Shown in pieces: positions 1 through 64,000 of a stretch of 64,000 bases of DNA. The number at the start of each line of letters is the position of its first letter. Within the stretch, counting starts at the first letter, position 1. Below the pieces are notes generated by a model. That model was not told where the DNA came from. It made no database searches and saw nothing but the letters and a program-made list of their open reading frames with translations. The position numbers and the translations under genes were made by a program. Source of the DNA: an uncultured Chloroflexus sp. GTDB taxonomy: Bacteria > Chloroflexota > Chloroflexia > Chloroflexales > Chloroflexaceae. The stretch is taken from contig NZ_CAKZNK010000046.1 of NCBI RefSeq assembly GCF_937129525.1, positions 24,681-88,680 on the forward strand, written 5' to 3'.

Positions 1-65
1 AGATCGAACGCTTCGTGGAGCGACAACAATGGGGTTCGACCGATCAGATCAAGCAGTCTGGTCAT
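1..65 (-). CDS. N-terminal fragment of a cysteine synthase-like PLP-dependent enzyme (runs off the window edge)
   Basis: A minus-strand ATG at 65..63 opens MTRLLDLIGRTPLLSLHEAFD. This resembles the conserved L-IG-TPL-x-L N-terminal motif of CysK/CysM-type enzymes. Only 21 codons are visible, and the ORF is absent from the track because it is truncated. Confidence 0.4.
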   Translation of the reverse strand, partial: MTRLLDLIGRTPLLSLHEAFD

Positions 66-125
66 AAAGCTGGCTCGCTTTCACCGGGAAGCCGGCGATA
101 GAGCAAAAGGCATTGCGCTGGGACA

Positions 126-518
126 TCAATTCGCCTGATGCCGTTCGGCCAGTCGCGCCGCCGTCTTCAACACCTTGAACGCCAACGTTGCACAGTGTGG
201 CCGTGCCTGCATAATCTCTGATCCAACAATATCGGGCGCTGACGCTTCATCAAGCGCCAGCAAGTCGGCGAGCGTCGCGCCTTGCAATTGTTCGATCAGA
301 ATCGAAGCCGTGCCGATGCTGACACTGCACCCCTGTCCGGTAAATTGCAAACCTGCAAGCCGACCATCGCTGGCAACCTGCAAATAGACAGTTATGGTAT
401 CGCCGCAATCAGGAACACCGCCGCTGTACGACACTGCATCAGCCAGTTCGCCGTAGTGTCGCGGTTGTCGATAATGATCGAGCAGACGTTCAATAGCATC
501 GTGATGATCGATCGGCAT
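126..518 (-). CDS. SufU/IscU-family Fe-S cluster scaffold paralog (NifU N-terminal-like)
   Basis: 130-aa ORF with three scaffold cysteines in the expected contexts (VPDCGD, GQGCSVS, RPHCATLAF). It is collinear with the SufU-like ORF at 3452..3844. Confidence 0.8.
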   Translation of the reverse strand: MPIDHHDAIERLLDHYRQPRHYGELADAVSYSGGVPDCGDTITVYLQVASDGRLAGLQFTGQGCSVSIGTASILIEQLQGATLADLLALDEASAPDIVGSEIMQARPHCATLAFKVLKTAARLAERHQAN

Positions 519-604
519 AGAGTCCCGACCAGTAACAATATAAAATGGAGCGAATGAACGAAAGTAGATGCCAGTCGTTCATTCGCCCCCGGCTTATGAA
601 CGGA

Positions 605-1468
605 CTAGACGTTCTTTTCGATTGGCAAACCTACGCTGTTGCCCCACTCCGTCCAACTACCATCGTAGTTGCGCACCTGCGGATAGCCAAGCAGGTAGGT
701 CAACACAAACCAGGTATGGCTGCTGCGTTCACCGATCCGGCAGTAGGCAATCACCTCTTTATCGGGTGTAATCCCTTGCGAAGCGTACAGCTCGCGCAGC
801 TCCTCGGCGCTCTTGAACGTGCTGTCTTCATTGACAGCCCTGGCCCAAGGAATATTCACTGCCGTCGGGATGTGACCGCCGCGCAGCGTGCCCTCCTGCG
901 GATAGTCAGGCATATGCGTGCGTTCGCCGCTATATTCTTGCGGACTGCGCACATCAACCAGCGCACCTTTGCGCTGGCGCACAAACTCGAGCACCTGATC
1001 GCGGAAAGCGCGAATGCGCGCATCATCACGCGGCGGCGCCACATAATTGCCGAGCGGGTACGAGGGCACCTCACGAGTAAGTGGCCGCCCCTCAGCGATC
1101 CACTTTGCCCGCCCGCCATTCATAATCCGCGCGTCCCGATGACCGAACAGCTTGAAAACCCAAAATGCATACGTTGCCCACCAGTTATGCTTGTCACCGT
1201 ACAACACGACGGTCGTGTCATTGCTGATGCCCTTGGCGCGCATGAGCGCAGCGAACCGATCAGAGTCGAGGTAATCGCGCACCACCGGATCGTTGAGATC
1301 CTGGACCCAGTCGATCTTAACGGCGCCGGGAATGTGGCCCGTTTCGTACAACAGCAAGTCCTCATCGGTTTCGACGATGCGAACGTTAGGATCGTTCAAA
1401 TGATCGGCAACCCATTGGGTTTCAACCAGCGCCTCAGGATGGGCATAACCACTCATAATAACCTCCAC
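605..1468 (-). CDS. Tandem-rhodanese sulfurtransferase (thiosulfate/3-mercaptopyruvate type)
   Basis: 287-aa ORF with two rhodanese modules. The C-terminal active-site loop is CRIGERSSH (CRxGxR[ST] type). Confidence 0.85.
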
Positions 1469-1549
1469 CTGATCAACAGTATCGCGCAGCGTTCATCGTC
1501 ATTGCTCGATGCTGTCATTGTAGCGCACCTTACCCTATTAGTCAAGTTC

Positions 1550-1879
1550 TTACGCTGAAAACTCAACAAATATTCGCCCATCGCGCACCTCGCTGCGGTA
1601 GGTCGCTACCGGCGCGAACGCCGGCAAGGTACGCGGCTTGCCAGTGCGCAAATCAAACAGTGAGCCGTGCATTGGACACTCAACGCACAACTCTTCGCAA
1701 TCGACCTCACCTTCGCTCAGCGATGCTTCGTCGTGCGAACAGCGGTCATCAATCGCGTACACTTCGTGATCAGACACCCGAAAGATGGCGATCCGATGCT
1801 CGCCGACTGTAAACGCGCGTCCACTCCCAACCGGCACTTCGTTCACATCACAGACATCAATCAGTTCCATTGAATCCAC
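1550..1879 (-). CDS. Rieske [2Fe-2S] ferredoxin-like protein
   Basis: 109-aa ORF carrying the Rieske ligand pattern CSH...(17)...CPMH. It lies directly downstream of sufB on the same strand. Confidence 0.8.
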   Translation of the reverse strand: MDSMELIDVCDVNEVPVGSGRAFTVGEHRIAIFRVSDHEVYAIDDRCSHDEASLSEGEVDCEELCVECPMHGSLFDLRTGKPRTLPAFAPVATYRSEVRDGRIFVEFSA

Positions 1880-1999
1880 TCCACTCTCCTTGTCAAAACA
1901 CAGCGCTCAAACAGTCAGAAAAAAGGTATCTGACGATGAACAACACGAGCGCTCCCATAGCGCGGGAGCGCTCGCTCATACCATCCCTCTAGACAAACT

Positions 2000-3448
2000 C
2001 TATCCGACCGAACCTTCCATCTCCAGTTGGATCAGGCGGTTTAACTCAACAGCATACTCCATCGGTAGCTCACGAGTGAACGGCTCCATGAAACCAAGCA
2101 CAATCATCGAGAGCGCATCCGACTCAGAAATGCCGCGGCTCATCAGGTAGAAAAGCTGCTCAGCGCCGATACGACCAACGGTCGCCTCGTGAGCCAGCGT
2201 GCAGCGATCCTCTTCAATCTCGATGTAGGGAATAGTATCAGAGGCCGACTTCTCATCGAGGATCAGCGCGTCACAGTTGACGTTGATCTTCGCGCCGTAA
2301 GCGCCAGGCGCCACCTTCGCCAGACCGCGGTATGTCGTCTTGCCACCGTCCTTGCTCACCGACTTGTTGGTGATGCGTGAAGTAGTCTCCGGCGCCAGAT
2401 GCACCATCTTCGCGCCGGCGTCCTGATGCTGACCGCGCCCGGCATACGCCACCGAGAGCACCTCGCCACGCGCCTTGCGGCCCATCAGGTAGACTGAGGG
2501 GTACTTCATGGTCAGCTTCGAGCCGATATTGCCATCAACCCACTCCATACTGGCCTCTTCGTAGGCCACGGCCCGCTTGGTCACCAGATTGAAGATATTG
2601 TTGGCCCAGTTCTGGATCGTCGTGTAGCGGAATTTGCCACCCTTCTTAACGATCACCTCAACCACCGCCGAGTGGAGCGAGTTAGTACTGTAGATCGGCG
2701 CGGTGCAACCTTCGATGTAATGCGCCTCGGCGCCCTCATCGATGATAATCAATGTGCGCTCGAACTGACCCATCCGCTCGGCATTGATGCGGAAGTAGGC
2801 TTGCAAAGGAATATCAACCTTGACCCCCTTCGGCACATAGACGAACGAACCGCCCGACCAGACAGCCGTATTCAGGGCCGCGTACTTGTTATCAGCCGCC
2901 GGCACAATCGTACCAAAGTACTCCTTGAAGAACTCAGGGTACTCCTTCAGCGCAGTGTCAGTATCAAGGAAGATCACTCCCTGCCTGGCCCACTCTTCGC
3001 GGAGCGAGTGATACACCACTTCCGACTCATACTGCGCGCCGACACCGGCAAGAAACTTGCGCTCAGCCTCAGGAATGCCCAACCGCTCGAAGGTGTTCTT
3101 GATCTCCGGCGGCACTGCATCCCAGTCGGTCTGCGGACGCTCATTCGCGCGCACGAAGTAGTGAATATCGTCGTAATTCAGCTCGGCCAGTTCAGGGTTT
3201 GCCCAGGTGCCGGTAATCGGCGTTGGCTTCTTGTTAAAGATCTCAAGCGCGCGCAATCGCCGCTTCAGCATCCACTCTGGCTCACCCTTCATGCCCGAAA
3301 GTTCGCGCACGATGCGCTCGTTCAAACCTTTCGGCGCTTTATAGATATAGCGCTCTTCCTGGCGAAAGCCATAGCGCGAGTAATCAAACTGGAGATTCAC
3401 TGCTTCACTAACCACTGCTTCTCTCCTTGTATAACTATCAACTGCCAC
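2000..3448 (-). CDS. sufB: Fe-S cluster assembly protein SufB
   Basis: 482-aa ORF with a full-length SufB-like sequence ([38 protein letters not shown]). The start is GTG at 3448. An alternative GTG at 3415 is preceded by AAGGAG. Confidence 0.93.
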
Positions 3449-3451
3449 TAC

Positions 3452-3844
3452 TTACAGATCGTCATCCTCGTGACCCACTTCATACAACCCGGCCTTGAGC
3501 GCTTTCAGCGAGAGCAAGGCGCATTTCAACCGGGTAGGATTGTGGTTTAGCGGGATGCCGATAATATCGAGCAGGTCATCCTTGCTAAACTGCCTGGCCT
3601 CAGCAACCGGCTTACCCTTGATTGCCTCGGTGAGCAGCGACGCACTGGCCTGACTGATTGCGCAGCCGCGCCCGGTAAAGCGCACATCGGTAATGATGTC
3701 ATCGGCAATTGCCAGTTCAAGCCGAATCTGATCACCACACAATGGATTACGCTCTTCGCGCACTACCGTCGGCGCCGGTAGATGACCGTAATTGCGCGGA
3801 TGGCGCGCATGTTCGAGAATCTGTTCGCGATAGATGTCATCCAT
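3452..3844 (-). CDS. sufU: SufU-type Fe-S scaffold / sulfur acceptor
   Basis: 130-aa ORF with the motifs NPLCGD, GRGCAISQASAS and RLKCALLSL. It sits between sufS and sufB, as in sufCDSUB operons. Confidence 0.85.
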   Translation of the reverse strand: MDDIYREQILEHARHPRNYGHLPAPTVVREERNPLCGDQIRLELAIADDIITDVRFTGRGCAISQASASLLTEAIKGKPVAEARQFSKDDLLDIIGIPLNHNPTRLKCALLSLKALKAGLYEVGHEDDDL

Positions 3845-3862
3845 AACCGCTCTCGCTGCCGC

Positions 3863-5101
3863 TCAGGCAAAGATCTGCCGCGCTTTGTGCAAGCCCGAAA
3901 CCAACCGGTCGATCTCTTCAGGCAAATTGTAGAGATAGAAGCTGGCCCGTGTGGTCGCCGGCACACCGAGCACACGATGCAACGGCTGCGTACAGTGGTG
4001 ACCGGCTCGCACCGCCACTCCCTCTTGATCGAGGATTGCCGCAACATCGTGGGGATGCACACCCGCCAGGGTAAAACTCACCGCGCCACCGCGATCTAGA
4101 CCAGCCGGCGGCCCATACACGGTCAAGCCCGGCACTTCCGCCAACCGCGTCAGCGCATACGCAGTCAGCTCTTGCTCGTGATGGTGAATGGTCGCCAAAC
4201 CTACTTCGCGCAGGTAGTCAGCCGCTTCCCCAAGCGCAATCGCCTCGCCAATCGCCGGCGTCCCGGCTTCGAAGCGCGCCGGCGCTGCGGCAAACGTACT
4301 GTGATCCAGCTCAACCAGATCGATCATCGAGCCACCGCCAAGGAATGGCGGCATCGCATTGAGCAGCTCGCGTCGCCCCCACAACACACCAATGCCGGTA
4401 GGTCCACACATCTTATGCCCGCTGAAGGCCAGAAAATCAACTCCCAGCGCTTGCACATCAACCGGCATATGGGGCACACTCTGCGCTGCATCAAGCAACA
4501 CCCGCGCGCCAACCGCGCGCGCCCGCTCGACAATCGTCGTTACCGGGTTGATGGTGCCAAAAACATTGGATTGATGCGTGAATGCAACCATCTTGACCCG
4601 CTCATCGAGCAACCGATCGAGATCGTCGAGCGCCAGCCGCCCCTGACCATCGAACGGCAGGTAAACCAGCTCAGCGCCGGTGCGCTGGGCCAGTAATTGC
4701 CACGGGACGATGTTGGAATGGTGCTCCATCATCGTCAGCAAAATTCGATCACCGGCTCGAATATTGGCCCCACCCCAGGCATAGGCGACCAGGTTGATCG
4801 CCTCGGTGGTATTGCGCACGAAAACGACTTCGCGCTGGCTCGGCGCATTGATCAGTCGCGCTATTTTGCCACGCGCGCGCTCGTAGGCAAACGTCGCCTC
4901 TTCACTCAACCGGTAGACGCCGCGATGAACATTGGCATTGTAGCGCCGATAGTAATCCTCCAGCGTCTCGATCACGCGCCGCGGCTTCTGCGACGATGCC
5001 GCGCTATCAAGAAACGCCAACGGCTTTCCATGTACCTCCTGCTGAAGGATGGGAAAATCGCGCCGTAGCGTAAGGACATCAAACTGTGACAGAGTCGCCA
5101 T
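3863..5101 (-). CDS. sufS: Cysteine desulfurase SufS (class V aminotransferase)
   Basis: SufS-like sequence with the PLP lysine context FSGHKMCGPTG and the active-site Cys context RAGHHCTQP. I chose the ATG at 5101 (MATLSQFD..., preceded by GAAGAGG) rather than the track start at 5146. Confidence 0.9.
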   Translation of the reverse strand: MATLSQFDVLTLRRDFPILQQEVHGKPLAFLDSAASSQKPRRVIETLEDYYRRYNANVHRGVYRLSEEATFAYERARGKIARLINAPSQREVVFVRNTTEAINLVAYAWGGANIRAGDRILLTMMEHHSNIVPWQLLAQRTGAELVYLPFDGQGRLALDDLDRLLDERVKMVAFTHQSNVFGTINPVTTIVERARAVGARVLLDAAQSVPHMPVDVQALGVDFLAFSGHKMCGPTGIGVLWGRRELLNAMPPFLGGGSMIDLVELDHSTFAAAPARFEAGTPAIGEAIALGEAADYLREVGLATIHHHEQELTAYALTRLAEVPGLTVYGPPAGLDRGGAVSFTLAGVHPHDVAAILDQEGVAVRAGHHCTQPLHRVLGVPATTRASFYLYNLPEEIDRLVSGLHKARQIFA

Positions 5102-5230
5102 AGCTCTACCTCTTCTGGCACCGGCTATAAACCGACACCAGCGCATTTGGCGAGGCGCATCACCCGCGCGCTACAGAGTGGATGAGACTGGACAGGATCG
5201 GCATGCCAGTTACCCTGCCCAGCCATTCAA

Positions 5231-6460
5231 TCAAATCTTGGCGGCAATTTCGGCAATTAGCTCATTGCGCAGCTCTTCGAGCGGCACGGTCTCGAGCGCC
5301 GGCTCAAAGAAGCCCATCACAATCATTCGCTGCGCTTCTGCGCGCGGAATACCGCGCGTCTGCATATAGAAGAGCTGCTCTTGATCGATGTCACCGCTGG
5401 TCGAAGCATGACCGCCCTTCAGCACATCATTGGTGCTGATCATCAGACCGGGGATGCTGTCGTTTCGCGCTTTCGGGCTAAGATGCAACGCATGCTCTTC
5501 CAGACGGGTGCTGGTTGCCGCCGACTCATGCTCGATCTTGATCATGCCATCGAACACACTGTAGGCGGTATCGTTGACCACCGTCTTAAACTGCATGAAG
5601 CTCTCGCAATTGTGACCAACGTGACGCATCCACGGCGCAATGACCAGATGCTGCGTATCGGCTGCAAAGGTCGCGCCAAGCCAGTTGAGACGCGAACCAT
5701 TGCCTGCCAGCGTCGTCTCTGCTTCGATATGCTGCACCTGCCCGCCAAGCTGGATCGATGTCCACTCAATGTTAGCATCACGCCCCAGAATTGCGCGCTG
5801 ACCACCCAAATGGTAGACACCGGCCCCCCAGTGCTGAATGCTGACAAAGCGAACACTGGCGCCATCACCAACGAACAGCTCGCTGATCGGGCCGGCGAAA
5901 GAACCCATGCGCAAATCGGGAGAAACAAACTCCTCGATTAGCGTTACGCTGGCCTGCGGCTCGACAATCACCAGTGTGCGCGGGAAGATTGCGATCCCAT
6001 CAGCTCCCAGCGTGTAGATCAGGCGCAGCGGCATCTCGATCGACACACCCTTCGGCACGTAAAGCAACGCGCCATCTTGCCAGAGCGCAGCTCGCAACGC
6101 GCTAAATTTATGCTTCAACGGCTCAACTGCCGTGTCAAGATACTTTTGAATCAGCGCCTCGTGGGTGCGTAACGCTGCTGCCAGTGTCGTGAAGACCACA
6201 CCTTGCGCTGCCAGGGCAGGATCCCACTGGATAGCGGTTGCATGCGCCCCATCTGAGGGTGCAATCGTCGTCGGGTCGAGCTTGCTCAGATCGGTGCGCC
6301 GCCACTCCGGCGGATTCATCTGCGCAAACGCCAGCCATGCCTCACGGCGTCGCTCAGTCAGCCATTCCGGCTCGCCGGCAGATTGCGAGCGAGCTACGAC
6401 CATCTCGGCGCTGATCTCATTCAGGGTTGGCAATGTCGTTGTCATGCGCATCTCCCTCAT
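5231..6460 (-). CDS. sufD: Fe-S cluster assembly protein SufD
   Basis: 409-aa ORF with the SufB/SufD beta-helix family C-terminus ([16 protein letters not shown]). Its start shows a 4-nt ATGA overlap with the sufC stop. Confidence 0.9.
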
Positions 6461-7236
6461 GCCGCACCGGTCAGCTCCTCGCGGAGCCAGTCGTAACCCT
6501 TCTCTTCCAGTTCGAGCGCCAGTTCGGGGCCACCCTCGCGCGCGATCCGGCCATCCATCATCACCGACACCACATCAGGCTTGATGTAGTTGAGCAATCG
6601 CTGATAGTGGGTAATGACCAGCACACCCATGTGCGGCCCGGCCAGACGATTCACGCCGTTGGCAACAATTCGCAGCGCGTCAATATCCAGCCCCGAATCG
6701 GTCTCATCTAACACGGCCATTGACGGCTTGAGAAGCGTCATCTGCAAAATTTCAAGTCGCTTCTTCTCGCCGCCGCTGAAGCCATCATTGAGATACCGAC
6801 GGGCAAAGCTCTCGTCCATATCGAGCAGATTCAGGCCTTCGCGCAACAATTTGCGGAATTCAGCCGCCGGAATGGCTGTCTCTTTCGGATCTTTACCCTC
6901 TTCAGCGCGATGGGCATTAATTGCGGCGCGCAAGAAATTCGCTACCGTCACTCCCGGCACGGCAACCGGATACTGGAAAGCCAGGAAGATCCCCAGGCGG
7001 CTACGCTCATCTGGCTCAAGTTCGAGCAGATTATGGCCTTTGTACCAGATCTCGCCACCGGTCACTTCATACGAGGGATGACCGGCAATAATATATGACA
7101 GCGTACTCTTTCCGCTTCCATTAGGACCCATAATTGCGTGGATCGAACCCTGGCGCACGGTCAGATTTACGCCGCGCAGAATCTCTTTATCACCAATCCG
7201 CGCGTAAAGATCTTTGATGACCAGATCGTTGCTCAT
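6457..7236 (-). CDS. sufC: Fe-S cluster assembly ATPase SufC
   Basis: 259-aa ABC-type ATPase with Walker [10 protein letters not shown], the signature FSGGEKKR and Walker [12 protein letters not shown]. Confidence 0.95.
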
Positions 7237-7269
7237 GTGCTCCTCAGTAGATACTACAAAAATCCATTC

Positions 7270-7947
7270 CTAAACATCGGTATGAGAGTCGGCAGCCGGC
7301 GGCGTTACCGTAAGCGGAATATCTTGCGGGCGCAGCACAAACCGGCAATTGTGCGCCCCTGCCCGAATGGTATCTTCGAGCACGAGCTTTTCCCCCAGCA
7401 CGTACTCGATCATTCGCCGCTCCATCGAGCAGACTTCGGGATGATCGGCTGCCACGTCGTAGTACGGACAGGCGAACAGGCGCAAGACATCACCTTCTGG
7501 ATCGATCTCTGCCGGCACACCGCGCTGCTCAAGCAAGGCGCGCAACTCATTCAGCCGCGCCGCCACGTCAACGCCGGCCATGCGATCGGCATACTCACTC
7601 GCCAGGCGCTGACTTACCCGATCGAGCAATTGCTCAACCTTACCTTCGCCTTCCAGTTCGATCAGCTCGCGCAACAGACTGCTGATCAGCCGATCGTACT
7701 GCTTGGGGAAGGATTTTTGCGCTTTCTCAGATAGTGAATAGACCAACCGCGGACGGCCCGGCCCATTGCGCTCACTGGTCACCTCGACCATATCTTCAGC
7801 CTGAAGATGCACGAGATGATCACGCACCGCTGTCGTGCTGACCCCAAGCAGGTCGGCCAGCTCTTTGACGGTGGCCCTGCCGTGGCGTTGCAGGTAGCGC
7901 AAGATGATACCGGCTGGACTGTCAGATGGATAACGTGAGATTTCCAT
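7270..7947 (-). CDS. sufR: SufR-like winged-helix transcriptional regulator
   Basis: 225-aa ORF with an N-terminal HTH (ATVKELADLLGVSTTAVRDHL). The C-terminal cysteines are CPYYDVAADHPEVC (C-x12-C) plus a third Cys (AHNCRF). It is the first gene of the suf block. Confidence 0.6.
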   Translation of the reverse strand: MEISRYPSDSPAGIILRYLQRHGRATVKELADLLGVSTTAVRDHLVHLQAEDMVEVTSERNGPGRPRLVYSLSEKAQKSFPKQYDRLISSLLRELIELEGEGKVEQLLDRVSQRLASEYADRMAGVDVAARLNELRALLEQRGVPAEIDPEGDVLRLFACPYYDVAADHPEVCSMERRMIEYVLGEKLVLEDTIRAGAHNCRFVLRPQDIPLTVTPPAADSHTDV

Positions 7948-7976
7948 AGTCGCACTACTCCGAACTACTATTCATC

Positions 7977-8005
7977 AGTCTACCAGCATTTTGAGCTATT
8001 GTCAA
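7977..8005 (-). promoter_or_regulatory. Candidate sigma-70-type promoter of the sufR-suf block
   Basis: The minus strand reads TTGACA - 17 nt - TAGACT, about 25 nt upstream of the sufR ATG. Confidence 0.4.
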
Positions 8006-8112
8006 TAAAAAAGCCAAAAACCTTTTTTATTCCCCAGACGAGGCTTCATCGGCCTTCGAATGGCGCCTTGTGGTTGAACCCTTTGCTCAATCTAGAAAGT
8101 GTAATTTTGTAA

Positions 8113-8141
8113 TTGACATTACGTGCAATCGCAGCTACACT
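8113..8141 (+). promoter_or_regulatory. Candidate sigma-70-type promoter for the DUF4177 gene
   Basis: TTGACA (8113..8118) - 17 nt - TACACT (8136..8141). Confidence 0.45.
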
Positions 8142-8234
8142 ACTCATGTGCCCGACAGACCGGGACACATCGGCAAGCAAAGAAAAGGGGTGATCGGCGC
8201 CACGGTCGCCCCACTTATCACAAGGAGCATCCGT

Positions 8235-8498
8235 ATGCGTTGGGAGTACAAAGTGGTGTTCGTCGAGGCGTGGCAGCGCGTCTCGGTAGAAGGGCGCGAA
8301 CGTTATCCTGAAGCAGGCGAACGTAACACCGGCTTTGCCCGTCGCTTTCTCAACGAGCTAGGGGCAGAGGGCTGGGAAGTGACCGGGGTGCAGGCAGTGA
8401 TGCCGGGACGCAGCTACGTGATTCTCAAGCGTCCGCTTGCCGAAGGCGCTGAACCCGATCTGTCGGTATCGCGTCGCCCCAATCCGAATGCGCCGTAG
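8235..8498 (+). CDS. DUF4177-like small protein
   Basis: The ATG at 8235 is preceded by AAGGAG (8222..8227). The 87-aa product MRWEYKVVFVEAW...LNELGAEGWEVTGV has the DUF4177 look. The longer 142-aa track ORF has no RBS. Confidence 0.6.
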   Translation: MRWEYKVVFVEAWQRVSVEGRERYPEAGERNTGFARRFLNELGAEGWEVTGVQAVMPGRSYVILKRPLAEGAEPDLSVSRRPNPNAP

Positions 8499-8530
8499 CA
8501 TAATGGCGGATATGCTTGCTTAAGCAAGAG

Positions 8531-8581
8531 GCTGCGCAGACATGGATCCTGACATCGTTCCAATCTGTCTGCGCAGCTTTT
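8531..8581 (+). terminator. Intrinsic terminator-like hairpin after the DUF4177 gene
   Basis: A 12-bp stem GCTGCGCAGACA / TGTCTGCGCAGC is followed by TTTTCT. The loop is long (about 24 nt). Confidence 0.55.
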
Positions 8582-8612
8582 CTCGTGCTGGTCGCTCGCG
8601 AATTGTCGGTTA

Positions 8613-9827
8613 TCACCGGCTACCGTCACGTGGGTCGCGGCGCGGCGACACGCGCGGGCCGCGGGTGGTAAAGATGCCCCCTTCGGCGGCATTACTTCGC
8701 TCGTGCGTCAGACTGATGCTAGGAGGTTGCGGCCCATCGCTTTGACCGACCGCCAGTCGTTGCAATTCGCTTTGCCGCAACTCTTCAGCCCGATCGATCA
8801 ACTCGGGCGCTTCATCGTAATAGAATTGCAGGGCCTGACCGTGCTGATCCACCCCGGTGTAGCGCAATTCGACGATACTGCCAGAAGGAATACCACCCGA
8901 AGCAAGTAGATCGGCCAGCGGCGCTTCGATGTCTTTCAAAATCCGCTGTCGCAAAGGGCGCGCTCCAAATCGCGAGTCGAATCCTTTCGTGAGCAGGTAT
9001 TCTTTGGCTTCCGGCGTGACCCGCAACTGTACGGCGTAACGCAGATATTGCTGGTTGCACTCGGCGATCATCCGATCAAAGACCTGACTCAGCACGTCAG
9101 CCGAGAGCGGACGGAACGCGATAATCTCGTCGAGGCGGTTGATCCATTCTGGCTGGAATACCTTCTGCAATGCTTCAAAGCCGATCTGGTAGATTTCGCG
9201 ACCCGTGGCTTCAACGTCTTTATGCGGAGTGCGAAACCCAATTGTGCGCCGGTCGAGGAAATCGACCATCTCTTTAGCGCCAACGTTCGTAGTGAAGATG
9301 ACAATACTCTGATGAAAACTTACCCGTCGGCCACCGTTGAGCAGTAAAATCTCTCCGTCCTCCATGACCTGCAAGAGCAGATTCCACAGTTCCGGCTGCC
9401 CTTTCTCTATTTCGTCAAACAGTACGACACTGTTTTCTTGCTCGATGATGTCAGGATTGAGTAACGGCTTCTGGTCGCGGCCAACATAGCTCGGCGGCGC
9501 GCCAACCAGAGCGCTTACCTCATGACCCTGACTGAACAGCGAACAGTCGATCTTGAGAAATGCGCTCCCATCAGGACGGAGTAATTCGGCCAGCGCGCGC
9601 GCTGTGGCGGTTTTGCCAACACCGGTGGGGCCGAGGAAGAGAAGTGTAGCGCGAGGTCGTCGAGTATTTCCGGCTGAGAAACCAAAGCGCGACCGGTTGA
9701 GCACCCGGATCACACTTTCGATAGCCCGTTCCTGACCAAAAATCTGCTCGCGCAACTGACGTTCGATCAGGTCAAGCGGGTTCTTATCGCCACGCACCGC
9801 CAGCTTCATCTCACTCTTTTCAGTCAT
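8613..9827 (-). CDS. Stand-alone ClpA/ClpB NBD2-type AAA+ ATPase
   Basis: Walker A LGPTGVGKT, Walker B VVLFDEIEK, sensor/D2-small ARPLRQRI. The ATG at 9827 is preceded by GGAGG. There is no N-domain, NBD1 or coiled coil. Confidence 0.85.
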   Translation of the reverse strand: MTEKSEMKLAVRGDKNPLDLIERQLREQIFGQERAIESVIRVLNRSRFGFSAGNTRRPRATLLFLGPTGVGKTATARALAELLRPDGSAFLKIDCSLFSQGHEVSALVGAPPSYVGRDQKPLLNPDIIEQENSVVLFDEIEKGQPELWNLLLQVMEDGEILLLNGGRRVSFHQSIVIFTTNVGAKEMVDFLDRRTIGFRTPHKDVEATGREIYQIGFEALQKVFQPEWINRLDEIIAFRPLSADVLSQVFDRMIAECNQQYLRYAVQLRVTPEAKEYLLTKGFDSRFGARPLRQRILKDIEAPLADLLASGGIPSGSIVELRYTGVDQHGQALQFYYDEAPELIDRAEELRQSELQRLAVGQSDGPQPPSISLTHERSNAAEGGIFTTRGPRVSPRRDPRDGSR

Positions 9828-10023
9828 AACGCCTCCCCTGCCGGCAACCGGCAACTTTCCAGCCATTGCTCAAGTGCCGGGTGAAGCGCTTTGTCTGCAT
9901 CACAATCCTGGGATGTGCGCCCTACCACCCGCTCAACGCCCCCAACGCTCTTTGCCGCTATCAATGAGAAGTGTAGTGCTTCCTTTTCCACCAGGGTTTT
10001 TGTTTGATCTATATATTGCCTGT

Positions 10024-10032
10024 ATTGTACCA
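10024..10032 (-). promoter_or_regulatory. Candidate extended -10 promoter element upstream of the AAA+ ATPase gene
   Basis: The minus strand reads TGgTACAAT (a TGn extended -10) about 190 nt upstream of the ATG at 9827. There is no good -35. Confidence 0.3.
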
Positions 10033-10071
10033 CTCCCCTTTTATCTGTGAACAAAGTTAATAAAACTGTTA

Positions 10072-10926
10072 TCAACGCAGCCATGCTAGCGCGGTTGTGA
10101 CTACGATGATCGAGAAGAAGAGCAGGGCCAGGGGAAATCCTCCCAGGAGGATAATGAACGCGACGTAGGGCAATGACCCACAGGCATAGGCTACACTCAC
10201 CACTATCATCAACATACGACCGCGTTTGCGTCCCGTGGCCCAATCGACCAGGCGAGCCAGCGCGTTGCCGGTCATTGGCCCCAACAAGAATGCAACGATG
10301 AAGCCAAAAAAACCGGCCCAACCAATTGCGATACCAGCGAGAAACGTGGCGAACAGAGCATAGATGACGGCTACTACGCCGGCGACCAGCAACTGCGTCG
10401 GTCCCACCTGATAATTGACCGGTGTGCGCTCGCGGGCACACTCAAGACAAATCTGGCCTACCGGCGTGGCGCGCGCGCATTCCGGGCAGATCGGACGGCT
10501 GCAACTAATACAGCGCAAGCCGGTTTCTCGCTGCGGATGGCGGTAGCAGAACAACGTCTCGGTCTCGGTCACGGCATTAACCGGCGGCGGTTCTGTCACT
10601 TCAACGGCTTCTTCCCGTTCGCGTTCGCGCACCTGCACGCCGGTTGGAGCCAGCAATTCACCCGCAGCCAGCCGCGCTTCGACATGTTCAAGCGTGGCGC
10701 GCGCTTCGCTGTGGTTGGGATCAATGCTTAAGGCTCGCAACAGATACTCGCGCTTGTCACGGTATGGGCGCACTGCTGCCGCCATTCCCAGCAGTGCCTC
10801 GACGTGATTGGGATCAATCTCGAGCGCCTCGCGAAACCGCAAGCGCGCCGTCACCGTATCGCCAGCAATCAACGCTGCTCTGCCGGCAGCGGCCAGTTCA
10901 GCAGCCGTCATCGTCGATTCAGTCAT
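10072..10926 (-). CDS. TPR / B-box zinc-ribbon / four-TM membrane protein
   Basis: N-terminal TPR-like repeats (EIDPNHVEALLG, SIDPNHSEARA), the Cys cluster CYRHPQRETGLRCISCSRPICPECA...CLEC, and a hydrophobic C-terminal third. The ATG at 10926 is preceded by GGAGG and overlaps the upstream stop by 8 nt. Confidence 0.7.
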   Translation of the reverse strand: MTESTMTAAELAAAGRAALIAGDTVTARLRFREALEIDPNHVEALLGMAAAVRPYRDKREYLLRALSIDPNHSEARATLEHVEARLAAGELLAPTGVQVREREREEAVEVTEPPPVNAVTETETLFCYRHPQRETGLRCISCSRPICPECARATPVGQICLECARERTPVNYQVGPTQLLVAGVVAVIYALFATFLAGIAIGWAGFFGFIVAFLLGPMTGNALARLVDWATGRKRGRMLMIVVSVAYACGSLPYVAFIILLGGFPLALLFFSIIVVTTALAWLR

Positions 10927-11704
10927 AGCGCCTCCGCAAGACGAAAAAGTAGTAGGGGGCATCGTCCGGCGCCGGCGCCTCATAGATCCGGCGCAGGATC
11001 GGTTCCCATAACAGATTTGGCGTGAAGGGTGGCGCCAGCAGCCAGCGACCGGTCAGGGCGCGGGTGATCAGGCTCGGCGCGCCATAGTAGTGGCTGAAAT
11101 CAAACAACTTCAACGCCGCGTCACTCAGGTAGGGCCGACACACTTCAACCGTAAAGCCGGCCTGTTCAAACCGGCGCGTCCATTCTGACCGGCTGAGCGT
11201 ATTGTGATGATCCGAAATGCGGTTGAACCAGCGGCCATACTGACTTCCATTGAGACCGAGTCGGTTGAGCAGCCATGTGCCGAGCAGCTCTCGCGGGAAG
11301 CGATCGCCAACTACCGAAGCAACGAACACCCCACCTGGACGCACTACCCGCGCCACTTCGCGCAAGGTCTGATCGAGCGGCACAACATGTTCAAGCACGC
11401 AATTCGAGATTGCCGCCGCAAATGATCCATCGGCAAATGGTATGGCTGCGCCATTTGCAACGCAGAGACCGGCGTAAACACCGCGCTGCGCCGCTTCGCG
11501 GGTATCGGCCCGACGCGGATCAATCCCGATAATGCGTTTACCGGGCAGCGCAATCTGCACAAACGTGCCATCACCCGAACCAATATCGATGATCGGTTCA
11601 GGAAGTTCGGGTACCATCTCGGCGAACAGGCGCGCCTCAACCGCGCGAATCATCGCTCGATGAATGGGTAGTGTCAACAGATGTGGCCGTAAATAGTCAG
11701 GCAT
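10919..11704 (-). CDS. Class I SAM-dependent methyltransferase
   Basis: Motif I is IIDIGSGDGTF and the overall sequence looks type-11 methyltransferase-like. I chose the start at ATG 11704 (MPDYLRP...) because the longer track ORF overlaps the upstream gene. Confidence 0.8.
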   Translation of the reverse strand: MPDYLRPHLLTLPIHRAMIRAVEARLFAEMVPELPEPIIDIGSGDGTFVQIALPGKRIIGIDPRRADTREAAQRGVYAGLCVANGAAIPFADGSFAAAISNCVLEHVVPLDQTLREVARVVRPGGVFVASVVGDRFPRELLGTWLLNRLGLNGSQYGRWFNRISDHHNTLSRSEWTRRFEQAGFTVEVCRPYLSDAALKLFDFSHYYGAPSLITRALTGRWLLAPPFTPNLLWEPILRRIYEAPAPDDAPYYFFVLRRRYD

Positions 11705-11765
11705 ACGCTCGTCACATCGCATCTGTGCGCTATTGTGTCCATCACTACCATTGTACCGCGTTCGT

Positions 11766-12914
11766 TTAACCCGCAACGCCGAGCGCGCGAAACAGACGCT
11801 CATATTCATCAACTGTGCGTTCCGTGCTAAACAACGCCGCCACCTCCTCGCGCGGTCGCACATAGCTAGCGCGATTGGCAATGATCTCCAGAATGGCATC
11901 GGCCAGCGCAGTGGCGTCGCCAATCGGGACAACCTTTCCCATCCCGGTCATCAATGGCGGCTGACGCACTCCCGGCAGATTGCTGGCGACGGTTGGTGTG
12001 CCGCACAACATTGCTTCAACCTGCACCAGGCCAAAGGTCTCGGTCGAATTCAGTGACGGTACGACCAGCACATCGAGATTGGGAAAGAATGCCGCCATTT
12101 CACGCGGACTCAGCGTTCCCAGAAATGTCCAGTGATCGCGGAAACGCTCGAACAGCGGCGCCAATCGACGCGCGTAAGCCTCCTCGCCCAAGACGTGCTC
12201 GTGCTGCCCGGCAAAGAGCACTCGCGCCGTTGGGTAAACGGTCAAAATGCGCGGCAGTGCCGCGAGCAACACTTCGACTCCCTTCTCTGCCGCCAGACGA
12301 GCCGCCATACCGATAACCGGCCCTTGCAGATTCCAGCGCCGCCGGAAGGCGGCAATGTCTGCCGCTGACACTTCCGCTACCTCTACCGGCGGGGGGATGA
12401 TCGTCACCTTTTCGCGCCAGCGCCGCAGGTACGGCGAGTGATCGGCAAAATCCTGCGTGTAAGCGACGATGCGCGTCGCCAGGGCTGCTGCCACCTGATT
12501 GGTCACATCAACCACTCGATTGGCTACCCGATTGAGCCATCCCGGTGGCAATTTGAGATCACTATGGTAGGTGAGTACAACCGGCTGCTTCAGCAATCTG
12601 CCGCGCAGCGCCAGCCCCGGCGCATCGAATTGAGGCAAATGCAGACTCATCGCGTCGTGCTCAAGGGATAGCCGGGTGGCGAGCCAGCCAAACGTGGGCA
12701 TAATCACGCCCTTGCTCACCCGTGCCAGCACCGGCGCGCGCGCGATCCGCACGCCATCGAGTATTTCGAAGCGCGGCAGACTCGGATCATATTGCGAAGT
12801 TAAAATGGTAACTTTGTGACCCCGCCGGGCCAGACCGCGGGCTAACCGTTCGACATAGATGGTGAGACCACTGGTATAGGGACGATAATAGGTCAGTGCG
12901 CAAAAGATTCGCAT
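11766..12914 (-). CDS. Family 4 (GT-B) glycosyltransferase
   Basis: 382-aa ORF whose C-terminal domain carries the E-x7-E context ETFGLVQVEAMLCGTP. Confidence 0.85.
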   Translation of the reverse strand: MRIFCALTYYRPYTSGLTIYVERLARGLARRGHKVTILTSQYDPSLPRFEILDGVRIARAPVLARVSKGVIMPTFGWLATRLSLEHDAMSLHLPQFDAPGLALRGRLLKQPVVLTYHSDLKLPPGWLNRVANRVVDVTNQVAAALATRIVAYTQDFADHSPYLRRWREKVTIIPPPVEVAEVSAADIAAFRRRWNLQGPVIGMAARLAAEKGVEVLLAALPRILTVYPTARVLFAGQHEHVLGEEAYARRLAPLFERFRDHWTFLGTLSPREMAAFFPNLDVLVVPSLNSTETFGLVQVEAMLCGTPTVASNLPGVRQPPLMTGMGKVVPIGDATALADAILEIIANRASYVRPREEVAALFSTERTVDEYERLFRALGVAG

Positions 12915-12971
12915 GGTACGCCATGAAACAAAGAACGAGAGGCGATCAACCTCTCGCTTAGTAGATGCCTC

Positions 12972-13046
12972 TGGAGGCGACGGCGGGAATCGAACCCGCG
13001 AATGGCGGTTTTGCAGACCGCTGCATTACCACTTTGCTACGTCGCC
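12972..13046 (-). tRNA. tRNA-Cys (GCA)
   Basis: The minus strand folds as a 75-nt cloverleaf: GGCGACG-UA-GCA-AAGUGGUAA-UGC-A-GCGGU-CUGCAAA-ACCGC-CAUUC-GCGGG-UUCGAUU-CCCGC-CGUCGCC-U-CCA. The anticodon is GCA, the discriminator is U and the CCA is encoded. Confidence 0.93.
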
Positions 13047-13090
13047 ATCGGCCTTATTGTAGCACAGGCAAGCCAACCGCGCAACTTGAG

Positions 13091-13567
13091 TCACCGCTGC
13101 GCGGCAATTGCGCCTATCGTCGATCCCAGCGCGCGCGCAAGATCGGTCGGCGCCAGACCCAGCATCACCCCGCGCTGACCGGCATTGACGTAGATCACCG
13201 GATGAACGAGCGCCGTCTCATCCAGATACGAATTCCACCGCTTCGCGACTAATGCCAGCGCGCCAATCCCACCCACTCGCAACCCGGTTAAGCGCTCAGC
13301 TTCGGCGCGCGGTACCATGTCGAGGCGTTTTACGCCAGCGAGCGCGGCCAGCCGTTTCAGATCGAGCTGACTGTTGGCCGGCACCATTGCCAGTACCGGA
13401 CGAAGGCCGGCCCCGCCAGCTACCAGCGTCTTAAACACCTGTTCCGCCGGCACTCCAATCGCCGCCGCCACCGCTACTGCATCTGGCGCTGCCGGATCGT
13501 ATTCGTGAACTGAATAGGGAATGCGATGCCGATCTAGCAAGCGCATTGAATTTAGTTTGTCTGCCAT
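13091..13567 (-). CDS. ybaK: YbaK/EbsC-type Cys-tRNA(Pro) deacylase
   Basis: 158-aa ORF with a YbaK-like sequence (AIGVPAEQVFKTLV...NAGQRG). Confidence 0.8.
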   Translation of the reverse strand: MADKLNSMRLLDRHRIPYSVHEYDPAAPDAVAVAAAIGVPAEQVFKTLVAGGAGLRPVLAMVPANSQLDLKRLAALAGVKRLDMVPRAEAERLTGLRVGGIGALALVAKRWNSYLDETALVHPVIYVNAGQRGVMLGLAPTDLARALGSTIGAIAAQR

Positions 13568-13577
13568 CCTGATTGTC

Positions 13578-14597
13578 TCACAACGAAGCCGCTACCGGCG
13601 ATTGCTCTTTCACCAAAGGGATGGTAACCCAAAAGGTTGTTCCCTTGCCGGGCTGGCTCATCACGGCAATCGAACCATCCATCGCCTGGCACAGACGCTG
13701 GGCAATAGCCAACCCGATGCCGACACCACTGTAACGTTTCGTCAATTGCTCTTCAAAACGGGTAAACGGCTCGAAGATCAGATCGAGTTGCGCGCCCGTC
13801 ATCCCTTCGCCGGTATCACTCACCTTCATTTGTAACAGCGGTGGCCCTTTACCATTGTTGTGGATCGTCACCGTTAGCCTGATCTCACCCTGATGAGTGA
13901 ACCTGGTTGCATTCTGCAAAAGGTGTAACAAAATCTGTCGAACCTTTGCCCGGTCAATCTCTACGATCGTGGTCGGATCTACCTCCAGCTCAATCATTAA
14001 CTGATTATTTCGCTCGCTGGCAAGCGGCAAAATTGCAGTTTTCACTTCATCGATTACTAAACCAATTGGCCATCGTCCGCGATTCACCACTACATCGCCA
14101 GCCTCCAAACGGGTCAACTCGAGTATCTCATTGACGAGCGCCAGTAATTGCCTTGCTGCTGAATTGATTCGTTGCAAATAGTTTAGGGTTTGCTCTGTCT
14201 GTAACAAACCGTTCTCTGCGTCTTCGGCTAACAATTCGCTATAGCCGATAACGATGCTGAGCGGTGTGCGAAATTCGTGACTCATATTGGCCAGAAACGC
14301 ACTTTTCGCTCGCGTAGCGGCAATTGCCGTCTTGCGCACTTCGTTCAGCTCGCGCTCTAATTCCAACAGTTCTTGCTGCAAATGTAGCCGTTGCCTGCGC
14401 TCACGCCAGTACAGCCACAGACTCCAGCTCAGGCCGCCACTGAGCGCAACCATTACCGCAAGCCAGGGTTGTTCTTTCAGTGTCAGCACATAGATAGCCA
14501 GAGCCAGCAACCCCAATAGCAGCGCTCCGACCATCAAACGCCAGGCCCCTGCTAGCAGCAACCGCCATCGTTCCTGCCACAGCAATTTCAATTTCAA
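13578..14597 (-). CDS. Membrane sensor histidine kinase
   Basis: Two N-terminal TM spans, H-box FLANMSHEFRTPL, and G-boxes DTGEGM and GVGIGLAIAQ. Confidence 0.85.
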   Translation of the reverse strand: MKLKLLWQERWRLLLAGAWRLMVGALLLGLLALAIYVLTLKEQPWLAVMVALSGGLSWSLWLYWRERRQRLHLQQELLELERELNEVRKTAIAATRAKSAFLANMSHEFRTPLSIVIGYSELLAEDAENGLLQTEQTLNYLQRINSAARQLLALVNEILELTRLEAGDVVVNRGRWPIGLVIDEVKTAILPLASERNNQLMIELEVDPTTIVEIDRAKVRQILLHLLQNATRFTHQGEIRLTVTIHNNGKGPPLLQMKVSDTGEGMTGAQLDLIFEPFTRFEEQLTKRYSGVGIGLAIAQRLCQAMDGSIAVMSQPGKGTTFWVTIPLVKEQSPVAASL

Positions 14598-14872
14598 GCG
14601 CAGGCCTCGAAAATCTGGACGTATTCAAAGGCATCTACATACCACTATTTTAGCATACGGCAACAATGAACCTTCTCAGGCAGACATTAACCTTTCCGAT
14701 AGATCATTGGCCTGACACTCACGACTGCGAGCAATGGCCTGCTACCAGTCTAAAGATCATCGCGCCGCGCTATTCCCATCTGCAAAGATAGCGCAGTCTC
14801 TTCTGCTATCAGAACACCCCAGACTTCTGAAGCCAGTTCTTCTCTTTTCTTACAGTCGTAAACTTTATACTC

Positions 14873-16009
14873 TTACCCGGCCATTACCTGATCAAGAAAA
14901 TCGCGAATCAATTCACTCTGCGCAGCCATATCGGTCAAGAAGGCATCATGCCCGGCGTCAGTGGCGATCAGATGGGTCGTAAACGAACGACCAGCCGCTT
15001 GCGCTGCTGCCGCCATCTGAAAGGTTTCGGCTGGCGGATAGAGCCAATCGCTGCTATAAGCCAGACCGAGAAAACGCGCGCGCGCCTGATCGAACGCGGC
15101 TGTCAGTGAACCGTAGCGCGCCGTAAGATCCCAGTTATCCATCGCCCGCGTAATCACCAGATAGGAGTTAGCATCGAAACGGTCATTAAACCGGGCCGCC
15201 TGATGTTCGAGATAGTGCTCGATAGCAAAACGTGGTTCTAAATCGAGGGTGTCGGGATCACTGCGCCGTCCAAACCGTTTCTCCAGCTTCTCTTCGCAGA
15301 GGTAGGTGATGTGACCAAGCATGCGCGCCACAGCCAGCCCATCACGCGGTGGTTCGCTATCGTAATAGTCGCCACCTCGCCAGCGCGGATCGGACATAAT
15401 CGCGCGTCGGCCAATGTAGTTCCAGGCTACCGTTTGCGGGCTTGAACGCGCGCTGGTTGCCAGCAAGATCGCGCTCCGCACCCGCTGCGGATATTCCACT
15501 GCCCAGGCCAATGCCTGAAACCCACCCATCGAACCACCGGCAACTGCCAGTAACGTTTCAATTCCCAGCGCATCGATCAGGCGCTGCTGCGCATGCACCA
15601 TGTCTTCGATGGTGATCATCGGAAAGCGTGACCCGTAGGGCTTGCCATCGCTCGGATGCGGGCTTGACGGGCCGGTTGAGCCGCGACAGCCGCCAATCAC
15701 GTTCGAGCAGATTACAAAGTAGCGATTGGTATCGAACGGCCTGCCCGGGCCAATCATTGCATCCCACCAGCCCGGTTTGCGATCGGTGGGGCTATGGTAG
15801 CCGGCAGCATGCGCGTCGCCCGACAGGGCATGCAGGATCAAGATCGCATTCGAACGATCGGCATTCAATTCGCCGTAAGTCTCATATGCCAGCGTTAATG
15901 GCCCAAGCGCTGCGCCACTCGTCAGCGTCAGCGGCGTCGTCCAATGCATTCGTTGGGTACGCACATAGCCAACCCCCTCCGGGGTTGGCGCATGAACTAC
16001 AGCTTCCAT
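14873..16009 (-). CDS. metX: Homoserine O-acetyltransferase
   Basis: MetX-like alpha/beta hydrolase with the nucleophile elbow GGSMGG. I preferred the ATG at 16009 (MEAVVHAP...); the track start is 16066. Confidence 0.88.
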
Positions 16010-16087
16010 CTTGCGCTCTCCCTGTCTACCCACACGCCTGATGGTTAGCGGTGGCGGCGACGCCATTGTCGCCGCTTCCCCTGCATT

Positions 16088-17653
<1,566 letters not shown>

Positions 17654-17658
17654 TCAAT

Positions 17659-17688
17659 AATATAAACTATGCAACGCGCCTTTGTCAA
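17659..17688 (-). promoter_or_regulatory. Candidate promoter of the riboswitch-metY-metX transcript
   Basis: The minus strand reads TTGACA (17688..17683) - 18 nt - TATATT (17664..17659). Confidence 0.4.
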
Positions 17689-17743
17689 GTATCAGAATAA
17701 CCATCAATCGGCAATCGATTGCCGACTTCGTCGATCTGTGACC

Positions 17744-17772
17744 TTGACAAAGCGCTTGCAATTAGGTACGAT
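17744..17772 (+). promoter_or_regulatory. Candidate promoter of the coxG-S-L-M cluster
   Basis: TTGACA (17744..17749) - 17 nt - TACGAT (17767..17772). It is divergent from the metY promoter. Confidence 0.4.
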
Positions 17773-17936
17773 GATTATGGAACCCATAACCTAAATGTAC
17801 ATATATTCATTGTTGATCGTTCACAAGCATTGTATTAGTGGCGACACCTCAACGTCGAGCTGTTGCTTCCGTCAATGCTTACCTGTCCAGAGGTTGTTCG
17901 GCTCACTATATCTGAACCGGACAGCAAGGAGTCATC

Positions 17937-18665
17937 GTGAAGATCGCCGGCAATTATTCCTTTGCGGCCAGTCGTGAAGAGGTGTGGGCAGCATTGAATG
18001 ATCCAGAAGTATTGGCCCGCACTATTCCTGGTTGTCAGCGTCTTGAGCAAGTTGGCGAAAACGAGTACGAGAGCACGTTGAAGATTGGGTTGCAAGCGGT
18101 ACGGGGTGTATACAGCGGTCGGGTGAAGATTGACAATCTCCGCCCACCAGAGTCATATGAGATCCATGTTGATGGCAAAGGCAGCAATGGTTTCCTGAAA
18201 GGTTCAGGTAGTATTCTCCTCCGCGAGGAGAATGGGCAAACAATTCTAGACTATGGCGGTGAAGCGCACATCGGCGGCACTATCGCCAGTGTTGGACAGC
18301 GATTGCTCGATGGCGCGGCAAAGACGCTCATTTCGCAGAGCCTCAAAGCGCTGGCAGCACAAATTGAAGCTCGTCGCACCGAAGCGCCGACACCCGAACT
18401 GGCTGCCGCCACTACACCCGAACCGGCTGAGACGCCAACACCCGAACCGGCTGCCGCCACCACACCCGAACCGGCTGCCGCCACCACACCCGAACCGGCT
18501 GAGACGCCAGCATTTCGTCGCACTATTCAGGTGCCAGCAGGTGAAGGCCTTAGTGAGGTTGACGTTGCCCTGGGCGTCATTGAAGATTTTCTCAAAGAGC
18601 GACCCTGGGTACCCTGGGTTATTATCGCATTCTTGCTTGGCTATCTACTGGGTCAGCGTCGTTAA
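17937..18665 (+). CDS. coxG: CoxG-like SRPBCC protein with repeat linker and C-terminal TM anchor
   Basis: The GTG start is preceded by AAGGAG. The N-terminal ~145 aa are CoxG-like (MKIAGNYSF...VWAALNDPEVL). They are followed by TPEPAAAT/TPEPAETP repeats and the hydrophobic tail PWVPWVIIAFLLGYLLG. Confidence 0.8.
   Translation: MKIAGNYSFAASREEVWAALNDPEVLARTIPGCQRLEQVGENEYESTLKIGLQAVRGVYSGRVKIDNLRPPESYEIHVDGKGSNGFLKGSGSILLREENGQTILDYGGEAHIGGTIASVGQRLLDGAAKTLISQSLKALAAQIEARRTEAPTPELAAATTPEPAETPTPEPAAATTPEPAAATTPEPAETPAFRRTIQVPAGEGLSEVDVALGVIEDFLKERPWVPWVIIAFLLGYLLGQRR
18390..18509. repeat. Five tandem 24-bp in-frame repeats inside coxG
   Basis: The units ACACCCGAACCGGCTGCCGCCACC and ACACCCGAACCGGCTGAGACGCCA alternate. 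They encode TPEPAAAT / TPEPAETP. Confidence 0.9.
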
Positions 18666-18776
18666 CAGTATCGCTAATTAGTCGGGCAATCACACCATTG
18701 CCATTGTTCCACCGGTCATGCCCGTCGTTCGCAATAGTCTAGTTGTTCGCTTCGCAGTCAACGAGGAGGTTGGAGA

Positions 18777-19259
18777 GTGACAACGATTACGGTCACGGTC
18801 AATGGCATTCGCTATACCAGTGAGGTTGAGCCGCGCTTGCTCCTGGTACATTACCTGCGCGAGCACCTCAATTTGACGGGCACTCATATCGGGTGTGACA
18901 CCAGCCAGTGTGGCGCTTGTGTAGTTCACATCAACGGCGTGAGCGTCAAATCCTGTACCACGCTGGCAGTCCAGTGTGATGGCGCTGAGATTACTACCAT
19001 AGAAGGCCTGTCCAGCGATGGGCAGCTTCACCCCTTGCAAGAAGGATTCTGGGAAAAGCACGGTCTTCAGTGCGGCTTCTGCACCCCTGGCATGATCATG
19101 GCAGCCGCCGATCTGCTCAAACGGAACCCCAACCCCACCGAAGAGGAGATCCGCCACGGCCTGGAGGGCAACCTCTGCCGCTGCACCGGCTATGAGAACA
19201 TCGTTCGGGCTGTGCGCTACGCCGCTGAAAAGATGGCCGCAGCACAGGCCGCTGATTAA
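18777..19259 (+). CDS. coxS: [2Fe-2S] small subunit of a xanthine dehydrogenase/CODH-family molybdoenzyme
   Basis: 160-aa ORF with two 2Fe-2S motifs ([11 protein letters not shown] and CGFCTPG...CRCTGY). Confidence 0.9.
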
Positions 19260-19302
19260 TCCGTCCGGCAGATTTCACAACGAACCTAGTGAGGAGTCGA
19301 GG

Positions 19303-21666
19303 ATGACCGCTACCGAAATGAAGGAGCGACTGGTTGGGCGGGCGCTGAAGCGCCGGGAAGATCCGAAGCTGATTACCGGCCACGGTAATTATCTCGATGA
19401 TATTAAATTGCCGGGAATGCTGCACATCGCCCTCGTGCGCAGTCCTTACGCCCACGCCAAAATCGTCTCGATCGACGCCAGCAAAGCGCTGGCAATGCCG
19501 GGTGTGGTCGCCGTCTTTACCGGCAAGGACATGCTCGATATTAACCCGATGCCGGCAGCCTGGCAGGCCGCAGGTGTCAAGAACTATCCGGTGCCGCCTC
19601 GCGCCCTGGCAGTCGATAAAGTCGCGCTGGTCGGCGATCCGGTGGCGATGGTGGTGGCCGAAAACCGCTATATCGCCCGCGATGCCGCTGATCTGGTCGA
19701 AGTGGAGTACGAACCGCTTCCGGCGGTAGTTGATGCTCGCAAGGCAGTCGAACCGGGCGCGCCCCAGATTCACGAGGCAGCGCCGAATAATATCGTGTTT
19801 GAGTGGGAATGTGGCAACAAGGATGCCGCTGACGCTGCCATCGCAAGTGCCGAAGTGGTGGTCAAAGAAGAGATCATCAATCAGCGTCTCATTCCCACCC
19901 CAATGGAGACACGCGGCTCAATCGCGCGCTATGATCCGCTCACCGGCGAATGGACGGTCTGGATGACTTCGCAGGCGCCGCACGTTCATCGTCTGTTGCT
20001 GACCGCGTTTGTCTTCGGTGTGCCGGAAACCAAGCTGCGCTGTATCGCGCCCAATGTGGGTGGCGGTTTCGGACAGAAGATCTTCTGCTACAACGATATG
20101 GCCTTCACCATGTGGGCCGCGCGCAAGTTGGGCCGTCCGGTGAAGTTTGTTGAAGATCGGTCTGAAAACTACAAGTATTCGACCCATGGCCGCGATCATA
20201 TCACCGAGGCTGAGCTTGCCGGTACTCGTGATGGCAAGATTACCGGCTTGCGGGTGAAGACCTGGGCCAATATCGGCGCATACTTCTCGACCGTTGCCGC
20301 CGGTATCCCCACTACGTTGTACGGACGAATCATTACCGGTGTCTACAAGATTCCCGCCGCCTATGTCCACGTCACCGGCGCGTATACCAATACGGCAATG
20401 GTTGACGCCTACCGCGGCGCCGGTCGCCCAGAGGCCAGCTATCTGATCGAACGGATGGTTGACCGCTTTGCTGCCGAGATCGGTATGGATCCGGCGGAAG
20501 TGCGCCGCAAGAACTTCATCCAGCCCGAAGATTTCCCCTACGATAACGGCCTCGGCTTGCTGCCTTACGATAGTGGCAACTACGAGCCGGCGCTCAACAA
20601 GGCTCTCGAAATCGCCGGCTACGCCGAGTTCCGCAAACAGCAAGAGGAGCTGCGCAAGCAAGGTCGCTACCTCGGTATCGGTATCTCGTCGTATGTCGAG
20701 ATTTGCGGTATCGCCCCCAGCGCCTGGATGGGTGGTCAGGGTTGGGGCGCCGGCCTGTGGGAAAGCGCGAATGTGCGCGTCCACCTCACCGGCAAGGTGG
20801 TGGTTACGACCGGCTCGCTACCACACGGTCAGGGCCTCGAAACAACCTTTGCCCAGATCGTCGCCGATGAGCTAGGCGTCCCCTATGAAGATGTCGAAAT
20901 CCAGTGGGGCGATACACAGGGCACTCCGTTCGGCTACGGCACCTACGGTTCGCGCTCGCTGGCCGTCGGTGGTGTGGCGATCAAGCGCAGCGTCGATAAG
21001 ATTAAGGAAAAGGCGCGCAAGCTGGCCGCTCACCTGCTTGAAGCCAATGAAGCAGATATCGTCTTCGAGAATGGGCGAGCCTATGTCAAGGGGTCTCCTG
21101 ATAAAGGCAAGACCATTGGCGAACTGGCCGCAGCCGCCGCAGTGGCCTATAATCTGCCACCCGGCATGGAACCCTTCCTTGATGAGACCAGCTACTACGA
21201 TCCGCCGAACTGCACCTTCCCCTTCGGCACACATGTGAGCATTGTGGAAGTCGATCCCGAAACCGGCCACGTCAAGCTCCTGCGCTATATCGCAGTTGAC
21301 GACTGCGGTAACCAGATCAATCCGCTGATCGTCGAAGGGCAAATTCACGGCGGTATTGCCCAGGGATTGGCCCAGGCGCTCTACGAAGGGGCCGTTTACA
21401 ACGAGGATGGTCAGTTGCTCACCGGTACGCTAATGGATTACGCCGTTCCCACGGCGGCAATGGTGCCACACATCGAGACCGATCACACCGTGACGCCATC
21501 ACCGGTTAATCCGCTTGGCGTCAAGGGTGCCGGCGAAGCAGGCACGATTGCTTCGGCCCAATGCGTGATGAATGCTATCATCGACGCGCTGGCTCCATTT
21601 GGCGTGAAGCATCTGCAAATGCCGGCAACACCCGAACGCATCTGGAAGGCAATTCACGGCAAGTAG
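19303..21666 (+). CDS. coxL: Molybdopterin-binding large subunit, form-II CoxL-like
   Basis: The ATG at 19303 is preceded by GAGGAG. It is an aldehyde oxidase/xanthine dehydrogenase-family sequence. The active-site loop reads AYRGAGR (20407..20427). Confidence 0.9.
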   Translation: MTATEMKERLVGRALKRREDPKLITGHGNYLDDIKLPGMLHIALVRSPYAHAKIVSIDASKALAMPGVVAVFTGKDMLDINPMPAAWQAAGVKNYPVPPRALAVDKVALVGDPVAMVVAENRYIARDAADLVEVEYEPLPAVVDARKAVEPGAPQIHEAAPNNIVFEWECGNKDAADAAIASAEVVVKEEIINQRLIPTPMETRGSIARYDPLTGEWTVWMTSQAPHVHRLLLTAFVFGVPETKLRCIAPNVGGGFGQKIFCYNDMAFTMWAARKLGRPVKFVEDRSENYKYSTHGRDHITEAELAGTRDGKITGLRVKTWANIGAYFSTVAAGIPTTLYGRIITGVYKIPAAYVHVTGAYTNTAMVDAYRGAGRPEASYLIERMVDRFAAEIGMDPAEVRRKNFIQPEDFPYDNGLGLLPYDSGNYEPALNKALEIAGYAEFRKQQEELRKQGRYLGIGISSYVEICGIAPSAWMGGQGWGAGLWESANVRVHLTGKVVVTTGSLPHGQGLETTFAQIVADELGVPYEDVEIQWGDTQGTPFGYGTYGSRSLAVGGVAIKRSVDKIKEKARKLAAHLLEANEADIVFENGRAYVKGSPDKGKTIGELAAAAAVAYNLPPGMEPFLDETSYYDPPNCTFPFGTHVSIVEVDPETGHVKLLRYIAVDDCGNQINPLIVEGQIHGGIAQGLAQALYEGAVYNEDGQLLTGTLMDYAVPTAAMVPHIETDHTVTPSPVNPLGVKGAGEAGTIASAQCVMNAIIDALAPFGVKHLQMPATPERIWKAIHGK

Positions 21667-21733
21667 ACGAGACAGTCCGGGCGCAGATGGTTTTGCCATC
21701 TGCGCTTCCCGGCAAACATAACAGGGAGCAGCT

Positions 21734-22594
21734 ATGATTCCAGCCCCATTTGATTACTATGCGCCAACCAGCCTCGCCGAGGCCTTGACATTGCTCCAGC
21801 GCCACGGCGATGACGCCAAGATTCTGGCCGGCGGGCATTCACTCTTGCCTGCAATGAAGCTGCGCCTGGCTTCGCCGAGTGTCCTGATCGACATTAATAA
21901 GGTTGCCGAGTTACGCGGCATCAAGGTCAACGGCACCGTTGAGATCGGCGCAATGACAACCTGGAGCGCCATTGAGCATCACGCAGATCTGGCCAAAGCC
22001 TGCCCGGCTATGGCTGATGCAGTGGCCTTGATCGGCGACATTCAGGTGCGCAACCGCGGCACCATCGGCGGCTCACTGGCTCACGCCGACCCCGCTGCCG
22101 ATATGCCGGCGGTCATTCTCGCCGTCGATGCTCAGATTCACGTCGAAGGACCCAATGGCCCACGCGCAATCGCCGCTGCCGATTTCTTCACCGATATGCT
22201 TAGCACAGCGCTCGAGCCTGGCGAGATTATTACCTCGATTACCTTTGACAGCCACGGCGCCGGCGAGGGATCGGCTTACGCCAAGTTCCCCCATCCGGCT
22301 AGCCGCTACGCTATTGTCGGCGCGGCTGCTTATGTCAAAATGGAGAATGGACAGGTGACGGCTTGCCGGGTCGCGATTACCGGCGCCGGTCCCAAGGCCG
22401 AGCGGCAAAGCGCTGTTGAGCAGGCGCTGATCGGCACTGATGGCAGTGCCGATGCCGTCGCTGCTGCCGCTGCTCATGCCGGTGAAGGGATGGATATGCT
22501 CGGTGACATTCACGCCAGCGATGAATACCGACGGGCAATGTGCAAAGTGTATACGAAGCGCGCGCTGTTGAAGGCGATTGAACGAGCCAGGTAA
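21734..22594 (+). CDS. coxM: FAD-binding medium subunit
   Basis: 286-aa ORF with an FAD-binding PCMH-type domain (AGGHSLLPAMKLR, RNRGTIGGSLAHADP). Confidence 0.9.
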   Translation: MIPAPFDYYAPTSLAEALTLLQRHGDDAKILAGGHSLLPAMKLRLASPSVLIDINKVAELRGIKVNGTVEIGAMTTWSAIEHHADLAKACPAMADAVALIGDIQVRNRGTIGGSLAHADPAADMPAVILAVDAQIHVEGPNGPRAIAAADFFTDMLSTALEPGEIITSITFDSHGAGEGSAYAKFPHPASRYAIVGAAAYVKMENGQVTACRVAITGAGPKAERQSAVEQALIGTDGSADAVAAAAAHAGEGMDMLGDIHASDEYRRAMCKVYTKRALLKAIERAR

Positions 22595-22637
22595 AAGAGC
22601 TAGCTTTGGATGGATCAGTTCAGGATCGTTTACGAAC

Positions 22638-22670
22638 GAGGCGGGTGATGAAACCCGCCTCAATGTTTTT
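22638..22670 (+). terminator. Intrinsic terminator after coxM
   Basis: GAGGCGGGT-gatgaa-ACCCGCCTC followed by AATGTTTTT. Confidence 0.7.
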
Positions 22671-22699
22671 CTGTGCATCGAACCGAAGAAGTGTTCCCT

Positions 22700-23725
22700 T
22701 TAAACCCGCTTGAAATGCACAATGGCCTTATGCCCCGATTGCCTGCCCTCAAAGGTCACTGCGTACAACCCGCGAGGCACATTTTTAGGCACGAAGAGCG
22801 TTCCTGTATAAGTGCCCTTATCGTCCACCGTATCACCACCTGTGAAGCGGACTTCAACCACCGTTCCGGTCGCGACTTGGGTGACGTAGGCGCCGATCGA
22901 CTCATAGGGGACAAAGCCGGTGATCTCAACTTCCAGGGCAAAGAATTCTGCAACGTCGCCTTGCAAGCAGTTTGGTGCGATCGAACCATTGACCGGCGGG
23001 GGAATATCATCACACGGACCCGGCCTCGGCGTAGCGGTCGGTGTCGGTGGGGGAGCAGGCCGATCGCCAAACGCTTCGCGGCCCAGCAAACCCAGCAATA
23101 CTACCTCTGGCCCAAGTCGTTCGTGTAATTCAAAACGCGCTCGCTCAAACCACTGCGTTAAGACGGTATCGCCAGATGTGTTTGTCTCGATCCGCGCTTC
23201 AGTGAGCGGCAAGCCGAACAATGCCAGACTCTCGGCCTCGCTGAAACCGCGCCGGCCATCGAACTCTAATCCATGCGACTGCCAGTAACGCAAGAATGCG
23301 CCACATACGAGATGTTGGGTTTGATCAAAGTAACGACACCCCGCCTGCTGCGTACTCGGAGCCTTCGGTTCATTCTGCCACGGTGTCCCACGCCGCTGGA
23401 GCAAATCATCGCCTAACCGGCCCAACAATACATCGTAGGGCTGCGGATTACCTGGATGCAGTTCAAACCGACTCCGCTCGAAGATTTGCACCAAACGCAA
23501 TCGCCCCTCAACTTCCTGATAGAAAGCAGGCGTAATGGGGTATCCGAAGACCGGTAAGCCGCCGTGCTGACGCCAATAGGTAGCAAACCGGCCCTCAATA
23601 CAGTCGGCAACCTCGTTGAAACAGATCCGTTCCTGAGCCTGAGCCGAACGAACCGACACGACTCCCATCAGAATGACCGTCAGAATTATAGTGATTTTAA
23701 AATGTTTTTGAAATAATTTGTTCAT
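22700..23725 (-). CDS. Secreted repeat protein of unknown function
   Basis: Signal-like N-terminus MNKLFQKHFKITIILTVILMGVVSVRSAQA, with the ATG at 23725 preceded by AGGGG. There are two copies of a ~50-70-aa module ending in FER[SA]RFELH, then a Pro/Thr linker and a beta-rich C-terminal domain. Confidence 0.7.
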   Translation of the reverse strand: MNKLFQKHFKITIILTVILMGVVSVRSAQAQERICFNEVADCIEGRFATYWRQHGGLPVFGYPITPAFYQEVEGRLRLVQIFERSRFELHPGNPQPYDVLLGRLGDDLLQRRGTPWQNEPKAPSTQQAGCRYFDQTQHLVCGAFLRYWQSHGLEFDGRRGFSEAESLALFGLPLTEARIETNTSGDTVLTQWFERARFELHERLGPEVVLLGLLGREAFGDRPAPPPTPTATPRPGPCDDIPPPVNGSIAPNCLQGDVAEFFALEVEITGFVPYESIGAYVTQVATGTVVEVRFTGGDTVDDKGTYTGTLFVPKNVPRGLYAVTFEGRQSGHKAIVHFKRV

Positions 23726-23869
23726 ATAAATAACCCCTGTAATCATAAAAGACTTTCATGTAAAATAATAAGACGACTTTGTTAAATGTCGCAAAAAACA
23801 ACATTAACCTGTAGTTGTCATTTGTTTCGTTAGATCGGCCTCCTTCTATGCTATCTTTATCACAGGAAA

Positions 23870-24490
23870 TTGGTCACAAAGAATCTGGCAAGGAGGCCAA
23901 CCATACTACCGAAAACCCCAGTCAATGAACAACACGAAGTCCAGTTTCCCGATCCGCCGTTCGTTCGCGTCTTGTTCAGCAGCACCAAATTTGCCTGGTT
24001 GTTCCTGATCATTCGGCTCTTTCTCGGCTATTCCTGGCTCACTTCCGGCTGGGGCAAATTGAATAATCCGGCCTGGATGGAGAGTGGCGCCGCCATTCTC
24101 GGTTTCTGGAAAAATGCAGTCACAATACCAGAGACCGGGCGACCGCCGATTGCTTACGACTGGTATCGTTCCTTCATCCAGTTTCTGATCGATACCGAGT
24201 CGCATACCTGGTTCGCCAAATTGATCGTTTATGGTGAGATTCTGGTTGGAATCGGCCTGGTCGTTGGCGGCTTAGTCGGTTTTGCCGCCTTCTTTGGCGC
24301 CTTGATGAACTTCAACTTTATGCTCGCCGGCACTGCCAGCACCAATCCGGTGATGTTCACTCTTGCCATCATCTTGATGCTGGGATGGAAAGTTGCCGGC
24401 TACTATGGCCTTGACTACTATCTGCTACCGCTGCTCGGCACACCCTGGGGACGCAACAAACCAGCCCGACCTGCCGCTGCAACTGCCTGA
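23870..24490 (+). CDS. DoxX-family membrane protein
   Basis: Four hydrophobic spans and a DoxX-like segment (LFLIIRLFLGYSWLTSGWGKL). The start is uncertain: the frame opens at TTG 23870, and AAGGAGG at 23888 has no canonical start codon just downstream. Confidence 0.65.
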   Translation: MVTKNLARRPTILPKTPVNEQHEVQFPDPPFVRVLFSSTKFAWLFLIIRLFLGYSWLTSGWGKLNNPAWMESGAAILGFWKNAVTIPETGRPPIAYDWYRSFIQFLIDTESHTWFAKLIVYGEILVGIGLVVGGLVGFAAFFGALMNFNFMLAGTASTNPVMFTLAIILMLGWKVAGYYGLDYYLLPLLGTPWGRNKPARPAAATA

Positions 24491-24513
24491 ATCACCAGTT
24501 CCCTGCAATCGCT

Positions 24514-24550
24514 GCCCGTCGCGATCATGTGATCGCGACGGGCATTTTTT
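24514..24550 (+). terminator. Intrinsic terminator after the DoxX gene
   Basis: The perfect palindrome GCCCGTCGCGATCA/TGATCGCGACGGGC is followed by ATTTTTT. Confidence 0.8.
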
Positions 24551-24661
24551 ACTCAAAAGACGGGAACGAAGTTTGAGTGAGTTGACTCGCTAGACACCAT
24601 TCGATCATAGTTCAGGATGCGTTCACCAGATCCAGGTGAGGCAAACCGGAAGATGCCGTCC

Positions 24662-26467
24662 TTACCCTGTGGCCCGGCTCTGCATCCGCGCCAGCTCATC
24701 CTCAACAACCTGCTCGTCCAGCTTCTTGAACAACGGTTGCGGCGGGCGCAACGTCTGGCCGACCGGCAGCGCCGATGGCTCCCAGCGTCCTACCCACTGC
24801 TCATACTCACCGGTAAGCACGCGATGAGTGCGGCCATCAGCTTCGGTTACCTCGCGGAAGAGCAACGGGCCGGCAATGTAACCATCATAACCCAGGTACT
24901 CATGCAAGCGCTGGCTTGAGAAGGGCAGGAAAGGCGTAAAGATGATCTTGAGCGTATCCACGCATCGTAACGCAACATACCAGATCGTAGCTGCGCGCTC
25001 GCGATCTTGCTTGATGACCTTCCAGGGTTCCTGTTCACTCAGGTAGATATTCACCTGGCCAGCCAATCGCATTGCTTCGCTCAACGCCGCCTTGAAACGA
25101 GCCGCTGCCAGCAAATCGCCAACTGTCTCTAGCCCTGTCGTAACCTCTTCCAGCAATTGCTCGTCGGCAGCAGTCAATTGACCGGGCTGTGGCACCTGAC
25201 CAAAATTCTTGTAGACGTTGGTCAGGGTGCGATTAACCAGATTGCCCCAGGTCGCAACCAGCTCGTCGTTATTGCGCCGCACAAACTCAGCCCAGGTAAA
25301 ATCGGTGTCCTGATTTTCCGGGCCGGCAATGGTGAGAAAGTAGCGCAACGCATCGGCGTCATACCGGCTGAGAAAGTCATTGACATAGATTACGATGCCC
25401 CGCGAACTCGAGAACTTCTTGCCCTCCATGGTCAGAAATTCGCTCGAGACCACATTGTAGGGCAGTTGCAGCGGAATGCCCTCGTACTTCCCTCCTGGAT
25501 GCGCGCCAAACTGACCGCCAGCCCCATAACCCAGTAACATTGCCGGCCAGATCACCGTGTGAAAGACGATATTATCTTTACCCATGAAGTAGAAATGGCG
25601 CGCGTCTGGATTCTGCCACCACGCCCGCCAGGCATCCGGATCGCCGCGATTGATTGCCCATTCGATGCTTGCCGACAGGTAGCCAATGACAGCATCAAAC
25701 CAGACGTAGATCTTCTTGTCATCGCGATGCACATACTCCGGTAATGGAATTGGCACACCCCATTCGAGATCGCGCGTGATCGGACGCGGCTTCAGATCTT
25801 TGAGAAAGTTGAGCGAGAAATTACGCACGTTTGGTCGCCAGTGGTGTTGTTGGTCGATCCAGGTGCGTAACTGCTCGGCAAATGCCGGTAGATCGAGGAA
25901 GAAATGTTCGGTTGGCTTGAAGACCGGCGGCTGCCCATCAACCTTCGAACGAGGATTGATCAGGTCGGTCGGATCGAGCTGACTCCCACAATTGTCGCAC
26001 TGATCACCGCGTGCCTCGTCATAGCCACAGATCGGGCAGGTGCCTTCGATATAGCGATCGGGTAACGTTCGTCCGGTTGTAGCCGAGAATGCGCCTAACG
26101 TCTCTTTGCGGATAATATAGCCTCGTTCGTAAAGTGTGCGAAAAATATCCTGCGTTACAGCATAGTGGTTGGCTGTCGTAGTGCGCGTGAACGTATCATA
26201 GCTCAGGCCGAGATTGTACAAATCATCGCCGATGATCTTATTGTAGCGATCGGCAATTGCTTGCGGCGTTGTACCTTCTTTATCGGCAACCAGCGTGATC
26301 GGTGTACCATGTTCGTCAGTGCCTGAAATCATCAGTACACGATTGCCCCGTAATCGATGGTAACGGGCAAAAATATCAGCCGGCACACCAAACCCGGCCA
26401 CGTGCCCGATATGACGCGGCCCATTCGCATAAGGCCACGCAACCGCAACCAGAATATGCTCAGACAT
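24662..26467 (-). CDS. metG: Methionyl-tRNA synthetase
   Basis: 601-aa ORF with the HIGH motif (PRHIGHVAG), a KMSKS-like motif (KFSSSRG) and the zinc knuckles [18 protein letters not shown]. Confidence 0.95.
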
Positions 26468-26742
26468 GCTGACACCTCAATTGGGCAATAACTGGCAACT
26501 TCTGCGTCACCGAACGTCAGTCTGACGGAATATGATCAGACTCTACACAAAAGCACTTTACAGAACACAGATTAAGGAAAAGAGGGAAGCTGGCGGTTAA
26601 CCCGCCATAAAACCGCGCGCGGTCAGCCGAAGGCCGCGCCAATGGGCAGGCGTGAACCAGGATTGAGGTATCAAATCTATTGATCGACCCATGGTTACTC
26701 CACGATTGCCACGACAGCATCTGTAGTATAACACAGACACAG

Positions 26743-26771
26743 TTGCAGGTAGTGCCAGATTCGCATATTAT
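26743..26771 (+). promoter_or_regulatory. Candidate promoter for the SH3b-exonuclease gene pair
   Basis: TTGCAG (26743..26748) - 17 nt - TATTAT (26766..26771). Confidence 0.35.
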
Positions 26772-26792
26772 AAACATCCGAAGCTGCTGTCA

Positions 26793-28046
26793 TTGAGGAT
26801 GCTCATGCAAACAACACTCAGTCAGATTTCACTGCCTATAGCAATCAGTCTGATCTTTCTCGGTATCGTCATCATTGTGCTGGTCGTCATCTTGATCCGC
26901 CGACGACAGGCTGCCAATCAGGCGCCGCCTACGCCTGAGATTCCACCGGCAACCACGATTGACTACACAGCCATCCCCCTTGAGGAACCGGAGAGCTGGC
27001 AGGATCGTCTGCGCAATCTGTCGCTGGCCGCCAGAGTGCTCCTGCTGCTGATTCCGATCTTGCTCTGCCTTTCGATTGGGGTGTTGGCGCTGAGTCTTAT
27101 CAACGAAGAACAATCTGTCGCTCCGCCACCTACTCCCACCCCTTCGCCCATTCCTGTCACCCTCACCATCGAAGACGCAACTGTTGTGCGCGCCGAACCT
27201 CCAACGATCAATGTGCGTGTTCGCGCGACTGGCCTGCCTGACAATACAGAGTTGCAGGTAGAATTACGCGCCGATGGTCAACCGCTGCGCTGGTTTGATC
27301 CCGATCAGACAATCCGTATTCGCCGCGATCGCGGCGATCTGCGGGCCGAAAAATTGCCCGATGGCGATCCAACACCGCAAGGGCCACGCTATACGGTGGT
27401 GGTGCGTCTGCCTGACGGCAGTTTGAGCGACGAGGCTGAGCTGTTGATACCTGAGCTAGTTGCGGCTGCCTTCTTCGGAACAGTGGCAGAGGTACCCACT
27501 CCAACGTTCCCACCAACGTTCACGCCGGAACCGGTCGCGCAGGTCACCCCAACCCCGCCGCCAACACCGACCATTCCGCCTACACCAGTCTTGCCCGTCG
27601 GTCAACCGGTGGCGGTCATCAACGGCGGCAATGTGCGCAAACTACCGTTCATTACTGATAATGTCATTGGCGGAGTTAATGCCGGTGAGCAGGTGCAGAT
27701 CCTGGCCCGCACTCCCAACGCCCGCTGGTTTTACGTGCGCACGGTGCGCGATGAAATCGGATGGGTAAGCGGTACGCTCCTCGCTGTCAACGACTTGATC
27801 ATTGCCGAGGCCAGGGTTGCCAATGTCGTGACCGTCTTTGTCAGCGGGACGGTCTATTTAGCCGCCGATCCGGACAGCGCCGCAATCGACCGGGTCGAAG
27901 CAAATGAGGTGGTTGAATTATTGGAGCGCACCGCCGATGGATCGTGGTATCGCGTTCTCAATGTGCGTGATCGCGAAGGATGGGTGCAGGCCAGCCTGCT
28001 CGGCATTCCCGATGATGTGATTGCTCAGGTACCCATAGCCCAATGA
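26793..28046 (+). CDS. Single-pass membrane protein with Pro/Thr linkers and two SH3b-like domains
   Basis: TM span ISLPIAISLIFLGIVIIVLVVILI, PTP-rich linkers, and two SH3b-like segments (RWFYVRTVRDEIGWVSGTLL and SWYRVLNVRDREGWVQASLL). The start is ambiguous among TTG 26793, ATG 26799 and ATG 26805. Confidence 0.7.
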   Translation: MRMLMQTTLSQISLPIAISLIFLGIVIIVLVVILIRRRQAANQAPPTPEIPPATTIDYTAIPLEEPESWQDRLRNLSLAARVLLLLIPILLCLSIGVLALSLINEEQSVAPPPTPTPSPIPVTLTIEDATVVRAEPPTINVRVRATGLPDNTELQVELRADGQPLRWFDPDQTIRIRRDRGDLRAEKLPDGDPTPQGPRYTVVVRLPDGSLSDEAELLIPELVAAAFFGTVAEVPTPTFPPTFTPEPVAQVTPTPPPTPTIPPTPVLPVGQPVAVINGGNVRKLPFITDNVIGGVNAGEQVQILARTPNARWFYVRTVRDEIGWVSGTLLAVNDLIIAEARVANVVTVFVSGTVYLAADPDSAAIDRVEANEVVELLERTADGSWYRVLNVRDREGWVQASLLGIPDDVIAQVPIAQ

Positions 28047-28888
28047 GTCAGCTTGACCTGCAGCAGAAACTATCGGAGGCGCCGTTACTCTTCTTCGATG
28101 TGGAAACAACAGGTCTGCACATCAGCGAAGGCCATCGTATCTGCGAACTGGCGATGCTGCGCTACGAACACGGGCAGGAAGTTGGGCGAATCGACACCTT
28201 GATCAATCCAGAGCGCGATCTCGACCCGCAGGCGGCGCAAATCAACCAGATCAATCCCGCCGACCTGCTCGATGCGCCAACCTTTGACAGAATTGCGTCG
28301 GCAGTGGTTGAACTTGGGCGGGATGCCGTTCGGATTGCCCATTACATTGCGTTCGATGACGAATTTCTGACCATGGAGCTGGTCCGCAGCGGTTATCCTC
28401 CCCTTAACGGACCGGCGCTCGACACCTTCAAACTGGCCTGTCGAATCGGCGTGCCACGCGGCCAGCTCAGTCTCAGCAAACTGGCCAATACCTTCAATCT
28501 GCCGCCGCCAGCGCACCGGGCAATGAGCGATACGCTAACCCTGAAAGCCCTTTTTGAATTGCTGGCCGGCAAAATGGCCACTGAACACGGTGTGGTAACA
28601 ATTAACGATGCCCTCCGCTTTGCCCGTGGCCTGCTGCCCGGTCAACCCGAACCGGAGGTACCTCCCCCCCTGGCCGCTGCGCTGGCCGAAGGCAAGACAC
28701 TGCGAATCGTCTACACCTCGAATAGCAACCCGCAACCGACTGAGCGCCGCATCCGACCAATCGAGATCACCGTCGAGCAAACCGGTGTGTATCTGCGCGC
28801 ATTCTGCTATCTGCGCAACGAAGTGCGCCATTTCTCACTGGCGAAAATCAACGACTACCTGCCTGATATTCCTGACGAATCCATCTAA
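28043..28888 (+). CDS. DnaQ-like DEDDh 3'-5' exonuclease fused to a WYL-like domain
   Basis: Exo I is FFDVETTGL, Exo II is AHYIAFDDEFL and Exo III is HRAMSDTL. The C-terminal segment LRIVYTS...RPIEITVEQTGVYLRAFCYLRNEVRHFSLAKI looks like a WYL domain. The start overlaps the upstream stop (ATGA). Confidence 0.8.
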   Translation: MSQLDLQQKLSEAPLLFFDVETTGLHISEGHRICELAMLRYEHGQEVGRIDTLINPERDLDPQAAQINQINPADLLDAPTFDRIASAVVELGRDAVRIAHYIAFDDEFLTMELVRSGYPPLNGPALDTFKLACRIGVPRGQLSLSKLANTFNLPPPAHRAMSDTLTLKALFELLAGKMATEHGVVTINDALRFARGLLPGQPEPEVPPPLAAALAEGKTLRIVYTSNSNPQPTERRIRPIEITVEQTGVYLRAFCYLRNEVRHFSLAKINDYLPDIPDESI

Positions 28889-28896
28889 AGAAGGGG

Positions 28897-28926
28897 TTGA
28901 CTCTGGCGCGCCAACAGTGCTATAGT
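28897..28926 (+). promoter_or_regulatory. Strong candidate sigma-70-type promoter upstream of rpoD
   Basis: TTGACT (28897..28902) - 18 nt - TATAGT (28921..28926). It lies about 265 nt upstream of the rpoD ATG. Confidence 0.5.
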
Positions 28927-29196
28927 AACTCTAGTTACGTCTAATGGGGTGCCACGTCTGCGTCCCTCCATCGCGGCGACAGCTTGGGGTTTGAGGGTTC
29001 TCTCTCAACCCCATCTCTTTGCCAGAGCAGAACGGAGCGCGCGACGTGTAAGGCCCGGCGTTTTAAACCAGTCGCTGTGGCCTTTCTCTATTTGCGGCTC
29101 AGCGAGCCAGTTATTGCAGCAGCCCGCCGTCATTCCGACGGCCTAGTGATGGTCGTCATACCGGCCTGACGCCATCAACAGAGCATTGGTTGAACG

Positions 29197-30375
29197 ATGT
29201 TGAGCAAAGCTACACCGGAGTCAGAGGCGATGATCGAGCAACTGCTCGCCGCAGCGCGGGTGCGCGGGTACATTACCCACGCCGACATTCTTGCCACCTT
29301 TCCTCATCCCGAGCACGACATTGCCGAAATTGATCAGCTTTATGCGATGCTGCAAGCCGAAGGGATCAAAGTTATTGAGTCAACCGATGAGTTGGAAGGT
29401 CCTGCAGAATTAGATCCCGACCCAGACCAGGATTTGCTGGTCGAATTGCCCGATCTGGGTGATATTGCTTTTGATGACCCGGTTCGGATGTATTTGCAAG
29501 AGATTGGGCAAGTGCCTTTGCTGACTGCCGAGCAAGAGGTTGAGCTGGCCAAAGCGATGGAGGCAGGCGCTGCTGCCCGGCAGCGGCTTGACCGCGAAGA
29601 GTATACTTCTGCCCGCGAGCGTTTCGAACTCGAACGCGCAGTGCAGCAGGGTCAAGATGCCCGTCACCACCTGATTCAGGCCAACCTGCGGCTGGTGGTG
29701 AGTATTGCCAAAAAATACACCTCATACGGCCTGACGATGATGGATCTGGTGCAAGAGGGTAATATCGGCTTGATGCGGGCGGTTGAGAAATTTGATTATA
29801 AGAAGGGTCACAAATTTAGCACCTATGCGACGTGGTGGATCCGTCAGGCCATTACCCGCGCCATCGCCGATCAGAGCCGCACGATTCGCCTGCCGGTTCA
29901 TATGGGCGAAGCGATCAGTCAGGTCAAACGCACATCGCACCGCCTCCAGCAGACGATGCAGCGCGAGCCAACCCCCGAAGAGATCGCCGATGCTATGGGC
30001 ATTTCACCCGGAAAGGTGCGTCGAACGCTCGAAGCTAGCATGCATCCGCTTTCTCTCGAGATGCCGGTCGGGCAAGAGGGTGAAGGTCGCATGGGCGATT
30101 TTATCGAAGATGATCGCATCTCAACTCCCGCAGAAGCCGCCGCCGCTTCATTGCTCCGCGAGCAGCTTGAAGAGGTGTTGATGAAGCTGCCTGAACGTGA
30201 GCGCAAGATTATCCAGTTGCGCTACGGCCTGAAAGATGGACGCTACCGCACCCTCGAAGAGGTCGGGATCGAATTCGGGATCACCCGCGAGCGTATCCGT
30301 CAGATCGAAGCTGTTGCGTTGCGCAAGCTACGCCATCCGCACCTGGGCAAGAAGTTGCGCGGCTACCTCGATTAG
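29197..30375 (+). CDS. rpoD: Primary RNA polymerase sigma factor
   Basis: 392-aa ORF with region 1.2 ([11 protein letters not shown]), region 2 ([14 protein letters not shown]) and region 4.2 ([20 protein letters not shown]). Confidence 0.95.
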
Positions 30376-30395
30376 AAACCTGATAATGGCGCCGT

Positions 30396-30420
30396 CGCCC
30401 CTGTGCGCGTCACAGGGGCG
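30396..30420 (+). terminator. Hairpin after rpoD (weak terminator candidate)
   Basis: CGCCCCTGTG-cgcgt-CACAGGGGCG forms a 10-bp stem, but no U-tract follows. Confidence 0.3.
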
Positions 30421-30576
30421 ATCTGCTGGCAAGAGATAATCCCTTGCCGTGTAATCTTCCCTGTATTTGTCTGCGCGCCGCTGCTGCGAGCGAGGCGGCA
30501 GTATCCTAAATATTGCTCCTCTGCCCGAAATGTTATTCACGCCGATTCGCCTGAAAGACTGCGTAACGTTATAACA

Positions 30577-31470
30577 ATGCACCGTCTTGATGAAGCGCAA
30601 CGCCCGCTCGATGTAGCGATGGTGATCATCGCTGCCTTAACATGGGGCACCATCGGAGTGGCCGTCGGCTGGCTTTACCGCCTTGCCGAGACCAACTCTC
30701 TTTCCATCGGCTTTTGGCGGTTACTGCTGTCAGCGCCGGTTTTGCTTGTTACCGCGCGAGTGCTCGCCGGGCCGCGAGCATTTCACATTCAGCCACGTCA
30801 TATTGCGACCCTGGCCCTCATCGGCGCTGCCTTCGCCGGCTATCAGGTAGCCTACTTTGCTGCGATCCCCTATCTGGGGGTCGCGGCTGCGGTTCTCATC
30901 AATATCTGTAGCGCGCCCATCTTCACTGCCCTGCTAGCCCGCGCGTTTCTCGGCGAACGGCTACGCGCCAGCGCATGGCTGGCAATCGGCGGCGCGGTGC
31001 TCGGCGCGGCAATGCTGGTTGGCGGCGCGCCCCAGGTCCAATCGACCGCCGATCTCGTCATCGGTGCCTTGCTCGCGCTGACCGCCGGTTTCTCATACAG
31101 TCTGGTCGTCCTCGGCGCGCGTCTCATTGCCGCCAGCTACCATCCGGTTGTGCCGGTCGCGCTCTCGTTTACCTTCGGCGCTGTGCTGCTGCTCCCCGCG
31201 GCGCTGACCACAGGTCTGGTCGTTACCTACCCGCCATTGGGCTGGCTCGTGCTTATCTATCTTAGCATCGTGCCGACGGCGCTGGCCTATGCCCTTTATG
31301 TGCGTGGGATGCGGAGTGTGCGCGCAACTACTGCGGCGACTATTACCCTGCTCGAGCCGCTCGGATCGGCTTTGCTCGCTATTCTATTACTGGGTGAACG
31401 ATTTACTGTGCCCGGTATGATTGGCGCTGCCTTGCTGATCGCCAGCATCGTGATCATTGCCCGGCGGTAA
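30577..31470 (+). CDS. EamA/DMT-family transporter
   Basis: About ten hydrophobic spans and two EamA-like halves. I chose the start at ATG 30577 (MHRLDEAQ...); the longer track ORF covers the rpoD hairpin. Confidence 0.8.
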   Translation: MHRLDEAQRPLDVAMVIIAALTWGTIGVAVGWLYRLAETNSLSIGFWRLLLSAPVLLVTARVLAGPRAFHIQPRHIATLALIGAAFAGYQVAYFAAIPYLGVAAAVLINICSAPIFTALLARAFLGERLRASAWLAIGGAVLGAAMLVGGAPQVQSTADLVIGALLALTAGFSYSLVVLGARLIAASYHPVVPVALSFTFGAVLLLPAALTTGLVVTYPPLGWLVLIYLSIVPTALAYALYVRGMRSVRATTAATITLLEPLGSALLAILLLGERFTVPGMIGAALLIASIVIIARR

Positions 31471-31495
31471 CGCAAAGCAGCGCTCACCTTCGCCG

Positions 31496-32296
31496 TTAAT
31501 CCGCCGGTTGACGCGCGTCGTTACTCACCGGATTGGCGGGAGTGAAGAATGCCTTCAGTGTATCAATCGGCAGCGGGAAGATAATCGTGCTGTTCTTCTC
31601 GGTAGCGATCTCGGTTAAGGTTTGCAGATAGCGAAGTTGCAATGTCACCGGTTCACTGGCCAACACCTTCGCTGCCTCGGCCAGCGTGCGCGACGCTTGC
31701 AATTCACCATCGGCATGGATCAGCTTGGCCCGCTTCTCGCGCTCGGCTTCAGCCTGGCGGGCCATAGCTCGCTGCATGTTCTGCGGCAGTTCAACATCTT
31801 TCACTTCGACAATCGTGACTTTGATTCCCCACGGCTCGGTCTGCTCGTCGATAATCTGTTGCAGCTTTTGGTTAATCTTCTCACGCTGCGCCAGCAACTC
31901 GTCGAGTTCGACCTGACCGACCACACTGCGCAGAGTTGTCTGAGCAATCTGCATCGTGGCCCGGATGTAGTCCATCACCTTGGTCACTGCCCAGTTCGGG
32001 TTAATCACCTGAAAGTACAGTACCGCGTTGACCTTGATCGTGACGTTATCGAGCGTAATCACCTCTTGCACCGGAACGTCCATGGTAATCACGCGCATAT
32101 CAACACGCACCATCCGCTCAAAGATGGGAATAACGAAGAAGATACCCGGTCCACGCGGCCCCATCAACCGTCCCAGTCGAAAGATCACCCCACGCTCGTA
32201 TTCGGGCACGATCTTGATCGCCGATAACAGGATCATCAACGCGATAAACGCCAGCACTGCCAGACAGGCAAGAAGAAAGAAGGTAATACCACTCAT
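31496..32296 (-). CDS. SPFH/band-7 (stomatin-like) protein
   Basis: An N-terminal TM span followed by an SPFH domain ([17 protein letters not shown]...). The ATG at 32296 is preceded by AAGGAG. Confidence 0.9.
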
Positions 32297-32343
32297 TACG
32301 AGGTCTCCTTTCCGCGATATGGTCAGTAGAGTCAACCCTGGCT

Positions 32344-33741
32344 CTACGATGACGACGATGTTGACATCAATTCCTCAGACGGATCGATCCGTCGCACAGT
32401 CAGGCGTAACGCATAGATACCGGTCACTCGCACAAATTCACCCTCTTCGGCAGTGCCATTTTCACATACTGCCCGCCAGAGCGCCCCTTCAACAAAGACC
32501 ATTCCTTCTGGATCGAGCCGCTTGCGCACCTCGGCCAGTCGCCCGATAAGTCCTTCTTGACCGGTGGTGACTGGTCGATTGCGCGAACGTAACGCCAGCC
32601 AAACACCGGTTACGGCAAAGATGGCAATGATTGCGGCGACCAGCATCACCACCCACAATGCCACTGCTACTCCTGGGGCCTGCGTTGCATCAAAGAGCGT
32701 TAACGCGCTGGCAATCATAACGCCTACTCCAATGACGGTCAGTGTTCCGTGCGATGGAACAAAGAGATCGGCAGCGATCAAACCGAAGGCGATGAGAATG
32801 CCTACCACGCTCAACCATTGCACCGGCAGGGCAATCATACCAATGATAGCGCCTGCCAGCAACAAAACCCCTAGACCGGCGAGGATGCCTACCGTTGGGC
32901 TAAGAAATTCGGCATAAAACGCCAATCCGGCCATGATCAGTAGAATAAAGACAATGGTCGGATTGGCCAGCACCAACAAGAAGGCTTCAATCAGATTGAC
33001 TTCAATGACCAGCGGTCGCGCGCCGAGGGTCGAGAGCGTCATCTGCTGACCACCAACTAGCGTGACAGTTCGACCTTCCAGACGTTGCAGCAATTCTGTC
33101 CGATCGCGCGCAACCAGATCGATAATTGGTGGACTAGTCTCAATTGCCTGCGCTGCCGTCGCAATAAATCCGCTCCGCAACGCCGTTTCAGCCCACGACA
33201 CATCCCGGTTGCGCGCCGCGCCCCAGGCTTCAAACTGCTGCAACTGCTCGACGAGGAGCAGATCCTGAGTAGCCTCGCTGACTCCCATCGTTGGCACAAA
33301 CAACGGCGCGGCAATGCCAAAGCGACTATCCGGCGCCATCGCAGCAATGTGAGCTGCCGGCAACAGCCACGAACCAGCAGCGCCGGCGTCATGACCGGCA
33401 GGATTAATATAGACCACGACCGGCACGCTTGCGGCGGCAATGTCGTTGGCCAGCGCGCGCGCTTCGCTCAAGACTGCGCCCCGGGGTGTAATATGCACAA
33501 TCAGCATTTGCGCATTGGCTGCTTCAGCCTCACGCAAAGCGCGCCGAATATAGCCGGCAGCATAACTGCTAAGCACCCCATCGTATTCCACCTGGTAGAT
33601 AGGTTGGATCGACTGCGCAGCAACACCAGCTACCAGTATGAGCCATAGAAGGCTGATGAGCGCAATCCGGTTACCCCAGATTGTGATTCGCGCAGAGCAT
33701 GCGCGATAAACTTCCCTGCTCTGTCTTGCAAGGTATCGCAT
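32344..33741 (-). CDS. Long NfeD-type membrane-bound ClpP-class serine protease
   Basis: A periplasmic ClpP-like domain, a multi-TM middle region and a C-terminal NfeD OB-fold ([15 protein letters not shown]...[13 protein letters not shown]). It lies immediately upstream of the SPFH gene. Confidence 0.85.
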
Positions 33742-33881
33742 AGATATATGATCTAGTGCAGATGCGGCATAACGGCGACACTGCCATCATACCGCGTTTC
33801 ATGAGGGTGTCAACGAACAGCGAATGGGGTAAGTACAGTATAAACGATATGCCGGGCTAGCGCGCGAGAGCCTTTTCGTCC

Positions 33882-34094
33882 TCATTCCAACTCGCCGGCG
33901 CTGCCTCGGCTCACAAAACGCTTGATCCGGCGCTCGAGCGTGGCCCGTGGCAGCAAAATGCGCCGCCCACACGTTGCGCATTGTAAACCAATATCAGCGC
34001 CGAGACGAACAATCTGCCATGTATCGCCGCCGCAGGCATGCGGCTTGCGCAATTGCACAACATCGTTCAGATAGAGTGGGATCGGCGGCGGCAT
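33882..34094 (-). CDS. DUF951-family small protein
   Basis: 70-aa ORF with LRKPHACGGDTWQIVRLGADIGLQCATCGRRILLPR, typical of DUF951. Confidence 0.7.
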   Translation of the reverse strand: MPPPIPLYLNDVVQLRKPHACGGDTWQIVRLGADIGLQCATCGRRILLPRATLERRIKRFVSRGSAGELE

Positions 34095-34100
34095 CTGGCA

Positions 34101-35294
34101 TCATCCATTACTCACTGCCTTGGCTTCAGCCCACCACGTTATCAATTCGGTCAACGAGCAATCGCGCAATGATCGCCCACTACGCGCTGCCATCTGTTCA
34201 ACCAGTTGCAGGCGCCGTTTATAACGAGCATTGGCTTCACGCAACGCTGCTTCAGCATCGAGTTGGAGCCAGTGGGCAAGTGTTGTGATGGCGAAGAGCA
34301 GATCGCCCAACTCCGCCATTTGCGCAGCCGAATCGGGCGCAGCGCGCAGTTCGGCCAGCTCCTCATCAACCTTCGCCCACGCATACTCAATCGTTGTCCA
34401 GGTAAATCCGGCCTGAATCGCCTTGCTCGCCAGCGTTTGCGCCGCAGCCAGCGCCGGCAACGCTGCTGGTACACCATCGAGCACGCTGGCGCGCGATTGT
34501 CCTTTAGCCGCCAGCTCACGCGCTTTCAGCTCCTCCCAGTTCTGTATCACCTGACCGACATCGGTCACGTCAGCAGCGCCAAAGACGTGCGGATGCCGAA
34601 ACACCAGTTTGTCAGCCGCCCGCCGTGCCACATCTTCGAGCGAAAAATGTCCGGCCTGACGGGCCATTTCGCTATGCATGATGACATGCATCAGCACATC
34701 ACCCAACTCTTCGCAGAGCTGTGCCATTGTGCCCGTATCAAGGGCCTCCAACACCTCATACACCTCTTCCAGCAATGCGCCACGCAACGACTGATGGGTC
34801 TGGCGCACATCCCACGGGCAACCATCGGGACCGAGCAGGCGACTGATAACCCAGCGCAACCGATCGATATTATGTCGATCATCGGGTAATGCCAGGGCCG
34901 GCATCAGCAGGGCAAAGCTGGTCGTTGCCGACAAGTTGACCGTAGCGAGATCCGCCAACGTCAGCGATTGCACCGTTTCGGCAGGCAGTGCGATCAGGGT
35001 TAGCGGATGCTGCAAGGGATAGCGACCGGCTAACAGTGCAGACAGCGCCGACCAATCAACTGTAGCGGCCTCTCCCCAGATCAAAGCCGGCGTCTGCGTG
35101 ACCAGCGGATAGGGCAAACGCGGTGGCTGGTACTGACCCAAACCTTGTTGCTCGACCCAGGGGAGCACACGCGCATCTGACGACATGACCGGCGGCTGCA
35201 AGAAACGATCAACCTTCCAGATCTGGATCTCCGACAGATCGATCAGATCGCGCGCCAGCGCAAAGTTGAGCAGGTTGTTTAATGTAGCACTCAT
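34101..35294 (-). CDS. mazG: MazG-family nucleoside triphosphate pyrophosphohydrolase with N-terminal extension
   Basis: Two MazG repeats (EEVYEVLEALD...ELGDVLMHV and DEELAELRAA...ELGDLLFAI). About 130 extra N-terminal residues precede them. Confidence 0.85.
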   Translation of the reverse strand: MSATLNNLLNFALARDLIDLSEIQIWKVDRFLQPPVMSSDARVLPWVEQQGLGQYQPPRLPYPLVTQTPALIWGEAATVDWSALSALLAGRYPLQHPLTLIALPAETVQSLTLADLATVNLSATTSFALLMPALALPDDRHNIDRLRWVISRLLGPDGCPWDVRQTHQSLRGALLEEVYEVLEALDTGTMAQLCEELGDVLMHVIMHSEMARQAGHFSLEDVARRAADKLVFRHPHVFGAADVTDVGQVIQNWEELKARELAAKGQSRASVLDGVPAALPALAAAQTLASKAIQAGFTWTTIEYAWAKVDEELAELRAAPDSAAQMAELGDLLFAITTLAHWLQLDAEAALREANARYKRRLQLVEQMAARSGRSLRDCSLTELITWWAEAKAVSNG

Positions 35295-36220
35295 GGAGTC
35301 TCGGGGAAAGGTATCGGCAACACATCTGGATCAAAACCGGCAGCAATCTGCAATTCGCCACTCTGTTCGACCTGTCGGCGCAGCTCTTCATACCAGGGCA
35401 CAAAGGTTTCCTGGTAAAACTGACCGGCATTTCGACGAATGCGCAATTGTTCAAACGATTCGAAGGGACGCTGCGATTCGCGCTCTAACACCTCAACGAC
35501 AAAAAAGCCGAAATCAGATTGAACGATCTGAGGTGTGTTGAGGGGCAACGAGAAGATAGCCTCTTCGAGTTGCGCGACAGTATCACCGCGCGTTACCCAT
35601 CCCCACTCGCCACCGTTGGCTGCAGTGGCCGAATCACGCGAGTGAGTTGCTGCCAGAGTGGCAAAATCGGCCCCGGCCTGCAATTCGCTCAGTATGGTCT
35701 GAGCCGTTGCTTCATCTGAAACCAGAATCTGGCGGATACGCGCCATATCGGCGCGCGTATTGCGGGCAATCACTTCAAAGACGATCTGCTCGCGAGCCAG
35801 CACACTCCGCAAATCAAGCGTCTCTGCCGGGCTGGCATCAACAGCCAGTTGGCTAAAGACTGCTTCATCCAACGCTTCCGGATCAACGCCAATGCCGTGC
35901 TGACGGGCGTAATACAAGAGTAATTCATTCTGGATCATCTGCTCAAAGATTTGGCGGCGCAAATCGTTTTCAACCACTATCTGCTCAATCTGCTCGCGAG
36001 TCTGGCCTGCGGCCAGCGCATTGGCCACGCCATCACCGATTGCGCGTTTGATCTCTGCATTAACATCGGCCACCGTATAGATCTGGGTTCCCAACCGAAA
36101 AGCTACCGGCGAACCGGTTTCTTCCCACTGTCTTCCATTCGTCACACTCTGACAGCCGGCCAGCAACAAGAGGGCAAGTAACCACACCAGACGACGCATT
36201 GCTCTGTGCTCCATGTTCAT
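35291..36220 (-). CDS. Parvulin-type peptidyl-prolyl isomerase lipoprotein (PrsA/SurA-like)
   Basis: Lipobox LLLAGC and a PpiC domain (RIRQILV...GGEWGWVTRGD...FGFFVVEVLE). It shows a 4-nt overlap with mazG. Confidence 0.8.
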   Translation of the reverse strand: MNMEHRAMRRLVWLLALLLLAGCQSVTNGRQWEETGSPVAFRLGTQIYTVADVNAEIKRAIGDGVANALAAGQTREQIEQIVVENDLRRQIFEQMIQNELLLYYARQHGIGVDPEALDEAVFSQLAVDASPAETLDLRSVLAREQIVFEVIARNTRADMARIRQILVSDEATAQTILSELQAGADFATLAATHSRDSATAANGGEWGWVTRGDTVAQLEEAIFSLPLNTPQIVQSDFGFFVVEVLERESQRPFESFEQLRIRRNAGQFYQETFVPWYEELRRQVEQSGELQIAAGFDPDVLPIPFPETP

Positions 36221-36317
36221 TCACAGGTTCAGCAGGTTTTTATAGGCATAGCAGCAAATGGCGCGCAGGCCAGCGGGCATCTCGACGCATCCTTACAAGC
36301 AATTCCAGCGAGTTATA

Positions 36318-38141
36318 TCACCGCTCGCGTTCGTTACCCGTATCGTTGAGTGACAAAATCGCCATAAAGGCCTCTTGAGGAATTTCGACGCTCCCGACCA
36401 TCTTCATGCGTTTCTTGCCCTCTTTCTGTTTTTCGAGCAGCTTGCGCTTTCGGGTCACGTCGCCGCCATAACATTTTGCCAGCACATCCTTGCGCATGGC
36501 GCGGATGGTCTCGCGCGCAATAATCTTCGAGCCAATTGCAGCCTGGATCGGCACCTCAAACATCTGGCGTGGGATCAATTGCCGCAAGCGCTCAACCAGA
36601 TCGCGCCCCCGCTGATAAGCAAAATCGCGATGCACGATGAGCGACAGCGCATCTACCGGCTGACCATTGACCAGAATGTCGAGCTTGACCAGATCGGCCT
36701 CTTGATAACCGGCCAGATGGTAATCCAGCGAAGCATACCCCTGAGTGCGGCTCTTAAGCTGATCGTAGAAGTCGATCACAATTTCGGCCAACGGCATGCG
36801 GTATTTCAAGAGGACGCGCGTCGGGTCGAGGTAGTCCATACTGACAAACACACCGCGGCGCGTGGTCACCAGATCCATAATCGTGCCGATGTAGCGCACC
36901 GGCGTGATCACACTGATTTCAACAACTGGCTCCTCAATCGCTTCGATCCGCGATAGATCGGGCATCTCCGACGGATTGGCAACCGTAATGATTTCGCCAT
37001 CTGACAACAATACCTGATACTCAACCGAAGGCGCGGTAATCAGCAGATCGAGCTTATACTCCCGTTCGAGCCGCTCGCGGACGATCTCCATATGCAGCAA
37101 GCCAAGAAAGCCACAGCGGAAACCGAAGCCGAGCGCGGCTGAACTTTCGGGCTGAAACGACAGCGCAGCGTCGTTGAGCTTCAGGCGTTCGAGCGCCTCG
37201 CGCAATTCAGGGTAGGCATTTGAGTCAATCGGGTACAAGCCGGCAAACACCATCGGCTTGGCCGGACGATAGCCGGGCAACGGTTCGCTGGCCGGCATAT
37301 CGACCAGCGTAATCGTATCACCCACCTGACAATCGGCTACACTCTTCAAACCAGTCGCGATATAGCCTACCTCGCCGGCGACCAGCTCGTTTAGCGGCGT
37401 CATTGCCGGGCGGAAAACGCCCAGTTCGAGCGTTTCCGCCTGCGCACCCGTGCCCATAAAACGAACCCTATCGCGAGTGGTGAAGACGCCATCGACCACC
37501 CGCACGTAGGCAATCACACCCTTATACGGATCATAGTGTGAGTCGAAGATAAGCGCGCGCGCTGGCTGATGACGCTGACCACGCGGTGGAGGAATGCGCT
37601 TAACAATCGCCTCAAGGATTTCTGGCACCCCGATCCCCTCTTTAGCCGAGGCCAGAATGGCCTCTTCGGCGGGAATACCGATCACCTTCTCAATCTCTTG
37701 CGCCACCTCTTCGGGGTGGGCACCCGGGAGGTCGATCTTGTTCACCACCGGTATGATCACCAGATCATTTTCCAGCGCCAGGTAGGTATTGGCCAGGGTT
37801 TGCGCCTCAATGCCTTGTGAAGCATCAACGACCAGCAGGGCGCCTTCACAGGCGGCCAGCGAGCGATTCACCTCATAACTGAAATCGACATGGCCGGGAG
37901 TGTCAATCAGGTTGAGCTGATAGATCTGACCATCGGCAGCGCGGTATTCCATGCGCACCGGCTTGAGCTTGATGGTGATCCCCTTCTCGCGCTCAAGATC
38001 GAGTGAGTCGAGCAATTGTTCTCGCTGCTCACGCTCGGTAACGGTGCGCGTCAGCTCGAGTAACCGATCGCTCAGCGTCGTCTTTCCGTGATCGACGTGG
38101 GCAATGATGCTGAAATTGCGGATGTGAAGTTGATCTGACAT
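36318..38141 (-). CDS. lepA: Elongation factor 4
   Basis: G1 is [10 protein letters not shown]3 is DTPGH, and the C-terminus is LepA-specific ([16 protein letters not shown]). I chose the ATG at 38141. Confidence 0.95.
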
Positions 38142-38216
38142 GTATCTTTCAAGCGGCAGCAAAGCTGCAAATGTTTCTCAAATAGGCCTACGATGAAGTA
38201 TACCATAGCCGCTTCG

Positions 38217-39071
38217 TTATCCGGCGACTTTTCTGGTTGATGAGACACGATGGAAATATCGCGCCCACAGCCAGGCCCCGGTTGTTACATCGCGCTGATT
38301 GAAACAAACCACCGCCAGCCCGTATCCGAGGAGTGCTGCGCCCAGCAGCGTCACCAGATCACCGCTGGCCGGCCCTTCATTGAGCGCTGCCGGCGTCGAG
38401 GGACGATAGTGGAAGGGCGAGAGTGGACGCAGATATTCCAGATCTGGTGACATACTGAGCAGATTGTAGCCGAGAAAACTGACGACCAGGATGACCGTTG
38501 CTAGGGCCAGGGCCACCCGACGCGACGGCGTCAGCGTGCCGAGCCAGAGGCTGAGCGTTTGAAACAAAAAGACGAGCGGCCAATGAGCCACGGTAGCGCG
38601 AAACAGATCGCCGGCATCGAGCTGGGTGGTCAACTGGTCACGAATGAACAGAAAGATCACTGCCGCCGCTATGCTGGCGACTCCCAATACCAGCAACGAC
38701 ATCGCGGCCAGGGCGATAGTTTTCGTCGTCACCAGTTGCCAGCGCGTCAATGGCAATGCCAGTTGCAACTCAAGCGTTCCGTTGTCCTCTTCGCCAGCCA
38801 GCACCCCGGTTCCGGTCACAATCGCCAGCACACAGAGTAACACGGTAAAGAAATGGAAAATGGTTGAGCCGATATAGCCTTCGAACGTCGCCATAGTCAG
38901 GTTACCAAAGGCGCGGTACAACTCGATGCTGGCCAGATCGAGATTGCGCATTTCGACCGGCAATGCCGGGTAGAACGCCATGTAGACGCTAAAGAACGCC
39001 AGCATCCCCGCGCTCCAGCCGATCAAGACGCCACGTCGGATCCGTAACTCATGCCAGAACAGGCTGGCCAT
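38217..39071 (-). CDS. ABC-2-type transporter permease
   Basis: Six hydrophobic spans, downstream of and overlapping the ABC ATPase gene. The start is ATG 39071 or 39092. Confidence 0.7.
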   Translation of the reverse strand: MASLFWHELRIRRGVLIGWSAGMLAFFSVYMAFYPALPVEMRNLDLASIELYRAFGNLTMATFEGYIGSTIFHFFTVLLCVLAIVTGTGVLAGEEDNGTLELQLALPLTRWQLVTTKTIALAAMSLLVLGVASIAAAVIFLFIRDQLTTQLDAGDLFRATVAHWPLVFLFQTLSLWLGTLTPSRRVALALATVILVVSFLGYNLLSMSPDLEYLRPLSPFHYRPSTPAALNEGPASGDLVTLLGAALLGYGLAVVCFNQRDVTTGAWLWARYFHRVSSTRKVAG

Positions 39072-39972
39072 GATTGCCTCCTTGCGCGCCATAGTAAGCC
39101 AGGAAGACCTCTTCCAGCGTCAAAGGCAACGTCTCAACTTCAATGGCCTGGAATGCGCCAGCCTGAGCAAGCACCTGCGCTAACCCTTCGCGCACTTCCA
39201 GGGTCACCTCATGTTCGTTCACCGCAAGCAGCGTAATCCCCGGCAGAGAGAAAGCAGTCGCCGGCACCGGTTCGGCAAATCGAAACCGGATCCGATGGAC
39301 GTATTGCCTTCGTAAAAGAGCATCGATTCGCTCGACCGTTACCAACTGCCCGGCGCGAATGATGCCAACCCGGTCACAGACCGCCTGCACTTCCGGCAGA
39401 ATGTGCGAAGAGAAGAAGACCGTTCGCCCCTCTTCGCGGGCAGCGCGTACCAGCTCGATGACCACCTGCTGCGCCAGCGGATCCAGACCACCTGTTGGCT
39501 CGTCGAGGATCAGGAGTTGGGGACGAAACATCAACGCGGCAATCAGGCCAACTTTCTGTTTATTGCCACGCGAATAGGCGCGCATTGGGCGATCAAGATC
39601 AAGCTCCAGTTGCCAGCAGAGTTGTTGCAAATAACTCGCTTCAACTACCCGACCCCGCGCGCCATTGAGCATCGCCAGATACTGGCGCGCGGTAAGATTG
39701 TCGGGCAAGCGTAATTCACCGGGTAGATAACCCACCTGTTGCCGGATGAAATGTCCCTCGCGCTGACAATTGCGGCCAAAGATGAGCGCCTGCCCTCGCG
39801 TTGGCCGGATAATATCCATCATAACGCGCAGAGTGGTGGTCTTTCCGGCGCCATTGGGGCCAAGAAAACCGAAGACCTCTCCTTGATCGACCGTCAGATC
39901 CAACCCTTCCACACCGCGCTGACGACCGTAGTAGACGGTCAGATCGCGCAAATCGATCACCGGTGAACCCAT
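39049..39972 (-). CDS. ABC transporter ATP-binding protein
   Basis: Walker A GPNGAGKTT, signature YSRGNKQK and Walker B LLILDEPTGGLD. The ATG at 39972 is preceded by AGGAG. Confidence 0.9.
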   Translation of the reverse strand: MGSPVIDLRDLTVYYGRQRGVEGLDLTVDQGEVFGFLGPNGAGKTTTLRVMMDIIRPTRGQALIFGRNCQREGHFIRQQVGYLPGELRLPDNLTARQYLAMLNGARGRVVEASYLQQLCWQLELDLDRPMRAYSRGNKQKVGLIAALMFRPQLLILDEPTGGLDPLAQQVVIELVRAAREEGRTVFFSSHILPEVQAVCDRVGIIRAGQLVTVERIDALLRRQYVHRIRFRFAEPVPATAFSLPGITLLAVNEHEVTLEVREGLAQVLAQAGAFQAIEVETLPLTLEEVFLAYYGAQGGNHGQPVLA

Positions 39973-40005
39973 AGGTTTCTCCTGCGAACAGCTCATGCAG
40001 GCGGT

Positions 40006-40944
40006 TTACACACCAGCGACACAATTGCGCCCCTGCTGTTTTGCTGCGTAGAGCGCCTGATCGGCGCGGTCGATCAAGCGTTCGATCACCGTATCTGCCG
40101 GCTGCCGACCGGCAACCCCGGCGCTAATCGTGGTCTGGATCGCACCCTTCTCGGTATTGATCACCAGTCCGGCAATCGCAGCGCGCAATCGTTCAGCCAA
40201 CAGCATGCCTGCCGTCACGTCGGTATTCGGTAACAGCAAAATAAACTCTTCGCCGCCAAAGCGACCGATGCAATCGGCGGCGCGAATCTGGTGCGCCAAA
40301 ACCTGCGCAACGTGACGCAACACCTGATCGCCGATCAAATGGCCATACTGATCGTTAATCTGCTTAAAATGATCAACATCGATCATGCAAATCGTCAGTG
40401 GCCGGTTGTAGCGGGTAGCAATCGCAAACTCGTGCGTTGCCAGTTCATAAAAGTGGCTGCGGTTGTAGACACCGGTCAACCAATCGATGCGAGCCAGTTC
40501 AGCTTCGCGGGCCAGCGCGCGCTGCAATTCCCGGTTCGCCATCTCAAGCGCGGCGCGAGCCTGCGCCAGCGCCAGATGGGTGCGCACCCGCGCCAGGACT
40601 TCAGCCGGTTGAAACGGCTTGGTCACGTAGTCAACGCCACCCACCTCAAACGCGCGCACTTTATCTTCAGTATCATCGAGCGCGCTGATAAAAATAACCG
40701 GGATGTGACTGGTTGCCGGATCGGCCTTCAATTCCTGACAGATCGTATACCCATCAACATCTGGCATCCGAATATCGAGCAGAATCAGGTCGGGCCGGAC
40801 TGAGCGGGCCGTAGTCAGAGCCATTGCTCCGCGCGTTACCGGACGGACATCATACGATTGCCCCTGCAGTAATTGCGTCAAGAGCAGCAAATTGGCCGGT
40901 GTATCATCAACGATCAGAATGGTAGATGATTGATTGTTTGCCAT
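40006..40944 (-). CDS. Response regulator with GGDEF diguanylate cyclase output
   Basis: Receiver domain (ILIVDDTP...LILLDIRMPDVDG) plus a GGDEF domain with the active-site motif GGEEF. Confidence 0.9.
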   Translation of the reverse strand: MANNQSSTILIVDDTPANLLLLTQLLQGQSYDVRPVTRGAMALTTARSVRPDLILLDIRMPDVDGYTICQELKADPATSHIPVIFISALDDTEDKVRAFEVGGVDYVTKPFQPAEVLARVRTHLALAQARAALEMANRELQRALAREAELARIDWLTGVYNRSHFYELATHEFAIATRYNRPLTICMIDVDHFKQINDQYGHLIGDQVLRHVAQVLAHQIRAADCIGRFGGEEFILLLPNTDVTAGMLLAERLRAAIAGLVINTEKGAIQTTISAGVAGRQPADTVIERLIDRADQALYAAKQQGRNCVAGV

Positions 40945-40987
40945 AGATGATTGAACATGATGATGTCTGTTATAACATTGTTTGTCA

Positions 40988-43852
40988 CTATACTACATAG
41001 CCGGCTGATGGGGAAGTGGGCAAACGTTCGAGCCAGTCAATGATAGCCTGATAATCGAACGTTTCGATCCATTGTCGCAGTTGATGTGCTTCATCAGGCC
41101 GACTGGCCTCGATCTGAGCGGACAGCTCGTGTAAACGGCGAAAGTTGGCTTCGCGCGCCGCCTGGAGCAACGCTGCGCACCATTCAGGATGATACCCATG
41201 ACCATTTATCGGTATCGCCGGCAGCGTATCGGCAGGCGAATCTGCATACTCAAACTCGACGGCCAGGTGTTGCTCGATGAGCCGGACAACATCCTGATCG
41301 CGAAACGGTTTGGACAGAAAATCATTTCCACCTGCTTCCACGACCTGCTCTTGAATGTCACCAAAGACGTGGCCGGAAAGCACAATAATAACCGGTTGGA
41401 TCAAACCCGGTTCGCCAGCGCATGCTTCGCGGATCTGGCGAGCAACGCTCAGGCCATCAAGCTGCGGCATGCGCAGATCGAGCCAGATCAGATGTGGCTG
41501 CCATTCCCGCCAAACTGTCAGCGCCGCCTGGCCATCGGCAACTGATTGCACGGCAAAGCCAAGCCGACGCAGCAGAGCCACCAGAAGTAGAGCGCTGGCT
41601 GGCTGATCATCGGCAACGAGCATCCGATATATCGGCTGACCGGGCCGCAAACCGACCGGGTAGCGCGCTGATGAACGATCAGGGAGCGATAACGAAGAGG
41701 TAATCGCGGTTTGCAATGGCAGTGACAGGGTAAAACGAGCGCCGTGCCCTATCCCCGCGCTGTACACCGCAAGATCGCCACCCATTAACCGCGCTAGCTC
41801 ATAGCTAATGCTCAGGCCCAGCCCCACGCCGCTTACTGCCGGCTCCTGATCTGCCTGTTGTCCCTGAAAGAAGGGGCGAAAGAGTTGTTGCTGCTCAAAT
41901 GGTGAAATACCGATACCGGTGTCCTCAACGGCAAACAAGATACGCTGCGGTGGAGCTAGCTCAACGCGCAGTTGCACTTCGCCGTTGTAAGTGAATTTGA
42001 TAGCATTGCCCAGCAAATTGATCAAAATCTGGCGCAATTTCGATTCGTCACTGACGATTACTCGCGGCACGTCAGCCGCGCAGGTGACGGTGAATCGCAA
42101 CTGTTTAGCCTCGGCGCGCGCGCGGAAGAGTGATTGGAGATCGCCGATCAGTTGTCGCACATCGAGCGGGGCCGCCGTGTAGGTATAACGACCGGCTTCG
42201 ATCTTGGCCAGGTCAAGCACGTCGTTGATCAGCCGCAACAGGTGCTCGCCGCTGCGATTGATAATCTCAAGATATTCGCGCTGGGTTGCGGTGAGATGCT
42301 CGTCACGCGCCAGCAGTTGCGCAAATCCCAGAACGGCATGCAGCGGCGTGCGCAGTTCGTGGCTGACATTCGCCAGAAATGCGCTCTTGGCCCGGTTGGC
42401 CGCTTCTGCTTGCTGGCGCGCCAAACGCAGTTCGATTTCCGCTTGTTTGCGCGCCGTAATATCGCGCGCCACACCCAATACGACGAGACGCTGGCGCTCA
42501 TCACGCACAAACGAAGTTACAATCTCGCTATGCACGATATGACCGTCGCGATGCACCAGATCAATCTCTGCTGTCCACGGCGGCGCCGTGATGAGATCGC
42601 CTTGCCACTCATGCAGCATATAATGGAGTGATGATTGCACATACCGGGCCGAGTCGGGGGTCAACAGCCTGGCGAACGACATCTCAAGCGCTTCTGCCGC
42701 TGAATAACCGATCAGTTTACGAACCGATGGACTGAAAAAGGTAAACCGTTCTGTTTCGGTATCATACAACCAGATCACATCGGTGGCATGTTCGGCGATT
42801 AGTCGGTAACGAGCCTCACTCTGCCGCAAAGCCTCTTCAATCCACTTGCGTTCGGTAATATCGTGAACAATACTGATTGCGTGTGGCACTCCCCGAATCG
42901 TCACCATTTGCGACGACAGCAAGCACGAGCGCAACTCGCCATCGCGGCGACGAAACTGAAATTCGACGCTGGCGCAACCGCCATCGCGTCGCATCATCTC
43001 TGCCCAGAGTTGTCGATCTTCAGGCGAACGCCAGATGTTGAGCGCGACCCCGTCTTTACCTAACGCCTCTGCTTCCGTATATCCGCTGATGTGGGTAAAA
43101 CCGCGATTCACCTTTACAAAAGCGCCATTGTCCAGCCGCGATAGCAAGACGGCATCCGGCTGGGCCATAAAAATATGTTCGAGCTGCTGCACCGTGTCGC
43201 GCTGGGCAACGATCAGTTCTTGATGAACCAGCAAAATCAGCCCAAACGTCCACAACGTGCTGGTCGCAATCGACATCAAATAGGTAGCTGTTTGCCAGGG
43301 AGGAGATATTGTCAGCCAGTTCTCTTCTGTGGCCGAAGCGATACCGCGCAACGCAAAAAAGACCCCATTCGTTATGAATACAACGACGAGAAACCAGATG
43401 ATCGGGCGCAGGTTGGTCTGCAATTCAGGCAGAAAACGCAACCCGATCAAAAATGAACAGATCGCCACCACAACCGAGAAGAGAATCCGTCGTAGCGGTG
43501 GCACATCACCGGTGAGCACCAGGATCAGATAAGCTGCCAGGAGCAGAAACGCGATCAGAAACAGCCGCCAGAGCGAAACCCGATCGCCCCAAAATCGTTT
43601 GACGCCGTGGTACAGCAATATCATGCCAACGCCGACCATGGTGTGACTGATCGCATGCAGTAAGAGGGGCAACTCGGTTACATCACGCAGTGTGGTCAGG
43701 ATTAACCCTGCCGCTAATACCCCCATTCCCGCGGCCCAACACCACAAACCTGAACGTGATCGATGGGCGAGCGCCAGACCAACCAGCGCAGCAGTTTGCA
43801 AAACGTTGGCAAGATTGAGGGTGATAGACAAGGTTAATAGGTCAACGGTCAT
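40988..43852 (-). CDS. Hybrid sensor histidine kinase (multi-TM sensor, two PAS, HisKA-HATPase, receiver)
   Basis: An N-terminal ~200 aa with about seven hydrophobic spans, PAS-like segments, H-box FLANVSHELRTPL, G-boxes, and a receiver (MLVADDQP...LIWLDLRMPQLDG). Confidence 0.9.
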   Translation of the reverse strand: MTVDLLTLSITLNLANVLQTAALVGLALAHRSRSGLWCWAAGMGVLAAGLILTTLRDVTELPLLLHAISHTMVGVGMILLYHGVKRFWGDRVSLWRLFLIAFLLLAAYLILVLTGDVPPLRRILFSVVVAICSFLIGLRFLPELQTNLRPIIWFLVVVFITNGVFFALRGIASATEENWLTISPPWQTATYLMSIATSTLWTFGLILLVHQELIVAQRDTVQQLEHIFMAQPDAVLLSRLDNGAFVKVNRGFTHISGYTEAEALGKDGVALNIWRSPEDRQLWAEMMRRDGGCASVEFQFRRRDGELRSCLLSSQMVTIRGVPHAISIVHDITERKWIEEALRQSEARYRLIAEHATDVIWLYDTETERFTFFSPSVRKLIGYSAAEALEMSFARLLTPDSARYVQSSLHYMLHEWQGDLITAPPWTAEIDLVHRDGHIVHSEIVTSFVRDERQRLVVLGVARDITARKQAEIELRLARQQAEAANRAKSAFLANVSHELRTPLHAVLGFAQLLARDEHLTATQREYLEIINRSGEHLLRLINDVLDLAKIEAGRYTYTAAPLDVRQLIGDLQSLFRARAEAKQLRFTVTCAADVPRVIVSDESKLRQILINLLGNAIKFTYNGEVQLRVELAPPQRILFAVEDTGIGISPFEQQQLFRPFFQGQQADQEPAVSGVGLGLSISYELARLMGGDLAVYSAGIGHGARFTLSLPLQTAITSSLSLPDRSSARYPVGLRPGQPIYRMLVADDQPASALLLVALLRRLGFAVQSVADGQAALTVWREWQPHLIWLDLRMPQLDGLSVARQIREACAGEPGLIQPVIIVLSGHVFGDIQEQVVEAGGNDFLSKPFRDQDVVRLIEQHLAVEFEYADSPADTLPAIPINGHGYHPEWCAALLQAAREANFRRLHELSAQIEASRPDEAHQLRQWIETFDYQAIIDWLERLPTSPSAGYVV

Positions 43853-43973
43853 CCCTATGCTCCGGCAGCTTCGGCAATTAATTTATATTGTATGCTGAAT
43901 AGCTGCGGCTTGCATGGATAATCAACACATGTTTGGTTACTGTGATCGATACAACGGTAGGCAGACAATTTCA

Positions 43974-46691
43974 TTAGCGCATGATTGTCAATGGAAGCTG
44001 TAATGGTACCGCATCTACGATCTCTCCGTTATGCACATTGAATTTTGCAATAGGAATGCCAACTGAATGCGGATCATTCACTGGCTTAAGATAAACGATG
44101 TAGCGTCCATCAACTGCTGGCATCGCTTGCTCCAACCACCATCCTTCTGGCTGAAGCACATTGAGACGTACTTCAGTAGTTTCACGAACCGAGATTCTAC
44201 CCTGCGCCACCACAACTGGCCGTTCAGTTCCTGCTTCAGCGCCTTGAATCAAAAACAGAATAGTAGAATGCCCGGCAAGCTGAATGCGAAACATATATTG
44301 CGCTTCTTCAAAAGCACTTGCTACTGCAATCGCAGCTCCTTTAATATCCGGTAAAATCGCAGTTTCCTGCCAGACTTGGACTCGCACAACACTGAAACGC
44401 TCACTTATGCCCCTGACAGTAATCGATTGACCACTTCTCAATGTGACTGTTATCGTCTGACCACCTGCAGCTATCCAGATTGGCTGATCATTGATCCAGA
44501 TCTGTTGAGATGACAAACTGGCTATCTCTAACAAGATCTTTGCCTGTTCAACTGATTTGCGCAGTAGAATTCGCTCGCTTCCAACTACAATGCTGTTTTC
44601 CATCAACGTAATATTCAACATCGATGGATGTCGCGCATGTAGTTGTCCAACATCAGGCACACCTGGTTGATAAATAGCAAGTACATCACGTGACACCTCA
44701 TAAATGGCTGCACCTTCACCTTGCCAGAGTGGATCGGTAATGACGCCAAACTGGAAATAATCTTCACTCTGGCCCAATACTACATAGTCAAACACCTGTC
44801 CGGCTTGTGGTGATTTTTGTTTTGGATAAAACCACAATCGTGACGGACCATAAATGGTTGCACCCGACTCAAGCAATCGTTGCTGCAATGACAGTGCCAA
44901 CAGACCTGGAATTTGTTCACTACCTGACAGAAAGACCTCCGATTGAGCTATTGGTAATTCGTTGAGAATAGGATCTGGATCAATCTCGTAGACAAGAGAA
45001 CCATCAACCTCAACCAACCTTTTCAACAATGGACTCTGCTCAGCCCATGCTAATAAAGCAATACTCTTTTCTGTATCTGGCAATTCATGACGATGAATAA
45101 CTAGTGTATCTACACCTAAACGAGATAGGAAGCGAAGGGCATCGTCGTCTGGTAAACGATTCATCTGATGAAATAGTATGGATGTACCTATTGGAACAAG
45201 ACCGCTGTATCCAGGAAGAATCTTCCGCCAGTGCTGAGTTTGATAAAACTGCCGTCGCATAATCGATGCGCCTCCTCCTATTCGAGGAGGTACCGGTAGC
45301 TCAAGGATAACCCGCCGCTGATATGGATTAGTTTGAGCTAACCAGTGATAAACTGCCGGTACTTTTGGAATATCAATACGAGGGATAGGAATTACCAGAT
45401 GTTCAATCAATGCCAATGCTGCAATGATCGCTATCAAACTCCCTCGCCAATAATGGAAAAGTCTCATCGCACCGATACCGGCAAGGACACTGAGCGCCAT
45501 ACTCCCAATCATCCACCATCGCGCCGGTACACGTAGCGCTTTCATGCCCGGTACCCAATCGTACAACCATTGATATGGCAATAAGGTAGGAAAAGGTTCG
45601 CTGTCAATCGTAGTACGAAACACTGATCCTAAAGACAATACAAATGCAACACCTAATATAGTGATCAAACCGACACCATCACGCCGGGATTGCCTCCAAA
45701 GGAACCATGCACCAATGCTGGCAAGAGTGATGGTCAGGAAACCAGGAAATAGATTGAGTTCATCACTGTTATAGGTGTTTACTGGCAAATGCATTCTGGA
45801 TAATATGTTTCCCGATGGTACTGACAAAAATGCCTGTAAAGGAGCAGATCCACGCTCAAGCTCTGTTGATGAACGAACAATACCAAGCCATTGATAGACT
45901 TCGATATATGGTAGGAAAAAAGGTATCATCATAGCTACAGCAACGCATGCCGTAACTACTAATCCGATTATACGTTGTTTGATAGAATACCAGTTTCTCC
46001 AATCTAACCATTCATTTGGCCAAAACCAAACACCTGCAAGAATGCCTAAAACAAGCACAGTCATTGGGGCGTAATATATTGCAGCAATTCCTTGTATCCC
46101 AGCAAAAACACCAGTTAGCACCGATGCAAACCAAAAAAAGCGTCCTTGCGCAATAGTCATTTGACGCAACCAGTACAGTGCTAGCGGTAGCCACGCTGTT
46201 TGTAGCATTTGTAAGTGTGGTAAATGAGACATTCGATAGGTATTGAAAGCAAATAGTGAACCTGCCAGTATAGCACCAAAAGTAATAACCGATTTTGGTT
46301 GGTGGCCATGAAAAATTGATCGCATTAATAAGAATACTGCCCAACCGCTAAGCACAAAACTTAACATAACTAACAGATTGTACGCAAGGACAAGTTGTTG
46401 ATTTGCTAATAATGGCAACGCTAAAATCGCTAAAAAAATATGATGATCACTAAACGCCAACGTATTCGGATAAGGATAGAAAATAGGTGCATTCCAGATG
46501 CGCGTCGGATTAGTAAGAATTGCATGAGCATTCCAGGATAATGTCCACAGTTGGAACAATGGATCACTCCCGCTGCCAGCAATAGTTGTTGTTATTTCCA
46601 AAGAAAGCGGCCATGTCCATATTACTGTAAGCAGTATGTACCAAACAATGGGCCATAAATTATTCCAGCACTTCTGAATTGTCCGTACCAT
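43974..46691 (-). CDS. Large polytopic membrane protein of unknown function, low-GC paralog
   Basis: 905-aa uninterrupted ORF, collinear with the 926-aa ORF at 48135..50915. The N-terminal half is hydrophobic. The base composition is visibly AT-richer than the rest of the window. Confidence 0.8.
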   Translation of the reverse strand: MVRTIQKCWNNLWPIVWYILLTVIWTWPLSLEITTTIAGSGSDPLFQLWTLSWNAHAILTNPTRIWNAPIFYPYPNTLAFSDHHIFLAILALPLLANQQLVLAYNLLVMLSFVLSGWAVFLLMRSIFHGHQPKSVITFGAILAGSLFAFNTYRMSHLPHLQMLQTAWLPLALYWLRQMTIAQGRFFWFASVLTGVFAGIQGIAAIYYAPMTVLVLGILAGVWFWPNEWLDWRNWYSIKQRIIGLVVTACVAVAMMIPFFLPYIEVYQWLGIVRSSTELERGSAPLQAFLSVPSGNILSRMHLPVNTYNSDELNLFPGFLTITLASIGAWFLWRQSRRDGVGLITILGVAFVLSLGSVFRTTIDSEPFPTLLPYQWLYDWVPGMKALRVPARWWMIGSMALSVLAGIGAMRLFHYWRGSLIAIIAALALIEHLVIPIPRIDIPKVPAVYHWLAQTNPYQRRVILELPVPPRIGGGASIMRRQFYQTQHWRKILPGYSGLVPIGTSILFHQMNRLPDDDALRFLSRLGVDTLVIHRHELPDTEKSIALLAWAEQSPLLKRLVEVDGSLVYEIDPDPILNELPIAQSEVFLSGSEQIPGLLALSLQQRLLESGATIYGPSRLWFYPKQKSPQAGQVFDYVVLGQSEDYFQFGVITDPLWQGEGAAIYEVSRDVLAIYQPGVPDVGQLHARHPSMLNITLMENSIVVGSERILLRKSVEQAKILLEIASLSSQQIWINDQPIWIAAGGQTITVTLRSGQSITVRGISERFSVVRVQVWQETAILPDIKGAAIAVASAFEEAQYMFRIQLAGHSTILFLIQGAEAGTERPVVVAQGRISVRETTEVRLNVLQPEGWWLEQAMPAVDGRYIVYLKPVNDPHSVGIPIAKFNVHNGEIVDAVPLQLPLTIMR

Positions 46692-46762
46692 AGTTGTATA
46701 AACCCCTAGAAACTCACGACAACATTACCTGCTATCCTTGTTGGTGTACTACAACTTTTTTA

Positions 46763-46792
46763 CAAATATATCGTATATAAATATATCGTATA
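46763..46792. repeat. Perfect tandem duplication of a 15-bp AT-rich unit
   Basis: AAATATATCGTATAT occurs twice back to back (46763..46777 and 46778..46792) in the spacer upstream of the low-GC gene. Confidence 0.9.
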
Positions 46793-46868
46793 TTTTTAAT
46801 CTATAGAATGAATTTAAATAGTTTAAAATAACGCTTTATTAGTATCCAGATTGTTTGATAAACACATC

Positions 46869-47988
46869 TAATACCAATTGTCTATTGAAAGACCGTATTT
46901 CCAATAGAGAAGCCGTTCACTGTCTCGTGTATCCACACCCAGCCGGTCAGCCGTCGCACTCGTGCTGGGTCAGCTGCAAGCCGCTCCAGCTCCCGTTCAA
47001 TCTCGTCTGCTTCTCCTCCAGGTTCGCATCCACCCTGTCTTCCACCGCGAGCCGAAGCGCTTCAAATACCCACTCCGCTGGGTTTCATGCCAGCGAGGAT
47101 GCCGGTTGTTCAATCACGTGCACCCCCAACCGCTCTTCCCCGCTTGGCACGATGGCTTGGAGCTCTATCCCAGATCAACACCGTGACCCCCGCTTCCCGC
47201 CATCGCTGCAGCACCGCGACAGTCGACTCCTGTTTCGTGTTCGGCGTCCATTGTCAACAACGGTCTCACGACGCTGTTGACCACCAGGTTCAGGTACACC
47301 CATTCATCGCGCCGCTCGACCGGCTGCCGCGCCTACATGCGCTGCGCGCTTGATCAGCCCGACTCGCATCGCATCTCCCCAGGCGAGACCTGCGGTCTGC
47401 TTGACGCCTGCGCGCGTCAATGCAGCCAGCAAGCCCCCTTGTTCCACGCCTTCTGCGCCGCTCCCGAAGCGCGCGCGGCGACCGGACGAGGCACGTTCTT
47501 CTTTACGCCGATACGGGCAACCACCCAGCGCATCCCCAAGGAGGTGTACTCCACCCCGCACGCCTGTGTTGCCCAGTGTATCCCGTCCCAGCTACGCCGA
47601 ATCTCCCCTCGACTCGCCCGTTCCTTCAATTCCGCTTCCCGCTCAGGGGTCAACCGGGAACGCTTGCCCCGACACCCACCCCGACGGCGGTGTCGCACTG
47701 CCGCCAATCCACCCCGACGATACCGCGCCACCCAATCGTGCAGCGTTCGGTCATCTATCCCCACCATCTGCGCTGTCTCCCGCAGTGAATGCCCGTTCCG
47801 CAGCCACCATACGGCGCGCAGCCGGGTGCGCTGCCGGGAATCCTGCTCTGCCTTTGACAGATTGAAGCGTGTGGGTTTATCTTCCTGCCAGTTGATGTGC
47901 AAACGTTGCCTGCTCATGATACTGTTCCTCCTTGCTCAGGTGTTGTGGCTCTTATCATTGACGAGCTTTGAAACAGCAATTAGTATAA
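46869..47988 (-). mobile_element. Decayed IS630/Tc1-mariner-family insertion sequence
   Basis: It contains an IS630-like transposase N-terminal ORF plus broken catalytic-domain remnants. The candidate imperfect terminal inverted repeats are 46869..46891 and 47966..47988 (16 of 23 positions complementary by my alignment). The length is 1120 bp. Confidence 0.6.
46947..47917 (-). pseudogene. IS630-family transposase, disrupted
   Basis: The HTH N-terminal ORF at 47417..47917 is intact (RLRAVWWLRNGHSLRETAQMVGIDDRTLHDWVARYRRGG). Downstream pieces occur in other frames: GDAMRVGL, VLIWDRAPSHRAK, and QPASSLA*NPAEWVFEAL with an in-frame TGA. Confidence 0.7.
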
Positions 47989-48134
47989 CTATTATTCCGG
48001 TAACGATACACGAAGTCATCGAATATAGTGTAAACACACCAACTCGTTGCAGAACATCTGCTTAATTTCGAACTGTGGTCGTTCTTGAACATAACCAGAT
48101 TCGATCAGCCAAGTAGTGGAATCTTGCTCCTAAA

Positions 48135-50915
48135 TTAATACCGAACCCCTGTCAATACCGTTAATGGTATTGGTAACGCCTGAGCAGCTACAATTTGACC
48201 GTTGCGCACTTGAAATTGAGCAATCGGTATGCCGTCTGCTGCCGCCAGAGGTTTCACATACGCGATGTAACGACCATCAACCGCATCGTTTACCTGTTCC
48301 AGCCATTCCGCTTCCGGCTGAAGCAAATCGATGATTGCGTTCACCGATCCACCATTCGCTACAGCTATCGTGCCGCGAACAAGCGAAACCGGTCGTTCGG
48401 TTCCGGCTTCAGCTCCAAGTATTTCAAGGATGATCTGATCGGCGCCGCTTATGCGTCCCGCTATCGAGAGCTGCGCGCCGCTGAGGGCGCTGTCTATGCA
48501 GATCGCCACTCCGGTCGCATGCATCTGATTTGGCGTATCACGCCATAATTGTAGCCGCGCGATACTAAAGATGGCTGGATCGCCATCAATTGTCACCGGC
48601 TGATCCCGCCGGATTGTCATCACCAACCGTTGTCCACCCGCAGAAACCCGATGCAACTCCCCGTTGATCCGAATATCTTGCTCTTCCAAACTGGCAACAT
48701 CAAGCGCAAGTGTGGCCTGTTCCAGCCATTCCGGCAGCGCAAACCGGGCGCGATCAATGACAATACTGTCGCCGAGTATTACTACGGTGAGTGTCGCCGG
48801 ATGGCGCGGATGATATTGACCTGGCTCAGGAACTCCCGGCTCAAACGTTGCTATCAGCGAATTGGCAACTTTATAGATCGCTAACCTGCTGTCTTGCCAG
48901 ATGACAGCAGTCGGATCGGCGCCGAAGGGTAGTGGATCTTCGTTGATGGCCAGCGCCACATAATCAAACACCTGCCCGGCTTGTGGCTCAGCCAGCGCCG
49001 GATAGAAAGAAGGTCGCTGAGGGCCGTAGACGATTCCGCCGGCTTCTTGCCAGCGCCGGGCAAACGACAAAGCTAACATGCCAGGGATGCGACTATTCGC
49101 CGAGAGATACAGCGTCGCGCCAGAAATATTTGATGGCAATGTGAGTACCGGCTTGATGGCGTACACCACTGCTTCCCCAATCTTGGCTTTCCGCTCTAAC
49201 AATACATTCTGATCGGCCCACGCCACCAGCCGTTGAACCTCTGCCGGATCTGAGAAATTGTCCTGATGGATGATTAGAGTATCAATTCCGAGTTTGGCTA
49301 TCAGGCTCAACGTTCCATCATCAGGGAGGCGCTGGAGCTGACGCGCTAGTTCAAGTGAACCGTGGGGAAAGATGCCGCTGTACCCTGTAACCAGTGACCG
49401 CCAGTGATAGATCTGAAAGAATTGTCGCCAGGCGATTTGATCAGACCGCAGTTTGGCATCGACTGGTAATTCCAGCGCGACTCGATGCTGAAGTGAATCG
49501 GTTTGCGCCAACCATTGGTAAACCGGAGGCGGTGATGGAATTGTTATCTGCGGCATAGGCCATACCAGATGTTCGAGCAAAGCTATTGTCGCAATTGCCG
49601 GCCATAGCCAGCGCCAGGCACGCCATCGCTGCCACCATACTGCTGCTCCGATTCCGGCCAGCACTGCCAGCGCCAGACTGCCCATCATCCACCAGCGCGC
49701 CGGCACACGGAGCGAATTGAAACCCGGCACGTGTTCATATAACCATACATACGGCAAAGGGGACGCGATCAATTCACCATCGAAAGCAAGCCGTAACCCA
49801 ACCCCCAGTGAAAACACGAAACCGGTAGCTACCATAGCGCCGAAAACTAGCGCCGTCCGCCACATGCGTTGTCGGATCAACCAGTGCGCTCCGACAAGCG
49901 CAATGACAGCCGCAATCAGACCGGGAAAGAGCTTTAACTCACCACTTCCGCCGGAGGCGACGACTAGTTCACCGGATATCCGATGCCAGAGATTATCAAC
50001 CGGCACAGCCCGATATGCTTCGAGCGGCGCTGACCATTTGTCAAGTTCAATGATCGAGCGGATAACGCCAATGTACCGATACACATGCATGTAAGGCCAC
50101 AGCAACGGCAGAGTAATGGTTGCCGCCAGCCCACCCGCCAGCGCCAGGCCAGCCAGATACCGCCTTAGCTCTCGCCATCCTGCCACTGACCGAATCCGCT
50201 TCGGCCACAACCAGATCACCGCCGCAAGCCCCAATGCCAACGCCGCCATTGGCGCGTAATAGATTGCGGTAATCGCTTGTAATCCGGCAAACAAACCGGT
50301 TAGTAACGCCGCGCGCCAAAATGCCCCACCTGACCGCGCGCTCATCTGACGCAACCAGAACAATGCCAGTGGCAGCCATGCCATTTGCAACATTTGTAAA
50401 TGGCCGATATGTGCCATCCGGTAAGTGCTAAACGCAAACAACGAACCTGCCAGCAATGCGCCCAGCGTAGCCGCCGACTTGCCAGTGTCCTCAATCAGAA
50501 GATTGCGAGTAAGCAAAAAAACTGACCATCCGGAGAGCGCGAAACTGAGCATCACCAGCAGGTTATACGCTAACACCACCTGCCCGCAGGCGAGGATCGG
50601 TAACATCAATAGAGCCAGTGGCAGGTGATGATCACTGTAAGCTAGCGTGGTGGCATATGGAAAAAAGATTGGCGCATCCCATACGCGGGTTGGATGATTG
50701 AGCAGCGCATGAGCATCCCACGCCAATGTCCACATCTGAAACAGCGGATCGACACCATGACCTGGCACGACCGTCGTAAGATTGAAGACCAGTGGCCATG
50801 TCCAGAAAACGGTCAGCGCAAAAAACCAGAACAATGGCCAACCGACCAGCCACCACCTTTGCATCGTCTGGCGTAGATTGATACGCATAGAGTGCTCTTC
50901 CGGCTCATCAGTCAT
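48135..50915 (-). CDS. Large polytopic membrane protein of unknown function, host-GC paralog
   Basis: 926-aa uninterrupted ORF, collinear with 43974..46691. Internal starts (for example MRINLRQ at 50888) are possible. Confidence 0.8.
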   Translation of the reverse strand: MTDEPEEHSMRINLRQTMQRWWLVGWPLFWFFALTVFWTWPLVFNLTTVVPGHGVDPLFQMWTLAWDAHALLNHPTRVWDAPIFFPYATTLAYSDHHLPLALLMLPILACGQVVLAYNLLVMLSFALSGWSVFLLTRNLLIEDTGKSAATLGALLAGSLFAFSTYRMAHIGHLQMLQMAWLPLALFWLRQMSARSGGAFWRAALLTGLFAGLQAITAIYYAPMAALALGLAAVIWLWPKRIRSVAGWRELRRYLAGLALAGGLAATITLPLLWPYMHVYRYIGVIRSIIELDKWSAPLEAYRAVPVDNLWHRISGELVVASGGSGELKLFPGLIAAVIALVGAHWLIRQRMWRTALVFGAMVATGFVFSLGVGLRLAFDGELIASPLPYVWLYEHVPGFNSLRVPARWWMMGSLALAVLAGIGAAVWWQRWRAWRWLWPAIATIALLEHLVWPMPQITIPSPPPVYQWLAQTDSLQHRVALELPVDAKLRSDQIAWRQFFQIYHWRSLVTGYSGIFPHGSLELARQLQRLPDDGTLSLIAKLGIDTLIIHQDNFSDPAEVQRLVAWADQNVLLERKAKIGEAVVYAIKPVLTLPSNISGATLYLSANSRIPGMLALSFARRWQEAGGIVYGPQRPSFYPALAEPQAGQVFDYVALAINEDPLPFGADPTAVIWQDSRLAIYKVANSLIATFEPGVPEPGQYHPRHPATLTVVILGDSIVIDRARFALPEWLEQATLALDVASLEEQDIRINGELHRVSAGGQRLVMTIRRDQPVTIDGDPAIFSIARLQLWRDTPNQMHATGVAICIDSALSGAQLSIAGRISGADQIILEILGAEAGTERPVSLVRGTIAVANGGSVNAIIDLLQPEAEWLEQVNDAVDGRYIAYVKPLAAADGIPIAQFQVRNGQIVAAQALPIPLTVLTGVRY

Positions 50916-51297
50916 ATTGGTGCTGCGCTATATCCGCGCCATCATATCACGCGCTTGCGCACTGGCAAGATGCGCCAGATATCAGCAATACCATTGGAGC
51001 ACACATCCCGCATGTCTGGCGGGCATTGTCGCGCAACTGTATGTTCCGTGGCAACAAACGAGATCCAGCGCCAGAATGACCAGCGAATAATTGCGATCTA
51101 TCCACTTCGTAAATACAGCGACAATACACAGTTGCCAAAGCGCGACACTATTTTACCGCTCGCAACTATTGCGCATGCTATACTGAGACTCGCCAATATC
51201 CAGTCGATCCATCGCTCAACGCACTGTTAGCAACGTTGCCCGCGCGACTTATCTGACGCGAGCGAGCGCGATCATTCGTTCACATGGAGGAACGCCA

Positions 51298-52881
51298 ATG
51301 ACTCAGCGCGACACTGAATCAAATGCCGCTGCGCCACTCACTCTTCGCGCCCGCATTGAACTCTTACGGCAACGCCGTCGCCATCTTGAACAGGGTGGCG
51401 GCCCTGAGCGGATTGCCCGCCAGCATCAATCCGGCAAACTCACTGCCCGCGAACGGGTTCATCTACTGATAGATCACGACACCTTTCAGGAGCTGTACCT
51501 CTTTTCGCGCCATCGTTGCACTGCCTTTGGCATGGCCGACAAAGAGATGCCCGGCGAGGGAGTGATTACCGGTTGCGGGAGTGTCGATGGTCGTCAGGTG
51601 TTTGTAGCAGCGCAGGATTTTACCGTTGCCGGCGGTTCAGTTGGTGAGATGCATGCCGATAAGATCTGTCAGACGATGGATCTTGCGCTCAAATGTGGTT
51701 CGCCATTCATTACGATCAATGACAGTGGCGGCGCCCGCATTCAAGAGGGTATTGATGCGCTGAGCGGGTATGGCCGCATCTTTTATCGCAACGTCCTCCT
51801 CTCTGGGGTTGTGCCACAAATTGCGATCATCGCCGGGCCTTGCGCTGGCGGCGCCGCTTATTCGCCCGCGCTCATGGATTTTATCATTATGGTGCGCGGG
51901 AGTGAGATGTTCATTACCGGCCCGGAAGTGCTCAAACAGGTAACTGGTGAGCATGTAACCGGCGAAGAACTCGGCGGTCCCGAAGCGCAAGTGCGGAGTG
52001 GCGTCGCCCACTTTATTGCCGACAATGACCAGGAGGCAATTGCCCTGTGCAAGCGCTTGCTTGGCTTTTTGCCGTCAAACAATCTCGAAGATCCTCCTGA
52101 CCGCAGCGATGGTGAATTGCGCTTTTTCACCGATCCTGCGCTCGATACAGTTATCCCCGATGATCCCCGCGAACCTTACGATGTCATCCCGATTATCAAG
52201 CGACTGGTAGACGATGGTGACCTGCTTGAAGTGCAGCGCGGGTTTGCCGATAACGCGGTGATTGGCTTCGCCCGCATCGATGGCAATACGGTTGGCATTG
52301 TTGCCAATCAGCCGATGGTGATGGCCGGCGTCCTCGATATTGACGCCTCAGACAAAATTGCGCGCTTTGTTCGTTTCTGCAACGCCTTCAATATTCCGAT
52401 CATCACCTTCGTTGATGTGCCCGGCTTCTTGCCCGGTGTCGCTCAGGAGCGTGGTGGAATCATTCGGCACGGCGCCAAAATGCTGTTCGCATATTCGGCG
52501 GCGACGGTTCCCAAGATCACGATCATCTTGCGCAAAGCCTATGGCGGCGCATACCTGGCAATGTGCGGCAAAGACCTCGGCGCCGACCGCGTGGCGGCCT
52601 GGCCGAGTAGTGAGATTGCCGTGATGGGACCGGAAGGCGCGGTTAACATCATCTTCCGCGACCAGATTAAACAGGCGGAAGACCCGGCTGCCGCCCGCGC
52701 CGAGTTCCTGCGCCTCTATCGGGCTGAATTCGCCACTCCTTATGTTGGCGCCGCGCGCAATCTGATCGATAGCATCATTGCTCCCAGTGAAACGCGCCGT
52801 TATCTCAGTCTGGCGCTGGCGTCATTGCGCACCAAACGCGAATTTCGCCCACAGAAAAAGCACGGCCTGGTGCCTCTGTAA
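51298..52881 (+). CDS. Acyl-CoA carboxyltransferase subunit (methylmalonyl-CoA decarboxylase alpha / PccB-like)
   Basis: 527-aa ORF with a two-domain carboxyltransferase sequence (DFTVAGGSVGEMHADK, GGAYLAMCGK). GGAGG precedes the ATG. Confidence 0.9.
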   Translation: MTQRDTESNAAAPLTLRARIELLRQRRRHLEQGGGPERIARQHQSGKLTARERVHLLIDHDTFQELYLFSRHRCTAFGMADKEMPGEGVITGCGSVDGRQVFVAAQDFTVAGGSVGEMHADKICQTMDLALKCGSPFITINDSGGARIQEGIDALSGYGRIFYRNVLLSGVVPQIAIIAGPCAGGAAYSPALMDFIIMVRGSEMFITGPEVLKQVTGEHVTGEELGGPEAQVRSGVAHFIADNDQEAIALCKRLLGFLPSNNLEDPPDRSDGELRFFTDPALDTVIPDDPREPYDVIPIIKRLVDDGDLLEVQRGFADNAVIGFARIDGNTVGIVANQPMVMAGVLDIDASDKIARFVRFCNAFNIPIITFVDVPGFLPGVAQERGGIIRHGAKMLFAYSAATVPKITIILRKAYGGAYLAMCGKDLGADRVAAWPSSEIAVMGPEGAVNIIFRDQIKQAEDPAAARAEFLRLYRAEFATPYVGAARNLIDSIIAPSETRRYLSLALASLRTKREFRPQKKHGLVPL

Positions 52882-52916
52882 AAACTATTCATGTCGGTAA
52901 AACCGAAGGAGGCTGC

Positions 52917-53276
52917 ATGATCGACCCTACCGCCGATCCGTTGATCGTTGCGCTGCAAATCACGATTACCGGCTTAAGCATTGTTTTCATCGTGCTGGCG
53001 ATTGTTGCGCTAATGCTGAGCGCATTGAGCGTCAGCCAGCGACTGTTGCAACCCAAAGAGGCTGCGCTGGACCAGCCTGTCTCGCCACCAGCATCGCAAC
53101 CGGTGGCCGCCGATCAGCTCGATCCTCACCTGATCGCCATTTTGACGGCTGCCGCCGTAGCGGCGCTTGACCGTCCGGTGCGCGTGCTGCGAGTGCGTTA
53201 CTATCGTCAACCACCCCTGGTATGGGCGCGCCTTGGCCGCGTTAGCGTCATGGCGGCGCGTCAGTTACGTCGCTGA
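52917..53276 (+). CDS. OadG-like small membrane subunit of Na+-pump decarboxylases
   Basis: 119-aa ORF with a single N-terminal TM span (LQITITGLSIVFIVLAIVALML) followed by a hydrophilic tail. It is positioned between the carboxyltransferase and biotin carrier genes. Confidence 0.55.
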   Translation: MIDPTADPLIVALQITITGLSIVFIVLAIVALMLSALSVSQRLLQPKEAALDQPVSPPASQPVAADQLDPHLIAILTAAAVAALDRPVRVLRVRYYRQPPLVWARLGRVSVMAARQLRR

Positions 53277-53348
53277 TATGCCTCGCGCTGATAGCCACAG
53301 GATAATGTCTGAACGTTGTCGGTAAAGACTACAGCGAGTGGAGACAGT

Positions 53349-53747
53349 ATGAAACGCTTACGGATTACCGTGAACGGCGTGAGCTACGAAGTCGAGGTGG
53401 AGGTGCTGGCAGATGATGACGAGGCGGCATTGCATGCGCCTACCAGCTTCAATGCATTGCCGCCACCCGCCAAATCTGACCATCCGCCACCGATGCCTTC
53501 ATCAGCCGCCACCCCTAACGCCAGCGCAACCGGCCCAGGAGTGCTGGTCTCACCTATCGCCGGCATCGTTGCCGAGATTAAGGTGAATGTTGGCGATCAG
53601 GTAAAAGAAAATGATCCTTTGGTCGTTATTGAAGCGATGAAGATGAACTCGAATGTGAGTTCGCCAGTCGCCGGCACTATTCGCGCTATCAATGTGAAAG
53701 TTGGCGACTCAGTGCGGCAAGGTCAACCATTGCTGGAGTTTGCCTGA
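53349..53747 (+). CDS. Biotin carboxyl carrier subunit
   Basis: The ATG at 53349 is preceded by GGAG. It has an Ala/Pro-rich linker and a biotinyl domain with EAMKMN. Confidence 0.85.
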   Translation: MKRLRITVNGVSYEVEVEVLADDDEAALHAPTSFNALPPPAKSDHPPPMPSSAATPNASATGPGVLVSPIAGIVAEIKVNVGDQVKENDPLVVIEAMKMNSNVSSPVAGTIRAINVKVGDSVRQGQPLLEFA

Positions 53748-54916
53748 TGGAATGGCTGATCGGCTTCTTTGAGGCAAGCGGGTTGGCTCATTTGGCCTGG
53801 GGCAACCTGCTGATGATCATCGTCGGGTCTGTGTTTATCTACCTGGCGATTGCCCGCAACTTCGAGCCGTTGTTGCTGGTGCCGATAGGTTTTGGTATCA
53901 TTCTCGGCAATATGCCGTTTGAGCCGGGAATGGGGCAGGGTGTGTACGATCAGGGGAGCGTCCTCAACTACATCTACTTCGGTGTGATCGCCGGTGTGTT
54001 CCCACCCCTGATCTTTCTCGGCATCGGCGCAATGACCGACTTTTCGGCGTTGATTGCGCAACCACGCCTGATCTTGCTTGGCGCTGCCGCTCAGCTCGGC
54101 ATCTTTTTTACCCTGATTATGGCAGTCCTGCTGGGTTCGCGCTTACCATTCCTCGATCTGGCCAGCGCCGACGATCCCATGCGTCTGCTGCGCGCCGCTG
54201 CTACGATCGGGATTATCGGCGGCGCCGATGGTCCGACGACCATCTTCATTGCTTCGCGGCTGGCCCCCGATCTCCTTGGCGCGGTTGCGGTGTCGGCCTA
54301 TTCGTATATGGCACTGGTTCCGGTTATTCAGCCGCCGATTATGCGCCTGCTCACAACCCGCGAAGAACGCCTGATCCGCATGCCGCCACCGGCAGAAATC
54401 AGCCGCGCGCAACGCATTCTTTTCCCCATTATCGGCCTGATCGTCTGCGTGTTGATTGTGCCCGATACGCTTCCCCTCCTCGGCATGCTCTTCTTCGGCA
54501 ACCTGCTCAAAGAAAGCGGAGTCACCGAGCGCTTGGCCCGCACTGCGCGCAGCGCCCTTATCGATAGCGTCACTATTATGCTGGGATTGACCGTCGGCGC
54601 CAGCACACAGGCCAGTAACTTTCTCACGCCACGCTCAATCGCGATCTTCGCTCTCGGCGCATGCGCATTTGCTATTTCAACCGCGGGTGGCGTATTATTC
54701 GCTAAATTCTATAATCTCTTCACAAAGAACAAGATCAATCCACTCATTGGCGCCGCCGGAGTCTCGGCAGTGCCGATGTCTGCTCGCGTTGCCCATTCAG
54801 TAGCTCAGGAGGAAGATCGGCAAAATTTCTTGATCTGGCAGGCAATGTGCCCAAATGTCGCTGGCGTGATTGGTTCGGCAGTTGCTGCCGGCGTATTGCT
54901 GGTCATTTTACGCTGA
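53747..54916 (+). CDS. Na+-translocating decarboxylase beta subunit (OadB/MmdB/GcdB family)
   Basis: 389-aa polytopic protein with an OadB-like sequence (FEPLLLVPIGFG, IGAMTDF, IIGGADGPT). Its start shows a 1-nt overlap (TGATG) with the carrier gene. Confidence 0.9.
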   Translation: MEWLIGFFEASGLAHLAWGNLLMIIVGSVFIYLAIARNFEPLLLVPIGFGIILGNMPFEPGMGQGVYDQGSVLNYIYFGVIAGVFPPLIFLGIGAMTDFSALIAQPRLILLGAAAQLGIFFTLIMAVLLGSRLPFLDLASADDPMRLLRAAATIGIIGGADGPTTIFIASRLAPDLLGAVAVSAYSYMALVPVIQPPIMRLLTTREERLIRMPPPAEISRAQRILFPIIGLIVCVLIVPDTLPLLGMLFFGNLLKESGVTERLARTARSALIDSVTIMLGLTVGASTQASNFLTPRSIAIFALGACAFAISTAGGVLFAKFYNLFTKNKINPLIGAAGVSAVPMSARVAHSVAQEEDRQNFLIWQAMCPNVAGVIGSAVAAGVLLVILR

Positions 54917-55808
54917 CCGGCGCCAGCAGGCGACGGGCAAGTTGTGGCCATTCGGGCAAGAGTCGCAATGCCGTGCAGAGCATAACCATATCAACACTGC
55001 CTTCTTGTATAACGGCATCGGCGAGCCATGGATCACTGAGCTGACCCGAACCGATAACAATCGCTTCACTGACAATTCGGCGCACGCCGGCTATGAGCGG
55101 AATTGTCCAACCGGGAAAGCGAGCCACATCGGGGGTATACCGATTCAAAGTCACATCGAGCAGTTGGACGCCGGCAGCCACTGCTCGTCGGGCAATCAAG
55201 CGCGCATCTTGATGGCTGAGGCCACCGGGAATCAGTTCGGCGACCGGCATACGGAGGCCAATCCAGAGCTGGCGGCCGAACTGCTGACGCAACTGTTCCA
55301 GCATGAGCAAGATGGGCTGAATGCGTTCGCTTGTTGGCCCATGCGCGCCATTGCTTGACCATCGCGTCGGTGACACCAGACCTGCCAGCGCGCCATCATC
55401 GGCAATCGAGAGAAAGATACCATCTGCGCCAGCGGCCAGCGCGCGCCAGGCAGCAAGGCGATACTGTTCGCTGAGCTGCGCAATCGGGTACTGGCCGGCT
55501 GGCGCTTCAAGCAGAAAGGCGATCCGACTGCCAAAGGCATGCGCTGCGGCTGTCAATCGACGCAACCCCGACGTAAAGCAATCGTGCCAGATTCCCAGAT
55601 GGGGAATCGCCGTTGATGGCTGGCAAACGAGCAGTGGTTCGGTAATAATGAAGCCTACACCTGCCTGCGCTCGTCGCTCATAATAACTGGTCAGCGCGGC
55701 ATGGCAGAAACCGTCTTCGCCAGCCAATCCACTCGGCGCCGGCGCCATCACAATCCGATTGATCAAATACCGGCCTCCGACCTGAAGCGGCGTGAAGAGA
55801 TCAGCCAT
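54903..55808 (-). CDS. Degenerate Old Yellow Enzyme-family (NADH:flavin oxidoreductase-like) protein
   Basis: The N-terminus LFTPLQVGGRYLINRIVMAPAP is OYE-like. The expected H-x-x-H substrate-binding pair aligns to SIAD by my manual alignment. I chose the ATG at 55808. The 3' end overlaps the beta-subunit gene by 14 nt (convergent). Confidence 0.65.
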   Translation of the reverse strand: MADLFTPLQVGGRYLINRIVMAPAPSGLAGEDGFCHAALTSYYERRAQAGVGFIITEPLLVCQPSTAIPHLGIWHDCFTSGLRRLTAAAHAFGSRIAFLLEAPAGQYPIAQLSEQYRLAAWRALAAGADGIFLSIADDGALAGLVSPTRWSSNGAHGPTSERIQPILLMLEQLRQQFGRQLWIGLRMPVAELIPGGLSHQDARLIARRAVAAGVQLLDVTLNRYTPDVARFPGWTIPLIAGVRRIVSEAIVIGSGQLSDPWLADAVIQEGSVDMVMLCTALRLLPEWPQLARRLLAPVSVK

Positions 55809-55954
55809 ACCACACTCACTCGTATAGTATCTTCGCTGTAAGTATAGCCAGAGAGTTCGATCTTCGGCAAGAGATAGAGGCAATAGCTTGACCTGATCTG
55901 ATATGATGATAAAAAATGCCTGTCACCACCTGCCTGCGAAAATCCTGGTAGTCT

Positions 55955-57085
55955 ATGTCGATTGTTTACTGCAGGAATTCGGCGCGTCAAAGACTCATCC
56001 TGACCGCACTTTTCACGCTCTGGTTGGGCAGCCTGGGTCTGATCTGGATCGTTACTGCCGCTGCCGCGCAGCCAGTCACCAGTCTTCATCGCCTCCCCAT
56101 GGCGCGCGTGGTCTACTTTCCTACCACCGGTCATCACCTGTCTAACCGGGTTGGCTTCCTCGACTTTTGGCGCGCCAACGGCCAGCTCCACACCTTCGGC
56201 ATGCCGATCAGCGAAGAACTGGTCATCGACGGTCGTATCGTTCAGTATTTCGAGCGGGCTCGCTTCGAATACCATCCTGAATACGCCGGCAAGCCGCAAC
56301 AAGTGCAGCTTGGTCTGATCGGACGGGAATGGCTTGAACGATCAGGTTTACTGAAGCCGGCTGTTGCGGCAAACAACAGCGGCGCCTTCTTCCCCGAAAC
56401 AGGATATACGCTTGACGGAGAGTTTCTAGAGTTCTGGGAGCGACGAGGCGGTTTGCCGATTTTCGGTTTTCCCATTAGTGCTGAGACTCAAGAAGACGGG
56501 ACAATCGTACAATACTTCGAACGCGCGCGCTTCCGTTACCATCCCGAAGCGCTCTCGCCATTCTTGCGCCGGCAACAGTCTATCTACGGCTTTGATCTCG
56601 ATGCGCTTCACGAAGTGCAGATCGATGACCTTGGTCACCAGCTCGCCCATCTGCTTGGCATTAACACCAGGCCGGTTGCCCGCCTGCCCGGCGCAGTCGA
56701 TTGGAGTCCGGCGTTATGGTCGCGCCGGATCGAAGTCGATCTGAGTCGTCAATATCTCTTTGCCTACGAAGACGATTTGCTTGTCTTTACTGCGCCGGTC
56801 GCAACCGGTCGAGATGGATTTAATACACCGCGCGGCGAGTTTACGATCTACTATCGACTTCCCGAACAGACAATGGCCGATTGTCTGGGAGGCGAATGCT
56901 GGTACGTCCCGAACATTCCCTGGGTACAATATGTGGTTGGCGGCGTGGCGCTGCACGGCACCTACTGGCACAATGCCCACGGCACCGGCGCGCGGATGTC
57001 GCATGGCTGCATTAATCTGCGGATCGATGACGCCCAATGGCTCTACGAATGGGCCGATCTCGGCGTGGCGGTCACAGTGTATTGA
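55955..57085 (+). CDS. L,D-transpeptidase (YkuD domain) with N-terminal repeat modules
   Basis: A signal/anchor sequence, two modules ending in QYFERARF[ER]YHPE, and the YkuD catalytic motif SHGCINLR. Confidence 0.85.
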   Translation: MSIVYCRNSARQRLILTALFTLWLGSLGLIWIVTAAAAQPVTSLHRLPMARVVYFPTTGHHLSNRVGFLDFWRANGQLHTFGMPISEELVIDGRIVQYFERARFEYHPEYAGKPQQVQLGLIGREWLERSGLLKPAVAANNSGAFFPETGYTLDGEFLEFWERRGGLPIFGFPISAETQEDGTIVQYFERARFRYHPEALSPFLRRQQSIYGFDLDALHEVQIDDLGHQLAHLLGINTRPVARLPGAVDWSPALWSRRIEVDLSRQYLFAYEDDLLVFTAPVATGRDGFNTPRGEFTIYYRLPEQTMADCLGGECWYVPNIPWVQYVVGGVALHGTYWHNAHGTGARMSHGCINLRIDDAQWLYEWADLGVAVTVY

Positions 57086-57199
57086 CACATAGGGTTACCA
57101 TCCAACCAGCACTGCCCGCCAACATCATCGTCGCTTACAATCGCAACATGCTATAATGGCGTCAATACTCGCGCTCTTTCAACTCCAACGGATGCCGCT

Positions 57200-58333
57200 A
57201 TGTTCTACGTACCTGATGGCGTGCCGCCGCTCATAACCGGCTCGCTCGCTCGTCTCGAACGCGCCTTGCCTCAGCCCGGTGAGATTCTGGTCAGGCAGGG
57301 AGGGCGCGTCGAACCGGATGATGTGATAGCGCGCGGCTTGCGACCAAATCCGCCATATGTCATCAACCTGGCTCGCGCCTTATCCTTACCCCCAACCATG
57401 GCGGCACGGGCCGTTGTTGCCCCAATCGGTCAGCCAATTAATGCCGGCGCAGTGCTGGCCCGTCGGCGCGGATTGCCCGGTCGTCGGGTCATAAGCCCTG
57501 TCAATGGAATCCTGCATGCGGTTGATCCGGCAACCGGCTATGCCTTCATCAGGCCTGAACCACAACAAATCACGCTGACTGCCGGGATTCGCGGCGTTGT
57601 CATGGAGATTATCGATAATCAGCGCGTGGTTATCGAAACACCTGCGGCCCAACTGTACGGCATTTGCGGATTCGGGCCCGATTGCAATGGTGTCACCCGC
57701 CTGCTGACGTTCGATCCTGACGAGCCGATTACTGCCGAAATGGTCGATGCCCAAAGTATATACTCGGTCATCATCGGCGGTAAAGGCATCAGCGCTGCCG
57801 CATTGCGCAAGGCGGTTGAACATCAGGTGCGCGGAATCATTATTGGTAGCATCGCCGAGCGTGAACTGCGCGCATTTTTCCAGTGGGCTAAACGCATACC
57901 CTGGAAAATCGGAAGTCGCAACTGGCAGTGGGCCGGCCAAACCGACTCACCCATCACCATTGTGCTTACCGAAGGAATTGGAAACGCGCCAATGGCCGCG
58001 CCGCTGTTCGAACTGCTCGCCAATAACGATCGACGCGAAGTTTTTATCGAGAGCAATACCAGTCTACGCCAGCCTCATCGCCGTCCGCAGATCATCATCC
58101 CCCTTTCCCGCAGCAGCACCACTGCGCTCGAACCACCCCGTCCTCCCCTTCGGCCTGGCGCCCTGGTGCGTTTGCTCGACCACGATCACCTCGGTCAAAC
58201 CGGACGGGTACGCAACCTGCCGCCCCTGCCCTATCGTCTCCCTTCTGGTGTGCGCGCGGCTGCGGTTGAAGTGCTACTCAACACTGGCGAAGCGATCTGG
58301 CTGCCGCGGAGCTGCATTGAAGTGCTGGCCTGA
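57200..58333 (+). CDS. Hypothetical protein (377 aa)
   Basis: Uninterrupted ORF with host-like composition. TATAAT at 57152..57157 lies upstream. I found no diagnostic motif. Confidence 0.6.
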   Translation: MFYVPDGVPPLITGSLARLERALPQPGEILVRQGGRVEPDDVIARGLRPNPPYVINLARALSLPPTMAARAVVAPIGQPINAGAVLARRRGLPGRRVISPVNGILHAVDPATGYAFIRPEPQQITLTAGIRGVVMEIIDNQRVVIETPAAQLYGICGFGPDCNGVTRLLTFDPDEPITAEMVDAQSIYSVIIGGKGISAAALRKAVEHQVRGIIIGSIAERELRAFFQWAKRIPWKIGSRNWQWAGQTDSPITIVLTEGIGNAPMAAPLFELLANNDRREVFIESNTSLRQPHRRPQIIIPLSRSSTTALEPPRPPLRPGALVRLLDHDHLGQTGRVRNLPPLPYRLPSGVRAAAVEVLLNTGEAIWLPRSCIEVLA

Positions 58334-58441
58334 AATCGACCGACTTCGCCTCGAAAAACTGTTTCACGCTAGAGTTATTTCGGGTATACTAGTGGTCGAT
58401 AGTAAATAATGACACATCAAGCGATACCGCGAGAGAATTCA

Positions 58442-59668
58442 ATGACCTACCGTATCGTCGTGGTCGCCCGCACAAACCCCGTGCTCCGCCGCCTGCCCGA
58501 AGCGCTGGCAGGTGACGCACAGGTACAAATGTTTGAATCGGCCAATGATGCGCTCTGGTCGATCAGCACTGAACCTCCGGATCTGGTGCTGAGCGAACTC
58601 GATCTCGATGAGATGAGTGGTCTCGATCTGGCCGAGATTGTTCCTAACTTCGACCCCCACACTCGCGTTGTCTTATGGGGGAAGGGGTTGAGTGCCGCTG
58701 ACCGTGAACGAGCGCGGGCCGCCGGTGTTGCCACTGTGCTCAGCGGTGAGATCAGCCTCGATGCGGTGCGCGCTGCTGTTGCAACTGCGCTCGACACACC
58801 GCGCGCCGAACCGGTATCACTTGCCGCGCACTCCGCTCCGGCGCATCCGGTGACCGACAAACCTGATCCAACATCATCGTCGGCGGCTAAACCCGAACCT
58901 GTAACCACAGAATCTACCCGTCCGGCTGCTGCGACAAGCCCGATCCAGCCGCCGGCTGGCAAAGCAGCAGAATCGGCGCCGCCAGCGGAAGATTCTGCTC
59001 CACGCCGCTCTTTCACCCCGGCGCGAATCGTATTGCCATCACGCGCCGAGCGTGAAGCTGCCGAGCGCGCTGCTCGCGAGGCCGCCGAACGCGAAGCTGC
59101 TGAACGCGAAGCTGCCGAACGCGCCGCTCGTGAAGCGCATGCCAGAGGAGGCCTGGCTGCCCGAACGCGGGCCGCCGCCGATCGGCGCGCTGCCCAGACA
59201 ACTACGCCATCGGCCAGCCCATCGCCAGCTACGCCAGAACCGCCGCTGGGATGGCGAAGCGATGGTCGTAACCTGATCGTCACCGAACAAAACATCGCGG
59301 CGATTCGCAGCGTGATGAGTCAGCTTGGTCAGGATCTCGGCACTCAGAGTATTATGTTGACCGATCGCGCGGGCATGATCCTGGTCGAAACCGGTGACAA
59401 AGGGAACCTGCCCCTCATGGTTGTTTTGCCACTCCTCTCAACCGGTTTCTCGACCACCGGCGAAGTCGCTCGCCAGCTTCGCGAGGAAGATGCAACCAGC
59501 GTTTATATTCACGAAGGCGCCAACATCGACCTGTATTGCTTTGATGTCGCGCAACGATTTTTGCTGGTGCTGGTTTTCAACAAGCGAGTAGCCAGCTCAA
59601 AGATTGGCGCTGTGTGGGTCAATGCCAAACGCGCGATCCGCGAATTGCGCGATGTGCTGGCGCGGTAG
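58442..59668 (+). CDS. Pseudo-receiver / low-complexity linker / Roadblock-LC7-like domain protein
   Basis: A receiver-like N-terminus lacks the acidic pocket. It is followed by an Ala/Pro/Glu-rich linker and a C-terminal Roadblock-like segment. The start is ATG 58442 or 58409. Confidence 0.7.
   Translation: MTYRIVVVARTNPVLRRLPEALAGDAQVQMFESANDALWSISTEPPDLVLSELDLDEMSGLDLAEIVPNFDPHTRVVLWGKGLSAADRERARAAGVATVLSGEISLDAVRAAVATALDTPRAEPVSLAAHSAPAHPVTDKPDPTSSSAAKPEPVTTESTRPAAATSPIQPPAGKAAESAPPAEDSAPRRSFTPARIVLPSRAEREAAERAAREAAEREAAEREAAERAAREAHARGGLAARTRAAADRRAAQTTTPSASPSPATPEPPLGWRSDGRNLIVTEQNIAAIRSVMSQLGQDLGTQSIMLTDRAGMILVETGDKGNLPLMVVLPLLSTGFSTTGEVARQLREEDATSVYIHEGANIDLYCFDVAQRFLLVLVFNKRVASSKIGAVWVNAKRAIRELRDVLAR
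59045..59137. repeat. In-frame EREAA/ERAAR repeat tract
   Basis: It encodes AEREAAERAAREAAEREAAEREAAERAAREA from degenerate 15-nt units (GAACGCGAAGCTGCC-like). Confidence 0.85.
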
Positions 59669-59914
59669 CGCCAGACTATCCTGCGGGGAACGACTCACAT
59701 CGCAACCCCGACAATAGTTACACCATTCCACCAAAAAACCGAAACATTGTCACGAACAACAGGGGCGCAGCAATGTTCGCCCCTGTACTGTTGCCAGATA
59801 ACGATGGCAGACCCGTCAACCAGGTTACAACCACCGATCATAAGAACGGGTGACACCCGCTTTCCATATCGAAACTGCGTCGTCGCGCGACGGCGCCGCG
59901 CCGCCCTGCGCGAG

Positions 59915-59943
59915 TTGCCCATAGCGCACAGCTATGGTATACT
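59915..59943 (+). promoter_or_regulatory. Candidate promoter P1 upstream of the atp operon
   Basis: TTGCCC - 17 nt - TATACT. The spacer contains the hairpin CATAGC-gcaca-GCTATG. Confidence 0.4.
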
Positions 59944-59995
59944 CGCGACGGCCTCGCAAAACAGCACCAACCGTCATAGCAGAAGAATAATCAAT

Positions 59996-60024
59996 TTGCG
60001 AAAATTTGCGAGGTACGTTATACT
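59996..60024 (+). promoter_or_regulatory. Candidate promoter P2 upstream of the atp operon
   Basis: TTGCGA - 17 nt - TATACT. It overlaps the direct repeats AATTTGCGA at 59993..60001 and 60003..60011. Confidence 0.4.
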
Positions 60025-60137
60025 GATTGTGAAAGGTAGAACAAAATAGGTGGTTGTTCGCGCTGAGCAAGGCAGCAGCGTCCTATGACACCGTGAATGC
60101 TGCGCGATGCCCGGCACTGTCGAACAGGAGGTAGGCG

Positions 60138-61070
60138 TTGTCAACGCGGACTCGAAACATTCTCATTATCGTAGGGGCGCTCATCATCTCGATCGCCAGT
60201 CGCTTCTTCCTCTATACTGGCCCACCGCACGTCGAAGTTGCCGCCGAAGTCATCTTTGATGGCATTCCCGGTTTTCCCATCACCAATTCATTCGTCGTCA
60301 CCATCATTATTGATATTTTTGTGATTGCGCTGGCCGTAGCCGCCACCCGCAATCTGCAAATGGTGCCGCGCGGATTGCAGAACGTGATGGAGTTCATCCT
60401 CGAATCGTTGTACAATCTCTTCCGCAACATCAATGCGAAGTATGTCGCGACTGCCTTCCCGCTGGTAGCAACGATCTTCCTCTTCGTACTGTTCGGTAAC
60501 TGGTTCGGCTTGCTACCGGGTGTCGGCTCGATTGGCGTTTGTCACGAGAAGCACAAAGAAGAGCATAGCGCGATGATTGAAGAGCGCCTGGCGCTCGCCG
60601 GGCCGGCTAGCGTGTTGGCAGCCGAAAGCGAGGAGGCGTATGACACATGCGCCGCGCAAGGCAAGAAGCTGGTGCCCCTCTTCCGCGCGCCGGCGGCTGA
60701 CCTCAACTTTACCTTCGCGATTGCTGTCATCTCGTTCGTGTTCATCGAGTACTGGGGCTTCCGCGCGCTTGGCCCTGGCTATCTGAAGAAGTTCTTCAAT
60801 ACCAACGGCATTATGTCGTTCGTCGGTATCATCGAGTTTATCTCAGAAATCGTCAAGCCCTTTGCGCTGGCCTTCCGTCTTTTCGGCAATATCTTTGCCG
60901 GTGAAGTGCTACTGGTAGTGATGGCTTTCCTCGTGCCGCTCTTGCTACCACTTCCCTTCTACGGCTTCGAGGTGTTCGTTGGTTTCATCCAGGCGCTGAT
61001 CTTTGCGCTGTTGACCTACGCCTTCCTGAACATTGCCGTGACCGGCCACGATGAGGAGCATGCACACTAG
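60138..61070 (+). CDS. atpB: F-type ATP synthase subunit a
   Basis: The TTG start is preceded by AGGAGG. It carries the conserved LAFRLFGNIFAGE (stator arginine helix) and an apparent ~47-aa insertion at residues 134-180. Confidence 0.9.
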   Translation: MSTRTRNILIIVGALIISIASRFFLYTGPPHVEVAAEVIFDGIPGFPITNSFVVTIIIDIFVIALAVAATRNLQMVPRGLQNVMEFILESLYNLFRNINAKYVATAFPLVATIFLFVLFGNWFGLLPGVGSIGVCHEKHKEEHSAMIEERLALAGPASVLAAESEEAYDTCAAQGKKLVPLFRAPAADLNFTFAIAVISFVFIEYWGFRALGPGYLKKFFNTNGIMSFVGIIEFISEIVKPFALAFRLFGNIFAGEVLLVVMAFLVPLLLPLPFYGFEVFVGFIQALIFALLTYAFLNIAVTGHDEEHAH

Positions 61071-61153
61071 TTTGCGTCCTCGCGCGGCGTCAGCCGCGAG
61101 TGTTTCATTGCAAGGGTTCGTCGCAGAGTTTGCTATAAGGAGGCATCTCAATC

Positions 61154-61384
61154 ATGGAGGGTTTGAATCTCGTCGCAACCGCGCTCGCAGTTGGTTTGGG
61201 CGCTATTGGGCCGGGTGTCGGCATCGGTATCATCGTGTCAGGCGCGGTGCAGGCGATTGGCCGCAATCCTGAAATCGAGAATCGGGTCGTTACCTACATG
61301 TTTATTGGTATCGCCTTTACCGAAGCGCTGGCAATCTTCGGTCTGGTGATTGCGTTCTTGATCGGTTTTGGCGTGTTGCAGTAG
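61154..61384 (+). CDS. atpE: F-type ATP synthase subunit c
   Basis: 76-aa helical hairpin with the loop GRNPE and the carboxylate in IAFTEALAIFGLV. Confidence 0.95.
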   Translation: MEGLNLVATALAVGLGAIGPGVGIGIIVSGAVQAIGRNPEIENRVVTYMFIGIAFTEALAIFGLVIAFLIGFGVLQ

Positions 61385-61415
61385 AGCACATTGCGCGTTA
61401 CGGGAGGTTTGAAGG

Positions 61416-61910
61416 GTGGAAGCATTAGGCATTAACCTGACCCTATTTCTCGCGCAACTGATCAACTTTCTGCTCTTGATCTTCATTCTGCGCGCGCTGT
61501 TGTACAAGCCGGTAATGAACCTGCTTAACGAGCGCACCAAGCGGATCGAAGAGAGCGTCCGCGACGCTGAGAAAGTGCGTGAGCAGTTGGCCAATGCCAG
61601 GCGCGACTACGAAGCTGAGCTGGCCAAAGCGCGCCAGGAAGCGGCCCGGATCGTGGCGCAGGCCCAAGAGCGCGCCAAGCAGCAGGAAGCTGAAATCATT
61701 GCGCAGGCCCGCCGCGAAGCTGAGCGTCTGAAAGAAGAGGCGCGCGCCCAGGCTGAGCAAGAGCGCGCCCGGATGTTGAGCGAGGCTAAGAGCCAGATCG
61801 CTGATCTGGTAACGTTGACGGCTAGCCGTGTGCTCGGCGCCGAATTGCAGGCCCGCGGCCACGATGCGTTGATTGCCGAGTCGCTGGCGGCGCTCGATCG
61901 CCGCAACTAA
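61416..61910 (+). CDS. atpF: F-type ATP synthase subunit b
   Basis: GTG start, an N-terminal TM span, then a long charged coiled coil ([27 protein letters not shown]). Confidence 0.9.
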
Positions 61911-61956
61911 CGTCGTGGCACTGGTCTGATCCAGGCTGCGTGAGGAAACAGAGAGT

Positions 61957-62430
61957 ATGGCAACGACCATTGATGCACGGGCATTGGCCAACCCACTGAT
62001 AGAAGCGCTGCTAACAACCGCCGCCGAGCAGATTCGAGCAGTGGCGCCGCGGATTGCTGGCCTGTCGGCCAGCGATGCTGCGGCGGCCCTGCCGGCAGAT
62101 CTGCTGCCACAGGTGCGTAACTTCTTGCTCTCGATGGCTAAAGAAGGTCTCACCGGCGAATTGCACGCAGTGGCTGAAGCCATCCAGACTTACCTGGAAA
62201 CCGGCAGTCGCGTCATCGACGCCAGTGTGACCAGCGCGATTGAGTTGAACAGTGAGCAGAAGGAACGCATTGCCGGTGAGTTGCGCCGACGCTACGGCGA
62301 TGTGCATGTGACGTATCATGTTGATCCGACGCTGATTGGCGGTTTGATCATTCGGGTAGGCGATCAGGTGCTTGACAATAGCCTGCGCGCCCGCCTCAGC
62401 GCCATTCAGCGCGCATTGCAGGCAAGTTAA
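61957..62430 (+). CDS. atpH: F-type ATP synthase subunit delta (OSCP)
   Basis: 157-aa ORF between atpF and atpA. The C-terminus is OSCP-like ([21 protein letters not shown]). Confidence 0.85.
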
Positions 62431-62488
62431 TTTCAGCACTCAGCTCGCTGGCCCGGTATTGCCGGCTACCAGCGCGACGGAGTAGAGC

Positions 62489-64000
62489 ATGACGACGATT
62501 ACTGAAGAATTGATCGCCCGGCTGAAGCAGGGGATCATCAGCGGCGTCGACCTTCAGCCGCGTCAGGTCAATGTCGGCACGGTGATTGCCGTCGGTGACG
62601 GTGTCGCGCGGCTGTCCGGCCTTGATCAGGTTGTCGCCTCTGAGATCGTAGAGTTCCCGCCTAAGGCTGGCCGGAATGAGTCGATTTATGGCATTGCCCT
62701 TAACCTCGAACAGGATAGCGTCGCTGCAATCATTCTCGGCGATGACGAAACGATTGAGGAAGGGGATATGGTTACCTCGACCGGGCGCGTGATTTCGGTT
62801 CCGGTCGGGCAGGGTCTGTTGGGCCGCGTGGTCAACCCGCTCGGTCAGCCAATCGATGGCAAAGGCCCGATTGTCTATGAGAAGACACGCCCGATTGAGC
62901 GCATCGCTCCCGGTGTCATTACCCGTAAGTCGGTCGATACACCGGTTCAGACCGGTATTATCGCTATCGATGCCCTGATCCCGATCGGTCGCGGTCAGCG
63001 TGAGCTGATTATCGGCGACCGCCAGACCGGAAAGACGGCAGTTGCCATCGACACGATCCTTAACCAGAAGGGTCAGGGGATGGTGTGCATCTACGTCGCG
63101 ATCGGTCAGCGCCGCGCCCAGGTCGCGCAGGTGGTGGGTACTCTTGAGCGCTTCGGCGCAATGGAGTATACGATTGTGGTGTCGGCAACTGCCTCCGAGA
63201 GCGCCGCGCTCCAATATATTGCCCCCTACGCCGGTTGCGCGATGGGTGAAGAGATTATGGAGAACGGCGTAATGCTCAACGGGCAACTGGTGAAGGATGC
63301 CCTGATTGTCTATGATGATCTGAGCAAGCACGCTGTGGCTTACCGGCAGGTCTCGCTCTTGCTGCGCCGCCCACCAGGCCGCGAAGCGTATCCCGGCGAC
63401 GTGTTCTACCTGCACTCGCGCTTGCTCGAGCGTGCCGCCCGCCTTAATGAGGAATACGGTGGCGGTTCGCTGACGGCGCTACCGGTGATCGAGACCCAGG
63501 CTAACGACGTGTCGGCCTACATTCCGACGAACGTTATCTCGATTACCGACGGGCAAATCTACCTTGAATCTGACCTGTTTAACGCCGGTCAGCGCCCGGC
63601 ACTCAACGTGGGTATTTCGGTGTCGCGTGTAGGTGGCGCAGCCCAAACCCGGGCAATGCGCGCTGTAGCCGGTAAGCTGAAAGGCGAGCTGGCTCAGTTC
63701 CGCGACCTTGCTGCCTTCGCCCAGTTTGCCAGCGATCTCGACGCGACCACCAAAGCGCAGATCGAACGCGGTCAGCGCCTGCAAGAACTGCTCAAGCAGC
63801 CCCAGTATCAACCGCTGGCCGTCGAGGATCAGGTGGCCGTGCTCTACGCGGCAACCAACAACTACCTTGATGATGTGCCGGTGCCGATGATTACGAAATG
63901 GCGTGATGATTTCCTGGCCTTCTTGCGCACCGCCCATCCAGAGGTGCGGAAGCTGATCTACGACAATCGTCTTGATCGCAAGTTCCCTTCGCCTGAAGTG
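62489..64000 (+). CDS. atpA: F-type ATP synthase subunit alpha (3' end beyond window)
   Basis: The ATG at 62489 opens a frame that stays open to the window end (504 codons). It has Walker A GDRQTGKT and the alpha-subunit blocks ([42 protein letters not shown]). It is absent from the ORF track because no stop codon falls in the window. Confidence 0.95.

Follow-up and report, generated by a model that had tools for sequence, protein, structure and literature searches.

Introduction

In Enterobacteria, the gtrABC and O-antigen clusters alter the surface glycan through a type-specific polytopic membrane glycosyltransferase; these clusters are AT-rich with respect to their host, move horizontally and are often flanked by insertion sequences (IS). 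Envelope glycan biosynthesis in Chloroflexus, Roseiflexus, Oscillochloris and their relatives is poorly known. Among the membrane glycosyltransferases of the GT-C fold, the mycobacterial arabinofuranosyltransferase AftD (PDB 6W98), to which AftA, EmbB and ArnT are related, combines a multi-span GT-C core with a large soluble beta-sandwich, carbohydrate-binding-like domain that follows it. In Bacillus, Listeria and Staphylococcus, teichoic acids are glycosylated by the CsbB/GtcA/YfhO system (PMC5836110, PMC8035078), of which YfhO (PF09586) is the GT-C enzyme; it is a large protein, possibly with an extracellular domain for carbohydrate binding (PMC8035078).

Here we analyze two paralogous genes, A and B, found in a 64,000-nt stretch of DNA from an uncultured Chloroflexus sp. 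(the window). It is likely that both encode members of a Chloroflexales-restricted family of GT-C-fold membrane glycosyltransferases with a role in envelope glycans, B being the resident copy and A lying in an insertion.

Organization of the locus

A reading made earlier from the letters of the DNA (the sequence-only reading) had placed two long reading frames at 43974..46691 and 48135..50915 on one strand; both are present, and the strand is the minus strand. The features of the locus are as follows.

40988..43852, minus strand: PAS/HisKA/response-regulator hybrid histidine kinase, left synteny anchor, outside the island
43866..48152, no strand: window-specific 4.3-kb segment with A, the spacers and the IS relic, filling a variable slot that runs from the B ortholog to the histidine kinase
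43974..46691, minus strand: gene A (905 aa, WP_298816419.1), low-GC paralog of B, apparently acquired, intact reading frame
46692..46868, minus strand: strongly AT-rich spacer (GC 0.266), directly upstream of the A start codon
about 46869..47988, minus strand: decayed IS630-family element (GC 0.607), between A and B
47989..48134, minus strand: moderately AT-rich spacer (GC 0.404), from the B stop codon to the IS relic
48135..50915, minus strand: gene B, resident membrane glycosyltransferase homolog of predicted GT-C fold (WP_298816423.1), with host-like composition and syntenic orthologs
51298..52881, plus strand: carboxyltransferase subunit (Carboxyl_trans), right synteny anchor, outside the island

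Gene B measures 926 aa as the maximal reading frame and 917 aa, counted from Met10, in the databases. The BLASTP alignment of the two proteins is collinear end to end; it spans 912 positions with 16 gaps at 47% identity (65% positives) and contains every one of the shared sequence blocks that had been quoted for the pair.

Family assignment and predicted fold

Scans of A and B against Pfam and NCBIfam at E <= 1 returned no curated model, and no confident profile hit placed them in a characterised family, so that the initial remark that no family could be assigned still holds. Sequence searches of the PDB with B alone and with a 39-member family profile gave nothing meaningful. Family members in Chloroflexus, Roseiflexus, Oscillochloris and relatives carry only the label 'hypothetical protein' in the databases, and a literature search found no paper on the family in Chloroflexus, nor any mentioning DUF6311. 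Remote similarity to YfhO (PF09586) was seen in 5 of the 39 family members at the TM2-TM6 region (best E 4e-6), the best score being 25.9 bits against a gathering threshold of 28.5, with only some 150 of the 835 profile positions covered; neither A nor B matches this model. PTPS_related (PF10131) was passed only by more distant N-terminal homologs, over about 125 of 621 positions. Neither PF10131 nor DUF6311 (PF19830) matched A, B or any of the 39 full-length members, and precomputed PF19830 flags on two proteins (P0129 and P0134) were not reproduced. Out of 1.84 billion proteins, no more than 26 representatives match the C-terminal module, which lies at the C-terminus of every listed full-length protein (~900 aa); judging from these matches, this beta-sandwich module is nearly confined to the Chloroflexales.

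The sequence-only reading had compared the layout of both proteins to that of GT-C glycosyl and arabinosyl transferases, and structure prediction followed by Foldseek bore this out at the level of the fold. The AF2 models are of high confidence (pLDDT 91.9 and pTM 0.87 for B; pLDDT 91.0 and pTM 0.86 for A), and AftD is the best match in the PDB for both (E 5.6e-13 for B and 6.4e-12 for A). It is followed by STT3 (2e-6), AftA (3e-6) and ArnT (4e-5) for B, and by AglB (2e-8) and PglB (9e-6) for A; Pmt4 also appears among the GT-C matches. At E <= 1e-3, neither protein matches anything in the PDB other than GT-C enzymes; target-normalised TM-scores are 0.45-0.53 for targets of 540-650 aa. A search of a viral structure library gave no informative match. 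The models thus predict a multi-span membrane core like that of solved GT-C enzymes, made up of about 11 transmembrane helices in residues 1-450. The C-terminal half is modeled as a soluble alpha/beta domain followed by ~320 aa of beta-sandwiches, predicted to be extracytoplasmic. The two-part layout first proposed, a hydrophobic N-terminus of ~480 aa and a non-membrane C-terminus of ~420 aa, is therefore retained in its outline, with the boundary moved to ~450.

TM1 is followed by a long loop of predicted extracytoplasmic location, which bears an invariant aspartate (D56 in B, D43 in A) within the motif G-x-G-D-P-L-x-Q-x-W. By sequence and model, this residue, situated between TM1 and the next helix of the loop, would be the conserved acidic residue (modified DxD) of the first extracytoplasmic loop in GT-C enzymes. 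A second invariant motif, R-V-P-A-R-W, is placed just before TM10. Residues D56, R286, R403 and R407 (B numbering) are invariant in the 39 full-length members and also in a 19-sequence alignment (A4) of A, B, P0025, P0036 and 15 distant homologs of 25-33% identity. The invariant pair R403/R407 before TM10 is the only hint in the sequence of the use of a polyprenyl-phosphate donor.

The same fold could serve another chemistry, with A and B acting as protein O- or N-glycosyltransferases on an S-layer or pilin-type substrate, or as non-catalytic scaffolds, instead of transferring lipid-linked sugars to envelope glycans. The protein glycosyltransferases STT3, AglB, PglB and Pmt4 are among the top fold matches, no curated family fits, and in one relative (L004) the protein encoded in the slot beside the B ortholog has bacterial Ig-like domains (Big_5/Big_9), as if it were a surface protein. 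However, the best match is the polysaccharide arabinosyltransferase AftD, which has large beta-sandwich domains as do A and B, the remote sequence links point to the teichoic-acid glycosyltransferase YfhO (PMC5836110, PMC8035078), and genes for GT4 enzymes and sugar-nucleotide metabolism adjoin the relatives of A. On balance we regard this explanation as rather unlikely; its protein-glycosylation form would still be GT-C chemistry and differs from a transferase of envelope glycans in the acceptor only.

The IS630 relic and the integrity of gene A

A closer inspection of the region between the two genes confirmed the decayed IS630-type element that had been recognized there; its bounds are approximate, being drawn solely from the GC step. 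An intact 166-aa reading frame (47417..47917, minus strand) matches the HTH domains of IS630 transposase. Frameshifts and stops interrupt the DDE part (three frame disruptions or more), ~1.1 kb of the element remains in all, and the DDE domain becomes recognisable only after joining three frames. A hand-stitched pseudo-protein aligned with positions 2-286 of 299 of the NCBIfam model NF033545 (E 2.4e-20) at 73 bits, below the cut-off of 100 bits, so that the element is a relic and not an active IS630 member. The stitched DDE fragments alone gave no match in Pfam; only the full pseudo-protein gave a score, and in NCBIfam alone. No terminal inverted repeats were found above shuffled controls, nor a recognisable TA duplication, and blastn against plasmids gave no match. 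The relic is seen once in the window. It is thus akin to the IS630/Tc1-mariner elements in its N-terminal HTH and DDE remnants, both of which match the IS630 model, and unlike them in its sub-threshold score, broken frames and lack of recognisable ends.

Both spacers had been described as strongly AT-rich. This stands for 46692..46868 (GC 0.266), which contains a tandem TA-rich repeat of 15 nt at 46761..46790, and fails for 47989..48134, which is only moderately so (0.404). Outside the island only 0.4% of the 150-nt windows have a GC below 0.40. The spacer next to B is probably the other half of an AT-rich region that the IS entered. The IS630 element would have landed later in this AT-rich region upstream of A and then decayed; the relic has no detectable ends, and the IS may have come after the island or together with it.

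The neighboring IS is dead, and A itself could be a dead passenger of the decayed mobile element, non-functional and nearing loss. Counts of promoter and terminator signals are indeed no higher than in shuffled sequence, and a related copy in Chloroflexus sp. H69_720 (locus L029) is split over three reading frames. Gene A, however, is an uninterrupted frame of 905 codons, its product is modeled at a pLDDT of 91, and it keeps all of the family-invariant columns (60/60) plus essentially all near-invariant residues, which makes a dead gene improbable.

Synteny and base composition

Three other Chloroflexus genomes (L003, L004 and L045) share the order carboxyltransferase, one B ortholog, variable slot and histidine kinase. 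The carboxyltransferase is 94-95% identical at the amino acid level to those of L003 and L004, and the histidine kinase 74% identical to those of L004 and L045. In blastn comparisons with L004 and L045, homology stops at 43865 and 43863 and restarts at 48153 and 48181, respectively. The slot holds a different 1.9-kb filler in L004 and one of 0.9 kb in L045, and A is absent from the syntenic site of all three relatives. Conserved flanks with one B ortholog and a variable slot in the three genomes identify 43866..48152 as an insertion; gene A therefore sits in a 4.3-kb insertion, in a variable slot immediately downstream of B. In the other Chloroflexus genomes B keeps its place, with the carboxyltransferase on one side and the histidine kinase on the other, and this shows that B is resident and vertically inherited. 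A tandem pair was found in none of ~30 Chloroflexales loci, so the two genes are not a conserved tandem pair of uniform composition; the three syntenic relatives carry one copy each. Neither a tRNA nor an integrase gene was found near the island, the sole tRNA of the window being placed at 12972.

The marked difference in DNA composition between the two genes, first noticed from counts of single lines, is reproduced over their full length. Gene A has a GC of 0.438 (GC1/2/3 of 0.540/0.417/0.358) and gene B of 0.549 (0.624/0.462/0.562), while GC3 in all other window ORFs of at least 250 aa is 0.56-0.72. With respect to 36 reference genes of the window (mean GC3 0.633, sd 0.039), the z-score is -7.0 for A and -1.8 for B, and the composition of B is inside the host range. 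Per codon, the synonymous-codon chi-square reaches 0.559 in A and 0.162 in B; the reference genes have a median of 0.141 and a maximum of 0.344. The difference persists at the 405 aligned identical residues (GC3 0.311 in A versus 0.528 in B). The FYMINK fraction of 0.231 in A, versus 0.200 in the host, indicates that the amino acid composition is shifted too. The RSCU of A shows no correlation with that of the host (r = -0.04; 0.65 for B), so that A is atypical for its host in both composition and codon usage.

Relatives and origin of gene A

A neighbour-joining tree (Kimura-corrected distances, 200 bootstraps) groups A with P0214, its closest relative (57% identity), and then with P0006 (48%), both nodes at 100%. 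The A-clade and the B-clade are united at 100%, and A branches outside all B orthologs. The copy of Chloroflexus MS-G is tentatively given a Roseiflexus-like position. Gene A clusters with three other low-GC genes of like codon usage located in other contexts, and not with the B orthologs; its RSCU correlates with that of the other A-clade members at r = 0.69-0.85, the values for P0214 and P0006 being 0.70-0.85. P0214 and P0006 have a GC3 of 0.39, within flanks of GC 0.55-0.61, and both adjoin DDE transposase sequence. GT4 or sugar-nucleotide genes lie next to each of the three relatives, and in two of them direct repeats of transposase sequence bracket the gene. Low GC is thus a property of the whole small clade and not of the A copy alone. 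The contig of P0214 (L057) is Chloroflexus-like, with a UbiB 84-87% identical to Chloroflexus proteins. The A-clade members whose background can be judged lie in higher-GC genomes or, in one case, on a 6-kb contig (GC ~0.50). A search for flanks common to A and the other A-clade loci found none, and the transposase of L057 and L059 has left no trace in the window.

No relative of A above 57% identity was detected in 5.8 billion proteins or in genome and metagenome scans, and these scans yielded no donor genome. The metagenome scan with A alone found nothing, and that with the A-clade alignment only two FWWL contigs already known and distant soil homologs. Accordingly, the search identified neither a donor lineage nor an integrase or tRNA site of integration.

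The sequence-only reading had seen the low-GC copy as a laterally acquired xenolog, or an island remnant, parked beside the resident homolog. The synteny, the homology breaks, the fully supported clade and the codon usage of A support its acquisition as a xenolog beside B. An in-situ tandem duplication, with A copied from B at the locus and drifting later to low GC, would account for two adjacent, collinear genes on the same strand with 47% identity, and the union of the two clades at 100%, with named or assignable members of Chloroflexus type, agrees with it. It is nevertheless very improbable: none of the ~30 Chloroflexales loci has the tandem pair and the three syntenic Chloroflexus loci hold B only; A is nearer to P0214 and P0006, in unrelated contexts, than a local duplicate should be, falls outside all B orthologs and shares its codon usage with the other A-clade genes; and no known local process pushes one gene to a GC3 of 0.36 next to neighbors at ~0.6.

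The arrangement of A and B is identical in an independent JGI contig (Ga0209721_1000306); a second JGI contig likewise records both genes, and they are co-listed on NCBI/Logan contigs of 245 kb (245,276 nt) and on a 57,600-nt contig. All sources are metagenome-derived, and a repeat element adjoins a low-GC segment with abrupt composition steps, but an assembly chimera, in which a low-GC gene of another mat organism was mis-joined at the IS, is scarcely credible given the identical arrangement in the independent contig and the co-listing on the 245,276- and 57,600-nt contigs, the two precise joins needed with Chloroflexus-syntenic DNA on both sides (histidine kinase left, B right), and an IS relic that occurs once in the window and so offers no repeat to cause mis-joining there.

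Acquisition of A thus remains the preferred reading. Its nearest relatives are still Chloroflexus-type, so the transfer was not long-distance. We infer that the source of A was a pool of low-GC genes from which the three related genes beside glycan genes also derive; since A-clade members of assessable background reside in higher-GC genomes or on the contig of GC ~0.50, a persistent AT-rich accessory pool within Chloroflexus is as good an explanation as a donor species of low GC. A more far-reaching proposal, which we advance tentatively and hold to be possible but doubtful, is that the A-clade forms a small persistent AT-rich pool of GT-C genes shuttled by IS between Chloroflexus of hot-spring mats, and that this locus is a hotspot of surface-glycan diversification where A-clade genes land beside, or swap with, a fast-evolving resident B. 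It is prompted by the transposase direct repeats in two relatives, by the low identity of the B orthologs (58-61%) versus that of their neighbors (74-97%), and by a slot whose cargo differs from genome to genome.

Discussion

If A and B work like AftD, ArnT, YfhO and the oligosaccharyltransferases, both would draw a sugar from a polyprenyl-phosphate-linked donor on the outer side of the cytoplasmic membrane and pass it on to a cell-envelope glycan or glycoprotein. In this scheme the invariant aspartate (D56/D43) would act at the active site, the arginine pair (R403/R407) may serve as the phosphate-binding site for the donor, and the beta-sandwich module could hold the acceptor polymer. Donor, acceptor and transferase activity are all deduced from the predicted fold alone. 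Gene A might then add or change a surface-glycan specificity. No partner gene for a polyprenyl-phosphate GT2 or a GtrA-type flippase was found within 10 kb.

These results provide a fold-level annotation, as a putative GT-C glycosyltransferase with a candidate catalytic aspartate, for a family so far called 'hypothetical protein'. The pair of a resident and an imported gene constitutes a natural experiment on donor or acceptor specificity in that family, and hints that members of mat-forming Chloroflexus populations exchange surface-glycan genes and that these genes diversify there. If the hotspot proposal were true, the locus would be a functional analog, in a lineage of phototrophic Chloroflexota, of the serotype-converting gtr or O-antigen loci. 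Acquired genes rich in AT are often seen next to IS relics, and this is a clear yet fairly ordinary gene acquisition that opens no long-standing question.

With respect to known systems, the locus resembles the gtrABC and O-antigen clusters in carrying an AT-rich, horizontally moved and IS-associated gene for a putative polytopic transferase. It differs from gtrABC in that the transferase stands alone, without GtrA or GtrB partners, and from both in the lack of a prophage context and in phylum and envelope type. The relationship to YfhO consists of the remote TM2-TM6 similarity in 5 of the 39 family members; all of these matches are partial and sub-threshold, none comes from A or B, and neither a csbB-like GT2 gene nor a gtcA-like flippase gene adjoins the pair. 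Unlike AftD, the organism has no arabinogalactan, A and B are ~400 aa shorter, their C-terminal module is a lineage-specific family, and identity is only 12-14%, with no sequence-level match in the PDB even with the family profile. AftD is nonetheless the closest structural counterpart of both proteins, which share with it the predicted succession of a multi-span core and a large soluble beta-sandwich domain, and the acidic residue in the first loop after TM1.

Composition of the two genes

Two same-strand open reading frames had been described from the sequence, and both were found, on the minus strand:

43974..46691, minus strand: gene A, 905 aa, WP_298816419.1
48135..50915, minus strand: gene B, 926 aa, WP_298816423.1

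The encoded proteins are collinear end to end, as had been claimed (BLASTP, 47% identity and 65% positives over 912 positions with 16 gaps), and all the blocks that had been quoted as shared are visible in this alignment; identity is higher in the membrane domain (52%) than in the soluble parts (44%). The 905-aa NCBI start of A agrees with the family alignment. The JGI/Logan gene call for A, 861 aa from Leu45, would drop TM1 and the invariant Asp43.

The sharp difference in base composition that had been noticed between the two genes is real. GC is 0.438 in A (GC1/2/3 of 0.540/0.417/0.358) and 0.549 in B (0.624/0.462/0.562), and their codon usage is not statistically alike (p about 1e-9). GC3 is 0.56-0.72 in every remaining ORF of the window that reaches 250 aa; with respect to 36 reference genes (0.633 ± 0.039), GC3 is 7.0 SD low in A and 1.8 SD low in B. 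The synonymous-codon chi-square per codon of A (0.559) falls outside the range of the reference genes (median 0.141, maximum 0.344), the value for B being 0.162. Over the 405 aligned positions with identical residues, A has a GC3 of 0.311 and B one of 0.528. A is also enriched in amino acids with AT-rich codons (FYMINK fraction 0.231, as compared with 0.187 in B and 0.200 in the host); its compositional bias is therefore old and not only synonymous. Mild GC dips (0.506-0.516) occur in the window at 14001-15000, 23001-24000 and 26001-27000, the first overlapping a small HisKA/HATPase kinase gene (13578-14597) and the second a 348-aa ORF without Pfam match (22700-23746).

Origin of gene A

A neighbour-joining tree (879 columns, 200 bootstraps) joins A to three homologs from other loci, with P0214 first (100%), then P0006 (100%) and, weakly, P0121 (62%). 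B groups with its syntenic orthologs (99%), and the A and B clades together form a clade (100%) apart from the Roseiflexus-type clade. Every gene of the A clade is AT-rich:

P0214 (locus L057): GC 0.450, GC3 0.395, flanks of GC 0.55-0.58
P0006 (locus L059): GC 0.456, GC3 0.387, flanks of GC 0.61
P0121 (locus L060): GC 0.473, GC3 0.439, on a 6-kb contig of GC about 0.50

The RSCU of A is uncorrelated with that of the host (r = -0.04) and correlates with those of P0006 (0.85), P0214 (0.70), P0121 (0.69) and the GT4 gene beside P0214 (0.59); B correlates with the host at r = 0.65. L057 is, on sequence grounds, a Chloroflexus-type contig, with a UbiB that shares 84-87% identity with Chloroflexus proteins (~68% with those of the next genera) and a codon usage close to that of the window host (r = 0.89). 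Searches of the protein collection, species-representative genomes and metagenome contigs gave no relative of A above 57% identity. Synteny, codon usage and the A-clade grouping agree with the proposal of the sequence-only reading that the low-GC copy was laterally acquired and lies beside a resident homolog. A is thus a xenolog, acquired from a pool of AT-rich genes close to Chloroflexus; the pool may be a low-GC lineage that is still unsampled or an accessory pool that has stayed AT-rich.

Genes of sugar metabolism lie beside the A-clade gene in all three loci. L057 has GT4, BNR, PMT_2 and a lectin-like hydrolase fold there, L059 a gene of the epimerase/GDP-mannose-dehydratase family, and L060 a double GT4. 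In L059 and L057, which lie on two metagenome contigs (FWWL01019967.1 and FWWL01005906.1), the A-clade gene adjoins the same DDE_Tnp_1_3 transposase, a fragment of the transposase gene being repeated on the far side:

L059, 415-652 and 5003-5238: direct repeats around the low-GC A-clade gene
L057, 1855-3075 and 6043-6203: direct repeats around the low-GC A-clade gene
L057, 3000-10500: low-GC islet, ~7.5 kb, GC 0.40-0.52, in a Chloroflexus-like contig of GC about 0.58

These repeats (150-240 nt, ~82% identical) are fragments of one DDE_Tnp_1_3 transposase gene with a common start coordinate, and look like the relic of a composite transposon. The islet contains the A-like GT-C gene, GT4, a 3-keto-disaccharide-hydrolase-like protein and a BNR-repeat protein, and is followed by a second GT-C gene (PMT_2) at host GC.

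Other divergent homologs were seen in Chloroflexus. Those of strains 629F.1 and MS-G (L005 and L006, 10001-12750) fall inside the Roseiflexus clade (100% bootstrap), share 65% identity with the R. castenholzii protein and 41% with B, have a GC3 of 0.46 between flanks of GC 0.53-0.54, and may represent another inter-genus transfer. The homolog of Chloroflexus sp. H69_720 (L029, 9431-12230; GC 0.481 versus 0.554 in the rest of the locus) is probably a pseudogene, since it appears split over three reading frames.

The resident copy and the variable slot

The window derives from an uncultured Chloroflexus sp. Its A-B arrangement is identical in the JGI metagenome contig Ga0209721_1000306, and contigs of 245 kb and 57.6 kb are also on record as carrying both genes. 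Chloroflexus sp. H89_891 (L004), SKYG63 (L003) and H12_130 (L045) carry a single homolog between the same flanking genes (YkuD, OYE, OAD-beta, OAD-gamma and carboxyltransferase on one side; histidine kinase, GGDEF and LepA on the other). The relatives lack a conserved tandem pair, none being found within ±10 kb among ~30 Chloroflexales loci. DNA homology to L004 and L045 stops at window positions 43865 and 43863, just past the kinase start codon, and resumes at 48153 and 48181, at the B stop, so that the 4.3-kb segment 43866..48152 is lineage-specific. The slot that separates the B ortholog from the histidine kinase is a variable spot, different in every genome; in L004 the filler differs, measures 1.9 kb and bears an opposite-strand gene:

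L004 (H89_891), 12800-14278, minus strand: 492-aa Big_5/Big_9/DUF7619 protein, in this slot
L045 (H12_130), 386-1282: 0.9-kb slot filler without clear ORF

B shares 58-61% amino acid identity with its syntenic orthologs, the neighbouring genes 74-97%. No other gene of the block diverges nearly as much from L003 and L004 (carboxyltransferase, OAD-beta and LepA, 94-97%; histidine kinase, 74%); this divergence of B suggests fast evolution or allele replacement.

Spacers and the IS630 relic

46692..46868: AT-rich spacer upstream of A, GC 0.266
47417..47917, minus strand: transposase HTH ORF, 166 aa, matching HTH domains and the N-terminal 130 positions of the NCBIfam IS630 model
47989..48134: moderately AT-rich spacer after the B stop, GC 0.404

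Both spacers had been called strongly AT-rich, which is true of the first, the second being moderately so; elsewhere in the window GC falls below 0.40 in only 0.4% of 150-nt windows. A 15-nt tandem repeat (TACAAATATATCGTA / TATAAATATATCGTA, 46761-46790) lies in the AT-rich region ~70-100 nt upstream of the A start codon and overlaps short palindromes. Either a regulatory role or mere low sequence complexity could account for it.

The element between the genes, previously read as a decayed IS630-type element, is a dead IS630-family relic of ~1.1 kb, with a GC of 0.607 within the AT-rich stretch. Its DDE region, downstream of the HTH ORF, is readable only by switching among three frames, and the stitched pseudo-protein matches positions 2-286 of 299 of NF033545 below the cut-off (E 2.4e-20, 73 bits against 100). 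The DDE fragments alone have no Pfam match, and no terminal inverted repeats above shuffled controls were found at the relic. We infer that the element inserted into the AT-rich upstream region of A.

Fold and family

Neither A nor B is matched by a curated Pfam or NCBIfam model, even at E <= 1, nor by any PDB chain in sequence searches, including one with a 39-member profile. The sequence-only reading could not assign a family, and no confident profile places the proteins in a characterised one. AlphaFold2 models built with a 39-sequence alignment (pLDDT 91.9 and pTM 0.87 for B, 91.0 and 0.86 for A) show ~11 long helices (residues 1-450), an alpha/beta region to ~600 and then ~320 residues of beta-sandwiches. 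In Foldseek searches of the PDB with either model, every match with E <= 1e-3 is a GT-C glycosyltransferase: AftD (5.6e-13), yeast STT3 (2e-6), AftA (3e-6) and ArnT (4e-5) for B, with Pmt4 and EmbB just above 1e-3, and AftD (6.4e-12), AglB (2e-8), STT3 (9e-8), PglB (9e-6), then AftA and ArnT for A. The predicted structures thus support, at fold level, the GT-C-type architecture proposed earlier. The C-terminal part gave weak, non-significant matches to beta-glucuronidase chains (E ~2e-3 to 1e-2).

Sequence links to known families are marginal: Pfam YfhO is matched by 5 of 39 members, all below gathering (best 25.9 versus 28.5 bits) and over ~150 residues only, and PTPS_related (PF10131) is passed by more distant N-terminal homologs over ~125 of 621 positions. 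At E <= 1e-3, only 26 of 1.84 billion cluster representatives contain the C-terminal module (B residues 600-926), and in the listed full-length proteins (~900 aa) it always sits C-terminally. Nearly all full-length relatives that carry a name belong to the Chloroflexales (Chloroflexus, Roseiflexus, Oscillochloris, Chloroploca, Viridilinea and others; one is labelled Herpetosiphonaceae). This scarcity and distribution indicate a lineage-restricted, uncharacterised family within the GT-C superfamily. An Acidobacteriota MAG (L036, 10001-13922) carries two tandem copies of a short (~540 aa) N-terminal-only homolog, so tandem duplication of the GT-C core does occur in other phyla.

Conserved residues and proposed mechanism

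An Asp placed just after TM1 in the motif GxGDPLxQxW (D56 in B, D43 in A) is invariant in 39 of 39 full-length members. It is also invariant in alignment A4, where 15 distant homologs of 25-33% identity are included, among them sequences of Acidobacteriota and Anaerolineae. The same holds for R286, R403 and R407, the last two within the motif RVPARW before TM10. The conserved residues point to a catalytic site, and D56 is a candidate catalytic residue. A is intact and keeps all 60 family-invariant residues, and is therefore probably functional. No GT2 or GtrA partner gene was found near A or B.

The GT-C fold, the conserved Asp and Arg positions, the soluble beta-sandwich tail and the insertion of A beside the resident B are established features. 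The mechanism proposed for A and B also draws on ArnT, AftD and PglB. By analogy with the GT-C family, a sugar carried on polyprenyl phosphate would be transferred to a polymer or protein of the envelope at the outer face of the membrane, the acceptor would be recognised by the C-terminal module, and specificity would differ between A and B (PMC8035078, PMC5836110).

Comparison with known systems

The overall picture is a standard one, a horizontally acquired envelope-enzyme paralog beside a dead IS. That an IS-shuttled pool of GT-C cassettes diversifies Chloroflexus surface glycans at a hotspot seems to us rather unlikely. A and B may work like AftD- or YfhO-type GT-C enzymes, but belong to no curated family. 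The island of A may be comparable to AT-rich, IS-flanked surface-glycan loci such as the gtr and O-antigen clusters.
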